Under the pieces are notes generated by a model, which saw only the letters and a list, made by a program, of their open reading frames with translations, ran no database searches and was not told the DNA's origin. A program made the position numbers and the translations under genes. Positions 1-64,000 of a stretch of 64,000 nucleotides of DNA are shown here, piece after piece. Every line of letters starts with the position of its first letter. Within the stretch, counting starts at the first letter, position 1. The stretch covers positions 4,864,001-4,928,000 of the forward strand of contig OZ252098.1 of the NCBI GenBank assembly GCA_965248355.1, read 5' to 3'. Origin of the DNA: Candidatus Latescibacterota bacterium. Lineage in GTDB: Bacteria > Latescibacterota > UBA2968 > UBA8231.

Positions 1-2582
1 GGCTCGGTCCGCAGGCCCAGGCTGGCCGTGCCGTCGCCGGTCACGCGGAGGAACTGCAGCCCCCAGGGTTTGACCGTCAGCCCCGGGGGTTCCCCGTCCA
101 ACCGGTAGGTCACGGAGGCCGGCGGGGGGAAGCCCCTCCCCTCCGGGGTCTGCAGGGAGGTGAGGCGGTAGTTGAACCGCGGGTGGCCGCTCTGACCGGT
201 GCCGCTGATGTAGAGCTGGGCCCCCCATCGTGCCATGAGGTCGGCAAAGCTCTCGCCGGTGGCGGTCTCGACGTTGTCGCGGTCGATCCGGTCGGTCTGC
301 ACCAGGCGCAGCAGCACCCCCTTCCCTAGCAGGTCGACCAGGCTGCGCACGAACAGGTAGGCCGCACCGCGCTTGGCCAGGCTGCCGATGCCGGTGCTCA
401 ACCCTGCCCCTCCGGGCTGCCTCAGAAAGGCGCGCACAAGCGCGTAGTTGTCGTTCTCCTGTTCCGCCACCAGGTCCTGGGCTACGTGCGACAAACCCTC
501 GTTGAGCCAGATCTCCTCGACGCCGGAACGGCGCACCAGGACGTGCTGGTTGAAATTGATGAGGTGCTGGAAGTAGTGGGCCAGCAAGGACCGGTACTCG
601 GACGCGGCGGGACTCAGCCACAGCAGATCGGTCATGTTGCCGTTTCCGCCCAGATGGTCAGGCACCACGGCCCCCGCGTTGAATGCGACGGGTCGGCCGA
701 TGTCATGCATGAGGTGGGTGAAGAGCAGGGCGATCTTCCCGTCTCCGTCCACGTCCGAGGGGGCCCCGAAGGCGTCCACCAGGACCGGGTAGTCCTCGGC
801 GAACTGGTCGATGATCGTCCGTATCCGTTCTTCGTCGATGTAGTCTTCGTCCTCCCGAAGGTCCTCCTGGAGGAAGGCCACGGCGCGCTCGTTGACCGCT
901 GCAACCCTCGTCTCGATGAACTGGTCAAGAGTATCTACATCGACGTTGAAGAAGAAGGAGCGGCGGTCCCCGACCTCGTACTGCACCCCCACCGGCTTGC
1001 CCGCCCAGGGCCCGCTTTGCCCCAGGCGCCGGGCCAGGTCCTGCTCCAGCCGGCGGTCCCCGTTCTCGGCGGTGTCCGGACGGTCGTCCGCCGGGGCATG
1101 GGCGGACTTCCCGCTGCCCCCGGGGCGGTCCAGGAGGACGTCGAAGAGCGCCTCCGGGTCCGGCGCGTGCAATGGCGACGCGTAGAGAGCGAGAACCACG
1201 TCCTGCTCCCGGAGATCGAGTTCGGCATCGAGGCGCCCCTCGGCATCCGCCCGCAGGTGCACCAGGTCGGAGGACGCGTCCCGGCGCTGCAGCCCGGAAA
1301 GGGCGACGGAGACCCGGGGCCGGAAGGGGTCGTCGCTGAGCACGGTCAGCAGACCCTGGTCGTCCCCCGAGCCGCTGTAGCTCAACACGACTTCCCCGGA
1401 CTCGCCGGGACCCAGCACGTCGGGGTAGGCCTCGACGGCAAAGGGGCCTTCGACCCGGGGCGGCTCCAGCTCGACCGCGCCGCGGCCCCGGTTCCGCAGC
1501 GGGACCCCCGTCTCCTGCCCGGCCAGCAGGGAGACGGCCAGCACCCCTACCTCCAGGTCCGGGAGGGGCGCATCCACCCCCTCGATGAGGATGTCGCCGG
1601 CGACCCAGTTCGCCCCCTCCTCGAGGTCGATCATCAGGCTCAGTCGCACGGGCCCCAGCTCGCGGTCCGTGAGGCGCACCGGAAAGCGGAAGCGTCCCTC
1701 GTCCAGGCCGAAGGCGAGCACCCGCCGTTCCCCCTCCTGCGGCGCCAGAATCAGCCGGGCTGCGCGAACCCAGGGGCGGACCTCGCCGGCGACGACCACC
1801 GGACGGTGCAACGGCCATTTCACCGGCAGGGGCTCGTCGAGCACCAGCCCGTTGAAGAAGTGCCGGGGCACCTCGGCGGGTTCGGCCCCGGCCTCGATAT
1901 CGAGGAAGAAGTACCAGGCGACGGCTGTCAGTTGCCCTCCCGGCGAGCCGAGGTACGCGATCAGACCCCGGGCATCCTCCACTTCCCGGGGCAGCAGAAG
2001 GGTTCGCTCGAAGCGCTCCTCCTGGGCGAGGATGTAGAAGTCCCAGTTCCCGGCATCGGACGTGAACCGGAAGAGGAGCATGGCGGGCGGGGCCAACCCG
2101 TCCAGATGGCCGGCCAGGTGCACGGCGGTCCCGGTGGCCATGCGGGTCGGCATCGGCTGGTCGAGATGCACCAGGGGGAAGTAGCGCCGCGGCAGCATCA
2201 CCGGTCCCCGCCCCCGGTCTATCTGCAGGCCGTCGAAACGTCCCAGGAGGGAGAGGGTTTCCTCACCCTTGAAGGCCTCGACCACCAGGCTGAACTCTCC
2301 ATCCAGGCTATGGGGAAAGACGACTTCCCGAACAAAGCGGCCCTCGACGACCCAGACCTGGAAAGCAAATCCGGCTTCGTCGGCCCGTTGATACGTGAAG
2401 ACAATGGCGGAGATGCCGGGGTCTTCCACGCTCCCGGACAGAGACAGAGCCTGACCCGTTTCGAAGCGGGTCGGCATGGGCTCGTCCAGAAGGATGCCGG
2501 GGAAGAAGGTCCGCGGCACGTCGTCGGCCTTCAGCAGGAGGGGGTTGAGCAACAGCAGCACCATCGGGAGGGCCAGACGCAT
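1..2582 (-). CDS. Secreted zincin-like (M30/MA-clan-like) multidomain protein, paralog 1, catalytic Glu replaced by Tyr; 3' end runs off the window
   Basis: Read by hand from ATG at 2582: MRLALPMVLLLLNPLLLKADDVPRTFFPGILLDEP (signal-peptide-like). Colinear with 2642..5794. Motif reads LLAHYFQHLINFNQH...WLNEGLSH. Absent from the ORF track because there is no stop in the window. Confidence 0.85.
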   Translation of the reverse strand, partial: MRLALPMVLLLLNPLLLKADDVPRTFFPGILLDEPMPTRFETGQALSLSGSVEDPGISAIVFTYQRADEAGFAFQVWVVEGRFVREVVFPHSLDGEFSLVVEAFKGEETLSLLGRFDGLQIDRGRGPVMLPRRYFPLVHLDQPMPTRMATGTAVHLAGHLDGLAPPAMLLFRFTSDAGNWDFYILAQEERFERTLLLPREVEDARGLIAYLGSPGGQLTAVAWYFFLDIEAGAEPAEVPRHFFNGLVLDEPLPVKWPLHRPVVVAGEVRPWVRAARLILAPQEGERRVLAFGLDEGRFRFPVRLTDRELGPVRLSLMIDLEEGANWVAGDILIEGVDAPLPDLEVGVLAVSLLAGQETGVPLRNRGRGAVELEPPRVEGPFAVEAYPDVLGPGESGEVVLSYSGSGDDQGLLTVLSDDPFRPRVSVALSGLQRRDASSDLVHLRADAEGRLDAELDLREQDVVLALYASPLHAPDPEALFDVLLDRPGGSGKSAHAPADDRPDTAENGDRRLEQDLARRLGQSGPWAGKPVGVQYEVGDRRSFFFNVDVDTLDQFIETRVAAVNERAVAFLQEDLREDEDYIDEERIRTIIDQFAEDYPVLVDAFGAPSDVDGDGKIALLFTHLMHDIGRPVAFNAGAVVPDHLGGNGNMTDLLWLSPAASEYRSLLAHYFQHLINFNQHVLVRRSGVEEIWLNEGLSHVAQDLVAEQENDNYALVRAFLRQPGGAGLSTGIGSLAKRGAAYLFVRSLVDLLGKGVLLRLVQTDRIDRDNVETATGESFADLMARWGAQLYISGTGQSGHPRFNYRLTSLQTPEGRGFPPPASVTYRLDGEPPGLTVKPWGLQFLRVTGDGTASLGLRTE

Positions 2583-2641
2583 GGTTCTATCCACTGGGAT
2601 CACCTTTTCCACAGGGACTCGGGTATCGGCGTTCATCGTCG

Positions 2642-5600
2642 TCACCGCAGCAGCAACAGCTTGCCCACTCCCTGGTACGGCCCCGCCTCCAGTCGGTAGA
2701 GATACGAGCCGCTGGCCAGGGCCCGCCCCGCATCGTCGCGGCCGTCCCACTCCACCGAGTGGATCCCCGACCCGCCCGCCCCCCGGACCAGGACCGCCAG
2801 CTTCTGACCCAGCAGGTCGTACACCGCCAGCTCGACCGACGGCTGATCCTCCGGCAGGGAGAAGGAGAGCAGGGTGCGGCTGTTGAAGGGATTGGGGTAG
2901 TTGGGATGGAGGGCGAAGGCCGGGGGCTCGGCCGCCAGCTCGACGCCCGTGATCATGGGCCGTATCTCGAAGGAGGTGACGGCTCCCACGTAGGTCAGGT
3001 CTCCGGCCGGACCGACCTCCAGCGACAGCCAGTAGATGCCGAGGGGCACCTCGTCGAAGCGCAGCCGGCCGTCGAAGCGCCCAGCCTCGACCGGCAGGCC
3101 CAGGGTCGTCACCGCCCTTCCCGAGCGATCCCCATCCTCGTCCTGACGAAACAGGGAGAACTCCATCCGGGTCGCCTCGAGATCCGACACTTCGCCGCTG
3201 ATGTGAAGGGGCTGCCCCGCGTGGACGGCGGCTGGCAGGGGACGGTCGAGCCGCACCCGGTTGAAGTAGCGGGTGGGAATCCGCACGGGACCGCCGCCCC
3301 GGGCGACACGAATGGAATGGAAGCTGCCGGCGAAAGGCGTCGGCCGGCGCTCCAGGACGTAGACGTTGAGGGAGTAGGTCCCGGCCTCGTCGTGGGGGAA
3401 GAAGAGCGTTCGTTCGAAGCGCCCCTCATCGACGAGCAGGAAGAACGTCTGGGGCTCGCCTCCCTCCTCGGGGACGAACTCCAGGTGGATCCGTTCGACG
3501 CTGTCGGCCGTGGTTCCCTCAAAGAGCAGCGCCTCTCCGGTGGTCAGCTTCAGGGGCGGCGGCGAGTCGAGGGTGAGGCCGGTGAAGTGGTCGGCGGCCA
3601 TGGCGGCGGCCGCCTCGGCCCTGGCCGCCGCCAGGGGTACCGCGCCAAGGCGGGCCCGCGGCTCGGTCTGCAGGCTCAGACTTCCGCTGCCGTCGCCGGC
3701 CACGCGGAGGAACTGCAAGCCCCGGGGCTTGATCGCCAGCCCGGGAGGTTCCTCGCCCAGCCGCCAGGTCACCGAGACCGGCCGGGGAATGCCCCTTCCC
3801 TCCGGTGTCTGCAAGGCCCCGAGGCCGTAGTTGAAGCGCGGGTGGCCGCTCTGACCGGTGCCGCTGATGTAGAGCTGCGCCGCCCAGCGGGCCATCAGGT
3901 CCGCGAAGCTCTCCCCGGTGGCCTCCTCGACGTTGCCGCGGTCCCTCAGGTCGGTCTGCACCAGGCGCAGCAGCACCTCCTCCCCCAGCAGATCGACCAG
4001 GCTGCGCACGAAGAGGTAGGCCGCCCCGCGCCCGGCCGAGGTGATGCGGCCCGGGTTGAGCCCCACCGATCCCGGCTCCGCCAGAAACTCCCGCACAAGC
4101 CGGTAGTTGTCGTTCGGCGGTTCCACCACCAGGTCCTCGGCCAGGTGAGACAGCCCCTCGTTGAGCCACGACGCCTCGCTGATTCCGTGCCGCACGAGGA
4201 CGTGCTGGTTGAAGTTGATCAGATGCTGGAACTCGTGAACCAGCAAGGACCGGTAGGACTCCTCGGGAATGACCGGATTCGCCCACAGCAGATCGGTCAT
4301 GTTGCCGTCTCCACCCAGGCGACGGGGCAGCAGCGAGGAGGCGCGGAACTGGCCGCCGGCGCCGACATCCTGAATCAGGTGCGTGACGAGCACCGCGATC
4401 CGGCCGTCTCCATCCACGTCCGAAGGGGTCCCGAAGGCCTCCACCACGATCGGGTAGTCCTCGGCGAACTGGTCGATCACCCCTTGCATCCGATCTTCGT
4501 CGATGTTGTCGTCGTCCGCCCGCAGGTCATCCTGGACGAAGGCCACGACGCGGTCGTTGACCGCCACGACCCTGGCCTCGATGGACTGGTTCGGGAGGTC
4601 CCCCTGGGCGTGGAAGAAGAAGGAACGGCGGTCGCCGACCTCGTACAGGACCGCAGCCGGCTTGCCCGCCCAGCGCCCGCGCTGACGCACCCGCAGGGAC
4701 AGGGTCCGCTCGAGTTGCCGCGCCAGGTGGTCGACGGAATCGCGGCGGCCGGGCCGCGGGGCAACGGCCGGTCTGGCCAGGGACGCCGAGCCGTCGAGAG
4801 AGATGTCGTACGCCTTCTCCGGATCGAAGCGTTCCAACGGCGCCGCATAGAGAGCGAGCACCAGGTCCTGCTCCTCGAGATCGAAGGCGGATGCGATTCG
4901 ACCCGAGTCATCGGCCCGCAGATGCACCAGGTCGGAGGCCGCCTCCCGGACCTCCAGCCCCGACAGGGCGATCGAGACCCGGGGCCGGAAGGGATCGTCG
5001 CTGACAAGGGTCAGCAGGCCCTGGTCTCCTCCCGAGCCTCCGTACCTCAGCACGATCTCGCCGGCCTCGCCGGGGGCCACCACCGAGGGCCAGGCCTCGA
5101 CCTCGAACGGGCCTTCCACCTGGGGAGATTCCAGCTCGACGGCGGCGCCCCCCCGGTTGAACAGGGGGACCCGGCCCTGTCCCCCGGCCAGCAGGGCCAC
5201 CGCCAGCACCCCCACCTCCAGGTCCGGGGCCGGTGTGTCGACGCCCTCGATGACGAACTCGCCGGCGGTCCAGGAGTTGCCGTCCTGCAGCTCGACGACC
5301 GCGGTCAGACGCTCCAACGTCCCGGCCACGTGCAGGGCCTCGCCCGTGGCCAGGTCGGTCGGCAGCGGCTGATCGAGGTGCACGAGGGGGAAGTAGCGCC
5401 GGGGCAGCATCACCGGCCCCGTCCCCCGGTCTATCTGCAGGCCATCGAACCGTCCGAGAGACGCGAAGTCTTCCGTCTCCTCTTGGGCGTCGACCACCAG
5501 GTCGAATTGTCCCGCCACGCTGTGGGGAAAGACGACTTCCCGCACAAAGCGGCCCTCGACTACCCAGCCCCAGAAGTCCAGTTGGAGGCCGTCGGCACCC

Positions 5601-5794
5601 AGGAAGGCGAAGCGCACGAAGGAGATGGTGGAATCTTCGACGCTCCCCGACAGCGACAGGGCCTGGCCCGTCTTGAAACGGGTCGGCAGAGGCTCGTCCA
5701 GAAGAATGCCGGGGAGGAAGTCCCGCGGCACCTCGTCCGCCTCGACCAGGAGGGGGTTGAGCAACAGCAGGGCCATCGGGAGGGCAGGACGCAT
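2642..5794 (-). CDS. Secreted zinc metallopeptidase-like protein (HEXXH, M30/MA-clan-like) with C-terminal FlgD-Ig/T9SS-like sorting domain, paralog 2
   Basis: C-terminal part of the 1651-aa ORF; real start MRPALPMALLLLNP at 5794. Motifs HEFQHLINFNQH and WLNEGLSH. C-terminus FALHPNYPNPFN...VYDLLGQ...WDGRDDAG..LASGSYLYRL. Confidence 0.85.
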   Translation of the reverse strand: MRPALPMALLLLNPLLVEADEVPRDFLPGILLDEPLPTRFKTGQALSLSGSVEDSTISFVRFAFLGADGLQLDFWGWVVEGRFVREVVFPHSVAGQFDLVVDAQEETEDFASLGRFDGLQIDRGTGPVMLPRRYFPLVHLDQPLPTDLATGEALHVAGTLERLTAVVELQDGNSWTAGEFVIEGVDTPAPDLEVGVLAVALLAGGQGRVPLFNRGGAAVELESPQVEGPFEVEAWPSVVAPGEAGEIVLRYGGSGGDQGLLTLVSDDPFRPRVSIALSGLEVREAASDLVHLRADDSGRIASAFDLEEQDLVLALYAAPLERFDPEKAYDISLDGSASLARPAVAPRPGRRDSVDHLARQLERTLSLRVRQRGRWAGKPAAVLYEVGDRRSFFFHAQGDLPNQSIEARVVAVNDRVVAFVQDDLRADDDNIDEDRMQGVIDQFAEDYPIVVEAFGTPSDVDGDGRIAVLVTHLIQDVGAGGQFRASSLLPRRLGGDGNMTDLLWANPVIPEESYRSLLVHEFQHLINFNQHVLVRHGISEASWLNEGLSHLAEDLVVEPPNDNYRLVREFLAEPGSVGLNPGRITSAGRGAAYLFVRSLVDLLGEEVLLRLVQTDLRDRGNVEEATGESFADLMARWAAQLYISGTGQSGHPRFNYGLGALQTPEGRGIPRPVSVTWRLGEEPPGLAIKPRGLQFLRVAGDGSGSLSLQTEPRARLGAVPLAAARAEAAAAMAADHFTGLTLDSPPPLKLTTGEALLFEGTTADSVERIHLEFVPEEGGEPQTFFLLVDEGRFERTLFFPHDEAGTYSLNVYVLERRPTPFAGSFHSIRVARGGGPVRIPTRYFNRVRLDRPLPAAVHAGQPLHISGEVSDLEATRMEFSLFRQDEDGDRSGRAVTTLGLPVEAGRFDGRLRFDEVPLGIYWLSLEVGPAGDLTYVGAVTSFEIRPMITGVELAAEPPAFALHPNYPNPFNSRTLLSFSLPEDQPSVELAVYDLLGQKLAVLVRGAGGSGIHSVEWDGRDDAGRALASGSYLYRLEAGPYQGVGKLLLLR

Positions 5795-5811
5795 GAACTT
5801 CCGGGCCGACC

Positions 5812-7893
5812 TCACCGGTCGGAGGCCCTCTCCTCGGCGGATCGAGTGCGGGGATCCTCCATCAGGGCCTGCAGGACGGCGTCGGCGACCTCGGTCTCCA
5901 TCTCCCTGCCGAGGTGCGCGGCCGATTCGACCGCGGCCCGGGCCGCCGTCTTTCCGGCCTGCTGCTCCGAGACGCCGAGATCGGCGGCCGCTTCGCGCGC
6001 CGCCTTCACCGCGTGTCTGACGGCGTGGCCCACGTGCAGGCCGGCCTCGCTCGCCCCCTGGATGACGCCGTGCATGGCGCCGCGCAGCGCGTCGAGCGGA
6101 TCGGCCGCGGTCCTGGCGAGGGCCTGCATCGTGCCCTGCATCGCTTCCTCCGCCACGCGTCCAACTTCCATCGTCACGTCCGCCGCCGCCCACATGGCTC
6201 CTTCGGTGGCGCCCGTGGCCACCTCGGCGCCCTGCCGGCCGATCTGCTCGGCCGCGTCGGCGGCTTCCTCCACCGCCTGTCTGACGCGCACCGCCAACTC
6301 GCCGGCCCGCATCTGTCCGTAGTTGAGTCCCTCCACGGTCGCCTTGATCGTGGAGGACAGCTGGTGGGCGGTGACGCCGACGGCCACGTCGAGCCCGGGG
6401 ATGGGGGGCAGCCGGCGCAGCGACACCACCGGCAAGTTGGCCACGAAGCTCAGGCCCGGGACGGAGTTCAGCACCCGCAGGTTCTGGCGGGTCTGCGACA
6501 CCAGCTCGTCCATCACCGCCTCGCTCTCCGCCTCGCCCTCCTCCCGGAGGCCCGCCAGTACGCCGAGGGTGACGAGACCGAGGACGAAGGCGATGACGAA
6601 GAGGAAGTCGAAGCCGGTCAGGAAGACCGCGGGGAAACCGACGGTGCGCACCGGATCGACCCACTGCACCGCGATCTCGAGGTGACGGACGCTGAAGAAG
6701 TCGGCGAAGGCGCCGCCGAGCAAGGGGCTGACGCCCGCTCCGGCGCTGGAGGCCAGGGAGGCGGCCGTCAGGTAGGTCATGGCCTGGGCCTGGGGCGCCA
6801 TCTTCATGCGGATCGTCGTCGTCGCGATGTTGATGCCGGCGCTCGCGATCCCCATCAGCATGTGCAGGGCCACGAGCAGGGGCACGGTGAAGGCGTGCTT
6901 GTCGGGCAGGGTGGTGAAGGTCCAGCCGAGGATGACGAGGAAGTAGAGGGACGAGGAGAGGGAGAGCACCGACTTGCTGCCGAACTGATCGACGAAGGGC
7001 CCCCAGACCCGCAGGAAGAGGACGTTGGCGAGCTGGCTCAGCACGCCCAGCCCCACGACCCACGTCAGGCTCATGCCGAGCTTCGTCAGCATGTAGACGG
7101 TGAAGAAGGGCACCGCCAGATGGGCGACGAAGTTCCAGAGAAACAGGAAGTGGATCAGCTGCCGGAAGTTCCGGTCGCGGAAGGGGGCCCCGAGGCTGCT
7201 GAGCACCGAGGGGCGGCCGCCTTCGGGGACGACCATCCGCGGCTCCGGCATGCGCGCCATGAACCCCACGGCACCGAAACCCAGCACGATGCTGCCGAAG
7301 AGCATGGCGTACGAATAGGCGAAGATCTCGGCGCTCGGGCCGGAGGTCTTCCACCAGTCGATGTAGAGGGCCGCGGCGATCCCCGCCGTGGCCGAGGCGA
7401 TCGTCGACACCCGCAGACGCCGGGTGAAGATCCGGCCCATGAGGTCCTGCGGCACCAGGTCGCGGAGCCAGCCGTTCCAGCTCGTGCTCACGAAGGCGTT
7501 GCCCATGCCTCGAAGTCCGATGAACACGAGCAGGAGGGTCACGGCCCCCGGGTTGGGCACGTCGACGAGGAAGGGGAGCAGCGCGATGGGGATCCACGTC
7601 GCGTAGGTGATGAAGTAGGCGGTGACGGCCACGGCCTTCCGCAGGCGCAGCCGCTCGACGGCGAGGACCGCCACAAGTTGCAGGGGCTGCATGACGAAGG
7701 GGATGGCCGTCATGATGCCGATGTGGAAGTTGGACGCCCCGAGAATCAGGGCGAAGGAGGCGAGGAACCCGCCGGACGCCAGTCCGTCGGCCCCCGACGC
7801 CCAGATGGCCTGGCGGATCATGTCGCCCAACCCGCGCCGGCGCTCTGCGTCGCTGAGCTCGGGAACGGGTCGGAAGAATCCGGGAATGGCCAT
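5812..7893 (-). CDS. MFS transporter with long Ala-rich helical C-terminal extension
   Basis: About 12 hydrophobic segments, MFS loop motif WGPFVDQFGSKSVL and PFRDRNFR central linker. Start MAIPGFF at 7893 is inferred. Confidence 0.85.
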   Translation of the reverse strand: MAIPGFFRPVPELSDAERRRGLGDMIRQAIWASGADGLASGGFLASFALILGASNFHIGIMTAIPFVMQPLQLVAVLAVERLRLRKAVAVTAYFITYATWIPIALLPFLVDVPNPGAVTLLLVFIGLRGMGNAFVSTSWNGWLRDLVPQDLMGRIFTRRLRVSTIASATAGIAAALYIDWWKTSGPSAEIFAYSYAMLFGSIVLGFGAVGFMARMPEPRMVVPEGGRPSVLSSLGAPFRDRNFRQLIHFLFLWNFVAHLAVPFFTVYMLTKLGMSLTWVVGLGVLSQLANVLFLRVWGPFVDQFGSKSVLSLSSSLYFLVILGWTFTTLPDKHAFTVPLLVALHMLMGIASAGINIATTTIRMKMAPQAQAMTYLTAASLASSAGAGVSPLLGGAFADFFSVRHLEIAVQWVDPVRTVGFPAVFLTGFDFLFVIAFVLGLVTLGVLAGLREEGEAESEAVMDELVSQTRQNLRVLNSVPGLSFVANLPVVSLRRLPPIPGLDVAVGVTAHQLSSTIKATVEGLNYGQMRAGELAVRVRQAVEEAADAAEQIGRQGAEVATGATEGAMWAAADVTMEVGRVAEEAMQGTMQALARTAADPLDALRGAMHGVIQGASEAGLHVGHAVRHAVKAAREAAADLGVSEQQAGKTAARAAVESAAHLGREMETEVADAVLQALMEDPRTRSAEERASDR

Positions 7894-7976
7894 GGGCCGG
7901 GCTTTCTCCACCGGGCGGGGGATGGTTAATTCAGCCCATTCCGAAAGATGACCGAACGGTCCAAGATAGGGAGGGG

Positions 7977-9167
7977 ATGCAGAGCATGACAGCAAGCCTA
8001 CGTCCTACGGGTTCCGCATGGAGGGCAGCGGCCCGCGCGCCGAAGCCATACCTCAATAGACACAAGACGGCCATCGGGGCCCTCTCCTGCGCGCTGAGTC
8101 TCACCCTCCTCGGTCTGCCGACGGAGGGGCATGCCGGCAGTCCCGCCGAGCAGCAACCCGGCCCTGAAGCACAGCGGTCCGGCCGAAGAGGAATCGTGAC
8201 TTATGCGACAGTGTACGGGTTCAGCTTGTATGGTCCGGGGACGATCCGCCTGCTCGACATCGAGTCCGAACGGCGGGTGGCCGGATTGCAGATGCTGATC
8301 GGCGGCGGGTCGTTCTTCTGGGCCCTCGAGGCCACCAAGGACTATCGGCTCGGCGCCGGACGTTCCCTCCTGATCCTCGGAGGCAGTTGGGCCGGTACGC
8401 TGTACGGGCTTGGCGTGCCCGTGTTCTTCAAGTCGGAGAACGACAAGGCCTACTGGGCCGGTGCGATGATCGGTACGCCGGCCGGCGGACTGATCGCTCA
8501 CAGACTCAGTTCCCACAGATGGTTCGAGAGGGGTGAAACGGACATGCTGGTCGCCGGTGGATTGACCGGTGGAGTGTACGGCATCGCCATTCCCTACGTC
8601 CTCGACATCGAGTCCCTGTACGAGTGGACGCAGGCCAGGATCTACGTCGCATCGGCGATGGTGGGTGCGCCGGCGGGCCTGTGGACGACAAAGAGATGGA
8701 TGCGCGGCAAACCGATAAACCAGGGGCGGGCGCATCTTGTTTCCCTGGGGGGAGTCGTCGGGGCGGGCTATGCAAGCGGAGTTCTCAGCCTCGGCGACGT
8801 GGAGAATCCCCGGGCCCACGTCTTCGCCGCCATGCTCGGCGCGCCGTTGGGAACGTATCTCGGCTACCGGTGGACGGCCGAGGAGGAGTACACGCCGGGC
8901 CGGGCGAGATGGACGATACTCGGCGCATACATAGGCACCCTGTTCGGCACCGGCGTTGCACTGGTTGCCGACGCGGAGGACCACAAACCGTACGTCCTGG
9001 CGAATATGCTTGGATCCGCCGCGGGCATCTGGTACGCGCACCGGTTCACGCGAGACAACCAGACTCCCAAGTCGGACCGGGTCTCCGTCTCGGTGCCCTC
9101 ACTCGACCAATGGCTCGCCATGGGCCTGACAGGGATTCCCGTGGAACTGGTGCGTATCACGTTCTGA
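7977..9167 (+). CDS. Hypothetical membrane protein with four tandem Gly-zipper-like helical-hairpin repeats
   Basis: 396-aa ORF with signal-like N-terminus, repeated GR...GG...G...YG...AM.G.P.G units and terminal Phe. Confidence 0.7.
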   Translation: MQSMTASLRPTGSAWRAAARAPKPYLNRHKTAIGALSCALSLTLLGLPTEGHAGSPAEQQPGPEAQRSGRRGIVTYATVYGFSLYGPGTIRLLDIESERRVAGLQMLIGGGSFFWALEATKDYRLGAGRSLLILGGSWAGTLYGLGVPVFFKSENDKAYWAGAMIGTPAGGLIAHRLSSHRWFERGETDMLVAGGLTGGVYGIAIPYVLDIESLYEWTQARIYVASAMVGAPAGLWTTKRWMRGKPINQGRAHLVSLGGVVGAGYASGVLSLGDVENPRAHVFAAMLGAPLGTYLGYRWTAEEEYTPGRARWTILGAYIGTLFGTGVALVADAEDHKPYVLANMLGSAAGIWYAHRFTRDNQTPKSDRVSVSVPSLDQWLAMGLTGIPVELVRITF

Positions 9168-9189
9168 TCACGAAAGGGGGTGTCTGAGC

Positions 9190-10095
9190 ATGACCGAAGC
9201 CTACGTGGTGGACAAGAACCTGGGGGAGCCGCTGCTGGTGGAAGAGGGTGACCTGCCGCAGCGGAACGCCGACGGCGAGCCCGTGGTCGAGCTGACCGAC
9301 GAGCAGAAGTACCTCTTCGACGTCCGCGGGTGGCTCCTGGTGCCCGGCGTCCTGGCCGACGACGAGATCGAGGCCATGCGCGAATACGCCATGCGCGTGC
9401 AGAAGGACTCCGAGTCCCTGCCGGAGCACGAGCGCTCCTTCGTGGCCGGTCCCCTGGAGAAGCTCACCGACCACCCGGTGGTGGTGGGCTTCCTCAACGA
9501 GTTCCTGGCCTTCCCGGGGCTGTCGAGCTCGGAGTGCTACGGGTTCCGCATGGAGGGCAGCAACCTGCGCAACCCCGCGGCGACGCCAAAGCGGGAGGGC
9601 GCCTTCATGCCCCACAACGGCAGCGGCTTCTTCCGCTTTGCCGTGGACTCCCACCACTACCAGAGCATTCCCGGCAAGTCCTTCAGCGGCTTGACGCGGG
9701 TCGTGTGGGAGTTGGCCCCCGTCAAGATGGGGCAGGGCGGCACACTGCTGGCCACGGGGAGCCACAAGGCCGCCTACCCCGCCCCCGCCGCCATCCAGGA
9801 CCCCCATTCGGCGGCGTGGGAGACCTACGAGTGCCCGGCCGGGTCGGTCCTGTTCTTCACAGAAGCCCTGGCCCACAGCACCTCGCCGTGGACCAATACC
9901 GACAACGAGCGGGTGGCCATCTTCAACCTCTACAACAGCGTCGGCTCGCGCTGGAGCTCCTGGTCGCCGCCGGCCGAGCTGGTGGAGCGCATGCCCCCCA
10001 TGCGCCAGACCCTCTTCCGCGAGACCTGGTGCGCCGACAACCTGCCCGGCTTCCGCTACGGGGGGCAGAACCAGCGCAACCGGCCGGTGGCCTGA
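9190..10095 (+). CDS. Phytanoyl-CoA dioxygenase (PhyH) family Fe(II)/2OG enzyme, HxG variant
   Basis: LTDEQKYLFDVRGWLLVPGVL, GGTLLATGSHK, CPAGSVLFFTEALAH; first His motif reads PHNG. Confidence 0.85.
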   Translation: MTEAYVVDKNLGEPLLVEEGDLPQRNADGEPVVELTDEQKYLFDVRGWLLVPGVLADDEIEAMREYAMRVQKDSESLPEHERSFVAGPLEKLTDHPVVVGFLNEFLAFPGLSSSECYGFRMEGSNLRNPAATPKREGAFMPHNGSGFFRFAVDSHHYQSIPGKSFSGLTRVVWELAPVKMGQGGTLLATGSHKAAYPAPAAIQDPHSAAWETYECPAGSVLFFTEALAHSTSPWTNTDNERVAIFNLYNSVGSRWSSWSPPAELVERMPPMRQTLFRETWCADNLPGFRYGGQNQRNRPVA

Positions 10096-11108
10096 TGTAC
10101 ATCCAGGACCAGGTCTCCATCGACCAGCTCGACGACGGACACCTGAGGTTCTTCCGCGCCATCGGCGTGGACTCCATCCACCTGGATCTGCGCGGAGGAG
10201 CACCCGCCCCCGGCCGGCGGTCCGGCACCGGATCGGCCAACACCTCGCTGGCGCAGGACATCAGGGCCGGCAAGGACTGCACCGACGCGCTGGCCCAGGC
10301 GCGGGAGAAGGTCGAGGCCCACGGCCTGAAGCTGAACAACATCTTCATGCCCGCCTGGGAGGAGATCACCCTCGCCGGTCCCGACATGGACGAGAAGATC
10401 GGCCACTGGTGCCGGATGCTGGAGAGCGTCGGCCGCGCCGGCATCCCCTGCGTGGGCTGGAACTTCAAACCCATGGGCAACTTCCGCACCCCCTCGGACA
10501 CCGGCCGTGGCGGCGCGAGATACAGCACCTTCGACTACGCCGCCTTCGACCAGGACCGCCCCGAGCCGCACCAGCCCCCCGTGGACGAGGCCCGGATGTG
10601 GGAGCGCATGCAGCGCTTCCTGACAGCGGCGATCCCCGCGGCCGAGAAGGCGGGCGTGCGCATGGCCCTGCACCCCGACGACCCGCCCATCCCCGAGCCC
10701 CTGGCCGGCGTGGCGCAGATCTGCTCCACCCTGGAGCAGTTCCGCCGGATCTTCTTCGAGATCGCCCCCAGCCAGAGCAACTCCATGCTCTTCTGCCAGG
10801 GCTGCATGACCGAGCTGCTGGGACCGGAGAAGGTCTACGCCGCCATCGCCGAGATGGCCTCAAAGGACAAGATCGCCTGGGTCCACTTCAGGAACGTGCG
10901 GGGGCAGTTGCCCAGGTTTGCGGAGGTGTTCATCGACGAGGGCGAGGTCGACATGCGCCGGGCGATGGAGGTCTACCGCGACAACGGGTTTGAGGGGCCG
11001 TACATGGTGGACCACACGCCGGCGATTGGGGCGGGGTTCGGGGCGTTGCATGGGAAGGCCTATGCGATCGGGTATATCCGGGCGCTGGTGGAGGTGGTGT
11101 ATGGGTGA
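10095..11108 (+). CDS. uxuA: Mannonate dehydratase (UxuA) family protein
   Basis: ATG overlaps the PhyH TGA. Motifs AGIPCVGWNF, AEKAGVRMALHPDDPP, FCQGC, VHFRNVRG, DHTP, AYAIGYIRAL. Confidence 0.85.
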   Translation: MYIQDQVSIDQLDDGHLRFFRAIGVDSIHLDLRGGAPAPGRRSGTGSANTSLAQDIRAGKDCTDALAQAREKVEAHGLKLNNIFMPAWEEITLAGPDMDEKIGHWCRMLESVGRAGIPCVGWNFKPMGNFRTPSDTGRGGARYSTFDYAAFDQDRPEPHQPPVDEARMWERMQRFLTAAIPAAEKAGVRMALHPDDPPIPEPLAGVAQICSTLEQFRRIFFEIAPSQSNSMLFCQGCMTELLGPEKVYAAIAEMASKDKIAWVHFRNVRGQLPRFAEVFIDEGEVDMRRAMEVYRDNGFEGPYMVDHTPAIGAGFGALHGKAYAIGYIRALVEVVYG

Positions 11109-11148
11109 GGGAGAAACCATAACCCCCGCATCGAAGGGAGAGCACCAA

Positions 11149-11418
11149 ATGGCAGATGTTGAGAGAATCATCGGCGATCCTGGGAAGATCGCCGAGCAAA
11201 TGGAGGCTTTCCGCGAGAGTGTTACCCTGCTGTCATCGGAGAATCCTCGTATGATCGAGGAATACCCAGATGAGTGGATCGGGATTCACTCGGGAAAGGT
11301 CCGGGCACATGGCCCGACATTCGAGTCCGTCTTGCAGGCCCTGGATGAAGGAGGGTACTCCCGGGCGCAAGCCATCGTCAGGTATATCGAGTCCGAGCCT
11401 CGTACCGTGATTCTGTGA
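11149..11418 (+). CDS. Small hypothetical protein, DUF5678-like
   Basis: GGGAG RBS then MADVER...; EYPDEWIGIHSGKVRAHGPTFESVL resembles the DUF5678 pattern from memory. Confidence 0.55.
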   Translation: MADVERIIGDPGKIAEQMEAFRESVTLLSSENPRMIEEYPDEWIGIHSGKVRAHGPTFESVLQALDEGGYSRAQAIVRYIESEPRTVIL

Positions 11419-11635
11419 TGATGCAACGTGCCGATCCCAGGTAGATACGTAGTCGGTAAGGCTAGGCCCCACATTGCGTGCCCTGGCACCTCGCGGCAAT
11501 CCAATGGTGCGTACCTTCCAAAGCCCGTCGATTAGTCCACGGACTCCAACGGACGGCTCGCACCAGTATCGCAATCCAATGATTGGCTGCCATCAGGAAG
11601 GACAGGGCCCCACAAATGGACACGGAATCAACCGT

Positions 11636-12094
11636 ATGAGGATCGATCTAAAGCAAGCGTATAAGTCCATAGGAACCCTCACAACCGAGGACCTCCCCGA
11701 TCTTGCCGTTCTCATCGGCAGGAACGGTGCTGGAAAGACCCAACTTCTCGCCGCCCTCAAGGAAGGACATGCCGTGGTCCCCGGCATTAGTCAGGACGAG
11801 ATCGAACTGTACGACATGGCTTCCTTCCAACCGGGTAACACAAATGTCGGGAATCGGGCTTCCAACCAATTCGGTAAGGACACTGCCGACGCCTACCTCA
11901 TAGCTCCACCAGGAGGCCATCCGCTAATCGAGATCGCCGTAGACATCTTCGACCAATGCGCTAGAGAAATCGAACGCACATCTGGAGTGGAACGCGATGA
12001 GTTTGCCCACAGCTTGAGGGAAGAAATCCGTCGCTGGCCGGACTTCACTGTCCGAGTACTTCACTCACTTCCAAGATCTGCACGATGTCGTTAG
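11636..12094 (+). pseudogene. Truncated AAA/ABC-type ATPase (N-terminal fragment)
   Basis: YKSI...LAVLIGRNGAGKTQLL Walker A present; no Walker B or signature before the stop; lower GC than flanks. Confidence 0.7.
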
Positions 12095-12221
12095 TGAGAT
12101 TCTCGGGTCACTTGGGGATTCTCCTGCCCAGATTGCCGAGAAAGCTGATCCATGACAGGGACCAACTCTACTGGATGAGATGTGCCTCGCCTCCCGTCCG
12201 GTGAAGGCGGCGCTTGCTGTC

Positions 12222-12413
12222 CCGTTCGACGAGGTCGTCATCGGCGAGGGCGAGGTGGAGGTGCGCCGGGCGATGAAGTCCTATCGGGCCAACGGGTTCA
12301 ACGGGCTAAATGGACCACACGGCCTCCTTTGGGTCGGGGTTGGAGACGTTGCATGGTAAGTCGTACGCGAAGAGGGTATAGCCGGGCGTTGGTGGAGGCC
12401 GTGTCTGGGTGAG
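12222..12413 (+). repeat. Decayed direct duplicate of the uxuA 3' end (about 10915..11109)
   Basis: gaggtcgtcatcggcgagggcgaggtggaggtgcgccgggcgatg...ggtggaggccgtgtctgggtgag aligns with gaggtgttcatcgacgagggcgaggtcgacatgcgccgggcgatg...ggtggaggtggtgtatgggtgag. Confidence 0.85.
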
Positions 12414-12719
12414 CCTAGGGCTTGATATCTCCACCGATTACCTCAGTTTCTGATGATGTGCCACTTCCAACCACAAACCTCTGTTCGGGAAACACGAGGG
12501 TCAGTAGCGATACACACGCATATATCATAGGGACGAGATAGAATCTTCCAGCTTTACCGAGGTTATATCGCCAGTCCATGAAGGCACCGTCATGGGCTTT
12601 GAGACATGAAGCCAGACGGTTGATGGGAGCAGATTGGACCCGTATATCCTGTTCGGACCTCACAAAGGATTCATAGATGGAAGATACTCTTGACTGAGTT
12701 TGAGTGGACAACTCTGTGA

Positions 12720-14143
12720 GGCATTGTCCCGATCTTAGTTGAAATAGCACAGGCTCCCATCGTTACGTTTGATACGAGAAATCCCCAAGAAGCCTCGTAT
12801 CGGTAACCCAAGGAGCCTGCCATGAGCAAGCTACAAGCACGGAAGAAGGGCGTCAAACGGACCGTGGCCATCGGCCCCGTGAACCGCCAAGCCACCGCGT
12901 CGATGGACGATCTGGAGACTCGCATCGAGGTCATCCAGCTGCTGATCCCTTTGGGTCTGCAGGCGGTCTCGGAGGAGCTGCAGCAGTCGGTCGAGGCCTT
13001 GGCCGGACCTCGGTATCAGCGCAAGGGTCCGGATCAGGCGTTGCGCCGCTGGGGGGCGCAGGCCGGGTCGGTGTACCTGGGCGATCAGAAACTGCCGGTC
13101 GAGGTGCCGCGCGTGCGCGATGTGGTCCGCGGCACCGAGGTCCCGCTGGAGGCCTATCAGGCCCTGCAGACGCCGAGGCAGATGGACCAGGGGCTGTTGT
13201 TGCGGGTGCTGAAGGGCTTGGCCACGCGCAACTACGAGGCCTGCGCCGAGACCGTCCCGCAAGCCTTCGGTCTGTCCCGTTCCTCGGTCTCTCGCCGGTA
13301 CGTGAAAGGCACGGCGCGCAAGCTGGCCGAATTCCAGCAGCGATCCTTGGAAGGCTACGACCTGGTGGCGCTGTTTCTGGACGGCAAGAGCTTCGCCGAC
13401 GAGGAGATCCTCATCGCCCTGGGTGTGACTCTGGAGGGCCAGAAGGTGCCCTTGGGCTTCGTGCAGGCGGCCACCGAGAACGAGCGCGTCTGTCGCCGCT
13501 TCCTGGCGGAGCTGGTCGAGCGGGGCCTGCAATACGAAGCCGGGCTGCTCGTGGTGATCGATGGAGGCAAGGGCCTGTACAAGGCGGTGCGGTCGGTGCT
13601 TCAAGGCCATGCCTGCGTGCAGCGATGCCAGTATCACAAGCGCCAGAACGTGGTCTCGTACCTGCCCAAGAGCGAGCAGGCCGGCCTTCGTCGAAAGCTG
13701 GAAGCGGCGTATGGGCACTCGACGTACGAGGAGGCCCAAGCCGCCCTGGAGGCGCTGAAACCGGGGTTGCAGTTGATGAACCAGTCGGCCCTGCGCAGCT
13801 TGGAGGAAGGCCAGCAAGAAACCCTCACGCTCCACCGCCTGGGCCTGATGCCGATGCTGAAGGCCTCCTTCCGTACCACCAACTGTATCGAGAACGTCAA
13901 CAGTCTCCTGGAGCAGTTGACGCACAACGTGCGGCGCTGGACCAACTCGTCGCAGCGTCACCGCTGGGTCGCCACGGCGTTGCTTGACATCGAACCTCGC
14001 CTCCGCCGGGTCAACGGCTACCACCACCTGCCGATGCTCCGGCAAGCGCTCCAAGCCGAGCTCGGCATCCAGCAGCTCGCGATGACGGGCTGACTCATCC
14101 ACTCGAGCCTGGGCTACGTTTCAACTGAAAATGGGACTTGCCC
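12720..14143 (+). mobile_element. IS256-family insertion sequence, 1424 bp, 8-bp target duplication CTCTGTGA
   Basis: TSD at 12712-12719 and 14144-14151. Imperfect terminal inverted repeats ggcattgtcccgatcttagttgaaa-tagcacaggctc versus revcomp gggcaagtcccattttcagttgaaacgtagcccaggctc. Confidence 0.92.
12822..14093 (+). CDS. IS256-family (mutator-type DDE) transposase
   Basis: VEVPRVR, LFLDG, VIDGGKGL, QRCQYHK, RTTNCIEN motifs. Confidence 0.93.
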   Translation: MSKLQARKKGVKRTVAIGPVNRQATASMDDLETRIEVIQLLIPLGLQAVSEELQQSVEALAGPRYQRKGPDQALRRWGAQAGSVYLGDQKLPVEVPRVRDVVRGTEVPLEAYQALQTPRQMDQGLLLRVLKGLATRNYEACAETVPQAFGLSRSSVSRRYVKGTARKLAEFQQRSLEGYDLVALFLDGKSFADEEILIALGVTLEGQKVPLGFVQAATENERVCRRFLAELVERGLQYEAGLLVVIDGGKGLYKAVRSVLQGHACVQRCQYHKRQNVVSYLPKSEQAGLRRKLEAAYGHSTYEEAQAALEALKPGLQLMNQSALRSLEEGQQETLTLHRLGLMPMLKASFRTTNCIENVNSLLEQLTHNVRRWTNSSQRHRWVATALLDIEPRLRRVNGYHHLPMLRQALQAELGIQQLAMTG

Positions 14144-14410
14144 CTCTGTGAAGAGCTTGTGAAGATCGTGTTTCTGCAACCTTCTGGTAATTCGCTTGCC
14201 TTCGACTTCGAGCAACGCCTTTAGGGCACACTCGACAGCAAATGCCATCAGGATGGCATTGCCAGTCATGCGGCCCGCATTCACGAGACTGTCTTCGCTC
14301 TTCCACGTTGCGTTATGTGACTCCTTTACAAACGTAAGGAGACACTTTGCCTTGTCTCCCCAGGAGACGATGTCAGACATTAGATGCCTCTCTGCTCAAG
14401 TAATCATGGG

Positions 14411-15138
14411 CTACCACTCCAACCCCACCCCCCGCTGCCGCAAATCCCCCCGCCGGCGCTCATAGTCCGGCATGATCCGCCCGAGGGCCTGCCAGTAATC
14501 CCGGCCGTGGCCCCGGTGCCGCAGGTGCACCAGCTCGTGGACCACCACGTAGTCCACCAGACGCATGGGGGCCTGGATGATCCGCCAGTTCAGCCGTATG
14601 GTCCCGCTGCGGTCGCAGCTGCCCCACCGCCTCTTCTGGTCTGAGATCACCACCCAGGGCATCTCCACGCCAACCCTCCCCCGCCATATCTCCACCCGTT
14701 CCGGCAGCCGCTCGGCGGCATGACTCCGCAGCCACGAGACCAACGCCGCTCGCACGTGATCCCGCTGCCCCGCCCCCGCCGGCGCCGGCACGTGGAGCCA
14801 GCCGCCCCGCAGCTTCGCCTCTCCCGTCTCCCCGGGAAGCACCTTCAGCCGGTAGTGCCGCCCCAGATACATCACGCTCTCCCCGCTCACAAACTCCCGA
14901 GGCGACGGCGGCACTCCGTTTGACCCCACCCCCCGAAGCCGCTGCACGATCCACCCCGCCTTCCGCCGCGCCACCTCGTCCAGCCGGCTGGTAGGGAAGT
15001 CCTCCGGAGCCAGGAGTAACACCCCGCCCGCAGAATCCACCGTCACCGCCACCGTCTTCTTCCGCCGGGCGCTGCGGCGGATGGCGTAGGTAAGGCGGGT
15101 GCCGCCCCAGGTGATGGCGGAGGTCTCCAGGCGGCCGG

Positions 15139-15142
<4 letters not shown>
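14411..15142 (-). CDS. YgjP/DUF45 (M48/SprT-like) metal-dependent hydrolase, type I RM-associated
   Basis: ATG overlaps the hsdR TGA. IRRSARRKKT, FVSGE..YLGR.Y, RRWGSC, LNWRII, DYVVVHELVHL. Confidence 0.9.
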
Positions 15143-18156
<3,014 letters not shown>

Positions 18157-18178
18157 GCGGGTGGCAGTCTCGGTGTGC

Positions 18179-18340
18179 TCAATCGTTCAGACCAAGCGAC
18201 TTCTTCACCTCGGCAGCGGAGTATACCTGCTCCCCACCGTCTCGGACGCGCTGCAGGACTTCGGCAGCGAGATAGTAGTCCTCCATGTCATCAAGACCCC
18301 GTGCGATAGTCTCGCGCAGGCAGACATCCTTGGTGCGCCC
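18179..18340 (-). pseudogene. C-terminal remnant of a CopG/RelB-like antitoxin
   Basis: TGRTKDVCLRETIARGLDDMEDYYLAAEVLQRVRDGGEQVYSAAEVKKSLGL resembles RHH antitoxins lacking their first strand and helix; no toxin next to it. Confidence 0.6.
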
Positions 18341-18350
18341 GGTTTGCATT

Positions 18351-19595
18351 TCAAGCTGTCCCCCGAGCACGCACCTTCCAAAGCCGGACGATGAAGCGGT
18401 CGTCTTCCTCGATCAGGTCCGGCTCCGTCCCGTTGTGGCGCCGCATGGACTCGATGATCCGATTTCGGACGCCCATTCCGTAGTGCTCGATGTAGCCGTA
18501 GTCGCGGAGGATCTCCTTGAGCAGCTCGTTGCGGGCCGCTCGGACCACGCCCTCTCTCATCTTCTCCACGGTGACGCCGTTCGGAAGCCGGCCCGGCGAA
18601 ATGACCTCCAGCCGGTCGCCGTAGAGCGACACCTCGATGTCGGTGCCTTCGCGAGCGTAGTCGCGATGGGCGACCGCGTTCACTATCGCCTCTCGCACCG
18701 CGTCGAGCGGAAAAGCCCGCTTGCGGCGACGCCGGCCTCCTTCAAGCCAGGCAGCGCTTCCCATGTTGCGCTTCACGAAGTCCACCGTGCGGTCGATCAC
18801 TCCCGGCTCCACCGCAGCCCCGCGGCTCGAGACTCGAGACGTCAATGGTCCCCGAATTCGCTCTTCATCGACCGTGTTGTACTCCTTCTCGGAGCCGGGA
18901 AACGCCACCGCGGTCACGCCCGCCTGGGGCAAACGGCGCTTCGGGTGTTCGCCGAACAGCAGGAGCCCGGAAACCGATGCGCCAACATCGTCTCCCACCG
19001 CGACGAGTAGGTCGGAGTTGAGCAGGAGCCGCCGCCAGTGATCGGGGTCGGACCGAGCCGGGACAGAGCGCTTCAGGACATCGCGGTAATAGTTCTCGAC
19101 TCGATCCATGTCGAGAGCTTCGAGCCCCGTGTCCGGCACCGCCTTGATCTCGTATCGGACCAGTTGTGCCGCCTGGTAGAGTCTGGCTTCTTCCTCCCTT
19201 GTGGCCTCGCGTGAAGTGCTTCCGACGCGATTGAACGTAACCCACGCTCCTCCCCGCCTTGCCTTGTGTGGCTTGCCCGAACTGTCTGCGGGGAGTTCCA
19301 CCGACCCCACGGTTCCGTCCGGCATGGCGACGGTGCTCCATACGGGAAGGACCGCAGGCTGAAGGTTGTTCTGGGCGATGTTCATCACCCACTCCTCGGC
19401 CTCCTCGCGGCTCCTGGTCAGTCCGGTAATTCGCCGATCCTTCTCCACACCGAGCAGAATGACGCCTCCCTCCAGGTTCAGCAGGGCGGACATCTCCTTC
19501 GCCAGGGAATCGGGATGGACATCGTCGCGTTTGAACTCGACGCGCGAGTTCTCCCGGTTGGCGATAAGTTCGAGCAGTTCCGTTCGGTTCATCAC
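18351..19595 (-). CDS. AlbA_2 (Schlafen-like) domain plus HATPase_c_4 (RecG-C-like) protein
   Basis: ENSRVEFK, ALLNLEGGVILLGVE, REAIVNAVAHRDY, LEVISPGRLP, RN...GYIEHYGMG. Confidence 0.9.
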   Translation of the reverse strand: MMNRTELLELIANRENSRVEFKRDDVHPDSLAKEMSALLNLEGGVILLGVEKDRRITGLTRSREEAEEWVMNIAQNNLQPAVLPVWSTVAMPDGTVGSVELPADSSGKPHKARRGGAWVTFNRVGSTSREATREEEARLYQAAQLVRYEIKAVPDTGLEALDMDRVENYYRDVLKRSVPARSDPDHWRRLLLNSDLLVAVGDDVGASVSGLLLFGEHPKRRLPQAGVTAVAFPGSEKEYNTVDEERIRGPLTSRVSSRGAAVEPGVIDRTVDFVKRNMGSAAWLEGGRRRRKRAFPLDAVREAIVNAVAHRDYAREGTDIEVSLYGDRLEVISPGRLPNGVTVEKMREGVVRAARNELLKEILRDYGYIEHYGMGVRNRIIESMRRHNGTEPDLIEEDDRFIVRLWKVRARGTA

Positions 19596-22319
19596 TCAAA
19601 ACCCGTACTTCCGCCGCCGCCTCTCGAACGCCTCGCGGCCGCCTTCCAGAATCTCTTCAACGAGTTTGCGCACCGAAGGGGAATCGATCGAGCCGGTGTG
19701 CTCGGGCACGACACGCGCCTGCCCGCGGTCCGCCTCCCCGGCGGCTGATAGTCCGACGATCAGCTCGGCGTCACCGAGCACGGGAATGTTCGCGTTGTGG
19801 GTCGAGAAGATGAACTGCCTGCGCTGCTTCTCCTCGCGCATGCGCGGCACGATGCCTTCGGTGATGAAGCGGTTGTCGAGGTCGTCCTCGGGCTGGTCCA
19901 CGATCAGTGGGGCGCCTGATTCGAGGAGCAGAAGCAGGAGTACCGCAGTCGCCTTCTGTCCCGTTGAGAGCTCTTCCAGAAGTTGCCACGCCGGAGGCTC
20001 CCCCGCTGATACGGTGTTGAGGCGGATCGCCGTCGTGGGGGCGAGCTCCAGCTCTTCGATCCGCATGAGCACCTCGGCCTCGCCGCCCGCGAGCCGTTCC
20101 GCCTGACCCGGGGTGATTCCGTACGTCCGGCGGAGCGCGTCGGCGCCCGAGCGGCACGTTTCGACGAATTGCGTCAGGGACAGTTCGGAGGCGTTTCGCA
20201 GACTTTCGATGCACTCCGACATGCGCCCGCCGATCTCGTCCCGCAGCAGCTTGAAGAGCGGCTCACGGTCTCCGGCGCCCGTCACCTCCACCTGTACGCG
20301 GCCGCGAAGCTCCTGGCTCACCTTCCTTGCCGCTTCATCCAGGTTGCGGAACTCGGCGGCCTTGACGTCCTCCCATTCGGCCAGCAGCGTACGGCGCCGA
20401 CCGGCGTGCTCGTTCTCCAGCCGGCGCACGAGCACAAGGCGCTCTTGAAGTGGGCGCAGTTCCTCGATCTGGCGGCGAAGGCGGATGAACTCCTCCCCGT
20501 CCACGCCTGACTTTTGCAGTTCTCGCAAAATCCTCTCGTACTCTGCCTGAACCTGTTGCCGTCGTACGTCCCAGTTGGTCCGCAACCGTTCGACGTCGTG
20601 GTCTGCGCGCGTTAACGCTTGGTCCAGACTCTCCGCACTGCCCCGGATGGCCCCCTCCAATTCAGAGAGCGTTCCAGTCGCTTGGGAGAGGATGTCGCGG
20701 CCAGGCAGGCCCTCGAGGGCCCGTTTCGACAGGAAGGCAAGGTCGATCGGCAGCTCTCTTCGCAGCATCTCCAGCGCCTCGTGAAACGGCGCCAGCCGCT
20801 CGGGAACCGAATCGAGCACCCGTTCCTCGCGCACGAGCAGGCTCTGCTCGCGCAGGCGTTCCTCGAGGCCCACTTCCTGGAATCGCTCGAGCGTTTGCTC
20901 CAATCCGGGAAGGGCGGCGAGACGCTCTTCAACCGACGCGATCTCAGCGCGCGCGTCGCACAAGGCACTGCGGTTCCGGGCAAGGTCCCGGCTCAACGAC
21001 GCCTTGCGGCGAGATAGGGACTCATCGGGCGCGACGAAGCGGTCGAGCAACCGGGTGAGTTTGTCGGGGCTTCTCGCAAGCTCCGAGATCTCGTGTTGGC
21101 CGTAGGCTTCGATTCTCGGGAGAATGTCCGTTGGCGCGAGATGCAGTACCGTGCCGTTCTCCCCGCGGACCAGCGGCGGATTGGGAATGGTCCGCTCGAT
21201 GCGATACTCGTGAAGCCCAGGGCGGCGCACGCGGACGAGCAGGGAGATTTTGGTTCCGTTGCGCAGCACGTGGCCCACGATCCCATCATGCGCCTTGCGC
21301 GCCTCGTCGCCGATCGGTTCAAGTCCGAGCGCACTGCGGATGCTCTCGACAACGGTCGACTTCCCGGCGCCGCGGCCCCCGACGAGAACGTTCAGATTGG
21401 GATTGAGGCGCACGGTCACGCCGTCGAGGAAACCGCCTTCCCACCCGACCGTGACGATCTCCATGTGCTCGTCGGGCGCAAACGCGCCTTCCTTGGTATT
21501 CAGGCGAATGCGCGAGCCCGGGTCCAGGAAGGCTTGGCGCAGCCCGTCTATGGAAACCTCCTGCATCTTGATCCAGCAGGTCGCCGAGGGCGCCTCAAGG
21601 TCGCCGGGCTCCACGATGTCCTTTGCGTTGACGACAGCGACTGCAACGCCGTCTTCGGGTGTGTGACCACGGCGGTAGTCGGGGTTCCGGTTCTCGAGGA
21701 TCTCGCGAATGTTCGGCTGCAGATCATCGGTGACGCCGGGGATCTGGACGGCGAGGAGGTTCTCATCCCGCCATGCGCGGATCCTCGGCTGACCCGACAG
21801 GACCTTGAAGAGGCCACCATCGTTGGTGACATGCGCCGCAATGGCAACTCCGCCCTGGCTGTCAACGGCCGCCAGGATCTCCGCAAATGCCTTGGCGGCG
21901 GGCTCACTGGACGGGGTCGTTTCGCGGACGCCGAATTCTCCAAGGTACCGGCCGAGTTGGTCGTCGCCTGTATCCGGCGGGTACAGGCACAACAGATGCA
22001 CGCCCTCGGAAGAGGACAACTCGAACCCGGGGAACATGCGAATCGGACGGTTGCGCGACGCGGCTTGAAACGCCGCAACGCCCTCTACGTTGTTGTGATC
22101 CGTGATGGCCAGCACCTCGATGCCCGCTTGCACGGCCTTGTCAACGATCTTCCGGGCATGGCAGAGCGCGTCTCCTTGGGCAGCCTGCCCCCGATAGGTC
22201 CGGGCATAGTGGTGCGGATTCACCTGCAGTGCGCACCGATAGAAACGCGCGCCACCGGGGGGCTGAGCCGTCATGCCAGCGGCGTCCTCGCCCAACCGCA
22301 AGGGGACAGTCCTTGTCAT
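19596..22319 (-). CDS. PHP-domain plus coiled-coil ABC/SMC-type ATPase (TrlF-like / Ppl-like defence protein)
   Basis: N-terminal AITDHN, GFELSSSEGVHLL, IAAHV; Walker A GGRGAGKS; long coiled coil; signature LSTGQK; Walker B LIVDQPEDDLD; STHN. Confidence 0.88.
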   Translation of the reverse strand: MTRTVPLRLGEDAAGMTAQPPGGARFYRCALQVNPHHYARTYRGQAAQGDALCHARKIVDKAVQAGIEVLAITDHNNVEGVAAFQAASRNRPIRMFPGFELSSSEGVHLLCLYPPDTGDDQLGRYLGEFGVRETTPSSEPAAKAFAEILAAVDSQGGVAIAAHVTNDGGLFKVLSGQPRIRAWRDENLLAVQIPGVTDDLQPNIREILENRNPDYRRGHTPEDGVAVAVVNAKDIVEPGDLEAPSATCWIKMQEVSIDGLRQAFLDPGSRIRLNTKEGAFAPDEHMEIVTVGWEGGFLDGVTVRLNPNLNVLVGGRGAGKSTVVESIRSALGLEPIGDEARKAHDGIVGHVLRNGTKISLLVRVRRPGLHEYRIERTIPNPPLVRGENGTVLHLAPTDILPRIEAYGQHEISELARSPDKLTRLLDRFVAPDESLSRRKASLSRDLARNRSALCDARAEIASVEERLAALPGLEQTLERFQEVGLEERLREQSLLVREERVLDSVPERLAPFHEALEMLRRELPIDLAFLSKRALEGLPGRDILSQATGTLSELEGAIRGSAESLDQALTRADHDVERLRTNWDVRRQQVQAEYERILRELQKSGVDGEEFIRLRRQIEELRPLQERLVLVRRLENEHAGRRRTLLAEWEDVKAAEFRNLDEAARKVSQELRGRVQVEVTGAGDREPLFKLLRDEIGGRMSECIESLRNASELSLTQFVETCRSGADALRRTYGITPGQAERLAGGEAEVLMRIEELELAPTTAIRLNTVSAGEPPAWQLLEELSTGQKATAVLLLLLLESGAPLIVDQPEDDLDNRFITEGIVPRMREEKQRRQFIFSTHNANIPVLGDAELIVGLSAAGEADRGQARVVPEHTGSIDSPSVRKLVEEILEGGREAFERRRRKYGF

Positions 22320-22642
22320 GCTTCCTCCGGTTCTGTCGGCTTCGCGTCAGGGCGCCCACGCTGCTCGAACCGCAGGGTCACGCCGCAGGCCGCGGCGATC
22401 TTGGTCACGGTTCCCAATCGGGGGTCCCGGTTTCCCGACAAGCCGCGGGAGAGAGCCACGCGGTCGACGTCGGCTTTCCGCGCGATGGCTGAAACACCTC
22501 CCTGGGCCGCCGCGACGTTCCGAAACGCCTTCATCAAGAGGCGCGGGTCGCCATCCGATTCCTCGATCGCGGCGTTGAGGTACGCTGCGACATCCTCCGG
22601 TGTCCGGAGGTGCTCACTGGCTTCACGGGCTCTGACGGGCAT
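22316..22642 (-). CDS. Addiction-module antidote HTH protein (HI1420-like), orphan
   Basis: ASEHLRTPEDVAAYLNAAIEE.DGDP..L..A.RNVA.AQGG...IA...L...LS....P.L.T pattern; its stop overlaps the PHP-ATPase start. Confidence 0.85.
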   Translation of the reverse strand: MPVRAREASEHLRTPEDVAAYLNAAIEESDGDPRLLMKAFRNVAAAQGGVSAIARKADVDRVALSRGLSGNRDPRLGTVTKIAAACGVTLRFEQRGRPDAKPTEPEEA

Positions 22643-22796
22643 GCCGGTTCTCCTCCAACCGCGACACTACGACATAGTGGACGATCCTGACCGCATCCTT
22701 TGTAGCCGTTTGGCTACACTGTGTCAAGTGGCAGGGGCGTGTCGAGAGCGGCGCTTCTCGGCTCGAATTGTTCATTGGTGATATGTATGCTGAGCC

Positions 22797-22887
22797 TTGC
22801 TCCTCGCCAGCGGCGACCAAGACGTTGCAGGCGACGGACATCCGCCGGGCTCAAGACTACTGGCGAGACTATCCGGAGAGGGCGTGA
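22797..22887 (+). pseudogene. 3' remnant of an addiction-module killer (RelE/HigB-like) toxin
   Basis: LLLASGD-(frameshift)-KTLQATDIRRAQDYWRDYPERA* matches the typical LLL.GGDK..Q..DI..A..YW.DY C-terminus and ends 1 nt before the antitoxin ATG. Confidence 0.65.
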
Positions 22888-22888
22888 C

Positions 22889-23251
22889 ATGGCACGACGC
22901 AGTCGAGACTGGAACGAAGGACTGGCGCAGGACCTGCGCGACCCGGACTTCGCACGCGAATTCCTTCTCGCCGCCATGGACGAGGGACTGCCAGTCCAGA
23001 CCGCCCTTGGAAAGGTGATTCGGGCCATGGGCGTCAAGGAGTTCGGCGAGCGGGCGGGGATGGCGGGTCCGAACGTCCTGCGTGCGATTCACCCGCGGCA
23101 CAACCCGACGCAGGCCACGTTGAACCGGTTGCTCAAGCCGTTCCAACTACGGCTGAGTCTGGCTCGGCTCGAAGGTCCCGAAGGGCCCCACTCCGGGATG
23201 CCTTCATCAACAGCCGAGGGTCGCCAGCCGCTTCCTCGATCACGGCGTTGA
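22889..23251 (+). CDS. HTH antitoxin (addiction-module antidote-like)
   Basis: MARRSRDWNEGLAQDLRDPDFAREFLLAAMDEG...ALGKVIRAMGVKEF...NPTQATLNRLLKPF; GGAGAG RBS. Confidence 0.8.
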   Translation: MARRSRDWNEGLAQDLRDPDFAREFLLAAMDEGLPVQTALGKVIRAMGVKEFGERAGMAGPNVLRAIHPRHNPTQATLNRLLKPFQLRLSLARLEGPEGPHSGMPSSTAEGRQPLPRSRR

Positions 23252-23295
23252 GGTACGCCGCGACTGTCCTCCGGTGGCCGGAGGTACTCGCTGGG
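23197..23295 (-). repeat. Decayed duplicate of the 5' part of the antidote gene (about 22522..22622)
   Basis: gccttcatcaacagccgagggtcgccagccgcttcctcgatcacggcgttgaggtacgccgcgac aligns with gccttcatcaagaggcgcgggtcgccatccgattcctcgatcgcggcgttgaggtacgctgcgac. Confidence 0.85.
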
Positions 23296-23389
23296 CAGGT
23301 GCGTGTCGACCCTGCGATCGCCGCCCTGCCCGGCTCCCGAGCGGCGCGGTGAGGAGCTGTCTCCCCGGTGCTTGCCCCGCTCCCGTCGC

Positions 23390-23432
23390 ATTCCCCGAGG
23401 TGGAGCCCGTTCCGCTGGCCTGGGGGTCATGC
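23390..23432 (-). repeat. Strongly decayed duplicate of the hsdR 5' end
   Basis: cgaggtggagcccgttccgctggcctgggggtcatgc versus hsdR cgaggtggagctcgttccagccggtggtcttgggggtcatgc. Confidence 0.7.
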
Positions 23433-23440
23433 CGACGATC

Positions 23441-24427
23441 TCACTGCGTGATGTAGAAACTCCGTTGGAAACTCTCCCTGCTCTCGACCGCTATGCCGTA
23501 CTCCAGGGCCTTCTTTACCTTGCCGGTCGGCTTGGCGTCGGCGTCTGCGACGAGCAGTGTCGTGACCTTCTTGGAGATCCCGCTGGCAACCGTTCCCCCG
23601 GCGTTCGTAATCCTCGCCGCCAGCACTTCGTCCCGGAACCCGGTGAAGACGAACACCTGACCGCTGAGGTCTGCGTCATGCGCGACTTCTGCAGGCGCCG
23701 GGGCCTCGTCTGTCGGCTCCAATGGCGCGAGACTGATGCTGCCGCCGAGGAGCCCGCGAACCGCCCGATACACCCCCAGCGTCGCGTGGCAGTCCTCGAG
23801 CGCGCGGTGGCTGCCCTGGACAGGGACATCGAGCTCTTCGGCTACGGCCGCCAGCCCGTACGGCCCGCCTAGCGGCACTCGTCGCGCCATGCGCATGGTG
23901 CACACCCATTCGTTCTCGGCGAAGGTCATCCCCATGAGCCGGGCATTGTGCTCCAGAAACCTGCGGTCGAAGTGGGCATTGTGCGCGACGATCGGGGCAT
24001 CGTCGACGAAAGCGGCGACTCGCGGCAGCACTTCGTCTATGGTGTCCGCCTCCGCCACCATTTCGTTGGTGATGCCGGTCAGCTCACGAATCTGCTTGGG
24101 GATGTTTCCCGAGGGACGTACGGACTCGTTCAGCACCCGTTCGCGCGTAGATCCATTTTGGGTCTCGCTGCGGATGACCGCGATTTCGATGATCGCGTCA
24201 CGCTCCGGGTTCAGTCCGGTCGTCTCGATGTCAAGGACACAGAACGGAGACCCATCGTCGTCGGGCTCGTCCGGCTCGACGGGGCGCTCGACCATAGGGC
24301 GCCGCCGGCCGCGGGCGGTGAAGTCGGTTGAGTCATCGGTTCCGACATCCTGTATGCCGATGGTTCCGATGCCGGCCACAAAGCCAACCGCGAGCACCTG
24401 TCGCGCCTTGTCGGTGAGCGTCATCAT
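23441..24427 (-). CDS. DEDDh 3'-5' exonuclease (DnaQ-like) with C-terminal BRCT domain and hydrophobic N-terminus
   Basis: VLDIETTG, VAHNAHFD, HRALEDC; BRCT LSGQVFVFTGFRD...GGTVASGISKKVTTLL...KVKKALEYGI. Confidence 0.88.
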   Translation of the reverse strand: MMTLTDKARQVLAVGFVAGIGTIGIQDVGTDDSTDFTARGRRRPMVERPVEPDEPDDDGSPFCVLDIETTGLNPERDAIIEIAVIRSETQNGSTRERVLNESVRPSGNIPKQIRELTGITNEMVAEADTIDEVLPRVAAFVDDAPIVAHNAHFDRRFLEHNARLMGMTFAENEWVCTMRMARRVPLGGPYGLAAVAEELDVPVQGSHRALEDCHATLGVYRAVRGLLGGSISLAPLEPTDEAPAPAEVAHDADLSGQVFVFTGFRDEVLAARITNAGGTVASGISKKVTTLLVADADAKPTGKVKKALEYGIAVESRESFQRSFYITQ

Positions 24428-24504
24428 CGGTCCTGCACATGCAGCCTATGGCGCTGGGCGGGAAGTGTCGCCGCTGATTGGGTCAGCAGAACTCCCGGCG
24501 TAGG

Positions 24505-24577
24505 AGGCGAACTCGACGGCGGAGTTCTCTGCGTGGTGGAACTCGTCCCAGCCGGTTGCCTTTGGGGTCATGCGGGT
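24505..24577 (-). repeat. Decayed hsdR 5' end still overlapping the hsdS stop (original hsdS-hsdR junction)
   Basis: ATG at 24571 overlaps the hsdS TGA and reads MTPKATGWDEFHHAENSAVE versus hsdR MTPKTTGWNELHLAENPAVE. Confidence 0.9.
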
Positions 24578-25825
24578 TCGGGATCCGGGGTGACGCGAAG
24601 CTCGCCGGTGAGGAGGACGGACATGAGGGCGGACTTGATGATCGTGAGCTGGTCGACTCGGTTCTGTTCGGCTCCTACTCTGCGTTGTATCGAGTCCAAC
24701 ATCGATACTATTGTCGCCTGTTCCTCCACCGACGGCACGGGAATAACTGTCGCCAGCAGACTCCCCCGGCTGATGTTGACTTGGCTCACCCCAGGTGTTG
24801 CGGTGGAACGAAGCCTCTTCTGCATCGCCGGAGTATTGAGCAGGTAGGAAAGCCAATAGCCAGTTCCCAGTCTGGGTTTTACCCGAAGGCGCAGCAGATA
24901 CGACGCGAACGATACTCTCTCCTGGTGATCGAAAACCCCAACCTTTCCGACTAGTTCGGCACTGTTGGTTCGATTGAAGAGTACCTCACCGCTGGATAGT
25001 AGGAGTTCTTTGGGGATTCTTTCCACTGCTAGGTACTTCACATCATCCAAGCTTACCCTACCTTCCCGGAGATTGCCCATTCGCAATATGGGTATCCCGC
25101 TGTCGTTGCCTTGCAAGCTGTCCGACGTTCCGTAATCGCAACTGGCAATTTCGCCGATACTGCTGGTTCGCCATTCCTCCGGTATCTCTCCAATCTCCGT
25201 TTGCTTGAACCGCGTGTGCCGGTCCGGCAGGCCCCGCGTGAGCAGCTCTTCCATCAGGCCGCGCTTGACGACCTGCACTTGGTCGATGACCGCCTGGGTC
25301 TTCTCGATGGCGTCGTCCACCGAGGAGAGGATGGCGGCAATCTTGTGCTGCTCGGGAAGAGGCGGAAGCGGTATTCCGACGCGCGCGATGTCACCCACGC
25401 GTAAACCGAATCTTGTAATGCCATTCGCATACCTATGAAACTGCCGCTTGGCATTACTCGTGCGGAGAGCATAGCGCAGATATTCGCCGTCTAGTGCCGA
25501 TTTCAGGGGGCGCAGGATTGCGAGATGGTAGCCACAAATCACATCAGCTACTTGCTCGCGAACCACCGCAGGGACGCCGATATCATCAGGCGTCTCCGAA
25601 TCTTTGGTAATGATCACATCGCCCACCTGCAATCTGCAATTCCGTATTTCGCGTTCCGTGGCTGTCGCCTCCATGTATACCAAACCAGAGTGGAGGACGC
25701 TGTTGTTGTATACGTCAGAGTAGTTGCAAAGCCTGACTTTCTTTTCTCCGGGTGCAATCTTCTTGTCGACGCTGCTAAGGCGCAGGTCGACAATATCAGC
25801 CAAGGTAGCCGTAGGCCAACCTTCG

Positions 25826-25839
<14 letters not shown>
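24568..25839 (-). CDS. hsdS: Type I restriction-modification specificity subunit S
   Basis: Two low-GC TRDs separated by the conserved IPLPPLPEQHKIAAILSSVDDAIE...GLMEELLTRG...FKQTEIGEIPEEW; ends KSALMSVLLTGELRV. Confidence 0.95.
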
Positions 25840-27670
<1,831 letters not shown>

Positions 27671-27725
27671 TGGATGGTATCCTGCGCCGTCCCCGGACCG
27701 AACCGCGGCCTGAGTTCAAGTCGCC

Positions 27726-29570
27726 TCAGAGGTCTGTCTCGGCCTCGGCTTCAGGCGGGGAGATGAACAGTGGAACCCGTGACTTGTCGCCATTGATCAA
27801 GGCGTCGATCTCCTCCAGATCGGCAAGGAACTGGTCGGCATGCACTCGGCAATAGCGCCAGCAGCTGAACTCGGGCGCCTTGCCGATGGCCGCAATGGCT
27901 CGCTGTGCCTCATGCGAAGCGCGACCAGCTGCCATTGCGTCCCCGATGGCCCAAGAGGCAACTGCCATGCACTGGTAGTAGCTTGGTCCTCTGTCTCTCT
28001 CGATGCCCATCTGATCGAGGTGCGCAACTCGAGAGAATGGTCCAGGCTCGACTGTGCCGGACTCGCCCCAGATGGCCATTCCATAGTTGAAGGCATCCTG
28101 CACATCCATCTCATCGATGCACTCGTCGGGAGCCCGGAACAGTCCTGCGGCTTCCGAGCATCTTCCAAGGGCCATGTATGCCAGCCCCAGTTCGTTCCTT
28201 GCGGCCTTGAGCTTTGTCTCAGGCATGTCGCCCTGATGAATAATCCGCAACCAAATGGGCACGGCGATTCTCATCTGGGACGAAGATCGATCCAGCGTCC
28301 TTGCGAGCCACATCTGCTCATCGAAATCCAGGGCTTTGACGGCTGCCGAGTCAGCAATGTCGTCCGGCCCGCACGAGCGTACCCGAGAGATTGCCTCCCT
28401 CACCATCGGTGGACGCACGGCCTCTTGGGACTCCAGAACCCGGAGGGCGTCTTCCTCTGCACCCTCGGGATCATCGCTGCGTGCCCGAATGCGAGCCCTC
28501 GCCAAGTAGGCATCCGGTTGGTCATAGCCGGCATCCATTGCGCGCGACACCAGGGAAGCCGCCAGATCAGGCTGGCCGTCCCTTTCCCGGAGCTCCGAGA
28601 GACGGAACAGGATCTCCCCGTCCTCCGGGTGGGAAGTCTCAATCCTGCGAAGCATGTCCTCTCTAGTCTCCATCGACTCATGCCGCCCCTGGCGCGCGGG
28701 ATTGCCCACCCGGAGGATATAGTCGAGGGCGCCATCGCGGTCGTCCCAGTTGCGTCCGGCGATCTCCCGGACGAGGGCCCGGTACTCCCGCGCCAATCGA
28801 CTTCTCGGACGATCCTTGGTAAACACGACCTGGTTCAGGAGGGATAGGCTGTCATAGCGATGGACGATCATCGGGGCGCGCCGGAAGAGGAGCTGTTCCT
28901 GAAACGCCTTGATCTTGTCGTCCAGGATCTTGTCTTCGTCGTCCAGGTCTGGAACGTTGGACATGACGAAGTGGAGCTCGATGGGCTTGTTGCGCGGTTC
29001 CCCCGATTCGGCGCGAATGTCCGCGACGACGCGTCTCAACCCGCGCAGGTTCTGTTCGTTCGGGAAGAAAAGGATCACCACGGCGTCGGGAAGCTGCCGG
29101 GTACAGATGCCACCCGTGTCGGTATGCCCTGTCCGTGAGTCAACCAGGACATAGTCAGGCCTGAGGACACGGTTCCATTGCTCCTTGAGATCCTCGAACA
29201 AAAGGTAACCGTCCCGCTCCTCGTATAGCAGGGCCCAGTCGATCTGCTGGAAGTTCGCAGCGTATGTCTCGGGACGCCCTGACGGCATTATCCACAGCCC
29301 GCCGGCCAGTTGGCCGACTGAGGCTTCGCTGATGAACCGGCCGGCTTCGGGGGCCTGCCCCGAATCGAGATACTCGCTGACGAAGTCGATGATCCCGGGG
29401 ACCGGTTCCCGGGGCTGCATGGCCTCGAAGGTATCGAGTCCGGGCGCCTCCAGGTCGAAGTCCACCGCCAGTACCCGACGACCCTTGTTGGCGAGCTCAA
29501 GGGCTGTGTTTACCAAGGCCATCGTGCGGCCCACGCCTCCCTTGAAGGAGTAGAAGGTCGCTATGTACAT
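27726..29570 (-). CDS. ParA/MinD-like ATPase, KGGVGR-motif variant, with C-terminal TPR-like helical repeats
   Basis: TFYSFKGGVGRTMAL, VDFDLEAPGL, YVLVDSRTG; C-terminal Ala/Leu helices such as AYLARARI and LGLAYMALGR.SEAA. Confidence 0.85.
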   Translation of the reverse strand: MYIATFYSFKGGVGRTMALVNTALELANKGRRVLAVDFDLEAPGLDTFEAMQPREPVPGIIDFVSEYLDSGQAPEAGRFISEASVGQLAGGLWIMPSGRPETYAANFQQIDWALLYEERDGYLLFEDLKEQWNRVLRPDYVLVDSRTGHTDTGGICTRQLPDAVVILFFPNEQNLRGLRRVVADIRAESGEPRNKPIELHFVMSNVPDLDDEDKILDDKIKAFQEQLLFRRAPMIVHRYDSLSLLNQVVFTKDRPRSRLAREYRALVREIAGRNWDDRDGALDYILRVGNPARQGRHESMETREDMLRRIETSHPEDGEILFRLSELRERDGQPDLAASLVSRAMDAGYDQPDAYLARARIRARSDDPEGAEEDALRVLESQEAVRPPMVREAISRVRSCGPDDIADSAAVKALDFDEQMWLARTLDRSSSQMRIAVPIWLRIIHQGDMPETKLKAARNELGLAYMALGRCSEAAGLFRAPDECIDEMDVQDAFNYGMAIWGESGTVEPGPFSRVAHLDQMGIERDRGPSYYQCMAVASWAIGDAMAAGRASHEAQRAIAAIGKAPEFSCWRYCRVHADQFLADLEEIDALINGDKSRVPLFISPPEAEAETDL

Positions 29571-29574
29571 GGCA

Positions 29575-30135
29575 TCACGCCGCGGGCCTCAAACGGAAGT
29601 GGGCCTGGTCTCTGCGCATGGCCTCGGTGACTTCCAGCGTCCGGAATGGGCTGGGTACAGCCGTTGACACCGGTCGGGAGAGTGATCCTCCATCCGCCAG
29701 GTCCTCGAGATGCTTCATGATCCCGGGCAGTGCCACAAGCCGGATGTACCGGTCGTTTCCCTGGGTCTGGATCGTGAGTCCATTCTCCCAGCGATTGAGG
29801 GACGCTTCCCCGAGCCCGGTCACTTCGGCGAATTTCGCGCGCGTCATCCCGTAGCTCTCTCTGATGCGTCGAATCTCGCCGGGTGAGAGCACACCGAAGT
29901 GCTGGCAGACCGCCTCGTGCTTGAGTCGCTCCGCTTCTTGGTCAAGATACTGGAAGTCGCAGGAGGTGCAGCGACGCAACGGCACATCGACCGTCAACTC
30001 GACACCGGACTTATCGGAGCCGTAGGTGAATGTGTGGCGATGCGCCAGAGTCCTGACCGCGGCGGTTCCGCATTGGGGGCACTCAGGATCCCCGTGGCCA
30101 AGGCTTGGGCTCGGTGTTGCTTGATGCGATTCCAT
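29575..30135 (-). CDS. MqsA-family antitoxin (Zn ribbon plus XRE HTH) with C-terminal tail
   Basis: CPQC...CTSC, then LSPGEIRRIRESYGMTRAKFAEVTGLGEASLNRWENG. Confidence 0.9.
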   Translation of the reverse strand: MESHQATPSPSLGHGDPECPQCGTAAVRTLAHRHTFTYGSDKSGVELTVDVPLRRCTSCDFQYLDQEAERLKHEAVCQHFGVLSPGEIRRIRESYGMTRAKFAEVTGLGEASLNRWENGLTIQTQGNDRYIRLVALPGIMKHLEDLADGGSLSRPVSTAVPSPFRTLEVTEAMRRDQAHFRLRPAA

Positions 30136-30143
30136 GGTAGCGC

Positions 30144-30497
30144 TCAGGTGTCCCGTTCCGAGTAGTGAAAGCTCCTTCCGATGATCTTGCCGGATCCCAG
30201 TTGGAGCTTGACGTAGAGTTGGGGCTGTGCGGGTTCGAGGTCAATCTTCATCACGTAGCCTCTGGCTCCGGGTGGTTTCTCCAACTCGATTGCCTCCAAA
30301 GGGTGCCCGCTCTCGATCTTGGATGCGATCAGTTCCCAGGCGCTCGTATCCGTGAAGTGACTATCGAGTAGTCCATCCGGGTTCCGGACCTGTCCCGGAC
30401 GCCAGTCAGTCGGCTGGGCATAACTGAACGCAGTCACACGGGCCCTCTTCCTCCTTGCGAGCGTCACCAACTGGCGTCTCGTTGCATCGTCAATCAT
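30144..30497 (-). CDS. Putative MqsR-like (RelE-fold) toxin
   Basis: 117 aa directly upstream of mqsA; C-terminus LYVKLQL....IIGRSFH resembles the YIKL...SFH ending of MqsR-like RNases. Confidence 0.65.
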   Translation of the reverse strand: MIDDATRRQLVTLARRKRARVTAFSYAQPTDWRPGQVRNPDGLLDSHFTDTSAWELIASKIESGHPLEAIELEKPPGARGYVMKIDLEPAQPQLYVKLQLGSGKIIGRSFHYSERDT

Positions 30498-30752
30498 ATG
30501 ATATTCCAAGCAAACCACAAGCCCCTTTCTCGTTTCATATGATAGATTTCATGCGCGAGACCCGGCTCTCTCACCCGCTCAGGTGCTCACAAGTGCACTC
30601 TCGGTGGTCCCGGTTGCAGCTCCTGCGAGCCCGAGACCGCCCTCTCCGCGTCCCTGGCAGGCGTCAGTCGCGGGAATGGTCGTGGGCGATGTCGGGCAGA
30701 CCGACCGGCGAAGGGTGGGGAAACCAGGCGGCCCGAGAGCTCCCAGGCCCTT

Positions 30753-32746
30753 TCATCCCCCCGCCGCCACGGCTTCGCCGTCGGCGGTCAGCACCAGCAC
30801 CTCCGCCTCCGCGTAACGCCTGAAGGCATCCGCGCTCGTGAAGTGGCGGAATCCGTGGTCGTTTGCGATCTGCAGGGTCTCCGGCTCTTCCCCGAGCAAG
30901 AGCGCCACCGGCTGGCTGTAGCTGTCCTGGAGCCCATTCGGCCAGGCCAGATCGAGTATGGCGAGCGGATGTCCCGTGTCCGGGTGCGAGAGCTCGTATC
31001 CCAGTCTCCCTTCGGGGAGTCCGTGGCCCTGGACCCACTCGTTCAGATCCATGAGGATGGCCTCTTCCTCGGCATCTGCGATTCCGCCCGGAACCGCTTC
31101 GGGTTGAGGCGCGCTGACCACGGTGTCCGGGGTTGTCTCGGCGGCATGCTCGGTCGCCCCGTCGTGCAGGAGCTCCCCCAGCAGGGCGTTGGCCGCCTGT
31201 GCGAGCAGGCGTTGGCGCTCCTCGAGGAAACCGAGGTAGTTCCCGGTTTCCCAGAGATCCTCGTCCATCGGAATCCACTGCGAGGCGAGCGCGCCCGGAA
31301 GTCGCGCCTCGATCTCGGGGAAATACTCGGAGGGTGGGAGGTCCCTGATCTGCAGATTCGTGTCCTTGGTCAGGAAGCAGAAATTGGCGATGGCGTTCAC
31401 TTGCGACTTTGAGAACCCGTGCCGGTACAGCATCCCCTTCGGGAAGATGTGATGAACCTCGAGTGCGTTCATGCTGCCCAGCAGCGTACTCTTCAGGGCC
31501 AGCCCCGTTCCCCAATCTCTGGGCGTCCCCAACCCGCGTCATGGCGTACAGCACCGGATAGAAGCGGGCCCCAAGACTCCAGCCACGAAAGTGTGCGGGC
31601 TCGACGCGCAGACTGCCGTGCCAGAGCCTTAGCTGCTCGAGGAGCCGGTCGATGGCTCCGTCGGCGTCCTGGATGGCCTCGAAGTCCTGGTTGAGGATTG
31701 TCTCGGTCGAGCCCGAGAACCGGCCCCACATGGCGCTCTGGAAGTACCAGTACAGGAGTTGGTCCCGCTCGGTGACATCCTCCAGGTGGCCGCCGCGTCT
31801 GTCGATGTACCGGGACATGACGGGCAACGCGTAGCGGCCGAAGAGAACACGATCATGGTCAAGACCCAGACGGCCGTCGATGAGGTTCAAGGCGTTTGTC
31901 GACGCATCGCTCGGTGCGAGCGAGACCATCCTGGATCGCCTCCGTCGGCTCGTCGTGAAGGTGTACGAACCGTGCCTCGCCGGTGACGATGGCGTTCACG
32001 TTCCTCAGGAGCCAATCGAGATTGAAGTCGTACCCGCTCTCTCGCCACCTCTCAAGAATGGACTGCATCCGCTCCCGGCCTTCAGGCCAGGAACCGCAAA
32101 TCTTGGCAAGTGCCAAGTCTCCGTGAGAGAGTTTCGTGCCGCCGCTGTTGACGCGATTGAAGATGTCCACCACCACATCGATCGTCTTGTCGGGACCGGT
32201 GACTTCCTCCACGTGGAGTTCGATGTCCCGGATGCCCAGAATCTGGTTGAGGCGCTCGCTGAATTCACCGATCCTGGCCGCCAATTCCGGCACTTGTGCC
32301 CAGCGAGTGTACTGTTCGCCCAAACCGTCGTGTCCTCTCTGCATCAACTCCGACACATTGATCCAGAGGGGATCGTCCTGCATATGCATCGGCTGATAGA
32401 ACCTGAACTCCTCGTTCTGGAGATGGAAGTAGAGCCCCGTGAAGGTCGTGGCGTTGCCGTCGAAGAATGCGGGCGGTTCTCCGCGGATGATCCCGTAGAG
32501 GGAGGTCACCCGCTGCTGGCCGTCCAACAGGAGCCTCACAACGCCCGGCGCAAGATCCTGTTCGCCCCGATGAGTCACGTCCTCCGCCGCTGTCGCCCAT
32601 ACAAGCAGGCTCCCAACCGGATGGCGGCGGTACAGTGAATCCATCAGGCCGCGGACCTGGTCGCGATTCCAGACGTACCCGCGCTGGAACTTCGGCAGCG
32701 CCATGTAACCGCTATCGATGTGGTCGAGGATGGTCGAAACTTTCAC
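30753..32746 (-). pseudogene. GmrSD-like DUF262 + DUF1524/HNH modification-dependent endonuclease, with two apparent frameshifts
   Basis: LPKFQRGYVW, LLDGQQR, IFNRVNSGG (DUF262); continues in a second frame near 31895 (NALNLIDGRLG...) and a third near 31525 (RDWGTG...EVHHIFPK...NAIANF..L...TN). Confidence 0.85.
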
Positions 32747-32809
32747 GCTTGCGTTTCCTCCTATCGGGTCAGTGCGCGCTTTTCGCTGCCTTGGCGGCGA
32801 ACGGCGGGA

Positions 32810-33802
32810 TCATGTGTCATCGGCGAGAGCAATGCGGTTCTCGATCTTCCGCGCCAAGTCCCTGAAGTCACGGTAACACTCCTGGACGGCCGTCTGGTGT
32901 CCGCCGATGGCTCCGTCGGCCGGTTTGAGCATGAACATGGGTTTTCGCGCCTCCTGAGCCAGTGGCATCAGGGAGCGGTAGTCTTTCAGGTGGGCGAGGA
33001 GGTGCGGGTCATCCGAGTCGGAATCAGGGGGGCTGTCACCCGCTTGGACGACGGATTGCCGATACTCACCGGGGATCTGCTCGATCCAGCGCCCGAATGG
33101 CTTGGGCCGATAGATCCGGACCGATTGCCCCATGATGATGTACCCCGCCGGCTGCATCGATCCTTGCGGCAGATCCAACTCCAGGTCCTCCGGTTTCTTT
33201 GCGCGCCGCTCGGACCAGGCTTCCCGCCATTTTCTCAGGGCCGGCCCGACATGGCGCAGTCCCTGCAGGGAGAACAGATCGGGCGCGAGCGGAATGATCA
33301 CATGGTCGCAAGCCACCAGGGAAGCCCGGTTCAGGGGGCCCAGACTGGGGCTCACGTCCACAAGAGCGAGGTCGGCCTCGAACCGTGTTCCGGCGTGGTC
33401 AATGAGTCGGGCGAACGCCGTGGTAACCCGGAAGGCTCGTGAATCACCGGCCAGGCAGAGGGACCATTGATTCCATAGATCGTCCTCTTGCCTGGACAGG
33501 CCGAGGTCGCCGATGAGCAGCCCGATCTTCTCGTCGATTTCTTCGACATGGGGCTCGGAGGCGATGTCTCCGCTTCCGTCGAAGAGCGGCGCGATGTCGT
33601 CGTTGACCGTCTTCCTGGCCGGATCGTTCGACATCTCCTCCATCGCCTCATCGGCCAGGAACATCCCGCTCAGATTGGCCTGAGGGTCCAGGTCGGCCGT
33701 GATGACCCTGCGGCCCTGATCGGCGAACATCCAAGCCAGGTGGTAGACGAGAGAGGTCGTGCCCACTCCTCCTTTGTTGTTGAAGAATGCGACCGTCTTC
33801 AC
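32810..33802 (-). CDS. ParA-family ATPase (defence-island type) with Walker A Lys replaced by Thr
   Basis: AFFNNKGGVGTTSL, DLDPQANL, LVDVSPSLG, IIPLAPDLFS, SLMPLAQEARKPMF. Confidence 0.88.
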   Translation of the reverse strand: MKTVAFFNNKGGVGTTSLVYHLAWMFADQGRRVITADLDPQANLSGMFLADEAMEEMSNDPARKTVNDDIAPLFDGSGDIASEPHVEEIDEKIGLLIGDLGLSRQEDDLWNQWSLCLAGDSRAFRVTTAFARLIDHAGTRFEADLALVDVSPSLGPLNRASLVACDHVIIPLAPDLFSLQGLRHVGPALRKWREAWSERRAKKPEDLELDLPQGSMQPAGYIIMGQSVRIYRPKPFGRWIEQIPGEYRQSVVQAGDSPPDSDSDDPHLLAHLKDYRSLMPLAQEARKPMFMLKPADGAIGGHQTAVQECYRDFRDLARKIENRIALADDT

Positions 33803-33818
33803 GCTCTTGCTCCGACCG

Positions 33819-33959
33819 TCACGCTGATGAAGGGACTTCCGCCGCGAAGGCGCAGATCGCCTGCCGGATCTTGTCCAGGTCGCGGGCGGCGGCCGTGAAC
33901 TCGATCCGGTCGCTCTCTCCGCCGGCGATGAGAGCGCTCAGTTCCCGGTCGTCAGGCAT
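33819..33959 (-). pseudogene. N-terminal fragment of an AlbA_2-domain protein
   Basis: MPDDRELSALIAGGESDRIEFTAAARDLDKIRQAICAFA, then diverges and stops at 46 aa. Confidence 0.7.
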
Positions 33960-34305
33960 TGGGCCTGGCCCTGGAGGTCGCCGACGGAGGGCGTCCGTCG
34001 GCGATGCCGGACAGCTCGACCGGTGGGCGGTCGGGAAATCTGGCGATGAGCGACAGGCTGCCGCCCATGGCCTCCACCGTCTTGCGCAGCGTCGAGAGCA
34101 ACAGATCGCTTCGCTGCTCGAGCCGGGAGATGCCGTCCTGCGAGATACCCAGCTCACGTGCCAGGTGCACCTGGGTGAGCCGCCGGGCCTTGCGGAGTTC
34201 GCGCAGGTTCATCTCCTCGGCAAGCAGCTCGGCCGCCCGATCCTCGACCTTGCGGCGACGGGCGGGATCGAGCCGCGCGATCTTGTCTTCCACGTTCAGG
34301 GGCAT
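33952..34305 (-). CDS. XRE-family HTH antitoxin (HigA-like), orphan
   Basis: LRELRKARRLTQVHLARELGISQDGISRLEQRSDLLLSTLRKTVEAMGGSLSLIARFPDRPPV. Confidence 0.88.
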   Translation of the reverse strand: MPLNVEDKIARLDPARRRKVEDRAAELLAEEMNLRELRKARRLTQVHLARELGISQDGISRLEQRSDLLLSTLRKTVEAMGGSLSLIARFPDRPPVELSGIADGRPPSATSRARPNA

Positions 34306-34482
34306 CACGAGTCTCCTTCGTTTGCGAGCCTGGCGGCCGGGCAATATGTCCCCGGAAACATATGCCGTCAAGGGCAGGGGAGGCCTTGCAGCAAGGCTAC
34401 CCGAAGCCCTCCGCCCTTGCCCGAAATCCCCCGGTCCCTTCATTCACGGACCGAACCCATCCTGGCAAGGAAAGGAGAAGCC

Positions 34483-35053
34483 ATGAAACGTCTGACAGCA
34501 GCAACCATCGTGGCGCTGACCGCCCTCGGGCCGGCCGCGCAGCCCGCCTTGGCCCAGGACTCGGAGATCACGGCGGCTGACGTGGTGGACCGGGAAACCC
34601 TGAAGGCCTTTGTCCACGCGGCGGTGGCGTACGCGGACCAGGCCACAACCCTGCCGGAGTACCTGGGTATCCTTCAGGAGTTCAGAGTCGAGGGACGCTG
34701 GAAGCAAGGATCGATCTAACGTCTTTGTCGTGCTTCCTGATGGCACCGTCCTCTTTCACGGAGGGAATCCCGATCTCGAGGGCCAGAACCTCTATGACTC
34801 CGAGGACTCCAATGGCGTCAAGTACGTCCAGGACCTGATCGCCGCGGCGGCCAACGGCGGCGGCTACGTCGAGTATCTCTTTGACAATCCCGCGATCGAG
34901 GGGGACGAAGAGAGCGGCTCGCCCAAGGTGAGCTACGTCGTCCCCTATACCGCCTTCGGCCAGGATGCCATCGTGGGCTGCGGCTTCTATCCGGAATCTC
35001 CTGCCACGGCGGTTACGGGACAGTCCTGGGGACAGCTGAAAGGCGGGTTCTAG
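34483..35053 (+). pseudogene. Secreted single-Cache-domain protein, copy 1, 1-nt frameshift at about 34718
   Basis: AGGAG RBS and signal peptide ending ALAQ. tcgatctaacgtc versus paralog tcgatctacctc shows one extra A. GGGYVEYLFDNP, PKVSYV, tail TAVTGQSWGQLKGGF. Confidence 0.8.
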
Positions 35054-35078
35054 TGGACCAGCGGCGAGGCAGGCAAGT

Positions 35079-35999
35079 GTGACCCCCAAAATGATCACGG
35101 GCATTGCATACATCGAGATGCGGACGCGCCTCTGGGACGAATGCAGGGAGGTCTACGGCAGGCACCTCGGCCTGACCGAGCTGCAGAACACCACCGCGGT
35201 GCTCAACGAGAGCGGCGAATGGGTCGACAGCGCCACATCCGAGAGCGGCAACCGCGAGGCCATCCTCCAGGTTGGAGACTCCTTCCTTGTCCTCCACGAG
35301 GACGAGACCGCGCCCATACAGGTGTCGCCCAAGGGAGAGAGGATGCGGGAGACCTGGGGCTCGGTCGGCCACTGGTCCTTCTTCGTCGAGGGCAACTTCC
35401 ACGCCTACTCCCACCTGAAGGACTACTTCGCCTTCAACAGGTCTCCTGGCGCCGAGGAGGGGCCCAGCGTGCAGCCCCTGAACCACGCCTACATGCAGAG
35501 GACCCTGCTGGAGTTTGTCGACCCCAACGGATACACCATCCAGATATCCGAGATCATCGACCCCAGGCTGCACAACCAGGAGCGGCGCAGGGAGAAGCAG
35601 AGGGTAGCCAACCTCTCCACCGGCGGGCTGATCAAGGGCTTCGATCACATAGCCATACAGTGTCCGGACATGGCCAAGGGAAAGGAGATGTACGGCGACA
35701 AGCTGGGCTTGCCCGTCATCCACCACTCCGACAGCGACACGCACGAGCAGAACGTCTTCGTCGCCGGCATGTGCGACATAGAGCTGGGCGCTCAGAAAAA
35801 CGGCGCTGACGCCGACCGCCTTGGCCGCGGTGTTGTGGGCTCCTTCGGCCTCTGGACCGATGACGTGGACGCGCTGGCCAGGGAGACAGGCCACGCCAGC
35901 CCGCCGGCGGAGCGCGACCTGGCCCTCGGCGTGCCCATCCGGTCGATCACCCTCGATGTCGGGGACGGCCTCCCCGTGGAGGTCGCCCAGCGCCTGTAG
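35079..35999 (+). CDS. VOC/glyoxalase-family protein (tandem domains)
   Basis: ITGIAYIE...YGRHLGL, FVDPNGYTIQISE, GFDHIAI.CPD...YGDKLGL, GDGLPVEV. Confidence 0.8.
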   Translation: MTPKMITGIAYIEMRTRLWDECREVYGRHLGLTELQNTTAVLNESGEWVDSATSESGNREAILQVGDSFLVLHEDETAPIQVSPKGERMRETWGSVGHWSFFVEGNFHAYSHLKDYFAFNRSPGAEEGPSVQPLNHAYMQRTLLEFVDPNGYTIQISEIIDPRLHNQERRREKQRVANLSTGGLIKGFDHIAIQCPDMAKGKEMYGDKLGLPVIHHSDSDTHEQNVFVAGMCDIELGAQKNGADADRLGRGVVGSFGLWTDDVDALARETGHASPPAERDLALGVPIRSITLDVGDGLPVEVAQRL

Positions 36000-36369
36000 G
36001 GCGTCGCCGTCAGGCCGGCACCACCGTGCTGGAGCCGTACCGGTCGCCTGGAAGCACGTGGCAGAATACCCATGCGTTGCAAGCTGCCGCAAGGCTCGGC
36101 CCGTCATCTCGGCTCCCCTCTCTAACTGCATAATAAGCAACGAGTTGTGGCCCCTTCCTGGACAGCGGAACAGGGGTCTCCTGGGCGGTTGGCAGTCGCA
36201 TTTCGCCACACTTCCAGAACCCCGCTGCGGTCGTCAAGTATCCCTCAACTCCTTCATCCGCAGGGTGTTGGCCATCTCTGCAAGGAGCTGGCACGGATTC
36301 TGCGATATAACGGCCACCTGCCGAGCGACGGCAGGATCGGACGCATCTGCCAGGAGAAGGAGAATCATC

Positions 36370-36936
36370 ATGAAGCGTCTAAGAGGGATCGTTCTGACGC
36401 TGACCACCCTTTGGCCCGCCGCGTATCCCGCCCTCGCGCAGGAGATGGAGGTCACGGCCGGTGACGTGGTGGACCGGGAGAGCTTGAAGGCCTTTGTGCT
36501 CTCGGCGGCGGAGTACGCGGGCCAGTCCACCACCGCTTCCGAGTGCCTGGCTGTCATGCAGGAGTTCAGAGCCGACGAAGCCTGGAAGCAGGGATCGATC
36601 TACCTCTTTGTCCTGGCTCCTGATGGCACCGTCATGCTTCACGGAGGGAATCCGGATATCGAGGGCCGGAACCTGATCGACCTCGAGGACTCCAATGGCG
36701 TCAGGTTCACCCGGGAGCTCATCGCCGCGGCGGCCGAGGGGGGCGGCTACGTCGAGTATCTCTTTGATGATCCCGCGGTAGAGGGGGACGAAGAGAGGGG
36801 CTCGCCCAAAGTGAGCTACGTCATCCCCGGTTCCGCTCCCGGCAAGGATGTCATCCTGGGCTCCGGCTTCTATCCGGAATCCGCTTCAACGGGCGTTCCG
36901 GGTCAGGCCTGGGGACAGCTCAAGGGCCGGTTCTAG
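36370..36936 (+). CDS. Secreted single-Cache-domain protein, copy 2 (intact)
   Basis: Signal peptide ending ALAQ; WKQGSIYLFVL..DGTVMLHG, DLEDSNGV, GGGYVEYLFDDP, tail TGVPGQAWGQLKGRF. Confidence 0.85.
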   Translation: MKRLRGIVLTLTTLWPAAYPALAQEMEVTAGDVVDRESLKAFVLSAAEYAGQSTTASECLAVMQEFRADEAWKQGSIYLFVLAPDGTVMLHGGNPDIEGRNLIDLEDSNGVRFTRELIAAAAEGGGYVEYLFDDPAVEGDEERGSPKVSYVIPGSAPGKDVILGSGFYPESASTGVPGQAWGQLKGRF

Positions 36937-36962
36937 GCGCGACCACTCCGGCAGGGGCGAGT

Positions 36963-38552
36963 TCACCCATAGCGCACGACGAGCTCCACATCGGTAAGCA
37001 TCAGGGTCGACGCCACCTGCGGATGGCGCTCCTGCAGATCCACCCGCACATCATGCTCGCCCGGTGATACCCCCGACTCGGTCAGGTCCCAGCTGAGCCA
37101 CACGGCGGTGCTCCCGTCCGCTATGTCGCGCCAGCGCGGCCATGGGGGAAAGGCGCCGCCCGGAGGGGAGGGATTGTCCAGCCGGCAATAGCCGATCTCC
37201 GGCGGTCCCAGTGGCTCGCCGTCCCACCATACCTGCACGACATCTCCCTCCACCCATTCGTTCACTCGCAGCCGCAACTGCAGCAGCGATGGTCGTTCAG
37301 CGCCGGACTCCTCGGCGATGTCGAGTGTGATGGTGGGGCCTTCGCCGGTCAGGGTCCCGGCGATCTCCACCGGCACCTGGCCGTAGAGGCGGTCGATGCG
37401 GAAGGCGCCGCGCCAGTCGCCGGTGCGCTGCACGTAGCGATGGGTGGCGGCGTAGATCTTGTCGGTGCCGCCCAGGGTCCCGGGGGAACCGATCGTCGTC
37501 AGCAGGGGCCGCTTGGAATCGCGGTTGGCGTGCCAGTTGAAGACGTAGATCCCGGTCGCGCCCGCACGGTGATAGCGGCTGGCGATGGCCCGCGTGCGCA
37601 GGCGGTCCTTGTCATCCGGCTCTTCCGGACCGACGAAGGGATCGGGGAGATTGCTGTCGAAGCCGGGGTAGACGGCGATCTCCGTTCCCGCGCACAAGTC
37701 GACGAACCCGGCCACGTCGATGCTGGCATCGGTGACGGCGTTGCCGGCGGGAATGATGATGTCCACGAGATCCTCGTCGATCCAGGCCGGTATGTCGTAG
37801 CCGATGCGGCGGCACATCTCGAGGGATCCGGCGACGCGGGCGGCCAGGAATACGGGGCGGCCCCGCTCTTCACCGAGGGCGTTGGTCATCCGGCGGATCG
37901 CGCGCTGCAGGTCGGTGAGCAGGTAGCGCAGCCGGTATCCTTCGTCGTCGGGGAAGTGGAAGGCGTGGCGCTGCCAGTCCAACTCGACGCCGTCCCAGTC
38001 GTAGCGGCGGCAGACCTCTTCGACATGGTTGAAACGACGCTGCCGGACTTGCGGCACGGCCATGTTCCACGACAGGGCGAACCACTCCGAGGTGCGGTCC
38101 CCGAGTACCCACTCCGGGTGCTCATGGCGCAGGGCCTCGACGCGGTGGGCCTTGCGTAGCGCTCCGAGATCGCCGATCTGGGCCCCGCCGAAGTGATTGT
38201 CGTTCATGCGCACCGAGGCATAGACGTGGAGGCCCAACTCGTGTCCGCGGGCGATCAAGGCCTGCTGGGGATCCTCGCCGCGGTCGTACATCTGCAGGAT
38301 GTTCTCGGTTGCGTTGTAGGCCCCGGCGCTGTCGTAGGGGCGCTCCCGGTGCTCGCCGATGAACTCCACGACCTCGCTGGGCCAGCGCGATCCCTGGCCG
38401 CCGGTGCTCCAGAACAGGGCGCCTACCTGGGTCTCTTCGAGGGGGGCATATGTCTTCTCGAGGAAGGAGGACTGCGACTGCGGCGCCGGCGAGTACCCGT
38501 GGGGAGCGCCGTCCCAGTTGTAGATGATGCGGTAGCCGGGAGGAGTGGGCAT
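36963..38552 (-). CDS. TIM-barrel glycoside-hydrolase-like protein (GHL10/DUF187-like)
   Basis: RIIYNWDG, GLHVYASVRMND.H, HPEW, YDWDGVELDWQR, GATGIYVFN. Confidence 0.7.
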   Translation of the reverse strand: MPTPPGYRIIYNWDGAPHGYSPAPQSQSSFLEKTYAPLEETQVGALFWSTGGQGSRWPSEVVEFIGEHRERPYDSAGAYNATENILQMYDRGEDPQQALIARGHELGLHVYASVRMNDNHFGGAQIGDLGALRKAHRVEALRHEHPEWVLGDRTSEWFALSWNMAVPQVRQRRFNHVEEVCRRYDWDGVELDWQRHAFHFPDDEGYRLRYLLTDLQRAIRRMTNALGEERGRPVFLAARVAGSLEMCRRIGYDIPAWIDEDLVDIIIPAGNAVTDASIDVAGFVDLCAGTEIAVYPGFDSNLPDPFVGPEEPDDKDRLRTRAIASRYHRAGATGIYVFNWHANRDSKRPLLTTIGSPGTLGGTDKIYAATHRYVQRTGDWRGAFRIDRLYGQVPVEIAGTLTGEGPTITLDIAEESGAERPSLLQLRLRVNEWVEGDVVQVWWDGEPLGPPEIGYCRLDNPSPPGGAFPPWPRWRDIADGSTAVWLSWDLTESGVSPGEHDVRVDLQERHPQVASTLMLTDVELVVRYG

Positions 38553-38556
38553 CGGC

Positions 38557-39420
38557 TCAGGCCGGCGGCTGCAGGTTGTGGAGAGCGTCCAGGAGTTGCG
38601 GCGACAGGGCTTGAGCCTCCGCTCTCCTGGCGTTCTCGCGGGCGTGGCCGGGGTCCGTCGTGCCGATGATGGCCGAGTCGATGACCGGGTGGGACAGGGT
38701 GAAGCGCAGGGAGCATTCAAGGGGATCGTCCCACGCCCCCTCCTCCGTCAACAGATCGCGCACCGGATCCCAGTAGGGGCCGCCGTGGAATTGCGGCGAG
38801 TCCGGCGGCAACAGTCTGGCGTTGGCGATGGGACGCTTGGCCACGACCCCCATACCCGCCCTCTCGGCCGCCGGCAGGACCTCGTCGAGGGCCTGCTGAC
38901 TGATGATGTTGAAGGTCACCTGGAGGGCGTCGAAGGCGCCCGACGAGATCGCCTCCAGGGCATCGGCGTCGTCACCGCTGTACCCCGTGTAGCGCACCTT
39001 GCCGGCATCGCGGGCGCGCAGGAGGGCCTCCGTCGCTTCGCCGGCGCGCAGGACCTCCGCCGAGCAGGTGTGCAGAAAGACGAGATCGAGACGCTCGAGG
39101 TTCATTCGCTTGAGCGACCGATCGATGCTGTTCTCGATGACGGCACGGGAATAGGGCTCGCCCTCCTCGCCCCCTGTGATGCAACCGCACTTGGTGGCCA
39201 CGGCGAACTGGCGGAGCCGGTCTCCGAGGAAGCGGCCGAGAAGCTCCTCGCTGGCGGCGTAGCAGTCCGCGGTGTCGATGAAGGTGATGCCCAGATCCAG
39301 GAGGCCGTCGAGGAGGCTCTCTATCTGCTCGAGGGGCGCGCCATCGCCGATGCGGGCGGCCCCGAATCCATGGCGGCTGACCTCGAGGTCGGTGGAGCCC
39401 AGCGTGGTGAGTCGTTCCAT
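38557..39420 (-). CDS. Aldo/keto reductase
   Basis: LGSTDLEVS, GITFIDTADCY, ATKCG, SLKRM...LDLVFLH, GKVRYTGYS. Confidence 0.92.
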   Translation of the reverse strand: MERLTTLGSTDLEVSRHGFGAARIGDGAPLEQIESLLDGLLDLGITFIDTADCYAASEELLGRFLGDRLRQFAVATKCGCITGGEEGEPYSRAVIENSIDRSLKRMNLERLDLVFLHTCSAEVLRAGEATEALLRARDAGKVRYTGYSGDDADALEAISSGAFDALQVTFNIISQQALDEVLPAAERAGMGVVAKRPIANARLLPPDSPQFHGGPYWDPVRDLLTEEGAWDDPLECSLRFTLSHPVIDSAIIGTTDPGHARENARRAEAQALSPQLLDALHNLQPPA

Positions 39421-39618
39421 TCAGTCAGGTCCTTTGAAGGGAGAGCCCCGCGGCCAATACCCCGGTGGCAGGCTGCAACGTACGCCTGCCTCTGCCCCTC
39501 GGCCAGTTATCAGGCCGAGCACGAGAGCGCATGTCGGTCCTCGATGGACCGCTCGCCGGAGTGCGCGCTCTCATCGCCCACCTGGCCGGGAGTGCCGGCC
39601 GACGTCGCCTGAGACCCG

Positions 39619-40503
39619 CTACAGAAGCTCCAACCCGCGCAGGAGATCGCGGACCTGCTCCATCTCCTCTTCGGTGGCGTTGGGAGCGGGGGAGCGGCGC
39701 CACCGGGGGGCGACGCCGCAGACCTCGATCACTGCGTGCACCAGTCCGTCGCCGCCAGCCGGGAAGACCGGCCACAGGTCCCAGAACGGCTGCTCGTAGT
39801 GCATGGCCAGGCGCCAGGCCTCGGCTGCGTCGTTCCGCTTGATCGCCTCCCAGTAGAGCTTCTGGGGCGAGAGATTGCAGTAGATGAAGACGTCCAGCCA
39901 GGCGTTGCAGCCGTGGGGCCACAGCACGTAGTGGCGTTTGATGCCGCCGCCGCCGGTCATGGGCCAGCGGTCGCCCCAGCGCATGAGCACCTCGTGGGCG
40001 TAGTTCAGCGTCAAGTCCTCTTTGAAGGCCCGCATGTTCGGGTCGTCGGCCACCAGCTCGAGCGTACGGATCGGCACGTCGCCCACGAACATCACCGGCG
40101 CCTCGCGGCCGCAGGCCTTGTAGAAATCCGCCAGGGTCTCCGGCGTGCCCCTGGCCCAATCGGCCGGGCGCACCATGTAGAGGTCGAAGCCCAACTCGCG
40201 TACGTAGCGCCCGAACTCCACGGCTTTGTTGAGGCCCCATTGGTTGTCGCAGGCGATGGTGAGGGCGCGGCCGTTCACGTGCTCGGCCACGACGCGGTGC
40301 AGCTCGGCGACTTCGTCGTCGGTGAGCAGCGAAATGAGGCTGTCGCCCCAGGTGAGCATGATGACGTTGCAGTTCCCTTCGAGGGACTTGTCGATCACCG
40401 CTCGCGTGCCGTCCCAGTCGATCTCACCGGACTCGGTGAAGATCGTGGGCAGCGAGTTGACGGGGCCGTCGAGCAGGGCGCGGACTTCATCGCGGTCGCG
40501 CAT
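39619..40503 (-). CDS. Dihydrodipicolinate synthase (DapA/NanA)-like class I aldolase-fold protein
   Basis: PTIFTESGEIDWDG, LLTDDEV, DPNMRAFKED (Schiff-base Lys), RRSP. Confidence 0.8.
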   Translation of the reverse strand: MRDRDEVRALLDGPVNSLPTIFTESGEIDWDGTRAVIDKSLEGNCNVIMLTWGDSLISLLTDDEVAELHRVVAEHVNGRALTIACDNQWGLNKAVEFGRYVRELGFDLYMVRPADWARGTPETLADFYKACGREAPVMFVGDVPIRTLELVADDPNMRAFKEDLTLNYAHEVLMRWGDRWPMTGGGGIKRHYVLWPHGCNAWLDVFIYCNLSPQKLYWEAIKRNDAAEAWRLAMHYEQPFWDLWPVFPAGGDGLVHAVIEVCGVAPRWRRSPAPNATEEEMEQVRDLLRGLELL

Positions 40504-40578
40504 CGGAAACCTCCAGGCGGCTACAGGTCAATGCCGCGCAACATGTCGCGCGGCGGGTCGAGTTCCTCATCTCTTCCA

Positions 40579-41328
40579 TCAGTACAGGCTCATCAATCCT
40601 TCGGCACCCTTGATCCGCTTGTTCTCGAAGCCCGGACTGAGCCATCGCGCGTGCGACTCCCGCCCCGGATTGCGGTAGGCATAGACCACGCACCACCGTG
40701 TGTCGCTGCCTTCCTTGCGCGGATTGACTCCATGGGCCGCATGGGTCCACATCAACACCACCGTCCCCGGGGGCACCGAGAGCTCCTCGACGCGGAGCGG
40801 CTGGCCGCTGGCCGGACGCACCTTCCCGGCCAGCCATCCCTGGGCCAACGCGGCGTCGGAGTCCGCGTTGATGGCCGGGTCTCGATACAGCTGGCTGCCC
40901 GGCACCACCTTCAAGCCGCCGTCGTCGGCCGCGAAGCCATTGACGTAGAAGAACACGCGCACGAAACCCAGGGCCGGATCGTCGTCGGCGTACTCGTGGC
41001 TGTGCCACCGGCTCCCCTGGTTGCCCCCTTCGCGGTTCAGCGCCACGCAGTGGTCGTAGCGGATCTCCGGCCCCAGCACCCGGCGCACCAAGTCCAGCAA
41101 CTGGGGGTGGCCGATCAGGCTCTCCAGGTAGGCGTCGAACTCGGCGGAGAAACGCTGGGGGGGATGGTCCTCGTCCTCGCGCGGCATGGACTGGATGCGC
41201 GCCAGGGCCGCGGTCAACTGGGTGGAAGCCGCCTCGGTCAGGAGGCCGGGCAGCGCGAAGTGTCCGTCGCGGTCGAGGAGGGCCCGTTCGTCGGCGCCAA
41301 AGGCAAAAGGGCGAAACAGCGCTTCCAT
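40579..41328 (-). CDS. PhyH-family dioxygenase, HxH variant
   Basis: LDRDGHFALPGLL, WHSHEY, DGGLKVVPGS, VPPGTVVLMWTHAAHGV, RWCV. Confidence 0.82.
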   Translation of the reverse strand: MEALFRPFAFGADERALLDRDGHFALPGLLTEAASTQLTAALARIQSMPREDEDHPPQRFSAEFDAYLESLIGHPQLLDLVRRVLGPEIRYDHCVALNREGGNQGSRWHSHEYADDDPALGFVRVFFYVNGFAADDGGLKVVPGSQLYRDPAINADSDAALAQGWLAGKVRPASGQPLRVEELSVPPGTVVLMWTHAAHGVNPRKEGSDTRWCVVYAYRNPGRESHARWLSPGFENKRIKGAEGLMSLY

Positions 41329-41431
41329 GTCTTTCAAGTCTCCAGTCGAGGCACTCCAGGAGGAGAGCCCTTCGGACTTCGGTGGGCAGGTTCGCGTGCC
41401 CTGTCTATACTCTCGCCGGGAGGAACGCACC

Positions 41432-42223
41432 ATGCCGCTGACGACCGATGAGATGCGCTTCTTCAAGCGCAACGGCTACCTCATCAAGCGGGGCGTGCTC
41501 GACCCCGCGCTCATGGAGCGGGCCCGCGCCCGGCTGTGGGACGGCGCGCCCCCCGGCCGCCGCCGCGACGATCCCGCCACCTGGGTTGGCCCGTTCCGCG
41601 AGGACGAGGAGAATGCCGACCGCGACAACCACCGCCGCGGCTTCCGCTGGAACTTCCGCGAGCCGGGCGTCGAGCCGTGGATGGTGCGCCTGCTGGCCAC
41701 CGAGCCCAAGGTGTGGGCCATGGCCGAGCAGATGCTCGGCGAGGGGCAGCTCGTCCAGCCCGCCCGCATTCGCGGAATCTACTGCACCCTGCCCTACGGC
41801 GACCACCCGCCGCAGGCCCTGGGCTGCCACACCGACGCCCACCCCTTCCACCTCGGCGTGGTCGGCTACATCGACGACGTGCCGCCCGGCGGCGGCAGCT
41901 TCATGGTCTGGCCCGAGAGCCATCGGGCCTTCTACCCGACCTTCACCTCCCAGTACCTCCGCGACCACGACGAGGCCGCCTACGAGAAGGTGCGGGCGGC
42001 CTTTGACCAGCGCACCCCCGTCGACACCCACGGCCAGGCCGGCGACATCGTCTTCTGGCACCACCGCCTCGGCCACATGGCCAGCCCCAACACCTCGCGC
42101 CAGCTGCGCCAGGCCGTGCTCTACGATTTCCTCAAGCAGGATATCGAGCAGACCCGGCAGGAGCCGCCGCAAAAGGACATGTGGCGCGACTGGTCGGACG
42201 AGATGCGCGCCTTGGACATCTAG
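41432..42223 (+). CDS. PhyH-family dioxygenase (canonical HxD...H)
   Basis: GGAGG RBS; FFKRNGYLIKRGVL, CHTD, GGSFMVWPESH, AGDIVFWHHRLGH, N...LRQA. Confidence 0.88.
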   Translation: MPLTTDEMRFFKRNGYLIKRGVLDPALMERARARLWDGAPPGRRRDDPATWVGPFREDEENADRDNHRRGFRWNFREPGVEPWMVRLLATEPKVWAMAEQMLGEGQLVQPARIRGIYCTLPYGDHPPQALGCHTDAHPFHLGVVGYIDDVPPGGGSFMVWPESHRAFYPTFTSQYLRDHDEAAYEKVRAAFDQRTPVDTHGQAGDIVFWHHRLGHMASPNTSRQLRQAVLYDFLKQDIEQTRQEPPQKDMWRDWSDEMRALDI

Positions 42224-42328
42224 CTGATCAGGAGAAAGGACGAGAAAAGTGAATGTTCCGTTGGTTATTTCGGCAACGCTGGCCAGTACGGTATTGTCGA
42301 TGGGGACCGGCGCAGTGAACCGCGTCTC

Positions 42329-42841
42329 TCACACCATTTCCTCGACCAGGGCCCGGCTGGCCGGATCCAGACGCCGGTAATCGGGGATCTCGTAGCGGTT
42401 GCCGTCGGCGTCCTGCACCAGCACCCTGCCACCGTCCAGAACGCGGACGTCGCGGCGACTGGAATAGATCTCGAAAGCGCGGGGTCCCCGGTCGGTCTCC
42501 ACCTCCCAGCGCGGCACTCGATGGGCTGTCGTCACCTTGGCGATGCGCTGAATGCGCGGGGTGAAGTAGGCCCGCTCCAGCTCCTCTTCCACGGCCTGAC
42601 GGCTGGCTGGATCCAGCGCGTCGAGCCGGGCCAGCGAGCCGATCTCCATGCCTTCGCGGTCCTGAACGACGATGAAGCAGTCGTCGGCCGTCAGGGGAAA
42701 GGCCCGCTTGACCCGGACCCTGGCATAGGTCCGGTCCCCGGCCAGATCCAGGTTCAGGTCCTCGAAAGCATCGACGAAAAACCGCGCCGTGTCCGGGTCG
42801 AGATAGGTCACTTCAGCGGCCAGATCACGGCTTTGCTGCAT
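42329..42841 (-). CDS. DUF1854-domain protein
   Basis: VKRAFPLT, EIG....LD.L, EELERAYFTPRI..I, WEVETDRG, DADGNRYEIPD...LD..SR. Confidence 0.85.
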   Translation of the reverse strand: MQQSRDLAAEVTYLDPDTARFFVDAFEDLNLDLAGDRTYARVRVKRAFPLTADDCFIVVQDREGMEIGSLARLDALDPASRQAVEEELERAYFTPRIQRIAKVTTAHRVPRWEVETDRGPRAFEIYSSRRDVRVLDGGRVLVQDADGNRYEIPDYRRLDPASRALVEEMV

Positions 42842-42845
42842 GTCT

Positions 42846-45191
42846 CTACCAGACTCTCAGCCTGGACATTTCGGTTTGCATGCGGCACAGATCCGCGTAG
42901 ATGCCATCCTGCGCAATCAGCTCATCGTGGGTGCCGATCTCGGCGAGTCGGCCCTTTTCGAGGATGAGCAGGCGATGGGCGTTCTTCAGGGTCGACAGGC
43001 GATGGGCGATGGCAAAGGTCGTGCGTCCCTGGACGAGCCGCTCCAGGGCCTCCTGAATCTGCGCTTCGGTCTGGGTATCGACGTTGGAGGTGGCTTCGTC
43101 GAGGATGAGGATGCGAGGGTTGCGCAGAATGGCCCGGGCGATGGACAGCCGCTGCCGCTCGCCCCCGGATACGCGCATGCCGCGCTCGCCGACCAGGGTA
43201 TCGTACCCGTCGGGCATGTCCATGATGAAGTCGTGGGCATTGGCGGCCTTGGCCGCGGCCACGATCTCTTCGAGGGAAGCCTCGGGATGGCCGTAGGCGA
43301 CGTTGTCGGCCACCGGGCCATTGAAGAGGAAGGGATCCTGCAAGACCACGCCGATCTGCTGGCGCAGCGATCGCAGGTTCACCTCGCGGGTGTCCTGGCC
43401 GTCGATGAGGACGGCCCCTTCCTGGGGCTCGTAGAAGCGGCAGATGAGGTTGATCAGGGTGCTCTTGCCGGCGCCGCTGTGGCCGGCCAGGCCGATCATC
43501 TCGCCCGGCTCGACGGCGAAGCTCAGATCCTCGAGGACCGGCTTGTCTTCCTCGTAGCCGAAGTGCACGCCGCGGAACTCGACCCGGCCCTCGATGGGCG
43601 GCATGGTCGCGGCTTCGGCCTGGTCGATGATCTCCGGGTGTGTATCGAGCACGTCGAAGACGCGCTCGGCGGAGGTGGCGGCGTGCTGGAAGCGGTGGTT
43701 GAGGCGGCACAGGCTCTCCACCGGTCCGTAGAAGCGGTACATGTAGCTGGTAAAGGCGACAAAGTCCCCCAAGGTCAGCTCACCGGCCAGGATGTCGCGG
43801 CCCCCGACCCACCAGATGATGATCGTGCCGATGGAGGTCACGAAGGCCATGACCGGGCCGAAGAGGCTGCGCATCCACGCCACCCGCAGCTCGCCCCGCA
43901 GCAGGTCCAGGCTGCGGCCCTTGAACTTGCCCACTTCCCGCCGTTCCTGGGCGAAGGCCTTGACCACGCGCACCCCCGGGATGGTATCGGCGAGGAGGGC
44001 GCTGAGGCCGGCCCAGCGGCGCCACAAAGGCCGGTAGATGGCGTGCAGCTTCCGGCCGAAGCGCAGCGTCGCCCACACCAGCAGAGGCGTCGGCAGCAAC
44101 ACGAGGGCCGCCAGCCCGGGATTGAGCCAAAAAAGGATGATGCAGATGATGACCAGGGTGAGCACATCGCGGATGGCCTCCTGCAGGCCGTCGCTGATGA
44201 AATCCTGCAGGCGGCCCACGTCCTGGGTGACGCTGGCCATGATGCGTCCGGTCTCGTTCTTGGTGTAGTAACTGAGCGACAGCGCGTGGAGATGGGCGTA
44301 GACCTCGTTGCGCAGACCGTAGGTGACGCGCTGGCCGATGCGGGCCATGATATAGCCCCGCAGGGCCGACAGGAGGCTGACAGTGAGGTTGATCCCTATC
44401 AACAGGCCCACCAGCCAGGCCAGGGCGGCCGTCTTGTCGCCCTCGGATACCGGCAGCAGAGCGAGCAGATCAAAGCGCGCCTCGACGTCCGTGGAAGAAG
44501 GGGCACCGGCATTCAGGACATCGTCGACGAGAACCCTCAGCAGCAGCGGCTGGCTCAAGCCGATGGTCGTGGCCACCACCATGAGCGACAGGCTGAAGGT
44601 GATGAGCCGCCAGTGCGGCCTGGCATAGCCCAGCAGCCGGAAGAGCAGCTTGCCCTTTTCCAGGCAGGCCGGGCATACGCCGGAATGGCGCGGAATGACC
44701 TGCCCGCAGCGGTCGCAGCGCTTGCGCCCGGCCCGTGCGCCGGCCAATCGCCCGTGGAGCACCTGGCCGTCGGATTCCCCCGAGCGGGCCTGGCGGACCA
44801 GGCCTTCGACCTGCTCGGGCAGTTCGGACAGCGCCGGCACCAGGCTCTTGGAGAACACGGCCATGGTCGCGCCCCGCTCCGCGGTGCGAACCTTGAGGGC
44901 CGCGGTCCCCAGATCCTCGCGTACTTCCACCCCGCTTATCTCGGCCAGGGGCACGCAGACCGTGTCCGGCGGTCCACCGCTGTCGGGGCTGAAGGCCACC
45001 AGGAGGTCGTCGGTGGCCAGCAGCCACGCCTCGCCGTAGCGGCCGTCGAGCTGGATGTCCGTGGTTACCGCGAGGCGGAACTCTTCGCCGGGGCCGACTA
45101 CCTCGGCCAGCTCGCGCCGGACCCGCGGCGGCACCGTGGCGAGAAGAGACGGCGGCGCGTTTTCGGCCCTGTTGCGGTCAATTCCTGTCAT
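42846..45191 (-). CDS. Fused ABC exporter (TMD+NBD) with N-terminal extension and CxxC..CxxC motif; DUF1854-associated type
   Basis: GHSGAGKS, VSGGERQR, ILDEATS, IAHRLST; CDRCG...CPAC before the membrane domain. Confidence 0.92.
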   Translation of the reverse strand: MTGIDRNRAENAPPSLLATVPPRVRRELAEVVGPGEEFRLAVTTDIQLDGRYGEAWLLATDDLLVAFSPDSGGPPDTVCVPLAEISGVEVREDLGTAALKVRTAERGATMAVFSKSLVPALSELPEQVEGLVRQARSGESDGQVLHGRLAGARAGRKRCDRCGQVIPRHSGVCPACLEKGKLLFRLLGYARPHWRLITFSLSLMVVATTIGLSQPLLLRVLVDDVLNAGAPSSTDVEARFDLLALLPVSEGDKTAALAWLVGLLIGINLTVSLLSALRGYIMARIGQRVTYGLRNEVYAHLHALSLSYYTKNETGRIMASVTQDVGRLQDFISDGLQEAIRDVLTLVIICIILFWLNPGLAALVLLPTPLLVWATLRFGRKLHAIYRPLWRRWAGLSALLADTIPGVRVVKAFAQERREVGKFKGRSLDLLRGELRVAWMRSLFGPVMAFVTSIGTIIIWWVGGRDILAGELTLGDFVAFTSYMYRFYGPVESLCRLNHRFQHAATSAERVFDVLDTHPEIIDQAEAATMPPIEGRVEFRGVHFGYEEDKPVLEDLSFAVEPGEMIGLAGHSGAGKSTLINLICRFYEPQEGAVLIDGQDTREVNLRSLRQQIGVVLQDPFLFNGPVADNVAYGHPEASLEEIVAAAKAANAHDFIMDMPDGYDTLVGERGMRVSGGERQRLSIARAILRNPRILILDEATSNVDTQTEAQIQEALERLVQGRTTFAIAHRLSTLKNAHRLLILEKGRLAEIGTHDELIAQDGIYADLCRMQTEMSRLRVW

Positions 45192-45368
45192 GCAATCAGC
45201 CCATTGGCCTTCAGACGAGGCGCACCAGCCGCAGTTAATGGAATCATTCCCCCTGGCTCGTTCAAACGGGAGCCGGCCCGGGCGGGTTGCTGACGATGGC
45301 CCGAATGCTCCAGGATCTACTATCGCCGCCTGGACCCTCGTGCGTCATCTGGATCGGAGGATCAGGCC

Positions 45369-45545
45369 ATGGCCAACTATGAGAACCTGATCATCCTGGA
45401 CGGGGCCATCGGAACGGAGCTCCAGGCCATGGGCGTGCCCATGCACCCTGCCTCGTAGTGCGGCCCCCGGCAACTACACGCACCCGGCCACGGTGCGGCA
45501 GATGCACGAGCGCTACATCCGGGCGGGGGCCGACATTCTCTGGGC
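45369..45545 (+). pseudogene. Homocysteine S-methyltransferase family 5' fragment
   Basis: LIILDGAIGTELQAMG...(TAG at 45456, frameshift)...HPATVRQMHERYIRAGADI, then truncated. Confidence 0.75.
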
Positions 45546-45589
45546 GGCGCCCTGCCGGCCCGGATCCCGTCGCCGCGAAGAGTCGCCTA

Positions 45590-46718
45590 GTGTCGCGTCC
45601 GACAAATGAGTTGTAAAAACAGAGTCAAGGCCTTATCTTCAGGCCATGGCCCGCCCGGTGTCCCGCCTTGAGTTGACCGCGTCCGAGCGACAGGAGTTGG
45701 AGCGTCGCGTCAGGGCCCCCTCCGCGTCCCAGCGCGACAGCCTGCGCGCGGCCATCGTCCTGCGCCGGGCCGAAGGGATCAAGCAGGTGCAGGTGGCCGC
45801 CGAGTTGGGCGCCAGTGTGGCGTGTGTGAACAAGTGGTCGCAACGCTTTGATCGCGAGGGTTTGGCGGGACTGAACGACGCCAAGGGCCGGGGCCGGCCG
45901 GCGAGCTTGCCGGCGGACAAGGTCGAGCAGGTCCTCACCGCGGTCACGCAGCCGCCGAAGCCGCGCACGCGCTGGAGCGTGCGCTCGATGGGGAAGGCCA
46001 ACGACATCAAGCCCCATTTGACCAAGACCTTCAAGGTCTCCACGGACCCGCACTTCGAGGAAAAATTCTGGGACGTGATCGGGCTCTACCTGGATCCCCC
46101 CGAGCGCGCGCTGGTGCTGTGCTGTGACGAGAAGAGCCAGTGCCAGGCGCTGGAACGGACCCAGCCGGGCTTGCCGCTGGGGATCGGCGACATCCGCACC
46201 CGGACCCACGATTACAAGCGCCACGGTACGATCACCTTGTTCGCCGCGCTCAACTACCTCGACGGCAAGCTCATCGCGCGTCTGGAGGCGCGTCATACCC
46301 ACGTCGAATGGCTCCGCTTTCTCAAGCAGATCGACCGCGAGACGCCCAAGAACCTGTCGCTGCACCTGATCGTGGACAACGCCGGCCCCCACAAGGAGGA
46401 GAGCGTGCAGCATTGGTTGTCTCGGCATCGGCGCTTCCATGTCCATTTCACCCCCACCAGTTCCTCCTGGATGAACTTGGTCGAACGGTTCTTCGGCGAG
46501 CTGACGCAGGATGTGATTCGGGACGGCAGCTTTGCCAGCGTCGGGGAGTTGGTGCGCGACATCGAAGCCTACTTGGCGCAGCGGAACTTGGCCCCCAAAC
46601 CCTACCGCTGGAAGGCCGACGGCGAGACCATCCTGCGCAAGATCCAGCGCGCTCGGGAGACGGTGGCGGCGACATCGGACAGCCCTTGTTGATTCTTCTT
46701 AATTCTCGGACGGGACAC
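45590..46718 (+). mobile_element. IS630-family insertion sequence with duplicated TA target in a CTAG site
   Basis: Left cTAgtgtcgcgtccgacaaat; right end revcomp cTAgtgtcccgtccgagaatt; TA at 45588-45589 and 46719-46720. Confidence 0.92.
45646..46692 (+). CDS. IS630-family transposase
   Basis: HTH with GL.D..GRGRP; DDE triad CDEK, IVDN, WMNLVE; DYKRHGT. Confidence 0.93.
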
Positions 46719-46749
46719 TAGGCACCTCACATGGAATCCAAGCCACTGG

Positions 46750-46910
46750 TGCTCTACCAGAACACCGCCGTCACCGGCATCCATGTCGCCGACGGGAGGG
46801 TCTCGTCGGTGGAGACGACCGCGGGCGCCATCGAGGCCGAGGTGGTGGTCGGCGCCGCCGGGCCGCAGACCGGGCTGATGGCGGAGATGGTGGGGGTTCA
46901 CGTCCCCGGG
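46750..46910 (+). pseudogene. Internal fragment of an FAD-dependent (DadA/sarcosine oxidase-like) oxidoreductase
   Basis: [49 protein letters not shown] without a Rossmann N-terminus. Confidence 0.65.
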
Positions 46911-46944
46911 GCGCCGGCAAGGGTGCGAATCCATTCTCGGCCAA

Positions 46945-47030
46945 CCCCGGCCGGTCTTGCCGACATGCTGCGCCGCAAGGAAGCAGTCGATGCCGCCGCC
47001 GGAACCTATGTCGAGAACCCTCTCCCCGGG
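46945..47030 (-). pseudogene. Fragment of a class I SAM methyltransferase (ArsM-like)
   Basis: [28 protein letters not shown] motif I only. Confidence 0.65.
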
Positions 47031-47111
47031 GCTGGAGTCGGGGGCATGGGCCAAGCAGTCCCTGGCGGCGGACTGGAAACCCTCACCCGGATTATTGTAT
47101 GAGGTCGTCAA

Positions 47112-47143
47112 GGGGCCGTTTGAACTTTAGGGCGAACGGCCCC
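47112..47143. other. Intergenic inverted repeat (hairpin)
   Basis: ggggccgtt-N14-aacggcccc; no U tract, function unknown. Confidence 0.45.
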
Positions 47144-47231
47144 CGTGAGGCCCGGTTGCCCGGATGCCGATCGAGGAAGGAGACCATGGAGAGCCCATTC
47201 CCCCTTGTGATCATTGAGTAGAGATCAACTC

Positions 47232-47981
47232 ATGCTGCGCTTGCTCACGGTCTTCTTCTACTGCATCGGCCTGGCTCACGCCGCCGACAATCCTCCAGCC
47301 CCCGGCTTCGACGCCGCCGGTTCCGACCCCGAGGCCATCGCCCTGGCCGATGAAGTCATGGCCGCCCTGGGGGGACGCGCCAACTGGGACGCCACACGCT
47401 ACATCACCTGGCGCTTCTTCGGCCTGCGCCTGCACGTGTGGGACAAGTGGACCGGGGACATTCGCTTCGAGCAAGGCGATCTGACCGTGCTGATGAACAT
47501 CCACAGCAGGGAGGGCCGCGCCTTCTCAGCAGGTGTGGAGATCAGCGATCCCGACACCCTCGCGGCCAGGCTCGACCAGGGCTACCGCGCCTGGATCAAC
47601 GACTCGTACTGGCTGGTCATGCCCTACAAGCTGAAGGACACCGGCGTCACCCTGCGCTACCGCGGACCGGAAGCCACCGAGGACGGCCGGCCAGCCGAAG
47701 TGGTGGAGCTGACCTTCGAGGACGTGGGCGTCACCCCGCAGAACAAGTACGCGGTCTGGATCGATCAGGAGTCGCGGCTGGTGACCCAATGGGCGTTCTA
47801 CCGCGAGGCCTCCGACGTCGAGCCGCGTTTCACCGGCCCCTGGACCAACTGGCAGCGCCACGGATCGATCCTGCTCTCCGACGGCCGCGGCGAGCGCGGG
47901 CACACCGGTGTGGCCGTCTTCGATGAGTTGCCGGAGTCGGTGTTCACGAGTTCGGCGCCCGTGGAGTTGTCCCCGCCCTGA
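47232..47981 (+). CDS. Secreted hypothetical protein (DUF6503/LolA-like fold possible)
   Basis: Signal peptide ending AHA; ADEVMAALGG..NW, WINDSYWLVMPYKLKDTGV, VGVTPQNKY. Confidence 0.7.
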   Translation: MLRLLTVFFYCIGLAHAADNPPAPGFDAAGSDPEAIALADEVMAALGGRANWDATRYITWRFFGLRLHVWDKWTGDIRFEQGDLTVLMNIHSREGRAFSAGVEISDPDTLAARLDQGYRAWINDSYWLVMPYKLKDTGVTLRYRGPEATEDGRPAEVVELTFEDVGVTPQNKYAVWIDQESRLVTQWAFYREASDVEPRFTGPWTNWQRHGSILLSDGRGERGHTGVAVFDELPESVFTSSAPVELSPP

Positions 47982-47982
47982 T

Positions 47983-50067
47983 TCAGTCAACCCGCGGGGC
48001 CTTGAAGATGGCGAGGTTGTAGAAATCGATGACGGTGCAGAAGTGATCGTCCACTGGAATCAAGGTATTGGCTGTTCGTGAACTGATGGGGGCAGGCTCT
48101 CCGGTTTCGTCCAGAAGTTGCAGCCTCTTCCGGGGCCGGCTCCAGGACAACACGGTACCGTTCTGGTCCACGCCATAGACCTCGATATGGCCGTCAGGCC
48201 AGGTGGCCAGGGTCCGTGACAGGGCATAGACGACCTCTCCGTCCTGGATCAGTTGGGTGTCCGATCGCCAAGGCAAGTGATCAACCTCCACCGGACGCCG
48301 AGGATCGCCGATGTCGAGCACGGCCAGCTCCCGGGGCCGGTAGCGCGGGACGTACGCCCTTTCCCCGACGAGGGAGATTGGCCCCAGCGCCCGCGGCACG
48401 GGGATCCGGTGGGAACGCTGGCTGCCCATGGGCCCCTTGTTCTTCTCCAGGTATACCAGTTCCCGCCCACCGCCCAGGTCCATGGCGATTTCCGGCAGTT
48501 GAGACAGCTGGAGATAGAAGGCCTCGCTCTCTTGTGCATACTGCTCATACAGCCTGGAGGGTCCGAAGCGCACGGGAGTCCGGCTCAACTCCTTCATGGC
48601 CGCGGGGTCGGTCAGATCCAGGGCGACGAAGTCGTAGCCCAGGGTGCAAAAAGCGTTCTCGCCGGCAATGTGTATCTGCCAGTTGTCGTTCCAGACATGC
48701 CTGGCCGTTTCTGCGATCCGCAGCACCTGCACCGGTTGGGGGAGGCCACCTCTTCTCACGTCGAAGCTGTGGAGCTCGAGGAACTCACTGCCGAGCAGGC
48801 CGGCGTACAGGTAGCCATCCCGGACGCTCCAGGCCGTCAGGCGGGGAGTATGTCTGAGAAAACGGGTGGTGCCCACCTCGAGGACGGGCCCACCTCCTGG
48901 CTGGTGGTCGGACTGGCTCAGACGGGTGGGGTCCGATTCGATGGGATGGAGGAACCGCAGAGTCTGCAGCAGGGGGCGGTCGGGGCGGTTCAGGTCGAAT
49001 ACGGCCACCCCTGCACTGTCCCGCTTCCCTGCCCATCCCCAGACGTAGGCCGTGGAGGCTGAGAGGGCCAGCCTACGCGGTTCAAAACCTGCTATCCCCA
49101 CCCGGCCGATTTCCCTGGGCGCCTGCCGGTCCGTCACATCCACGACACTCAGCCCACGGGTCAGCAGCACGATCGCCATTCCATCTTTGAGCGCCAGATC
49201 CACGACGCTCTCTTCATATGGAAGCCGGCCCACCGGCTCGACCGACTCGTGCTCAGGAGTGGACCACCGCACAGACCCTGCCAGGCAGATCAGGACGAGG
49301 GCACTCATGATCCACGGGAATCGCCGGCTCCCCTGGGTTTGGAAGGTCCGGCAGGTCCATACCAGCACGCAGCCCGCCAGGAGGAATGCTGTGGCGGCCC
49401 GGGAAAACAGCAGCGTCGGGTCGAAGGCCGGTCGCAGGATCAGGCCATCATGGAGACCATTCTCGAGAACCTGCAGCAAGAAGGCCGAGACGGGATCAGA
49501 CAGGTGCTCGGTGCGTATGAATTGGTAGCCAAGAGCTATCAGCAGGCTGGTCCACACGGCCTGGGAGGGGCGGTTGCACAAGGTGGACGAGAGGAACGCC
49601 ACTGAGTACAGGATCAGGTAGAACAGGTACCAGAGCAGCAGCATCCGGCCGTACCCGACATCCCTCAGGACGTCCACGGCGACGAGGTCTTCCAAGGGAT
49701 GCCCGGTCATGCTCCAATCCTCCCAGTGTGGCATCCCGAGGTAGACCCCGGCCCAGTACGCGGCCAGCACTGCAAGGAGCCCCGCGGCCCCGACTGCGTA
49801 CTTCACTCCCAGCAACCAGGCCGTCCTCAGCGGCAGGTTGGACAGAAAGGGCAGGGTCCCCCGGCTGCGTTCACCGGCCACCAGGTCCATGCCCATCAGC
49901 ACGGCGCCGAGGACGCCTACCAGATGGCCTAAGGGCAAGAGGGGAGAGACCCAGTCGATATGGGCTACCCCGGCAAGCAGAGCCAGGCAGGCGCAGGCGG
50001 CGACCCTGCAAGCCGCCGCCCGCCCTTCCTTCCACAGCAGAGCTCGCAGCGTATTCATGACCCTCAT
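47983..50067 (-). CDS. ABC-2-type permease fused to an extracytoplasmic LVIVD-repeat domain
   Basis: ALLWKE, AGERSRGTLPFL..LP, several TM helices; GLSVVDVTDRQAP, VAVFDLNRPDRP, FVALDLTDPAA, LAVLDIGDPRRP. ATG overlaps the ATPase TGA. Confidence 0.8.
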   Translation of the reverse strand: MRVMNTLRALLWKEGRAAACRVAACACLALLAGVAHIDWVSPLLPLGHLVGVLGAVLMGMDLVAGERSRGTLPFLSNLPLRTAWLLGVKYAVGAAGLLAVLAAYWAGVYLGMPHWEDWSMTGHPLEDLVAVDVLRDVGYGRMLLLWYLFYLILYSVAFLSSTLCNRPSQAVWTSLLIALGYQFIRTEHLSDPVSAFLLQVLENGLHDGLILRPAFDPTLLFSRAATAFLLAGCVLVWTCRTFQTQGSRRFPWIMSALVLICLAGSVRWSTPEHESVEPVGRLPYEESVVDLALKDGMAIVLLTRGLSVVDVTDRQAPREIGRVGIAGFEPRRLALSASTAYVWGWAGKRDSAGVAVFDLNRPDRPLLQTLRFLHPIESDPTRLSQSDHQPGGGPVLEVGTTRFLRHTPRLTAWSVRDGYLYAGLLGSEFLELHSFDVRRGGLPQPVQVLRIAETARHVWNDNWQIHIAGENAFCTLGYDFVALDLTDPAAMKELSRTPVRFGPSRLYEQYAQESEAFYLQLSQLPEIAMDLGGGRELVYLEKNKGPMGSQRSHRIPVPRALGPISLVGERAYVPRYRPRELAVLDIGDPRRPVEVDHLPWRSDTQLIQDGEVVYALSRTLATWPDGHIEVYGVDQNGTVLSWSRPRKRLQLLDETGEPAPISSRTANTLIPVDDHFCTVIDFYNLAIFKAPRVD

Positions 50068-50954
50068 CCTCCAGCGGCCCTTGCGTATGCCACGAAAGCC
50101 TCCTCGAGCCCCAGGTCCGCCACTTCGACAATGTGTCCGCCCTGGGCCTGGATGCGGGCGGCCTGTTCCTCGCTGTAGCCCACCACCGTCAACAGCCGGT
50201 TCGCCCCGGTTCCCTGCACCTCCCCGAGGCCAGGGATCCCCGTCAATGGTCCCGCCTCCTCCGGCATGCGGACCGACACTCGCTTGACCGAGCCCTTCAC
50301 CTCGTCCACCGGCCCCTCGACGACCAGTCGGCCTTGCTCGATGATGGCGACCCGGTCGGCCACGCGTTCCACTTCGTGCACCAAGTGGGACGACATGAAG
50401 ACGGTTCGCCCCTCCTCCTGGATGAGGCCGATGATGCTCTCCAGGAAGTCGCGGCGAACCACCACGTCCAGCCCGGAGGCGGGCTCGTCGAGAATCAGCA
50501 GGCGAGGCTCGTGCCCCAGGGCGAGGGCGAGGGCGAGCCGGGCGTTCATGCCGCGGGAGAGGTGCTTGACCTTCTGTTCCGGATCGAGGCCGAAGCGGTC
50601 GATCATCCCCGCGACCCTTGCCGGGTCCCAGGTGTCGTAGCACTGGCCGGCGAACCAGACCAGCTCCCGCACCTTCATCCACCCGTACATGACCGGACTC
50701 TCCGGGACGTACCCCACCTGGCGCCGCAGGGCCAGCGAGTCCCGTGCCGGGTCCAGTCCGAGCACATCCACCCGTCCGGCCGTGGGGAGGAGCTGGTTCG
50801 TCAGGATTCTGATGGCCGTGGTCTTTCCGGCCCCGTTGCGACCCAGGAAGCCGCAGACCGCTCCGGTGGGGACCTCGAGGTGGAGGTCCTCCAGGACGGC
50901 GCGCTTGCCGAACCGGTGGGTCAGGCCTTCCATGGCGATTGCGGTATCAGTCAT
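50064..50954 (-). CDS. ABC transporter ATP-binding protein (YtrB-like)
   Basis: GRNGAGKTT, LSRGM, LILDEPASGLD, SSHLV. Confidence 0.95.
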   Translation of the reverse strand: MTDTAIAMEGLTHRFGKRAVLEDLHLEVPTGAVCGFLGRNGAGKTTAIRILTNQLLPTAGRVDVLGLDPARDSLALRRQVGYVPESPVMYGWMKVRELVWFAGQCYDTWDPARVAGMIDRFGLDPEQKVKHLSRGMNARLALALALGHEPRLLILDEPASGLDVVVRRDFLESIIGLIQEEGRTVFMSSHLVHEVERVADRVAIIEQGRLVVEGPVDEVKGSVKRVSVRMPEEAGPLTGIPGLGEVQGTGANRLLTVVGYSEEQAARIQAQGGHIVEVADLGLEEAFVAYARAAGG

Positions 50955-51363
50955 CGCTCCGTTTCCTCCTTCTTTGACTCTTTTCGCCGAACTGGTCCAG
51001 GCGCTCCCGGAAGACCTGGCGCATCTCCTCCGGGCTCAGCCCCAGCTCGACCGCCTGGACCAGGGCCTTGTCGAGCAACTTCCGCACGATCTCGAACCGT
51101 TCCTTCCGGCCCATGGTCACCTCCCTTTCCGCCACGTAGGTGCCCATGCCCCGCTTCTTGTAGATCAGCCCGCCGTGTTCCAGTTCGAGGTAGGCCCGCG
51201 CCACGGTGTTCGGGTTGATCAGGTACTGGCCGGACAGGGCGCGGACCGAGGGAAGCTCGTCGTGCGGTCGGAGCGCGCCGGTGGCGATCTGGTACTTGAC
51301 CTGCTCGATGATCTGCAGGTAGATGGGAACCCCGGTGGACGGGTCTATGTGCAGGTGCAGGAT
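50947..51363 (-). CDS. GntR-family regulator, YtrA subfamily; apparent non-canonical start (ATC at 51363 or CTG at 51360)
   Basis: Frame reads ILHLHIDPSTGVPIYLQIIEQVKYQIATGALRPHDELPSVRALSGQYLINPNTVARAYLELE...RGMGTYV. The ORF track start at 51204 cuts the HTH. GGGAG lies 7 nt before the ATC. Confidence 0.88.
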   Translation of the reverse strand: MLHLHIDPSTGVPIYLQIIEQVKYQIATGALRPHDELPSVRALSGQYLINPNTVARAYLELEHGGLIYKKRGMGTYVAEREVTMGRKERFEIVRKLLDKALVQAVELGLSPEEMRQVFRERLDQFGEKSQRRRKRSDD

Positions 51364-51465
51364 GAGGGCGCTCCCAAATGGTCAGGCCATGTATCGCGGC
51401 TTGCCGTTGCCGTGCAGGATCTGGATGCCGTGGAGGGGGCTGCCTGCTATCGGCTGTCAGGTGCC

Positions 51466-51491
51466 CACTGTATCAGTGAACTGATACAGTG
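51466..51491. promoter_or_regulatory. Palindromic operator, likely the YtrA/GntR autoregulatory site
   Basis: Perfect 12-bp inverted repeat CACTGTATCAGT-GA-ACTGATACAGTG immediately downstream of the -10 box. Confidence 0.8.
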
Positions 51492-51493
51492 AT

Positions 51494-51522
51494 ACTGTAC
51501 GGACCTGCTGGCGTTCAGGCAA
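51494..51522 (-). promoter_or_regulatory. Sigma70-type promoter of the gntR-ABC operon
   Basis: TTGCCT (51522-51517), 17-bp spacer, TACAGT (51499-51494). Confidence 0.7.
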
Positions 51523-51670
51523 GTGCCTTTACGCAGGTTGGCCTTGAGCGTTCAACGCGAGGGCCGCCGTCGGCGATGCCGGACACCTCGACCGAAGCAC
51601 GTCGGAAGTCTGGCAGGCCTTGACTTGACCTGTTTATGGTCCATTTTCAGTCCGAAAGGGAGGTGGCCCC

Positions 51671-51946
51671 ATGAAGCTGTCCAGTCAGATCAAGCCGATC
51701 AGTTACCTCAAGGCTCACGCTGCTGAAATCGTGCGCACGCTCGGGGACCAGCAGGAACCCTTGATCATCACCCAGAATGGCGAAGCCAAGGTGGTCGTGC
51801 AGGACATCGACAGCTACGAGCGGATGCAGGAGACCGTTGCCTTGCTCAAGATCCTCGCGCTGGGCAGCCGCCAGATCGAAGCGGGTCAGGTGCAGCCCGC
51901 CGCCGACGTGATCGCACGGCTACGGAAGCGGCAACAGGGTGAGTGA
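51671..51946 (+). CDS. Phd/YefM-family antitoxin
   Basis: IKPISYLKAHAAEIV...PLIITQNGEAKVVVQD..SYE; GGAGG RBS. Confidence 0.92.
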   Translation: MKLSSQIKPISYLKAHAAEIVRTLGDQQEPLIITQNGEAKVVVQDIDSYERMQETVALLKILALGSRQIEAGQVQPAADVIARLRKRQQGE

Positions 51947-52272
51947 TGTCCTTCCCGGTCCACTTGACCGACGACGCTGCGCGAGACTTGGAGGAGATCT
52001 GCGACTACATCGATCGGCATGACGAGCCGGGCCGGGCGGACCATGTGATTGAGCAGATCGAGAAGGCTTTCGGCCGTCTGTCCGACTATACCGAGCGAGG
52101 GAACTACCCGAGGGAACTGCTGGACCTCGGGATTCGGGAATACCGCGAGATCTCTTTCAAGCCCTACCGCATCATCTACCGGGTGATGGAAGACAACGTC
52201 CATGTCCTCGTCGTCGCCGATGGGCGGCGTGACATGCAGACGTTGCTGCAACGGCGCCTGCTGCAGGCGTGA
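51946..52272 (+). CDS. RelE/ParE-family toxin
   Basis: VHLTDDAARDLEEICDYI...YREI..KPYRIIYRV...VADGRRD; ATG overlaps the antitoxin TGA. Confidence 0.92.
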   Translation: MSFPVHLTDDAARDLEEICDYIDRHDEPGRADHVIEQIEKAFGRLSDYTERGNYPRELLDLGIREYREISFKPYRIIYRVMEDNVHVLVVADGRRDMQTLLQRRLLQA

Positions 52273-52742
52273 GCTTCCACCAGCCTTGGCCCGACCACCA
52301 TGCCCCCACCCCTCTCCAGCGATGCCCTCCCGTGGTGCCAGGGCATCCGCCCGCCGCGCCGGGAGGGGCATCCGGCCCCCGATTGCATCCAGATCCCCCA
52401 GCTGCGCAGGCCCGGACCTGCTCCAGGAGCGCCGGGGCCGCCTCAGACGATCCAGGACTCCCGGAGGTATGCGCCGCAGCCCAGCTCATCCATCAGTACG
52501 GCCCCCGGGCGGCGCTCAACTTCGCCGACGCGCGGCTGATCACCACATGCCCCTTTTCCCGGGGACCCGGCGGCCTTGTTCCTTCATTCTATTGGGCGCC
52601 AGGCGGTATCGGGCGCGACACGCAGTGATCTGACAGAGGGGAGAACGGGATGCAGCAGGAGAGCGGGGGCTCCCGCATGGCGGTCGGTCCTGACCTGGGA
52701 CGGCCGCCGCTGCCCGCGATGCAGGGCGGTGGGTCATTCACC

Positions 52743-53742
52743 ATGAATGAAGGCGTGGCCGAGTCCCTCCTGACCCGGGCCGCCGGCGCCGCCCGCGAGG
52801 GCAATCTGGCTACGCTGGATCGCATCCTGTCGGAGTCGCCGGACGTGGTCGCGGCGCGGGATGGGGATGGCCGCACCCTGCTGGACCTCGCCTGCCGGGC
52901 CGCCACCGGCGACATCGCCATCCCCCTGGTGCCCGGCACCCCGGAACAGCACGCCGCCGTGGACCGCATCCTCGCCGCCGGCGCCGACGCCTCGACCGCC
53001 GATGACGACGGCTGGACGCCCCTGCACACGGCGGCCATGGCGGGCCATGCCGACCTGGCGCGGCGCCTGGTACGGGCCGGGGCCTCGGTCCGGGCCAACG
53101 CCCACGGCCGGGAAGGCGGTTCCCCCCTGTCGTACGCCCTCTTCTACGCCAAGGCCTACATGGCCGACGCCCTGGCGCCGGTCTGTCCCGACAACCTGAG
53201 GACCGCCGCCGCCCTGGGCCGCGGCCTGCACCGCTTCGTTCACCGCAACGGCGAGCTGGCGCCGGCGGCACTGGAAGGGCTGGGCTTCTACGCTCCCGTC
53301 TTCTTTCCGGCCTGGGAACGGACCCTCGAGCGCCAGGAAGTCCTCGACGAGGCCCTGTGCTGGGCCGCCCGCAACAACCAGCGCGGATCGATGCAGGCTC
53401 TCGTCGCCCTCGGGGCCGATGTCAACGCCAACCCCCTTTCGCGGAACGCCCCTGCTCTGGGCCTGCTACAGCGACAAGGTGGAAGCCGCCGTCTGGCTGC
53501 TGGACCACGGCGCCGACCCGGACCTGCGCCACGACTGGGGAGGCGAGGGCCACGGCGTGCAGGCGGTGGCCATGCATCTGGCGGCGCAGCACGGCGCCGT
53601 CGACTGTCTGAACCTGCTCCTCGACCGGGGGGCGGATCCCACGGTGGTCGATGCCGCCCACGGCGGCACGCCGCTGGGATGGGCGGAGCACGGCGGGGCG
53701 ACGGCGGCGGTCGAGATCCTCAGGCGAAGGGCCGGAGGGTAG
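52743..53742 (+). pseudogene. Ankyrin-repeat protein with a 1-nt frameshift in the C run at 53432-53436
   Basis: DGRTLL, GWTPLHTAA..GH, GGSPLSYA, GADVNANP|FRGTPLLWA, LLDHGADP, GGTPLGWA. Confidence 0.85.
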
Positions 53743-53749
53743 CACCGAA

Positions 53750-53773
53750 GGGAAGGGAACCGTCTCCCTTCCC
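53750..53773. terminator. Hairpin between convergent genes, possible terminator
   Basis: gggaaggga-accgtc-tcccttccc between the ankyrin and sulfatase stops; weak U tract. Confidence 0.45.
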
Positions 53774-53801
53774 GTCTTCCGGGAGTGTCCGTACTGGCTC
53801 G

Positions 53802-55238
53802 TCAGCCCAGGCACCACTCGTAGGGACCGGGCCCCGTGTGTCCCACCATCCCGGCGATCTGCCCGCCCATGGAGGCGACCCGCTCCTGATGCTCCGGACG
53901 GCCGACCAGGTTGTTCATCTCGCCCGGGTCGGTCCTCAAGTCATACAGCTCGTCGATATCGAAGCGGTTGCGGACGTACTTCCAGTCCCCGTCGCGGACC
54001 ATCACGTGGGCGGCGAGCTGCTCCGGATCTTCGGCCCACTGGAAGATCGCCTCCTGGCTGGAGATCTCGGCGAAGACGGGCCGCGGCTCGGGCTCCCGTC
54101 CGTCGAGGAGGGCCTCGGCCACGGAGCGTCCATCGATCGGGGACGGCGGGGCCTGCCCGGCGAGGTCGAGCAGCGTCGGCATGAGGTCGACGCCGGCGAG
54201 GGGCGCGGCGACCCGGTGGCCGCGCGGCAGATGCCCGGGCCAGGAGATCAGGCAGGGCACCCGCACCGAGGCCTCGTACATCAGGCACTTCTGCACAAAG
54301 CCGTGGTCGCCCAGCAGCTCGCCGTGGTCGCTCATGAAGACGAGGATCGTATCGTCGAGCAGATCCTGCTCCTCGAGGGCGGTGACGATGCGGCCGACTT
54401 GCGTGTCGATGTGGGTGATGAGGGCGAAGTAGTGGGCCATGGAGCGGCGGAACTGCTCGTCGGTTACCGTGGGAGGAATGCGGAAGTTCCAACGCCGTTG
54501 AAAGGCGGGCTTGCCTTCGAGTGGATCCCGCAGGGAGGCGGGCAGGGGCATCTGTTCTTCCGGGTAGCGCGCCAGGAGCTCGGGCGGGACCAGTACCCGG
54601 GGATGGGGATCCTTGACGCTGGCCCACAGAAGGAACGGGGCGTCGCCGGACTGGCGGATGAACTCGAGGCTGCGGTCGACGGTCCAGGTGGTGCGCTGCT
54701 GACGGGGGTCCTGGAGGGTGCCGAACTCCAGGGTGTTCGCGTACTGGGTCATCCCCGGCGCGTCCTTGAGATAGAGGTTGGGAACTCCCTCTCGCTCGAA
54801 GTACTCGAACAGCCGGTCCGGGTATTCCCCCTGGTAGCGGTAGGCGCGCCAGAAGTCGGTGAACCCGTGCTGCGGCTGGTGATCGTCGCCGAGGTGCCAA
54901 GGCCCCACGAGGCCGCAGCGGTATCCCGCGGCCTTCAGGACATCTCCGATGGTGACGCGGTCGGGAGGCAGGCGGGTGCCCGGAACGCCCTTCTTGCTTG
55001 GGCTGTAGTTGCGCAGTTGCCGGTGGGCATGGGGATAGAGGCCGGTGAGCCAACTCGCCCGGGCGGGTGAGCAGACGGGCGAGGCGCAGTAGGCGTTCTC
55101 GAAGCAGACGCCGGCGGCGGCCAGCCGGTCCAGATTCGGGGTCCGCACCGTGGGGCTGCCGGCGAAGCCGGCGGCGTCCCAGCGCATCTGATCGCACATG
55201 ACCAGGATGACGTTCGGTTGGGAAGCTAGCCCGGCCAT
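53802..55238 (-). CDS. Formylglycine-dependent sulfatase (S1 family, Cys type)
   Basis: PNVILVMCDQ, RTPNLDRLA, CSPARASWLTG, DPHP, SDHG..LGDHG, ELYDL..DPGEMNNL. Confidence 0.93.
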   Translation of the reverse strand: MAGLASQPNVILVMCDQMRWDAAGFAGSPTVRTPNLDRLAAAGVCFENAYCASPVCSPARASWLTGLYPHAHRQLRNYSPSKKGVPGTRLPPDRVTIGDVLKAAGYRCGLVGPWHLGDDHQPQHGFTDFWRAYRYQGEYPDRLFEYFEREGVPNLYLKDAPGMTQYANTLEFGTLQDPRQQRTTWTVDRSLEFIRQSGDAPFLLWASVKDPHPRVLVPPELLARYPEEQMPLPASLRDPLEGKPAFQRRWNFRIPPTVTDEQFRRSMAHYFALITHIDTQVGRIVTALEEQDLLDDTILVFMSDHGELLGDHGFVQKCLMYEASVRVPCLISWPGHLPRGHRVAAPLAGVDLMPTLLDLAGQAPPSPIDGRSVAEALLDGREPEPRPVFAEISSQEAIFQWAEDPEQLAAHVMVRDGDWKYVRNRFDIDELYDLRTDPGEMNNLVGRPEHQERVASMGGQIAGMVGHTGPGPYEWCLG

Positions 55239-55783
55239 ATCCTCTCGAAGGCCAACCGGCCCGGTTGCTCTTCCCGCAGGTGGTACACGTCGGGGTTGGT
55301 CAGGGACTCCCATCCTCCGTGGCCGAAGGCGGGATCCAGGGAGTGCAGGACCAGGGCCATCAAGTTGCCGTGGGTTACGACGAGGGGCAGGGCGTGCCCT
55401 GCTTCCATCACATCGTCCAATGCCGCCCAGGCGCGCAGCAGGACCTCCCGCGCCGACTCGCCTCCGGGTGCGCGGAGATCGTGGTCGTCGAAGGAGTCGC
55501 GCACCACGGCCTTCCAGTTCTCGACAGGCTCCGCCGACAGGGTCCGCTCGTTCAACCGGCTGTCCATGTGGATCGGCAGGTCCGCCTCCGCCGCGTACGG
55601 CTCGATGCTCTGCCGGGCCCGCCGGAAGCGGCTTGCGGCGAGGAAGTCGATCGGATACTCCGACAGGAACCGGGACAGCCCTTGAGCCTGGGCAAGCCCT
55701 TCAGCGGTGAGCACGGCGTCCGGCTCCTGGCCGGCCGCCTGGCAGTGCCGCACCAGGATCAGGTTCCGCGGGGGCCTGGGCAC
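55226..55783 (-). CDS. Histidine phosphatase (phosphoglycerate mutase-like) family protein
   Basis: LILVRHCQ, LT.EG..QA, S...RARQS, LNER, PGGES, VVTHG. Confidence 0.88.
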   Translation of the reverse strand: MPRPPRNLILVRHCQAAGQEPDAVLTAEGLAQAQGLSRFLSEYPIDFLAASRFRRARQSIEPYAAEADLPIHMDSRLNERTLSAEPVENWKAVVRDSFDDHDLRAPGGESAREVLLRAWAALDDVMEAGHALPLVVTHGNLMALVLHSLDPAFGHGGWESLTNPDVYHLREEQPGRLAFERIWPG

Positions 55784-55800
55784 GCTGGCCGGGGCCCCGC

Positions 55801-56211
55801 TCAGGCGACCGCCGCGAGAGCCGAGACCTCGACGAGGAAGTCCTCGTTCGCCAGGCCGCCCACCACCAGCAGCGTCGCCGGGGGATAGACGCCTTCGGGG
55901 TAGGCGTCGTCGAAGATGGCCGTCCTCGCCTCGATGAAGCCTGCCACATTCCCGCGGCCGACGATGTAGTAGGTGAACTCGATGACGTCGGCGAAGGATC
56001 CGCCGGCGGCCTCGAGGACGCCCTCCAGGTTGCGGAAGACCTGCCGCGTCTGGGCGGCCACGTCGCCTTCGCCGACGAACTCTCCGCCGGTATCGATGGA
56101 CACCTGTCCGGCCACCACGAGCAGGGAGCCGCCTTCGACGCGGGCGGCGTGGGAGTACTTCCCGGTCGGCGGATGGACGCCCTCCGGGCGAAGGATCTGG
56201 TGGGTGGGCAT
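55801..56211 (-). CDS. RidA/YjgF family protein
   Basis: YSHA, VAGQV, QTRQVFRNL, YPPATLL.V..L, LVEV.A.A. Confidence 0.9.
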   Translation of the reverse strand: MPTHQILRPEGVHPPTGKYSHAARVEGGSLLVVAGQVSIDTGGEFVGEGDVAAQTRQVFRNLEGVLEAAGGSFADVIEFTYYIVGRGNVAGFIEARTAIFDDAYPEGVYPPATLLVVGGLANEDFLVEVSALAAVA

Positions 56212-56222
56212 GGAGATTCCCC

Positions 56223-57095
56223 TCACATCGTCGGGAGGCCGAGCAGCCTCGCTCCGTTGTTGTGCGTGATGTCGATGAAGTGGTCGTCCTCCGACTCGCA
56301 GCCGTCGCGCAGCAGCGGCAGCATGAGGCCGGCCAGGCAGGGCCGGGAGCTGCCGTCCTGGAGGTTCCCGCGCCCGTCGACGCAGGGGCAGTCGGTGCCC
56401 CACAGGAGCCGGGCGCGGTGCCGCTTGAGGAAGTCGCGCGTGAAGCCGGGGTCCCTGTGGAGCCCGAAACAGCCCGAGCGGGCCGAGAGGTCGCCGTAGA
56501 GGTTGGGACACTCGGTCAGCAGCCGGTCGGTGAGCCCCACGGGCTTCACGGGCCCCGCGGGATAGTCGGCGAAGTCCGGGGCCCGCGGGTCGGTGACGGC
56601 GTCGGCGCTGATGTTCGTCCACCAGGCCATGGCATGGCCGATGAAGGTCGTCTCCGGCAGGGAGCGGACCACGCCCTCCAGGGCGGGGAAGTTGGAGCCG
56701 AAGACGCCGGTGTAGTCCATGTGGATGAGCACGGGCCAACCGACCTCGCCGCACAGCCGGTAGATCTCCAGGCATCGGGGGTGGTCGACGGGCAGGCGGT
56801 TCTTCTGCTCGCCGAAGCCCTTCACGACGCCGGTCTCGTGCAGGGCCCGGAGACGCTCCAGGGCGTCCGGGCTCAGGGGATCGACGTTGCCGAAGGGGAT
56901 CGTCTCCTCGGGGTGGGCCGCGTGCGCCTCGAGGGCGCCGCGGGTGGACCAGGCGTCGTCGTCCCCCACCGCCGAGGTCGGTCCCGGCTCGATGGGCAGG
57001 AGCACGGAGAGCCCCCCGCCGTGAGCGCCGATATGGCGGCGCACACCGTCGAGGGTACGGCCGCCGTGGCCCAGGTGGGTGTGGAAGTCGATCAC
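56223..57095 (-). CDS. Amidohydrolase_2 family metallohydrolase
   Basis: MIDFHTH, GFGE.K, PVLIH, FIGHA, NLYGDLS, LLWGTD. Confidence 0.9.
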   Translation of the reverse strand: MIDFHTHLGHGGRTLDGVRRHIGAHGGGLSVLLPIEPGPTSAVGDDDAWSTRGALEAHAAHPEETIPFGNVDPLSPDALERLRALHETGVVKGFGEQKNRLPVDHPRCLEIYRLCGEVGWPVLIHMDYTGVFGSNFPALEGVVRSLPETTFIGHAMAWWTNISADAVTDPRAPDFADYPAGPVKPVGLTDRLLTECPNLYGDLSARSGCFGLHRDPGFTRDFLKRHRARLLWGTDCPCVDGRGNLQDGSSRPCLAGLMLPLLRDGCESEDDHFIDITHNNGARLLGLPTM

Positions 57096-58423
57096 GCGCC
57101 GGCTTCCGCCAGCCGGCGGGCGTGGGCGGCCACCTTGGCGAAGGCCTGCGCGTACTGGTCGATCAGCTCGTCCGCCGGGCGTGTGAAGGCGGGCAGCTGG
57201 ATCGTGTCACAGGGCACCTCCGGGTCTTCGGTGACCGGGAGGACGAGGCTCTTGTAGTCGATCCTACTCGCCGCCGGGCCGAGAACCTCCCACAGGATCT
57301 CCTCCGTCCCGTGCTCGTCACCGGCGAAGACGGGGTGCTTGTGGAGCATCCGCCAGAGGTCGGTGTGAGGGATGCGGGTATCCTTGCGGGCCGGCGACGT
57401 CACCTGCGCGCCCTCGGCGAGCAGGACCTCCATCAGCCGCTCGCGGGTCAGGCCCCCGAGCTTGTCGGGGGAAAAGGTGATCCGTCCACTGTGGTACGGC
57501 GAGGGGAAGTAGTCGGGGAAGTCCGGTGCGGCGAAGCCGTCGATCTCCGCGATGGCGCGGCCCAGCTTGTCGTCGTTGGCGTGGCGCAGGTCAAGCCGCT
57601 TGCGCCAGTGCTTCATCTGCACCACCCCGATGGCCGCCGTGAGCGTCGCCATGCGGTACTTCTCGCCGAAGCTGAAGCCGCTCACCGCCCGCCACCTCGG
57701 ATCCGGCAGCTCCTTCAGCCGCTCGTAGTGGCCGAGGCTGGCGGCGCGCTGGTAGATCTCCTCGGAGTTGGTCATGAAGACCCCGCCCTCGCCCGCGGAG
57801 GTCAGCTTGCCGTGCTGGAAGCTGAGGGCGGAGGCGTGGCCGATCGATCCGCCCATCCGGCCGCGGTGGGTCGTCCCCTGCGAGACGGCGCAGTCCTCCA
57901 CCACCTTCAGGCCGCGGCGTGACGCGATCTCCATGATGGCGTCCATGTCGGCGGGAATGCCCTTCCAGTGGACGACCATGATCGCCCGGGTCCGCTCGGT
58001 GATCCTGGACTCCAGATCCACGGGGTCGAGAGTCATGGTCAGCGGGTCGATGTCGGCGAAGACGGGCACCGCCCCGCAGCCGATGATGGGCAGGCAGCCG
58101 AAGGGATGGACCGCCGACTGGCAGATGACCTCGTCGCCGGGGACCACTCCGACCCCGAAGAGGGCCGAGCGCAGGGCCGCCGTGCCGCTGGAGTGGGCCA
58201 GGGCGTGGCGCACGCCCCAGGTCTCGGCGACCCTCTGCTCCAACTCCGTGATCGGCCCCTTCTCCCCCTGGGAGCTCGACAGGGCATGGTTGCGGATGAG
58301 GTCCGCCGTTGCCTCGACCTCCTCCTCCGTATAGATCGGCCACTGGGTGAAGGGGCCGTGGTCGATGGTCACGGCGGGGGTGCCGCCGAGGGCTGCTGGC
58401 ACGGTTCTCATCTCAGGCACCAC
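57092..58423 (-). CDS. DegT/DnrJ/EryC1/StrS PLP-dependent aminotransferase
   Basis: SSGTAAL, GAVPVFADID, VVEDCA, SFQHGKLTSAGEGG, KYRM. Start GTG 58423 or ATG 58411. Confidence 0.92.
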   Translation of the reverse strand: MVPEMRTVPAALGGTPAVTIDHGPFTQWPIYTEEEVEATADLIRNHALSSSQGEKGPITELEQRVAETWGVRHALAHSSGTAALRSALFGVGVVPGDEVICQSAVHPFGCLPIIGCGAVPVFADIDPLTMTLDPVDLESRITERTRAIMVVHWKGIPADMDAIMEIASRRGLKVVEDCAVSQGTTHRGRMGGSIGHASALSFQHGKLTSAGEGGVFMTNSEEIYQRAASLGHYERLKELPDPRWRAVSGFSFGEKYRMATLTAAIGVVQMKHWRKRLDLRHANDDKLGRAIAEIDGFAAPDFPDYFPSPYHSGRITFSPDKLGGLTRERLMEVLLAEGAQVTSPARKDTRIPHTDLWRMLHKHPVFAGDEHGTEEILWEVLGPAASRIDYKSLVLPVTEDPEVPCDTIQLPAFTRPADELIDQYAQAFAKVAAHARRLAEAGA

Positions 58424-58670
58424 CCCCTGCTCTCCAGGCCTCGTTGCCCTGGGCGGAGCCGCTGTCCACCTCGGGATGAAGATTGTCCGCCGTCACCTGT
58501 CCCAGCATGTCGTCCAGGTCATAGGCCCCCTTGCACATCACGAGCTGGTCGCCTTGCGAGACCATCTCGATGGCGGAGCCCTCGCGAACCCCCCACTGCT
58601 CGGCGATCGGCTTGGGGATGCGCACCGCCAGGCTGGTGCCCCACTTGGCGATGCGGGATTTCGTTCCCAT
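58413..58670 (-). CDS. mazE: AbrB/MazE-family antitoxin, orphan
   Basis: IAKWGTSLAVRIPK...YDLDDML..VTADNLHPEVD.G.AQGNEAW; GAGG RBS; no mazF follows. Confidence 0.85.
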   Translation of the reverse strand: MGTKSRIAKWGTSLAVRIPKPIAEQWGVREGSAIEMVSQGDQLVMCKGAYDLDDMLGQVTADNLHPEVDSGSAQGNEAWRAGGGA

Positions 58671-58687
58671 TGAGTACCTCCTGCTGG

Positions 58688-59716
58688 TCATTCCCTTGGA
58701 AGAGGCAGGTCGATTCTGGCGTTGTCCCGGGCCTGGGAGTGCAGGGCGGCGAGCATGATCTCCAGGGTGTGGCGGGCCCGCCGCGGGGGAGAGCTGCTCA
58801 CCGCCGTCCCCTGGATCATCTCCGCCAGTTCCTCCACCGCGGGGATGAGGGCGGCGCCGAAGGGGTCGGGGTAGGCGGCGCCGTTCTCCGAGGAGACGGG
58901 GACCAGGTTCCCCTGGGCCGCGTCGGTGGTCCAGACCTGGCAGTGCTGGTCGCTGACCACGATGCGCCCATCCGGCCCCTGCAGGTCGAACTCGAAGAGC
59001 AGCGGCGTCAGCTTGGCGCTGTTGATCAGGGCGCGGGCCCCGTTGGCGAACTCGACGATGATCGTTGAGCCCGGGTCGTGCTGCGGGTCCCGGCCCCCCT
59101 TGCCGTCGTACACCAGGCCGTACTCCTCGAAGCCGCGCTCGTGGGCGGCGATCACCCAGACGGGCTCGGCCTCGGCGAAGTAGCAGACCGCGTCCACGAG
59201 GTGGGTGCCGTTGCGGAACAGCATGGAGCGCCGGCCTCCCATGTGGGCGACGATGCGGGTCAGAGGGCCGACGGCGCCGGCGCGCACGGCCTGGCGCACC
59301 TCCCGGTAGCGCGGATTCCAGCTGCGGGTGTGGTCCACCGACATGCAGGTGCCGTGGCCCTCCACGGTGGCGATCATGCGGTCGGCGTCGGCCAGGGTGG
59401 TGGCCAGCGGTTTCTCGCAGAAGATCCCCCTGACGCCGGCCTCCGAGGCATGGCATGCGGCGTCGGCGTGCAGGTGATCGGGGGTGGCGACGCTGATCAC
59501 GTCGAGGTTCTCCCGCTCCAGCATGAGGCGGTAGTCGGTGTATTCGCCGATGCGGCCCGCAGGGATCTCAGCCCGCTCGTAAAACCGCGGCATGACATCC
59601 GGATTGATATCGCAGACGGCGGCCAGGTCGTACCGGGGGGAACGGGCGTAGGCCCAGGCGTGGGAGCCGCCGAGGCCGCCGCCGATGACCGCGGCGCGCA
59701 GGGTGTCGCCGCTCAT
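58688..59716 (-). CDS. Gfo/Idh/MocA NAD(P)-dependent oxidoreductase
   Basis: AAVIGGGLG, VATPDHLH, IFCEKPLA, GTHLVD. Confidence 0.92.
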   Translation of the reverse strand: MSGDTLRAAVIGGGLGGSHAWAYARSPRYDLAAVCDINPDVMPRFYERAEIPAGRIGEYTDYRLMLERENLDVISVATPDHLHADAACHASEAGVRGIFCEKPLATTLADADRMIATVEGHGTCMSVDHTRSWNPRYREVRQAVRAGAVGPLTRIVAHMGGRRSMLFRNGTHLVDAVCYFAEAEPVWVIAAHERGFEEYGLVYDGKGGRDPQHDPGSTIIVEFANGARALINSAKLTPLLFEFDLQGPDGRIVVSDQHCQVWTTDAAQGNLVPVSSENGAAYPDPFGAALIPAVEELAEMIQGTAVSSSPPRRARHTLEIMLAALHSQARDNARIDLPLPRE

Positions 59717-59720
59717 GGCC

Positions 59721-61082
59721 TCAGACGACGCCGAAGGCGAGCATGGCGTCGGCCACCTTGCGGAAGCCGGCGATGTTGGCGCCGGCGAGGTAGTCGATGC
59801 GCCCGTCCTCGCCGCGGCCGTGCTCGACGCAGCGGAGGTGGATGTCGGCCATGATCTGCTCGAGCTGCCGCTCCATGTCCTCCAGGTTCCAAGACAGGCG
59901 GGCGGAGTTCTGGCTCATCTCCAGGCCGGAGACGGCCACGCCGCCGGCGTTGGCCGCCTTCGCCGGGCCGAAGAGCACGCCGGCCTCCTGGAACCGCTCC
60001 ACGGCCTCCGACTCGCTCGGCATGTTGGCCCCCTCGCAGACGGCGCGCGCGCCGTTGCCGATCAGCGCCCCGGCGTCCTCCCCCGACACCTCGTTCTGGG
60101 TGGCGCAGGGCAGGGCCAGGTCGCAGGGCACGCCCCAGGGGCGGGCGCCGGCGTGGAAGGCGGCGCCGGGATATTCGTCGGCGTATTCGGAGATGCGCCC
60201 GCGGCGGACCTCCTTCAGGTCCTTGAGGAAGGCGAGCTTCTCCTCGTCGATGCCGTCCGGGTCGTGGATGAAGCCCCCCGAGTCCGACAGTGTCTGCACC
60301 TTGCCCCCGAGCTGGAGCAGCTTCTCGGCGGCGTGGAGGGAGACGTTGCCCGAGCCGGAGATGTTGGCCCGCAGACCCTCGATCCCGCCGCCGTCCTCGG
60401 TCAGCATGTGCGACAGAAACAGCACCGCCCCGTACCCGGTGGCCTCGCTGCGGATCAGGCTGCCCCCGAACTCGAGCCCCTTGCCGGTGAGCACCCCCTC
60501 GAAGGTCCCGGTGATGCGCTTGTACTGGCCGAACATGAAGCCGATCTCCCGCGCCCCGACGCCGATGTCGCCGGCGGGCACGTCCACGTTGGGGCCCACG
60601 TGGCGGTAGAGCTCGGTCATGAAGGCCTGGCAGAACCGCATCACCTCGTCGTCCGACTTCCCCTTGGGATTGAAGTTGGCGCCTCCCTTGCCGGCCCCCA
60701 TGGGCAGCCCCGTGAGACTGTTCTTGAAGGTCTGCTCGAAGGCCAGGAACTTGAGCACGCTCGGGGTCACGTTGTGCGAGAACCGCAGGCCCCCCTTGTA
60801 GGGGCCGATGGCGTTGTTCATCTGCACGCGGTAGCCGCGGTTGACGCGGATCTCGCCGGCGTCGTCCCGCCACGAGACGCGGAAGGAGACGATGCGGTCC
60901 GGCTCGGTCATGCGTTCGAGGATCCGGTACTCCCGGTAGAGGGGATGGCGGTCGATGTAGGGCAGCAGCGCCTCGGCCACCTCCCGCACGGCCTGGTGGA
61001 ACTCCTCCTCGCCGGGGTTGCGCAACGCCAGACCCTCCATGAAACGGGCCATCTCGGGATGGGGCTTCCTTCCGTCGGTCAT
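59721..61082 (-). CDS. gdhA: NADP-specific glutamate dehydrogenase
   Basis: GPYKGGLRF, FEQTFKNSLTGLPMGAGKGG, DVPAGDIGVG, RSEATGYG, KAANAGGVAVSGLEMSQN. Confidence 0.96.
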   Translation of the reverse strand: MTDGRKPHPEMARFMEGLALRNPGEEEFHQAVREVAEALLPYIDRHPLYREYRILERMTEPDRIVSFRVSWRDDAGEIRVNRGYRVQMNNAIGPYKGGLRFSHNVTPSVLKFLAFEQTFKNSLTGLPMGAGKGGANFNPKGKSDDEVMRFCQAFMTELYRHVGPNVDVPAGDIGVGAREIGFMFGQYKRITGTFEGVLTGKGLEFGGSLIRSEATGYGAVLFLSHMLTEDGGGIEGLRANISGSGNVSLHAAEKLLQLGGKVQTLSDSGGFIHDPDGIDEEKLAFLKDLKEVRRGRISEYADEYPGAAFHAGARPWGVPCDLALPCATQNEVSGEDAGALIGNGARAVCEGANMPSESEAVERFQEAGVLFGPAKAANAGGVAVSGLEMSQNSARLSWNLEDMERQLEQIMADIHLRCVEHGRGEDGRIDYLAGANIAGFRKVADAMLAFGVV

Positions 61083-61113
61083 GTATCAGATCCTCTCTGA
61101 GAGTCGGGTGTCG

Positions 61114-62789
61114 TCATGCTTCTTCCCCTGGCCTGGCCGAGTCGAAGAGCGCGGCCAGTAGATCCAGTTTCCGGGATACCTCCTCCGGGATTGCGGCTGG
61201 TTCCACGAAGTCGATGAGCCGGTGCAGCTCTCCCTTGCGCAGGAGCATGGCGTGGTTCAGCCGTTCGGCGAGGCGGCGGAAGAACTCCTCCGCGAAGTCG
61301 CTGAGCTTGACCTGGGCCGTGGCCGCCTCCCACACCAGGCGGGCCCCGTCGGCGTCGAGCCCCTGCCAGGTCGCGAAGTCCGCGGCCCGTCCGGGGAAGA
61401 CGCGCTCCTGGATCAGCTCGTCGAGGACTTCCGCCGTCTCCTTGCGGTAACCGCCGAAGAGCGTCATGTCCCGGTAGTGATGAGCCGCGTAGCTCAAAAG
61501 GACGCCCGGCGTCACGTAGTAGTTCTCCACTTCGTAGCGGGTCCAGCAGGCGGTCCGAAGCCCCCCTCCACTCGCTCGAGCTCGGAATCCATGTCGGCGC
61601 CGGGGAAGTTGTCCTGCACGTAGAAGGCGTTGATGCGCTCGTCCCACGTTTCGGCGGCTCGATGGCTCAGTCTCTCACCCAGGGCCCGAAGGTTGTCGAG
61701 ATCGGTGCCGCCCTCGACGTAGAGCACGTAGCCGCGTTGGCGCGCCCGGACGTAGTGATCGGCCCCGTAGTGCTTGAGAGCGTTGCGGATCCCGGTCTTC
61801 TGGGCCAGGTCGTCCGCCTGCCCCTCCAGCAGCAGGGTGAGGTTGTGGTCGAGCGCTTCCTGGAGGATGACCTCCGAGTGGGTCACGAGGACGACCTGCG
61901 ACTCGTTGCGGGCGGCGATCTCGCGCAGCAGCACGTAGACCTGCTTCTGGCGCAGGATCTCGAGATGGGCGTCGGGCTCGTCGATGAGGAGCACGCTGCC
62001 CCGATGGGAATACAAATGGGCGAAGATCAGCAGCATCTGCTGCAGCCCTCGCCCCGCCAGTGCCACGTCCAGCCGCTCCCGGACATCGTCCTGCCGGTAG
62101 AACAGGTCTATGGCACCGCGGGCGGTCTCCTCGGGATCGGCCAGCCTCACCCTGAACAGCCGCTCCACAAGTCCGGTGATCTGCTTCCAGTCCTCGGGGG
62201 ACTCGCGGAATACGATCAGGCACAGGTTGCGCAGCACCTGGGCCGTCTGCCCCTGGCCCAGCAACACGTCGATGCGCCCGGGCTGGAGGAGGGGTTCCTC
62301 CGTCTCGATGCCCGACATCGGGTACAGCAACTCGACGTTGATGGCAGCCGCCCTCTCGATGAGTTCAGGTCTGGCAAGGGTGGCCTCGTCGGGGGTGCAG
62401 TAGACCAACTCGTTTCCCTGGTTGCGGAACTGCATGGTCACGGGCTCGACCTTGTTCTCGTGAAGGACGCCGAGTGTGATCTGCAGCTTGATGTCGCGGT
62501 TGCCCGTGCGCACGGCGGCGTTGTGCCAGAAATATCGTGTCCGCTGAACGGGGACCGAGATGATGTTGAGCCGGTTGAGCGAAGTCGACGTCCGCTCTTT
62601 GGGCGGCGCCTCACCCTTGATATCGAACCAGGTCCTGACGGCCTGCGACCAGAGGGCGATGGCCTGGATGGCCGTGGTCTTGCCGCTGTTGTTCGGACCG
62701 ATGAGGACGGCCGGGTGATCAAGCTCGATGCGCTGCTTGTCGCCGAAGCGCTTGAAGTTCCGGATCTCCAGCCAGTGCAGCAGCCTCAT
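61114..62789 (-). pseudogene. AAA_21/OLD-like ABC ATPase with TOPRIM-like C-terminus, frame broken at about 61560
   Basis: IRNFKRF, GPNNSGKTT, LLIDEPDAHL, VTHS, LYVEGGTD; the frame changes between VEGGFG and CWTRYEVENYY. Confidence 0.8.
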
Positions 62790-63631
62790 GCAGGCAGCCC
62801 GGACTTGCGCCGCAGCCTGTCCTGGCGCGGCTCCTCGGCCCGGCGCAGGGCCAGCTCGGGCACGTGCAGCTCGCCGAGCACCTCGGCGTCGGCGCGGACG
62901 AAGCCCTCGGCGTAGCTCACCTGGGCGTACCAGCCGGCCGTCCCCGCGCCGATCTCCACCCGTTTGCGGGCGAACTCCTCGAACTGGCCCTGGCTCTCGA
63001 AGAGCGTCTCCGCCCGCACGCGTTGGTCGCGCCATTCGCTGATGTCCACGTAGAAGTCGATCTCCTCGTGCGGGAAGTAGATGCCGAGGTAGAAGGTCGC
63101 CGCCACCGTGTGGGGCCTCTCCCGGGTCTCGTGGTCGGGCATGGCGGCCAGACCCTTGGCCTCGAGCACGGCGATGGCTGTCTCAGCGTGGTCGTCGAGG
63201 GCCATGTTGGCCATGCCGTGGCGCGCGTTGTAGTAGGGCTTCTGGGTGATCAGCACGTGGGGGCGCACGTCGTGGAAGACCTGTCTCAGCTCGTCGACGG
63301 CCCCGGGGCTGCTCTCCAGGCGGAAGGGCTGGGGCCACTGCAGGATGCGCACGTCGGTGACCCCGAAGAGGGCGCACACGCGCCGCACCTCGCCGGCCTT
63401 GATCCGGGCGTACTCCTCCGGCTTCTGGTCGAGCACGGACGGGTCGCGCTCGGCCTCGGGCTTGAGCAGCTCGTCGTGGAGCCGCTCGTTGTGGGTGCGG
63501 GCGCCGCTGGTGACGGTGACCACGGTGACCGAGTCGCCCCGGGCCGCGTGGATGCCGCAGGTGGCGGCGCAGTGGGTGAAGTCGTGGGGATGGGCGACGA
63601 CGACGAGAATGCGCAGCGGGCTCTCACTCAT
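62786..63631 (-). CDS. PIG-L/LmbE-family deacetylase
   Basis: ILVVVAHPHD, VTVTSG, RPHVLIT, DDH, YVDIS, YAEGF. Confidence 0.88.
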   Translation of the reverse strand: MSESPLRILVVVAHPHDFTHCAATCGIHAARGDSVTVVTVTSGARTHNERLHDELLKPEAERDPSVLDQKPEEYARIKAGEVRRVCALFGVTDVRILQWPQPFRLESSPGAVDELRQVFHDVRPHVLITQKPYYNARHGMANMALDDHAETAIAVLEAKGLAAMPDHETRERPHTVAATFYLGIYFPHEEIDFYVDISEWRDQRVRAETLFESQGQFEEFARKRVEIGAGTAGWYAQVSYAEGFVRADAEVLGELHVPELALRRAEEPRQDRLRRKSGLPA

Positions 63632-64000
63632 GCGGTCCTCTGTTCGATGGCCGGCACGGGAGTGTACCGGTTGTGGCCGCCCGACCGGTCCTGGCCGCGC
63701 AACAGGTAGATGCGGTGACGGCCTGGGCCGTCGGACGTCTCGGCGTGGCGCACGCGGGCGGGGCAGTAGCGCATGGTGTACCCGCAGCGCCGGCGGGCGG
63801 AGCGGTTGGCGTTGGAGGCGTGGAGGGTGAAGGCGTCGTGGAAGTGGCACTCGCCGGCGTCCAGCTCCAGGTCGACGATCGCGGACTCGTCGATCTCCCC
63901 GGTATCCGCCTCGCTGCCGAAGAGGTAGCCCTCCTCCTGCACGGCCTCGTAGCGCAGACCGCGGCGGCGGTGGCTGCCGGCCACGACCCGCATGCAGCCG
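63628..64000 (-). CDS. PhyH-family dioxygenase, 5' end outside the window
   Basis: GCMRVVAGSH, LELDAGECHFHDAFTLHAS.AN.S.RRR.G..MRY. Confidence 0.85.
   Translation of the reverse strand, partial: GCMRVVAGSHRRRGLRYEAVQEEGYLFGSEADTGEIDESAIVDLELDAGECHFHDAFTLHASNANRSARRRCGYTMRYCPARVRHAETSDGPGRHRIYLLRGQDRSGGHNRYTPVPAIEQRTA

Follow-up and report, generated by a model that had tools for sequence, protein, structure and literature searches.

The locus described here is, with a probability that we put at about 0.55, a three-gene TA-ParA cassette, composed of an MqsR-fold RNase-type toxin (g1), an MqsA-type antitoxin (g2) and a ParA with an arginine P-loop and a TPR-like sensor (g3), which together would form a switch that frees the toxin upon an invader cue. 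Ternary "TA-ParA" systems were defined by Li, Burroughs and Aravind in a preprint of 22 October 2026, a computational work only (bioRxiv 10.64898/2026.10.19.760177), and our literature search found no experiment on any TA-ParA system, this computational preprint being alone. For such cassettes an anti-virus suicide-switch role is predicted.

Our results concern the anatomy of the cassette alone, and we infer all the steps of the mechanism. The zinc-ribbon domain of g2 would neutralise g1; g2 would also bind TCATATGA palindromes, with repression of the operon, and the conserved motif in its C-terminal tail would hold g3 on the complex. When a phage or another invader cue meets the repeat domain, the ParA domain would change state through nucleotide-dependent dimerisation, and the switched ParA would pull on, hide or expose the antitoxin. 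The free toxin would then cut RNA and stop the infected cell.

Textbooks present ParA/MinD ATPases as positioning machines. That they also serve as immune switches is so far a prediction on paper alone, and the present cassette is a compact example of it. If confirmed, the system would add to antitoxin turnover and SecB-type chaperone addiction a third general way to arm TA pairs against phage attack. Close relatives of the cassette are found on plasmids of Rhizobium and Massilia strains that can be cultured, so that the prediction is directly testable.

Organization of the locus

In the window (the whole 64-kb stretch of DNA that was analysed) the three genes are packed on the minus strand in the order g1-g2-g3, and the whole cassette covers about 2.8 kb (Table 1). 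The intergenic gaps are 8 nt between g1 and g2, 4 nt between g2 and g3 and 55 nt between g3 and hsdM; the coordinates thus bear out the order of toxin-like gene, mqsA and ATPase gene, with hsdM further on, that an earlier note on this DNA had described. An alternative start of g1, a GTG at 30518, would give a protein of 124 aa. The same note had attributed to the three genes a codon style of lower GC than that of hsdM, and this was confirmed, both for total GC (0.58-0.62 across g1, g2 and g3 versus 0.674 in hsdM) and for GC at the third codon position (0.70-0.74 versus 0.93). The region upstream of g1, which had been called AT-rich, is so in its immediate 60 nt (GC 0.417), but not when 200 nt are considered (0.61). 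The local context is a defence island, with type I restriction-modification, a GmrSD-like gene, a Schlafen/AlbA_2 gene and a PHP-AAA_21 gene.

Table 1. Position of the cassette genes, their domains and neighbouring features in the window
Feature	Position	Strand	Description
TCATATGA(TA) palindrome, upstream copy	30535..30544	-	predicted MqsA-type operator
TCATATGA palindrome, second copy	30494..30503	-	overlaps the ATG of g1
g1	30144..30497	-	ATG start, 117 aa; toxin candidate
g2	29575..30135	-	186 aa; MqsA-family antitoxin/repressor
g2 tail motif	29584..29652	-	residues 162-184; consensus RFRxL ... FxLR behind a variable linker (family alignment)
g3	27726..29570	-	614 aa; Walker A FKGGVGRT at residues 9-16
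g3, ParA/MinD-type NTPase domain	28701..29570	-	residues 1 to about 290
g3, C-terminal helical-repeat (TPR-like) domain	27780..28673	-	residues 300-597; predicted sensor
hsdM	25826..27670	-	downstream of g3

The toxin candidate

Searches with g1 gave no match in Pfam, NCBIfam or PADLOC. The g1 family counts 440 clusters at 50% identity, and a comparison of 75 of its members with Pfam, at E up to 1, returned neither PF15723 (MqsR) nor any common family. The hhalign comparison of g1 with E. coli MqsR was not significant (0.6% probability), a sequence profile search of the PDB gave chance matches only, and Foldseek against the PDB found nothing at E up to 0.001. Concerning the structure, the top match of the AF2 model of g1 (pLDDT 95.9) is E. 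coli MqsR (3hi2_D), with Z 9.1, rmsd 2.3 and 86 of 91 residues aligned, and the runner-up is RelE1 (Z 5.3). The MqsR/RelE-type fold that had been claimed for the first gene is therefore recovered in the model. On the basis of this model g1 is a candidate for an MqsR-like (RelE/BECR) fold, and it is from the fold alone that RNase-type toxicity is suggested.

Residues Y95, K97, S109, F110 and H111 are invariant in the 75 sequences and belong to a C-terminal motif, Y95-x-K97 ... G-R-S-F-H111. E. coli MqsR has a similar C-terminal pattern, Y-x-K ... S-F-[K/H], which covers the position of Tyr81 in a weak alignment. Tyr81 and Lys56 are given as catalytic residues of MqsR by Yu et al. 2022 (PMC9636575). 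By hhalign, Y95 of g1 aligns with Tyr81 in a weak alignment of 16 columns, and no counterpart of the essential Lys56 was identified in g1.

The ParA-like protein

The N-terminal domain of g3 matches MinD (4v02_A; Z 24.2, rmsd 2.7, 230 residues aligned) and ParA (8ray_A; Z 23.1), while Foldseek finds Soj/ParA at TM 0.70-0.77; against NF047398, the "KGGVGR-motif variant AAA ATPase" family, g3 scores 171.7 bits, the cut-off being 90. The motifs K10-G-G-V-G-R15-T, D37-x-D39-x-EAPG (D37-F-D39 in g3 itself) and D139-YVLV-D144 are invariant or nearly so in 30 sequences, and R15, P43 and G44 are invariant in all of them. With these motifs and structural matches g3 has all the core features that section 10 of the preprint gives for the ParA clade, namely KGGxG[K/R][ST] with an extra first Lys, a DxD sensor after beta2 and a DhhhhD Walker B (bioRxiv 10.64898/2026.10.19.760177). 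The Arg that replaces the P-loop Lys in g3 may weaken or abolish hydrolysis.

In the C-terminal half, the model has helix pairs at residues 300-562, behind which come a beta hairpin and one helix, and pLDDT is mostly above 90. The TPR domains of Pins/LGN match residues 313-597 with Z 12.1-12.3, which is under the caution level for repeat proteins, and Pfam TPR_2 and TPR_14 stay below the cut-off (E about 0.004). The model clearly indicates a helical-repeat, sensor-like domain, and a strict TPR identity of the repeats is moderately supported. What had been claimed as an ATPase with a TPR-like half consequently stands for the ParA/MinD fold and the helical pairs, but less firmly for the TPR identity.

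Other assignments of g3 were also considered. A SecB or another known chaperone fold was ruled out, since a ParA fold and ParA families alone were found. A ParABS-type partition system was also rejected, because beside g3 there are no ParB-like partner and no centromere repeats: no ParB domain was found in the neighbour genes, and near g1 the palindrome, with its two copies, is the sole repeat family. In PADLOC, g3 matches PDC-M28B with its ATPase domain only (E 7e-31, profile positions 131-349 of 438); PDC-M28A had no match in g1, g2 or six neighbour genes, so that the PDC-M28 pair is incomplete. Literature searches on "KGGVGR" and "PDC-M28" returned nothing relevant. No homologue of g3 was present in 50,697 phage records, a result that is silent on triggers.

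Conservation and spread of the cassette

Recurrence of the g1-g2-g3 arrangement in flanks that are unrelated shows that it is not due to chance. All three genes are present in each of the three genome relatives, which are MAGs labelled Candidatus Binatia (two) and Candidatus Latescibacterota (one), and the flanks differ. With an 18-row alignment of g1 alone as the query we retrieved 64 distinct metagenome loci, where an MqsA gene was found in 59 of 59 informative loci and an ATPase gene in 34 of 39 (tblastn-based counts), the gaps between the cassette genes being mostly -4 to +16 nt. On Rhizobium and Massilia plasmids, g1 and g2 are still located beside a g3 that is only 36% identical; the plasmid homologues include those of Rhizobium gallicum and Massilia forsythiae. 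The conserved three-gene unit anticipated by the earlier note is thus present elsewhere, and so is the linkage of the ATPase-TPR gene to MqsRA homologs.

Five loci have a two-gene version without g3 (L053, L059, L064, L066 and L071), and on a Polymorphobacter plasmid the same ATPase family is found behind a different, unrelated gene pair. Both observations would be expected if the locus consisted of two independent units, an ordinary MqsRA-like pair and a single-gene ParA-TPR defence protein, joined by linkage only. However this linkage is kept down to 36% g3 identity, with reading frames that overlap or nearly so, and the antitoxin tail tracks g3 (see below), so that we consider such independence improbable.

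The cassette is mobile, and it is inserted here beside a type I restriction-modification operon of which it is independent. hsdM lies outside the cassette; neither hsdM nor hsdS nor other neighbours from the window occur in any of 83 related loci, whose flanks are often housekeeping genes and not defence islands. None of nine genomes of the same genus has the cassette, and this patchy distribution could also suit an addiction or maintenance module, in which the cassette stabilises mobile DNA, the ParA-like protein positions it or controls its copy number and the TA pair kills segregants, with no sensing of invaders. In the same direction go the full-length relatives of g3 on five plasmid records, the conjugative nature of 4 out of 12 matching plasmid records and the recombinase genes near the cassette in L099, L100 and L076. 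Nevertheless the window contains no ParB-like partner or centromere repeats, the loci are mostly chromosomal with varied flanks, and g3 is always behind the antitoxin at a gap of few nt; moreover, neither an Arg P-loop nor a repeat domain of 300 residues is a feature of partition ParAs. We therefore regard a maintenance role as very unlikely. A fourth gene was observed in some relatives.

The antitoxin and its C-terminal tail

The product of g2 scores above both cut-offs of the MqsA family (TIGR03830, 65.2 bits versus 61.8; PF15731, 31.9 bits versus 30). It is made of a zinc ribbon with the conserved C19, C22, C56 and C59, then an HTH and then a tail of 43 residues. Aligned by hhalign (93.9% probability), residues 18-143 of g2 correspond to residues 2-130 of the 131 of E. 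coli MqsA, which leaves as extras 17 N-terminal and 43 C-terminal residues, in agreement with the tail of about 40 aa beyond the HTH that had been noticed before.

A profile of the tail motif gives 10 bits or more in 31 of the 35 ATPase-linked antitoxins, positives that are partly circular because most of the sequences scored had also served to train the profile. It does so in none of the six antitoxins without ATPase (none of four in an earlier count), a number that corresponds to about three events since these sequences are kin to each other. According to a quick tree, used only to see that the ATPase-less loci sit in different places, they are spread over three separate lineages or more. 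In L035 and L059, decayed remnants of the motif are visible beyond premature stops. The tails of the distant Rhizobium and Massilia plasmid antitoxins are weakly supported, with 9.2 bits (2 of 200 shuffles as high) and 4.9 bits (3 of 200), respectively. From these sequence patterns we propose that the tail motif is a docking element for g3; this link between tail and ATPase is a concrete hypothesis, testable by mutation, on how an NTPase is wired to a TA pair.

The Polymorphobacter ATPase has beside it an unrelated protein of 221 aa, whose "GFDLRR" end was discarded as a tail motif (1.3 bits; 73 of 200 shuffles as high).

The tail could also be interpreted in a TAC-like way, with g3 as a guardian of the antitoxin: the repeat domain would bind the tail and keep g2 folded or safe from proteases, until the tail is released by an invader protein competing for the groove or by ATP loss, so that g2 decays and g1 is free. 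The idea of the earlier note that the ATPase replaces SecB is a version of this model. The g2 tail, a linker plus a short motif, resembles the tails that make TAC antitoxins dependent on a chaperone (chaperone addiction), and antitoxins that have lost g3 have also lost the tail, in two cases because a stop codon immediately precedes it, as expected if a free tail is harmful. However the tail data also fit a simple docking role, and g3 is without a SecB or other known chaperone fold; having a ParA fold, it relates to SecB by analogy only. The preprint, for its part, holds the ParA architecture to be a theme distinct from SecB systems (bioRxiv 10.64898/2026.10.19.760177). Stabilisation of the antitoxin by g3 thus appears rather doubtful to us.

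Within the TA-ParA switch, which is the reading that we prefer, a more detailed arrangement can tentatively be put forward. The RFRxL ... FxLR motif might be a portable docking peptide lying in a groove of the repeat domain, and the Arg-P-loop ParA dimer might act as a nucleotide-gated clamp on the antitoxin; the MqsR-fold RNase would be set free when an invader protein either competes for this groove or flips the ParA, and a NurA-like nuclease would be a second effector in some cassettes. If true, this would be a new way to couple a sensor to type II TA pairs of any kind, different from chaperone addiction of the SecB type.

Comparison with described systems

TA-ParA systems are presented in section 24 of the preprint as type II TA pairs, MqsR-MqsA being named among them, joined by an Arg-P-loop ParA that is usually fused to TPRs (bioRxiv 10.64898/2026.10.19.760177). 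This description goes against the statement of the earlier note that it knew of no described system with such a composition. The cassette resembles the BECR, MqsR-MqsA subtype with its ConB2 ParA clade in the change of the second Walker A Lys to Arg, in the PG past the DxD sensor, in the TPR-like C-terminal sensor and in the adjoining BECR-fold toxin and HTH antitoxin, whose order is conserved. A ternary complex and a switch model, as proposed here, are also predicted in the preprint, and the same switch logic is postulated in its sections 24 and 26 (bioRxiv 10.64898/2026.10.19.760177). Relative to the systems as described in these sections, our cassette has no structural difference. The terms "C-terminal tail" and "NurA" are absent from the main text of the preprint (bioRxiv 10.64898/2026.10.19.760177); with respect to that text, the link between tail motif and ATPase, the operator palindrome and the NurA-like fourth gene may be additions.

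With E. coli MqsR-MqsA the cassette has in common the toxin-then-antitoxin order, the MqsR fold, the antitoxin with zinc ribbon and HTH and, likely, a palindromic operator, but g1 falls outside PF15723, g2 is longer at both ends and a third gene is present. TAC systems (MqsRAC, HigBAC and CmdTAC) likewise extend a type II TA pair to three genes, and in them a C-terminal extension of the antitoxin ties it to the third protein, as is predicted here. For HigBAC it is described that a phage protein breaks the contact between antitoxin and chaperone, so that the antitoxin is destabilised and the toxin becomes active. TAC systems have a SecB-like chaperone as their third protein, whereas our cassette has a ParA NTPase of 614 aa that carries a repeat domain. 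Finally, STAND/Avs proteins also combine a P-loop NTPase and superstructure-forming repeats, which act as the sensor, with a lethal effector, a parallel that the preprint itself draws. The NTPase of our cassette is however of the SIMIBI/ParA type and not an AAA+ STAND, and its effector is a separate TA pair and not a fused domain.

Palindromes upstream of the cassette

TCATATGA occurs twice in the 64-kb window, versus 0.16 occurrences expected, and the two copies form a 10-nt direct repeat 41 nt apart. At least one copy was found within 160 nt upstream of g1 in 50 of 57 related loci, versus two copies in the remaining 322,311 nt of these loci; 20 of the 57 loci have two copies, with a spacing of mostly 39-42 or 51-53 nt. 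The palindrome is predicted to be an operator, through which the cassette would be autoregulated, and it offers a handle on regulation. Its sequence differs from that of the E. coli MqsRA operator. Parts of g1, g2 and g3 were also encountered in two metatranscriptome runs of one study, as contigs, which cannot show transcription, strand or ends. A sigma-70 scan of positions 27500-30900 gave no promoter and no convincing -35 box could be placed in the window; in relatives, a -10 box, TATGAT, is located inside one copy of the palindrome.

A cassette of the predicted TA-ParA class

The MqsR-fold toxin candidate (g1), the MqsA-family antitoxin (g2) and the ParA-like ATPase with a TPR-like helical half (g3) follow one another in the same orientation, on the minus strand, and a terminator scan of that strand found no terminator-like site between them. 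GC content is 0.58-0.62 in this cassette versus 0.674 in the type I restriction-modification gene hsdM, third-position GC is 0.70-0.74 versus 0.93 in hsdM and 0.94 in hsdR, and the 60 nt upstream of g1 have a GC of 41.7%. The ORF coordinates and these values therefore bear out the earlier note in its description of the gene layout, the lower GC of the cassette and the AT-rich stretch upstream of g1.

An assemblage of immune ParA domains, "ConB2", has been described by Li, Burroughs and Aravind (bioRxiv 10.64898/2026.10.19.760177, 22 Oct 2026), and is recognised by an Arg replacing the Lys of Walker A and a PG that follows the sensor motif. The authors assign to ConB2 the "TA-ParA" ternary systems, composed of a type II toxin-antitoxin pair and a sensor-fused ParA, with TPRs as the commonest sensors, and MqsR-MqsA is named in their BECR-toxin subtype. 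The cassette shows 100% of the sequence features listed in the text of the preprint, so that by sequence it is assigned to a class already predicted in print on computational grounds; the view that no system of this composition had been described was thus mistaken. A literature search found no further papers on KGGVGR, PDC-M28, TA-ParA or MqsA-plus-ATPase systems. The present analysis may add to the preprint a motif in the antitoxin tail, a palindrome upstream of g1 and a fourth gene in relatives.

Positions of the genes and regions discussed (window coordinates unless a related locus, L, is named)
Feature	Position	Strand	Remarks
g1	30497..30144	minus	117 aa counted from ATG
g2	30135..29575	minus	186 aa; gap after g1, 8 nt
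g3	29570..27726	minus	614 aa; gap after g2, 4 nt
hsdM	start at 27670	minus	gap after g3, 55 nt
Type I restriction-modification genes, dispersed	14411-27670	minus	
Mutator transposase gene	12822-14093		
GmrSD / HEC-05-like gene, two ORFs	30753-31532 and 31859-32746	minus	
Second ParA-like gene	32810-33802	minus	330 aa
XRE-type HTH gene	33952-34443		
Join in contig X19	30456 to 30499		skips 42 nt
Polymorphobacter locus with ATPase-TPR gene and preceding gene pair	L100:2091-4842		
Fourth gene	L038:7773-8885		
Fourth gene	L076:7742-8875		
Fourth gene	L062:3933-5051		
Fourth gene	L057:4405-5541		
Fourth gene	L068:7800-8918		

Genomic neighbourhood

By its predicted gene content, the surrounding region is a defence island. 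On the downstream side, hsdM is followed by hsdS (third-position GC 0.64 versus 0.93-0.94 in hsdM and hsdR), an RNase_T-BRCT exonuclease gene, a PHP-AAA_21 ATPase gene, a Schlafen/AlbA_2-HATPase_c_4 gene, hsdR and a YgjP-like peptidase gene; a Mutator transposase gene also lies on this side. Upstream of the cassette, a GmrSD / HEC-05-like type IV restriction gene appears split and is probably frameshifted; its N-terminal ORF matches GmrSD_N (E 5e-27) and the C-terminal ORF is in another frame, about 326 nt away. Upstream of these pieces, and adjoining the XRE-type HTH gene, there is a second odd ParA (AAA_31), whose Walker A motif is KGGVGTT and in which the P-loop Lys is therefore missing in a different way from g3. 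DNA nearly identical to the cassette region is present in sequencing runs of nine studies; parts of the region occur as contigs, which are no proof of transcription, in two metatranscriptome runs of one study.

Predicted folds of the three proteins

Despite zero matches in Pfam, NCBIfam and PADLOC, g1 is part of a genuine protein family, with 440 clusters at E <= 0.001 and 284 at E <= 1e-10 (HMMER, 1.84 billion representatives). In an alignment of the window protein with 74 of 150 listed hits, picked by eye as covering most of the query, Y95, K97, S109, F110 and H111 do not vary. AlphaFold modelled the protein with high confidence (pLDDT 95.9), and the model had no Foldseek match at E <= 0.001; compared with 48,161 chains, its top structural match was E. 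coli MqsR (Z 9.1, rmsd 2.3 Å, 86/91 residues), followed far below by RelE1 (Z 5.3) and then by many RelE, HigB, YoeB and ParE toxins (Z 4-5). The RelE-type fold on which the earlier reading depended was thus recovered in the model, in an MqsR-like form. The sequence-level relation to MqsR is below significance; common to both proteins is the C-terminal pattern Y-x-K ... S-F-[K/H], and in MqsR its Tyr is residue Tyr81, one of the two that are essential for catalysis (Yu et al. 2022, PMC9636575). One metatranscriptome contig (X19, depth 4.7) lacks 14 codons from the 5' end of g1. The other metatranscriptome run of that study has zero cover for this segment, and two DNA runs cover it without a gap; the skip may reflect strain variation or an error of assembly.

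The antitoxin g2 scores above both curated MqsA-family cut-offs, and its residues 18-143 align to E. coli MqsA in a profile alignment; the 43 residues that follow agree with the tail of about 40 aa beyond the HTH reported before.

The third protein scores 171.7 bits against the NCBIfam entry "KGGVGR-motif variant AAA ATPase", and its structural model (pLDDT 89.7) has two parts. The first is a ParA/MinD domain (MinD Z 24.2, ParA Z 23.1; TM 0.70-0.77 to Soj/ParA). Residues 300 to 562 are modelled as stacked helix pairs, whose likeness to the Pins/LGN TPR domains (Z 12.1-12.3) is suggestive only, because Z is below the caution level for repeat proteins. Invariant in 30 homologues are K10, G11, G12, G14, R15, D37, D39, E41, A42, P43 and G44, together with D144-S-R-T-G and N174. 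The PADLOC candidate PDC-M28 was rejected, since its component PDC-M28B is common to g3 in the ATPase domain only and its partner is absent from g1, g2 and six neighbouring genes.

Conservation of the three-gene unit

The three genes form one unit. The conserved synteny that the earlier note proposed to look for was found in all three close g3 relatives among 185,579 species genomes (two Binatia MAGs and one Latescibacterota MAG), where g1 and g2 precede g3 at 58-79% identity and none of the window's neighbour genes is present. A search of metagenome contigs with only g1 as query yielded 138 confirmed relatives; the 80 retained represent 64 distinct loci when the initial 250 nt of g1 are compared. 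By tblastn, an MqsA gene follows in 59/59 loci whose downstream sequence is 300 nt or longer, and the ATPase in 34/39 where it is 900 nt or longer (missing in L053, L059, L064, L066 and L071); an ORF-based count of the ATPase gives 35/42, and 26 of these are complete, at 590 aa or more. Homologues of hsdM, hsdS, the GmrSD pieces, the second ParA and the exonuclease were found in 0/83 related loci. In 23 sampled loci the flanks vary, with xanthine-dehydrogenase-type and other housekeeping genes at one extreme and GmrSD-HNH, ParB-methylase, HORMA, HipA and recombinase genes at the other.

With g3 as query, full-length relatives occur in 2/168 genomes of the phylum (the window's own and the Latescibacterota genome G104) and in 0/9 genomes of the same genus. 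Among 12 matching plasmid records, five have a full-length g3 (34-36% identity), and the Rhizobium gallicum and Massilia forsythiae plasmid loci encode both g1 (133-138 bits against the g1-family profile) and MqsA. That the cassette is a maintenance module is considered unlikely. A Polymorphobacter megasporae plasmid encodes a full-length member of the ATPase-TPR family, at 34% identity to g3, which is preceded by two genes of 76 aa and 221 aa, without a Pfam family or likeness to g1 or g2; this pair may be another toxin-antitoxin type recruited by the same ParA-TPR family.

The antitoxin tail and a possible mechanism

In the antitoxin alignment, which leaves aside the short proteins of L035, L043 and L059, a conserved tail motif, RFRxL ... 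FxLR, comes after a linker that varies. The motif profile, trained on most of its positives and applied to mutually related loci, reaches at least 10 bits in 31/35 antitoxins with an ATPase next to them and in 0/6 without (L035 and the five loci named above). Four ATPase-linked antitoxins score lower: those of L036, where the C-terminal half of the ATPase differs, L043, where ATPase and tail are both broken, and L093 and L094 (5-6 bits). In L035 and L059 recognisable motif remnants lie directly behind a premature stop, and a quick, unfinished tree puts the ATPase-less loci at a minimum of two or three positions. Tail and ATPase thus covary across these sequences, and a view of the toxin-antitoxin pair and g3 as two independent units seems improbable.

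For TA-ParA systems a model has been postulated in which the sensor would detect an invader and the ParA switch would reorganise the toxin-antitoxin contact (bioRxiv 10.64898/2026.10.19.760177). For the cassette we favour, with a probability of roughly 0.55, a reading in which g3 is the switch and the g2 tail motif would serve as its docking element; toxicity of g1, binding of the tail, a trigger and any defence function would all be parts of this putative scheme. A guardian role for g3, like that of the SecB-like protein in toxin-antitoxin-chaperone systems, is a rather doubtful alternative.

A putative operator and a fourth gene

The palindrome TCATATGA has two copies in the 64-kb window versus 0.16 expected; both lie at the start of g1, with a spacing of 41 nt. 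It lies upstream of g1 in 50/57 relatives, in two copies in 20 of these, versus 2 copies in 322 kb elsewhere in the related loci. In 29 relatives a TTGACA-like box is located 16-18 nt upstream of TATGAn, itself within the palindrome, and the region looks like an autorepressed toxin-antitoxin promoter. In L084 and L085, TCAATTGA stands at this position instead of TCATATGA, perhaps as a co-varying form of the operator.

In 10 distinct related loci the ParA-TPR gene has directly 3' of it, on the same strand, a conserved fourth gene of 370-378 aa, which neither the window nor L007-L009 contains. This fourth gene has zero Pfam matches at 1e-5 and zero PADLOC matches, and "NurA" does not occur in the main text of the preprint. 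Copies are 50-65% identical to each other, and two of five show a faint NurA likeness (E 0.004-0.036).
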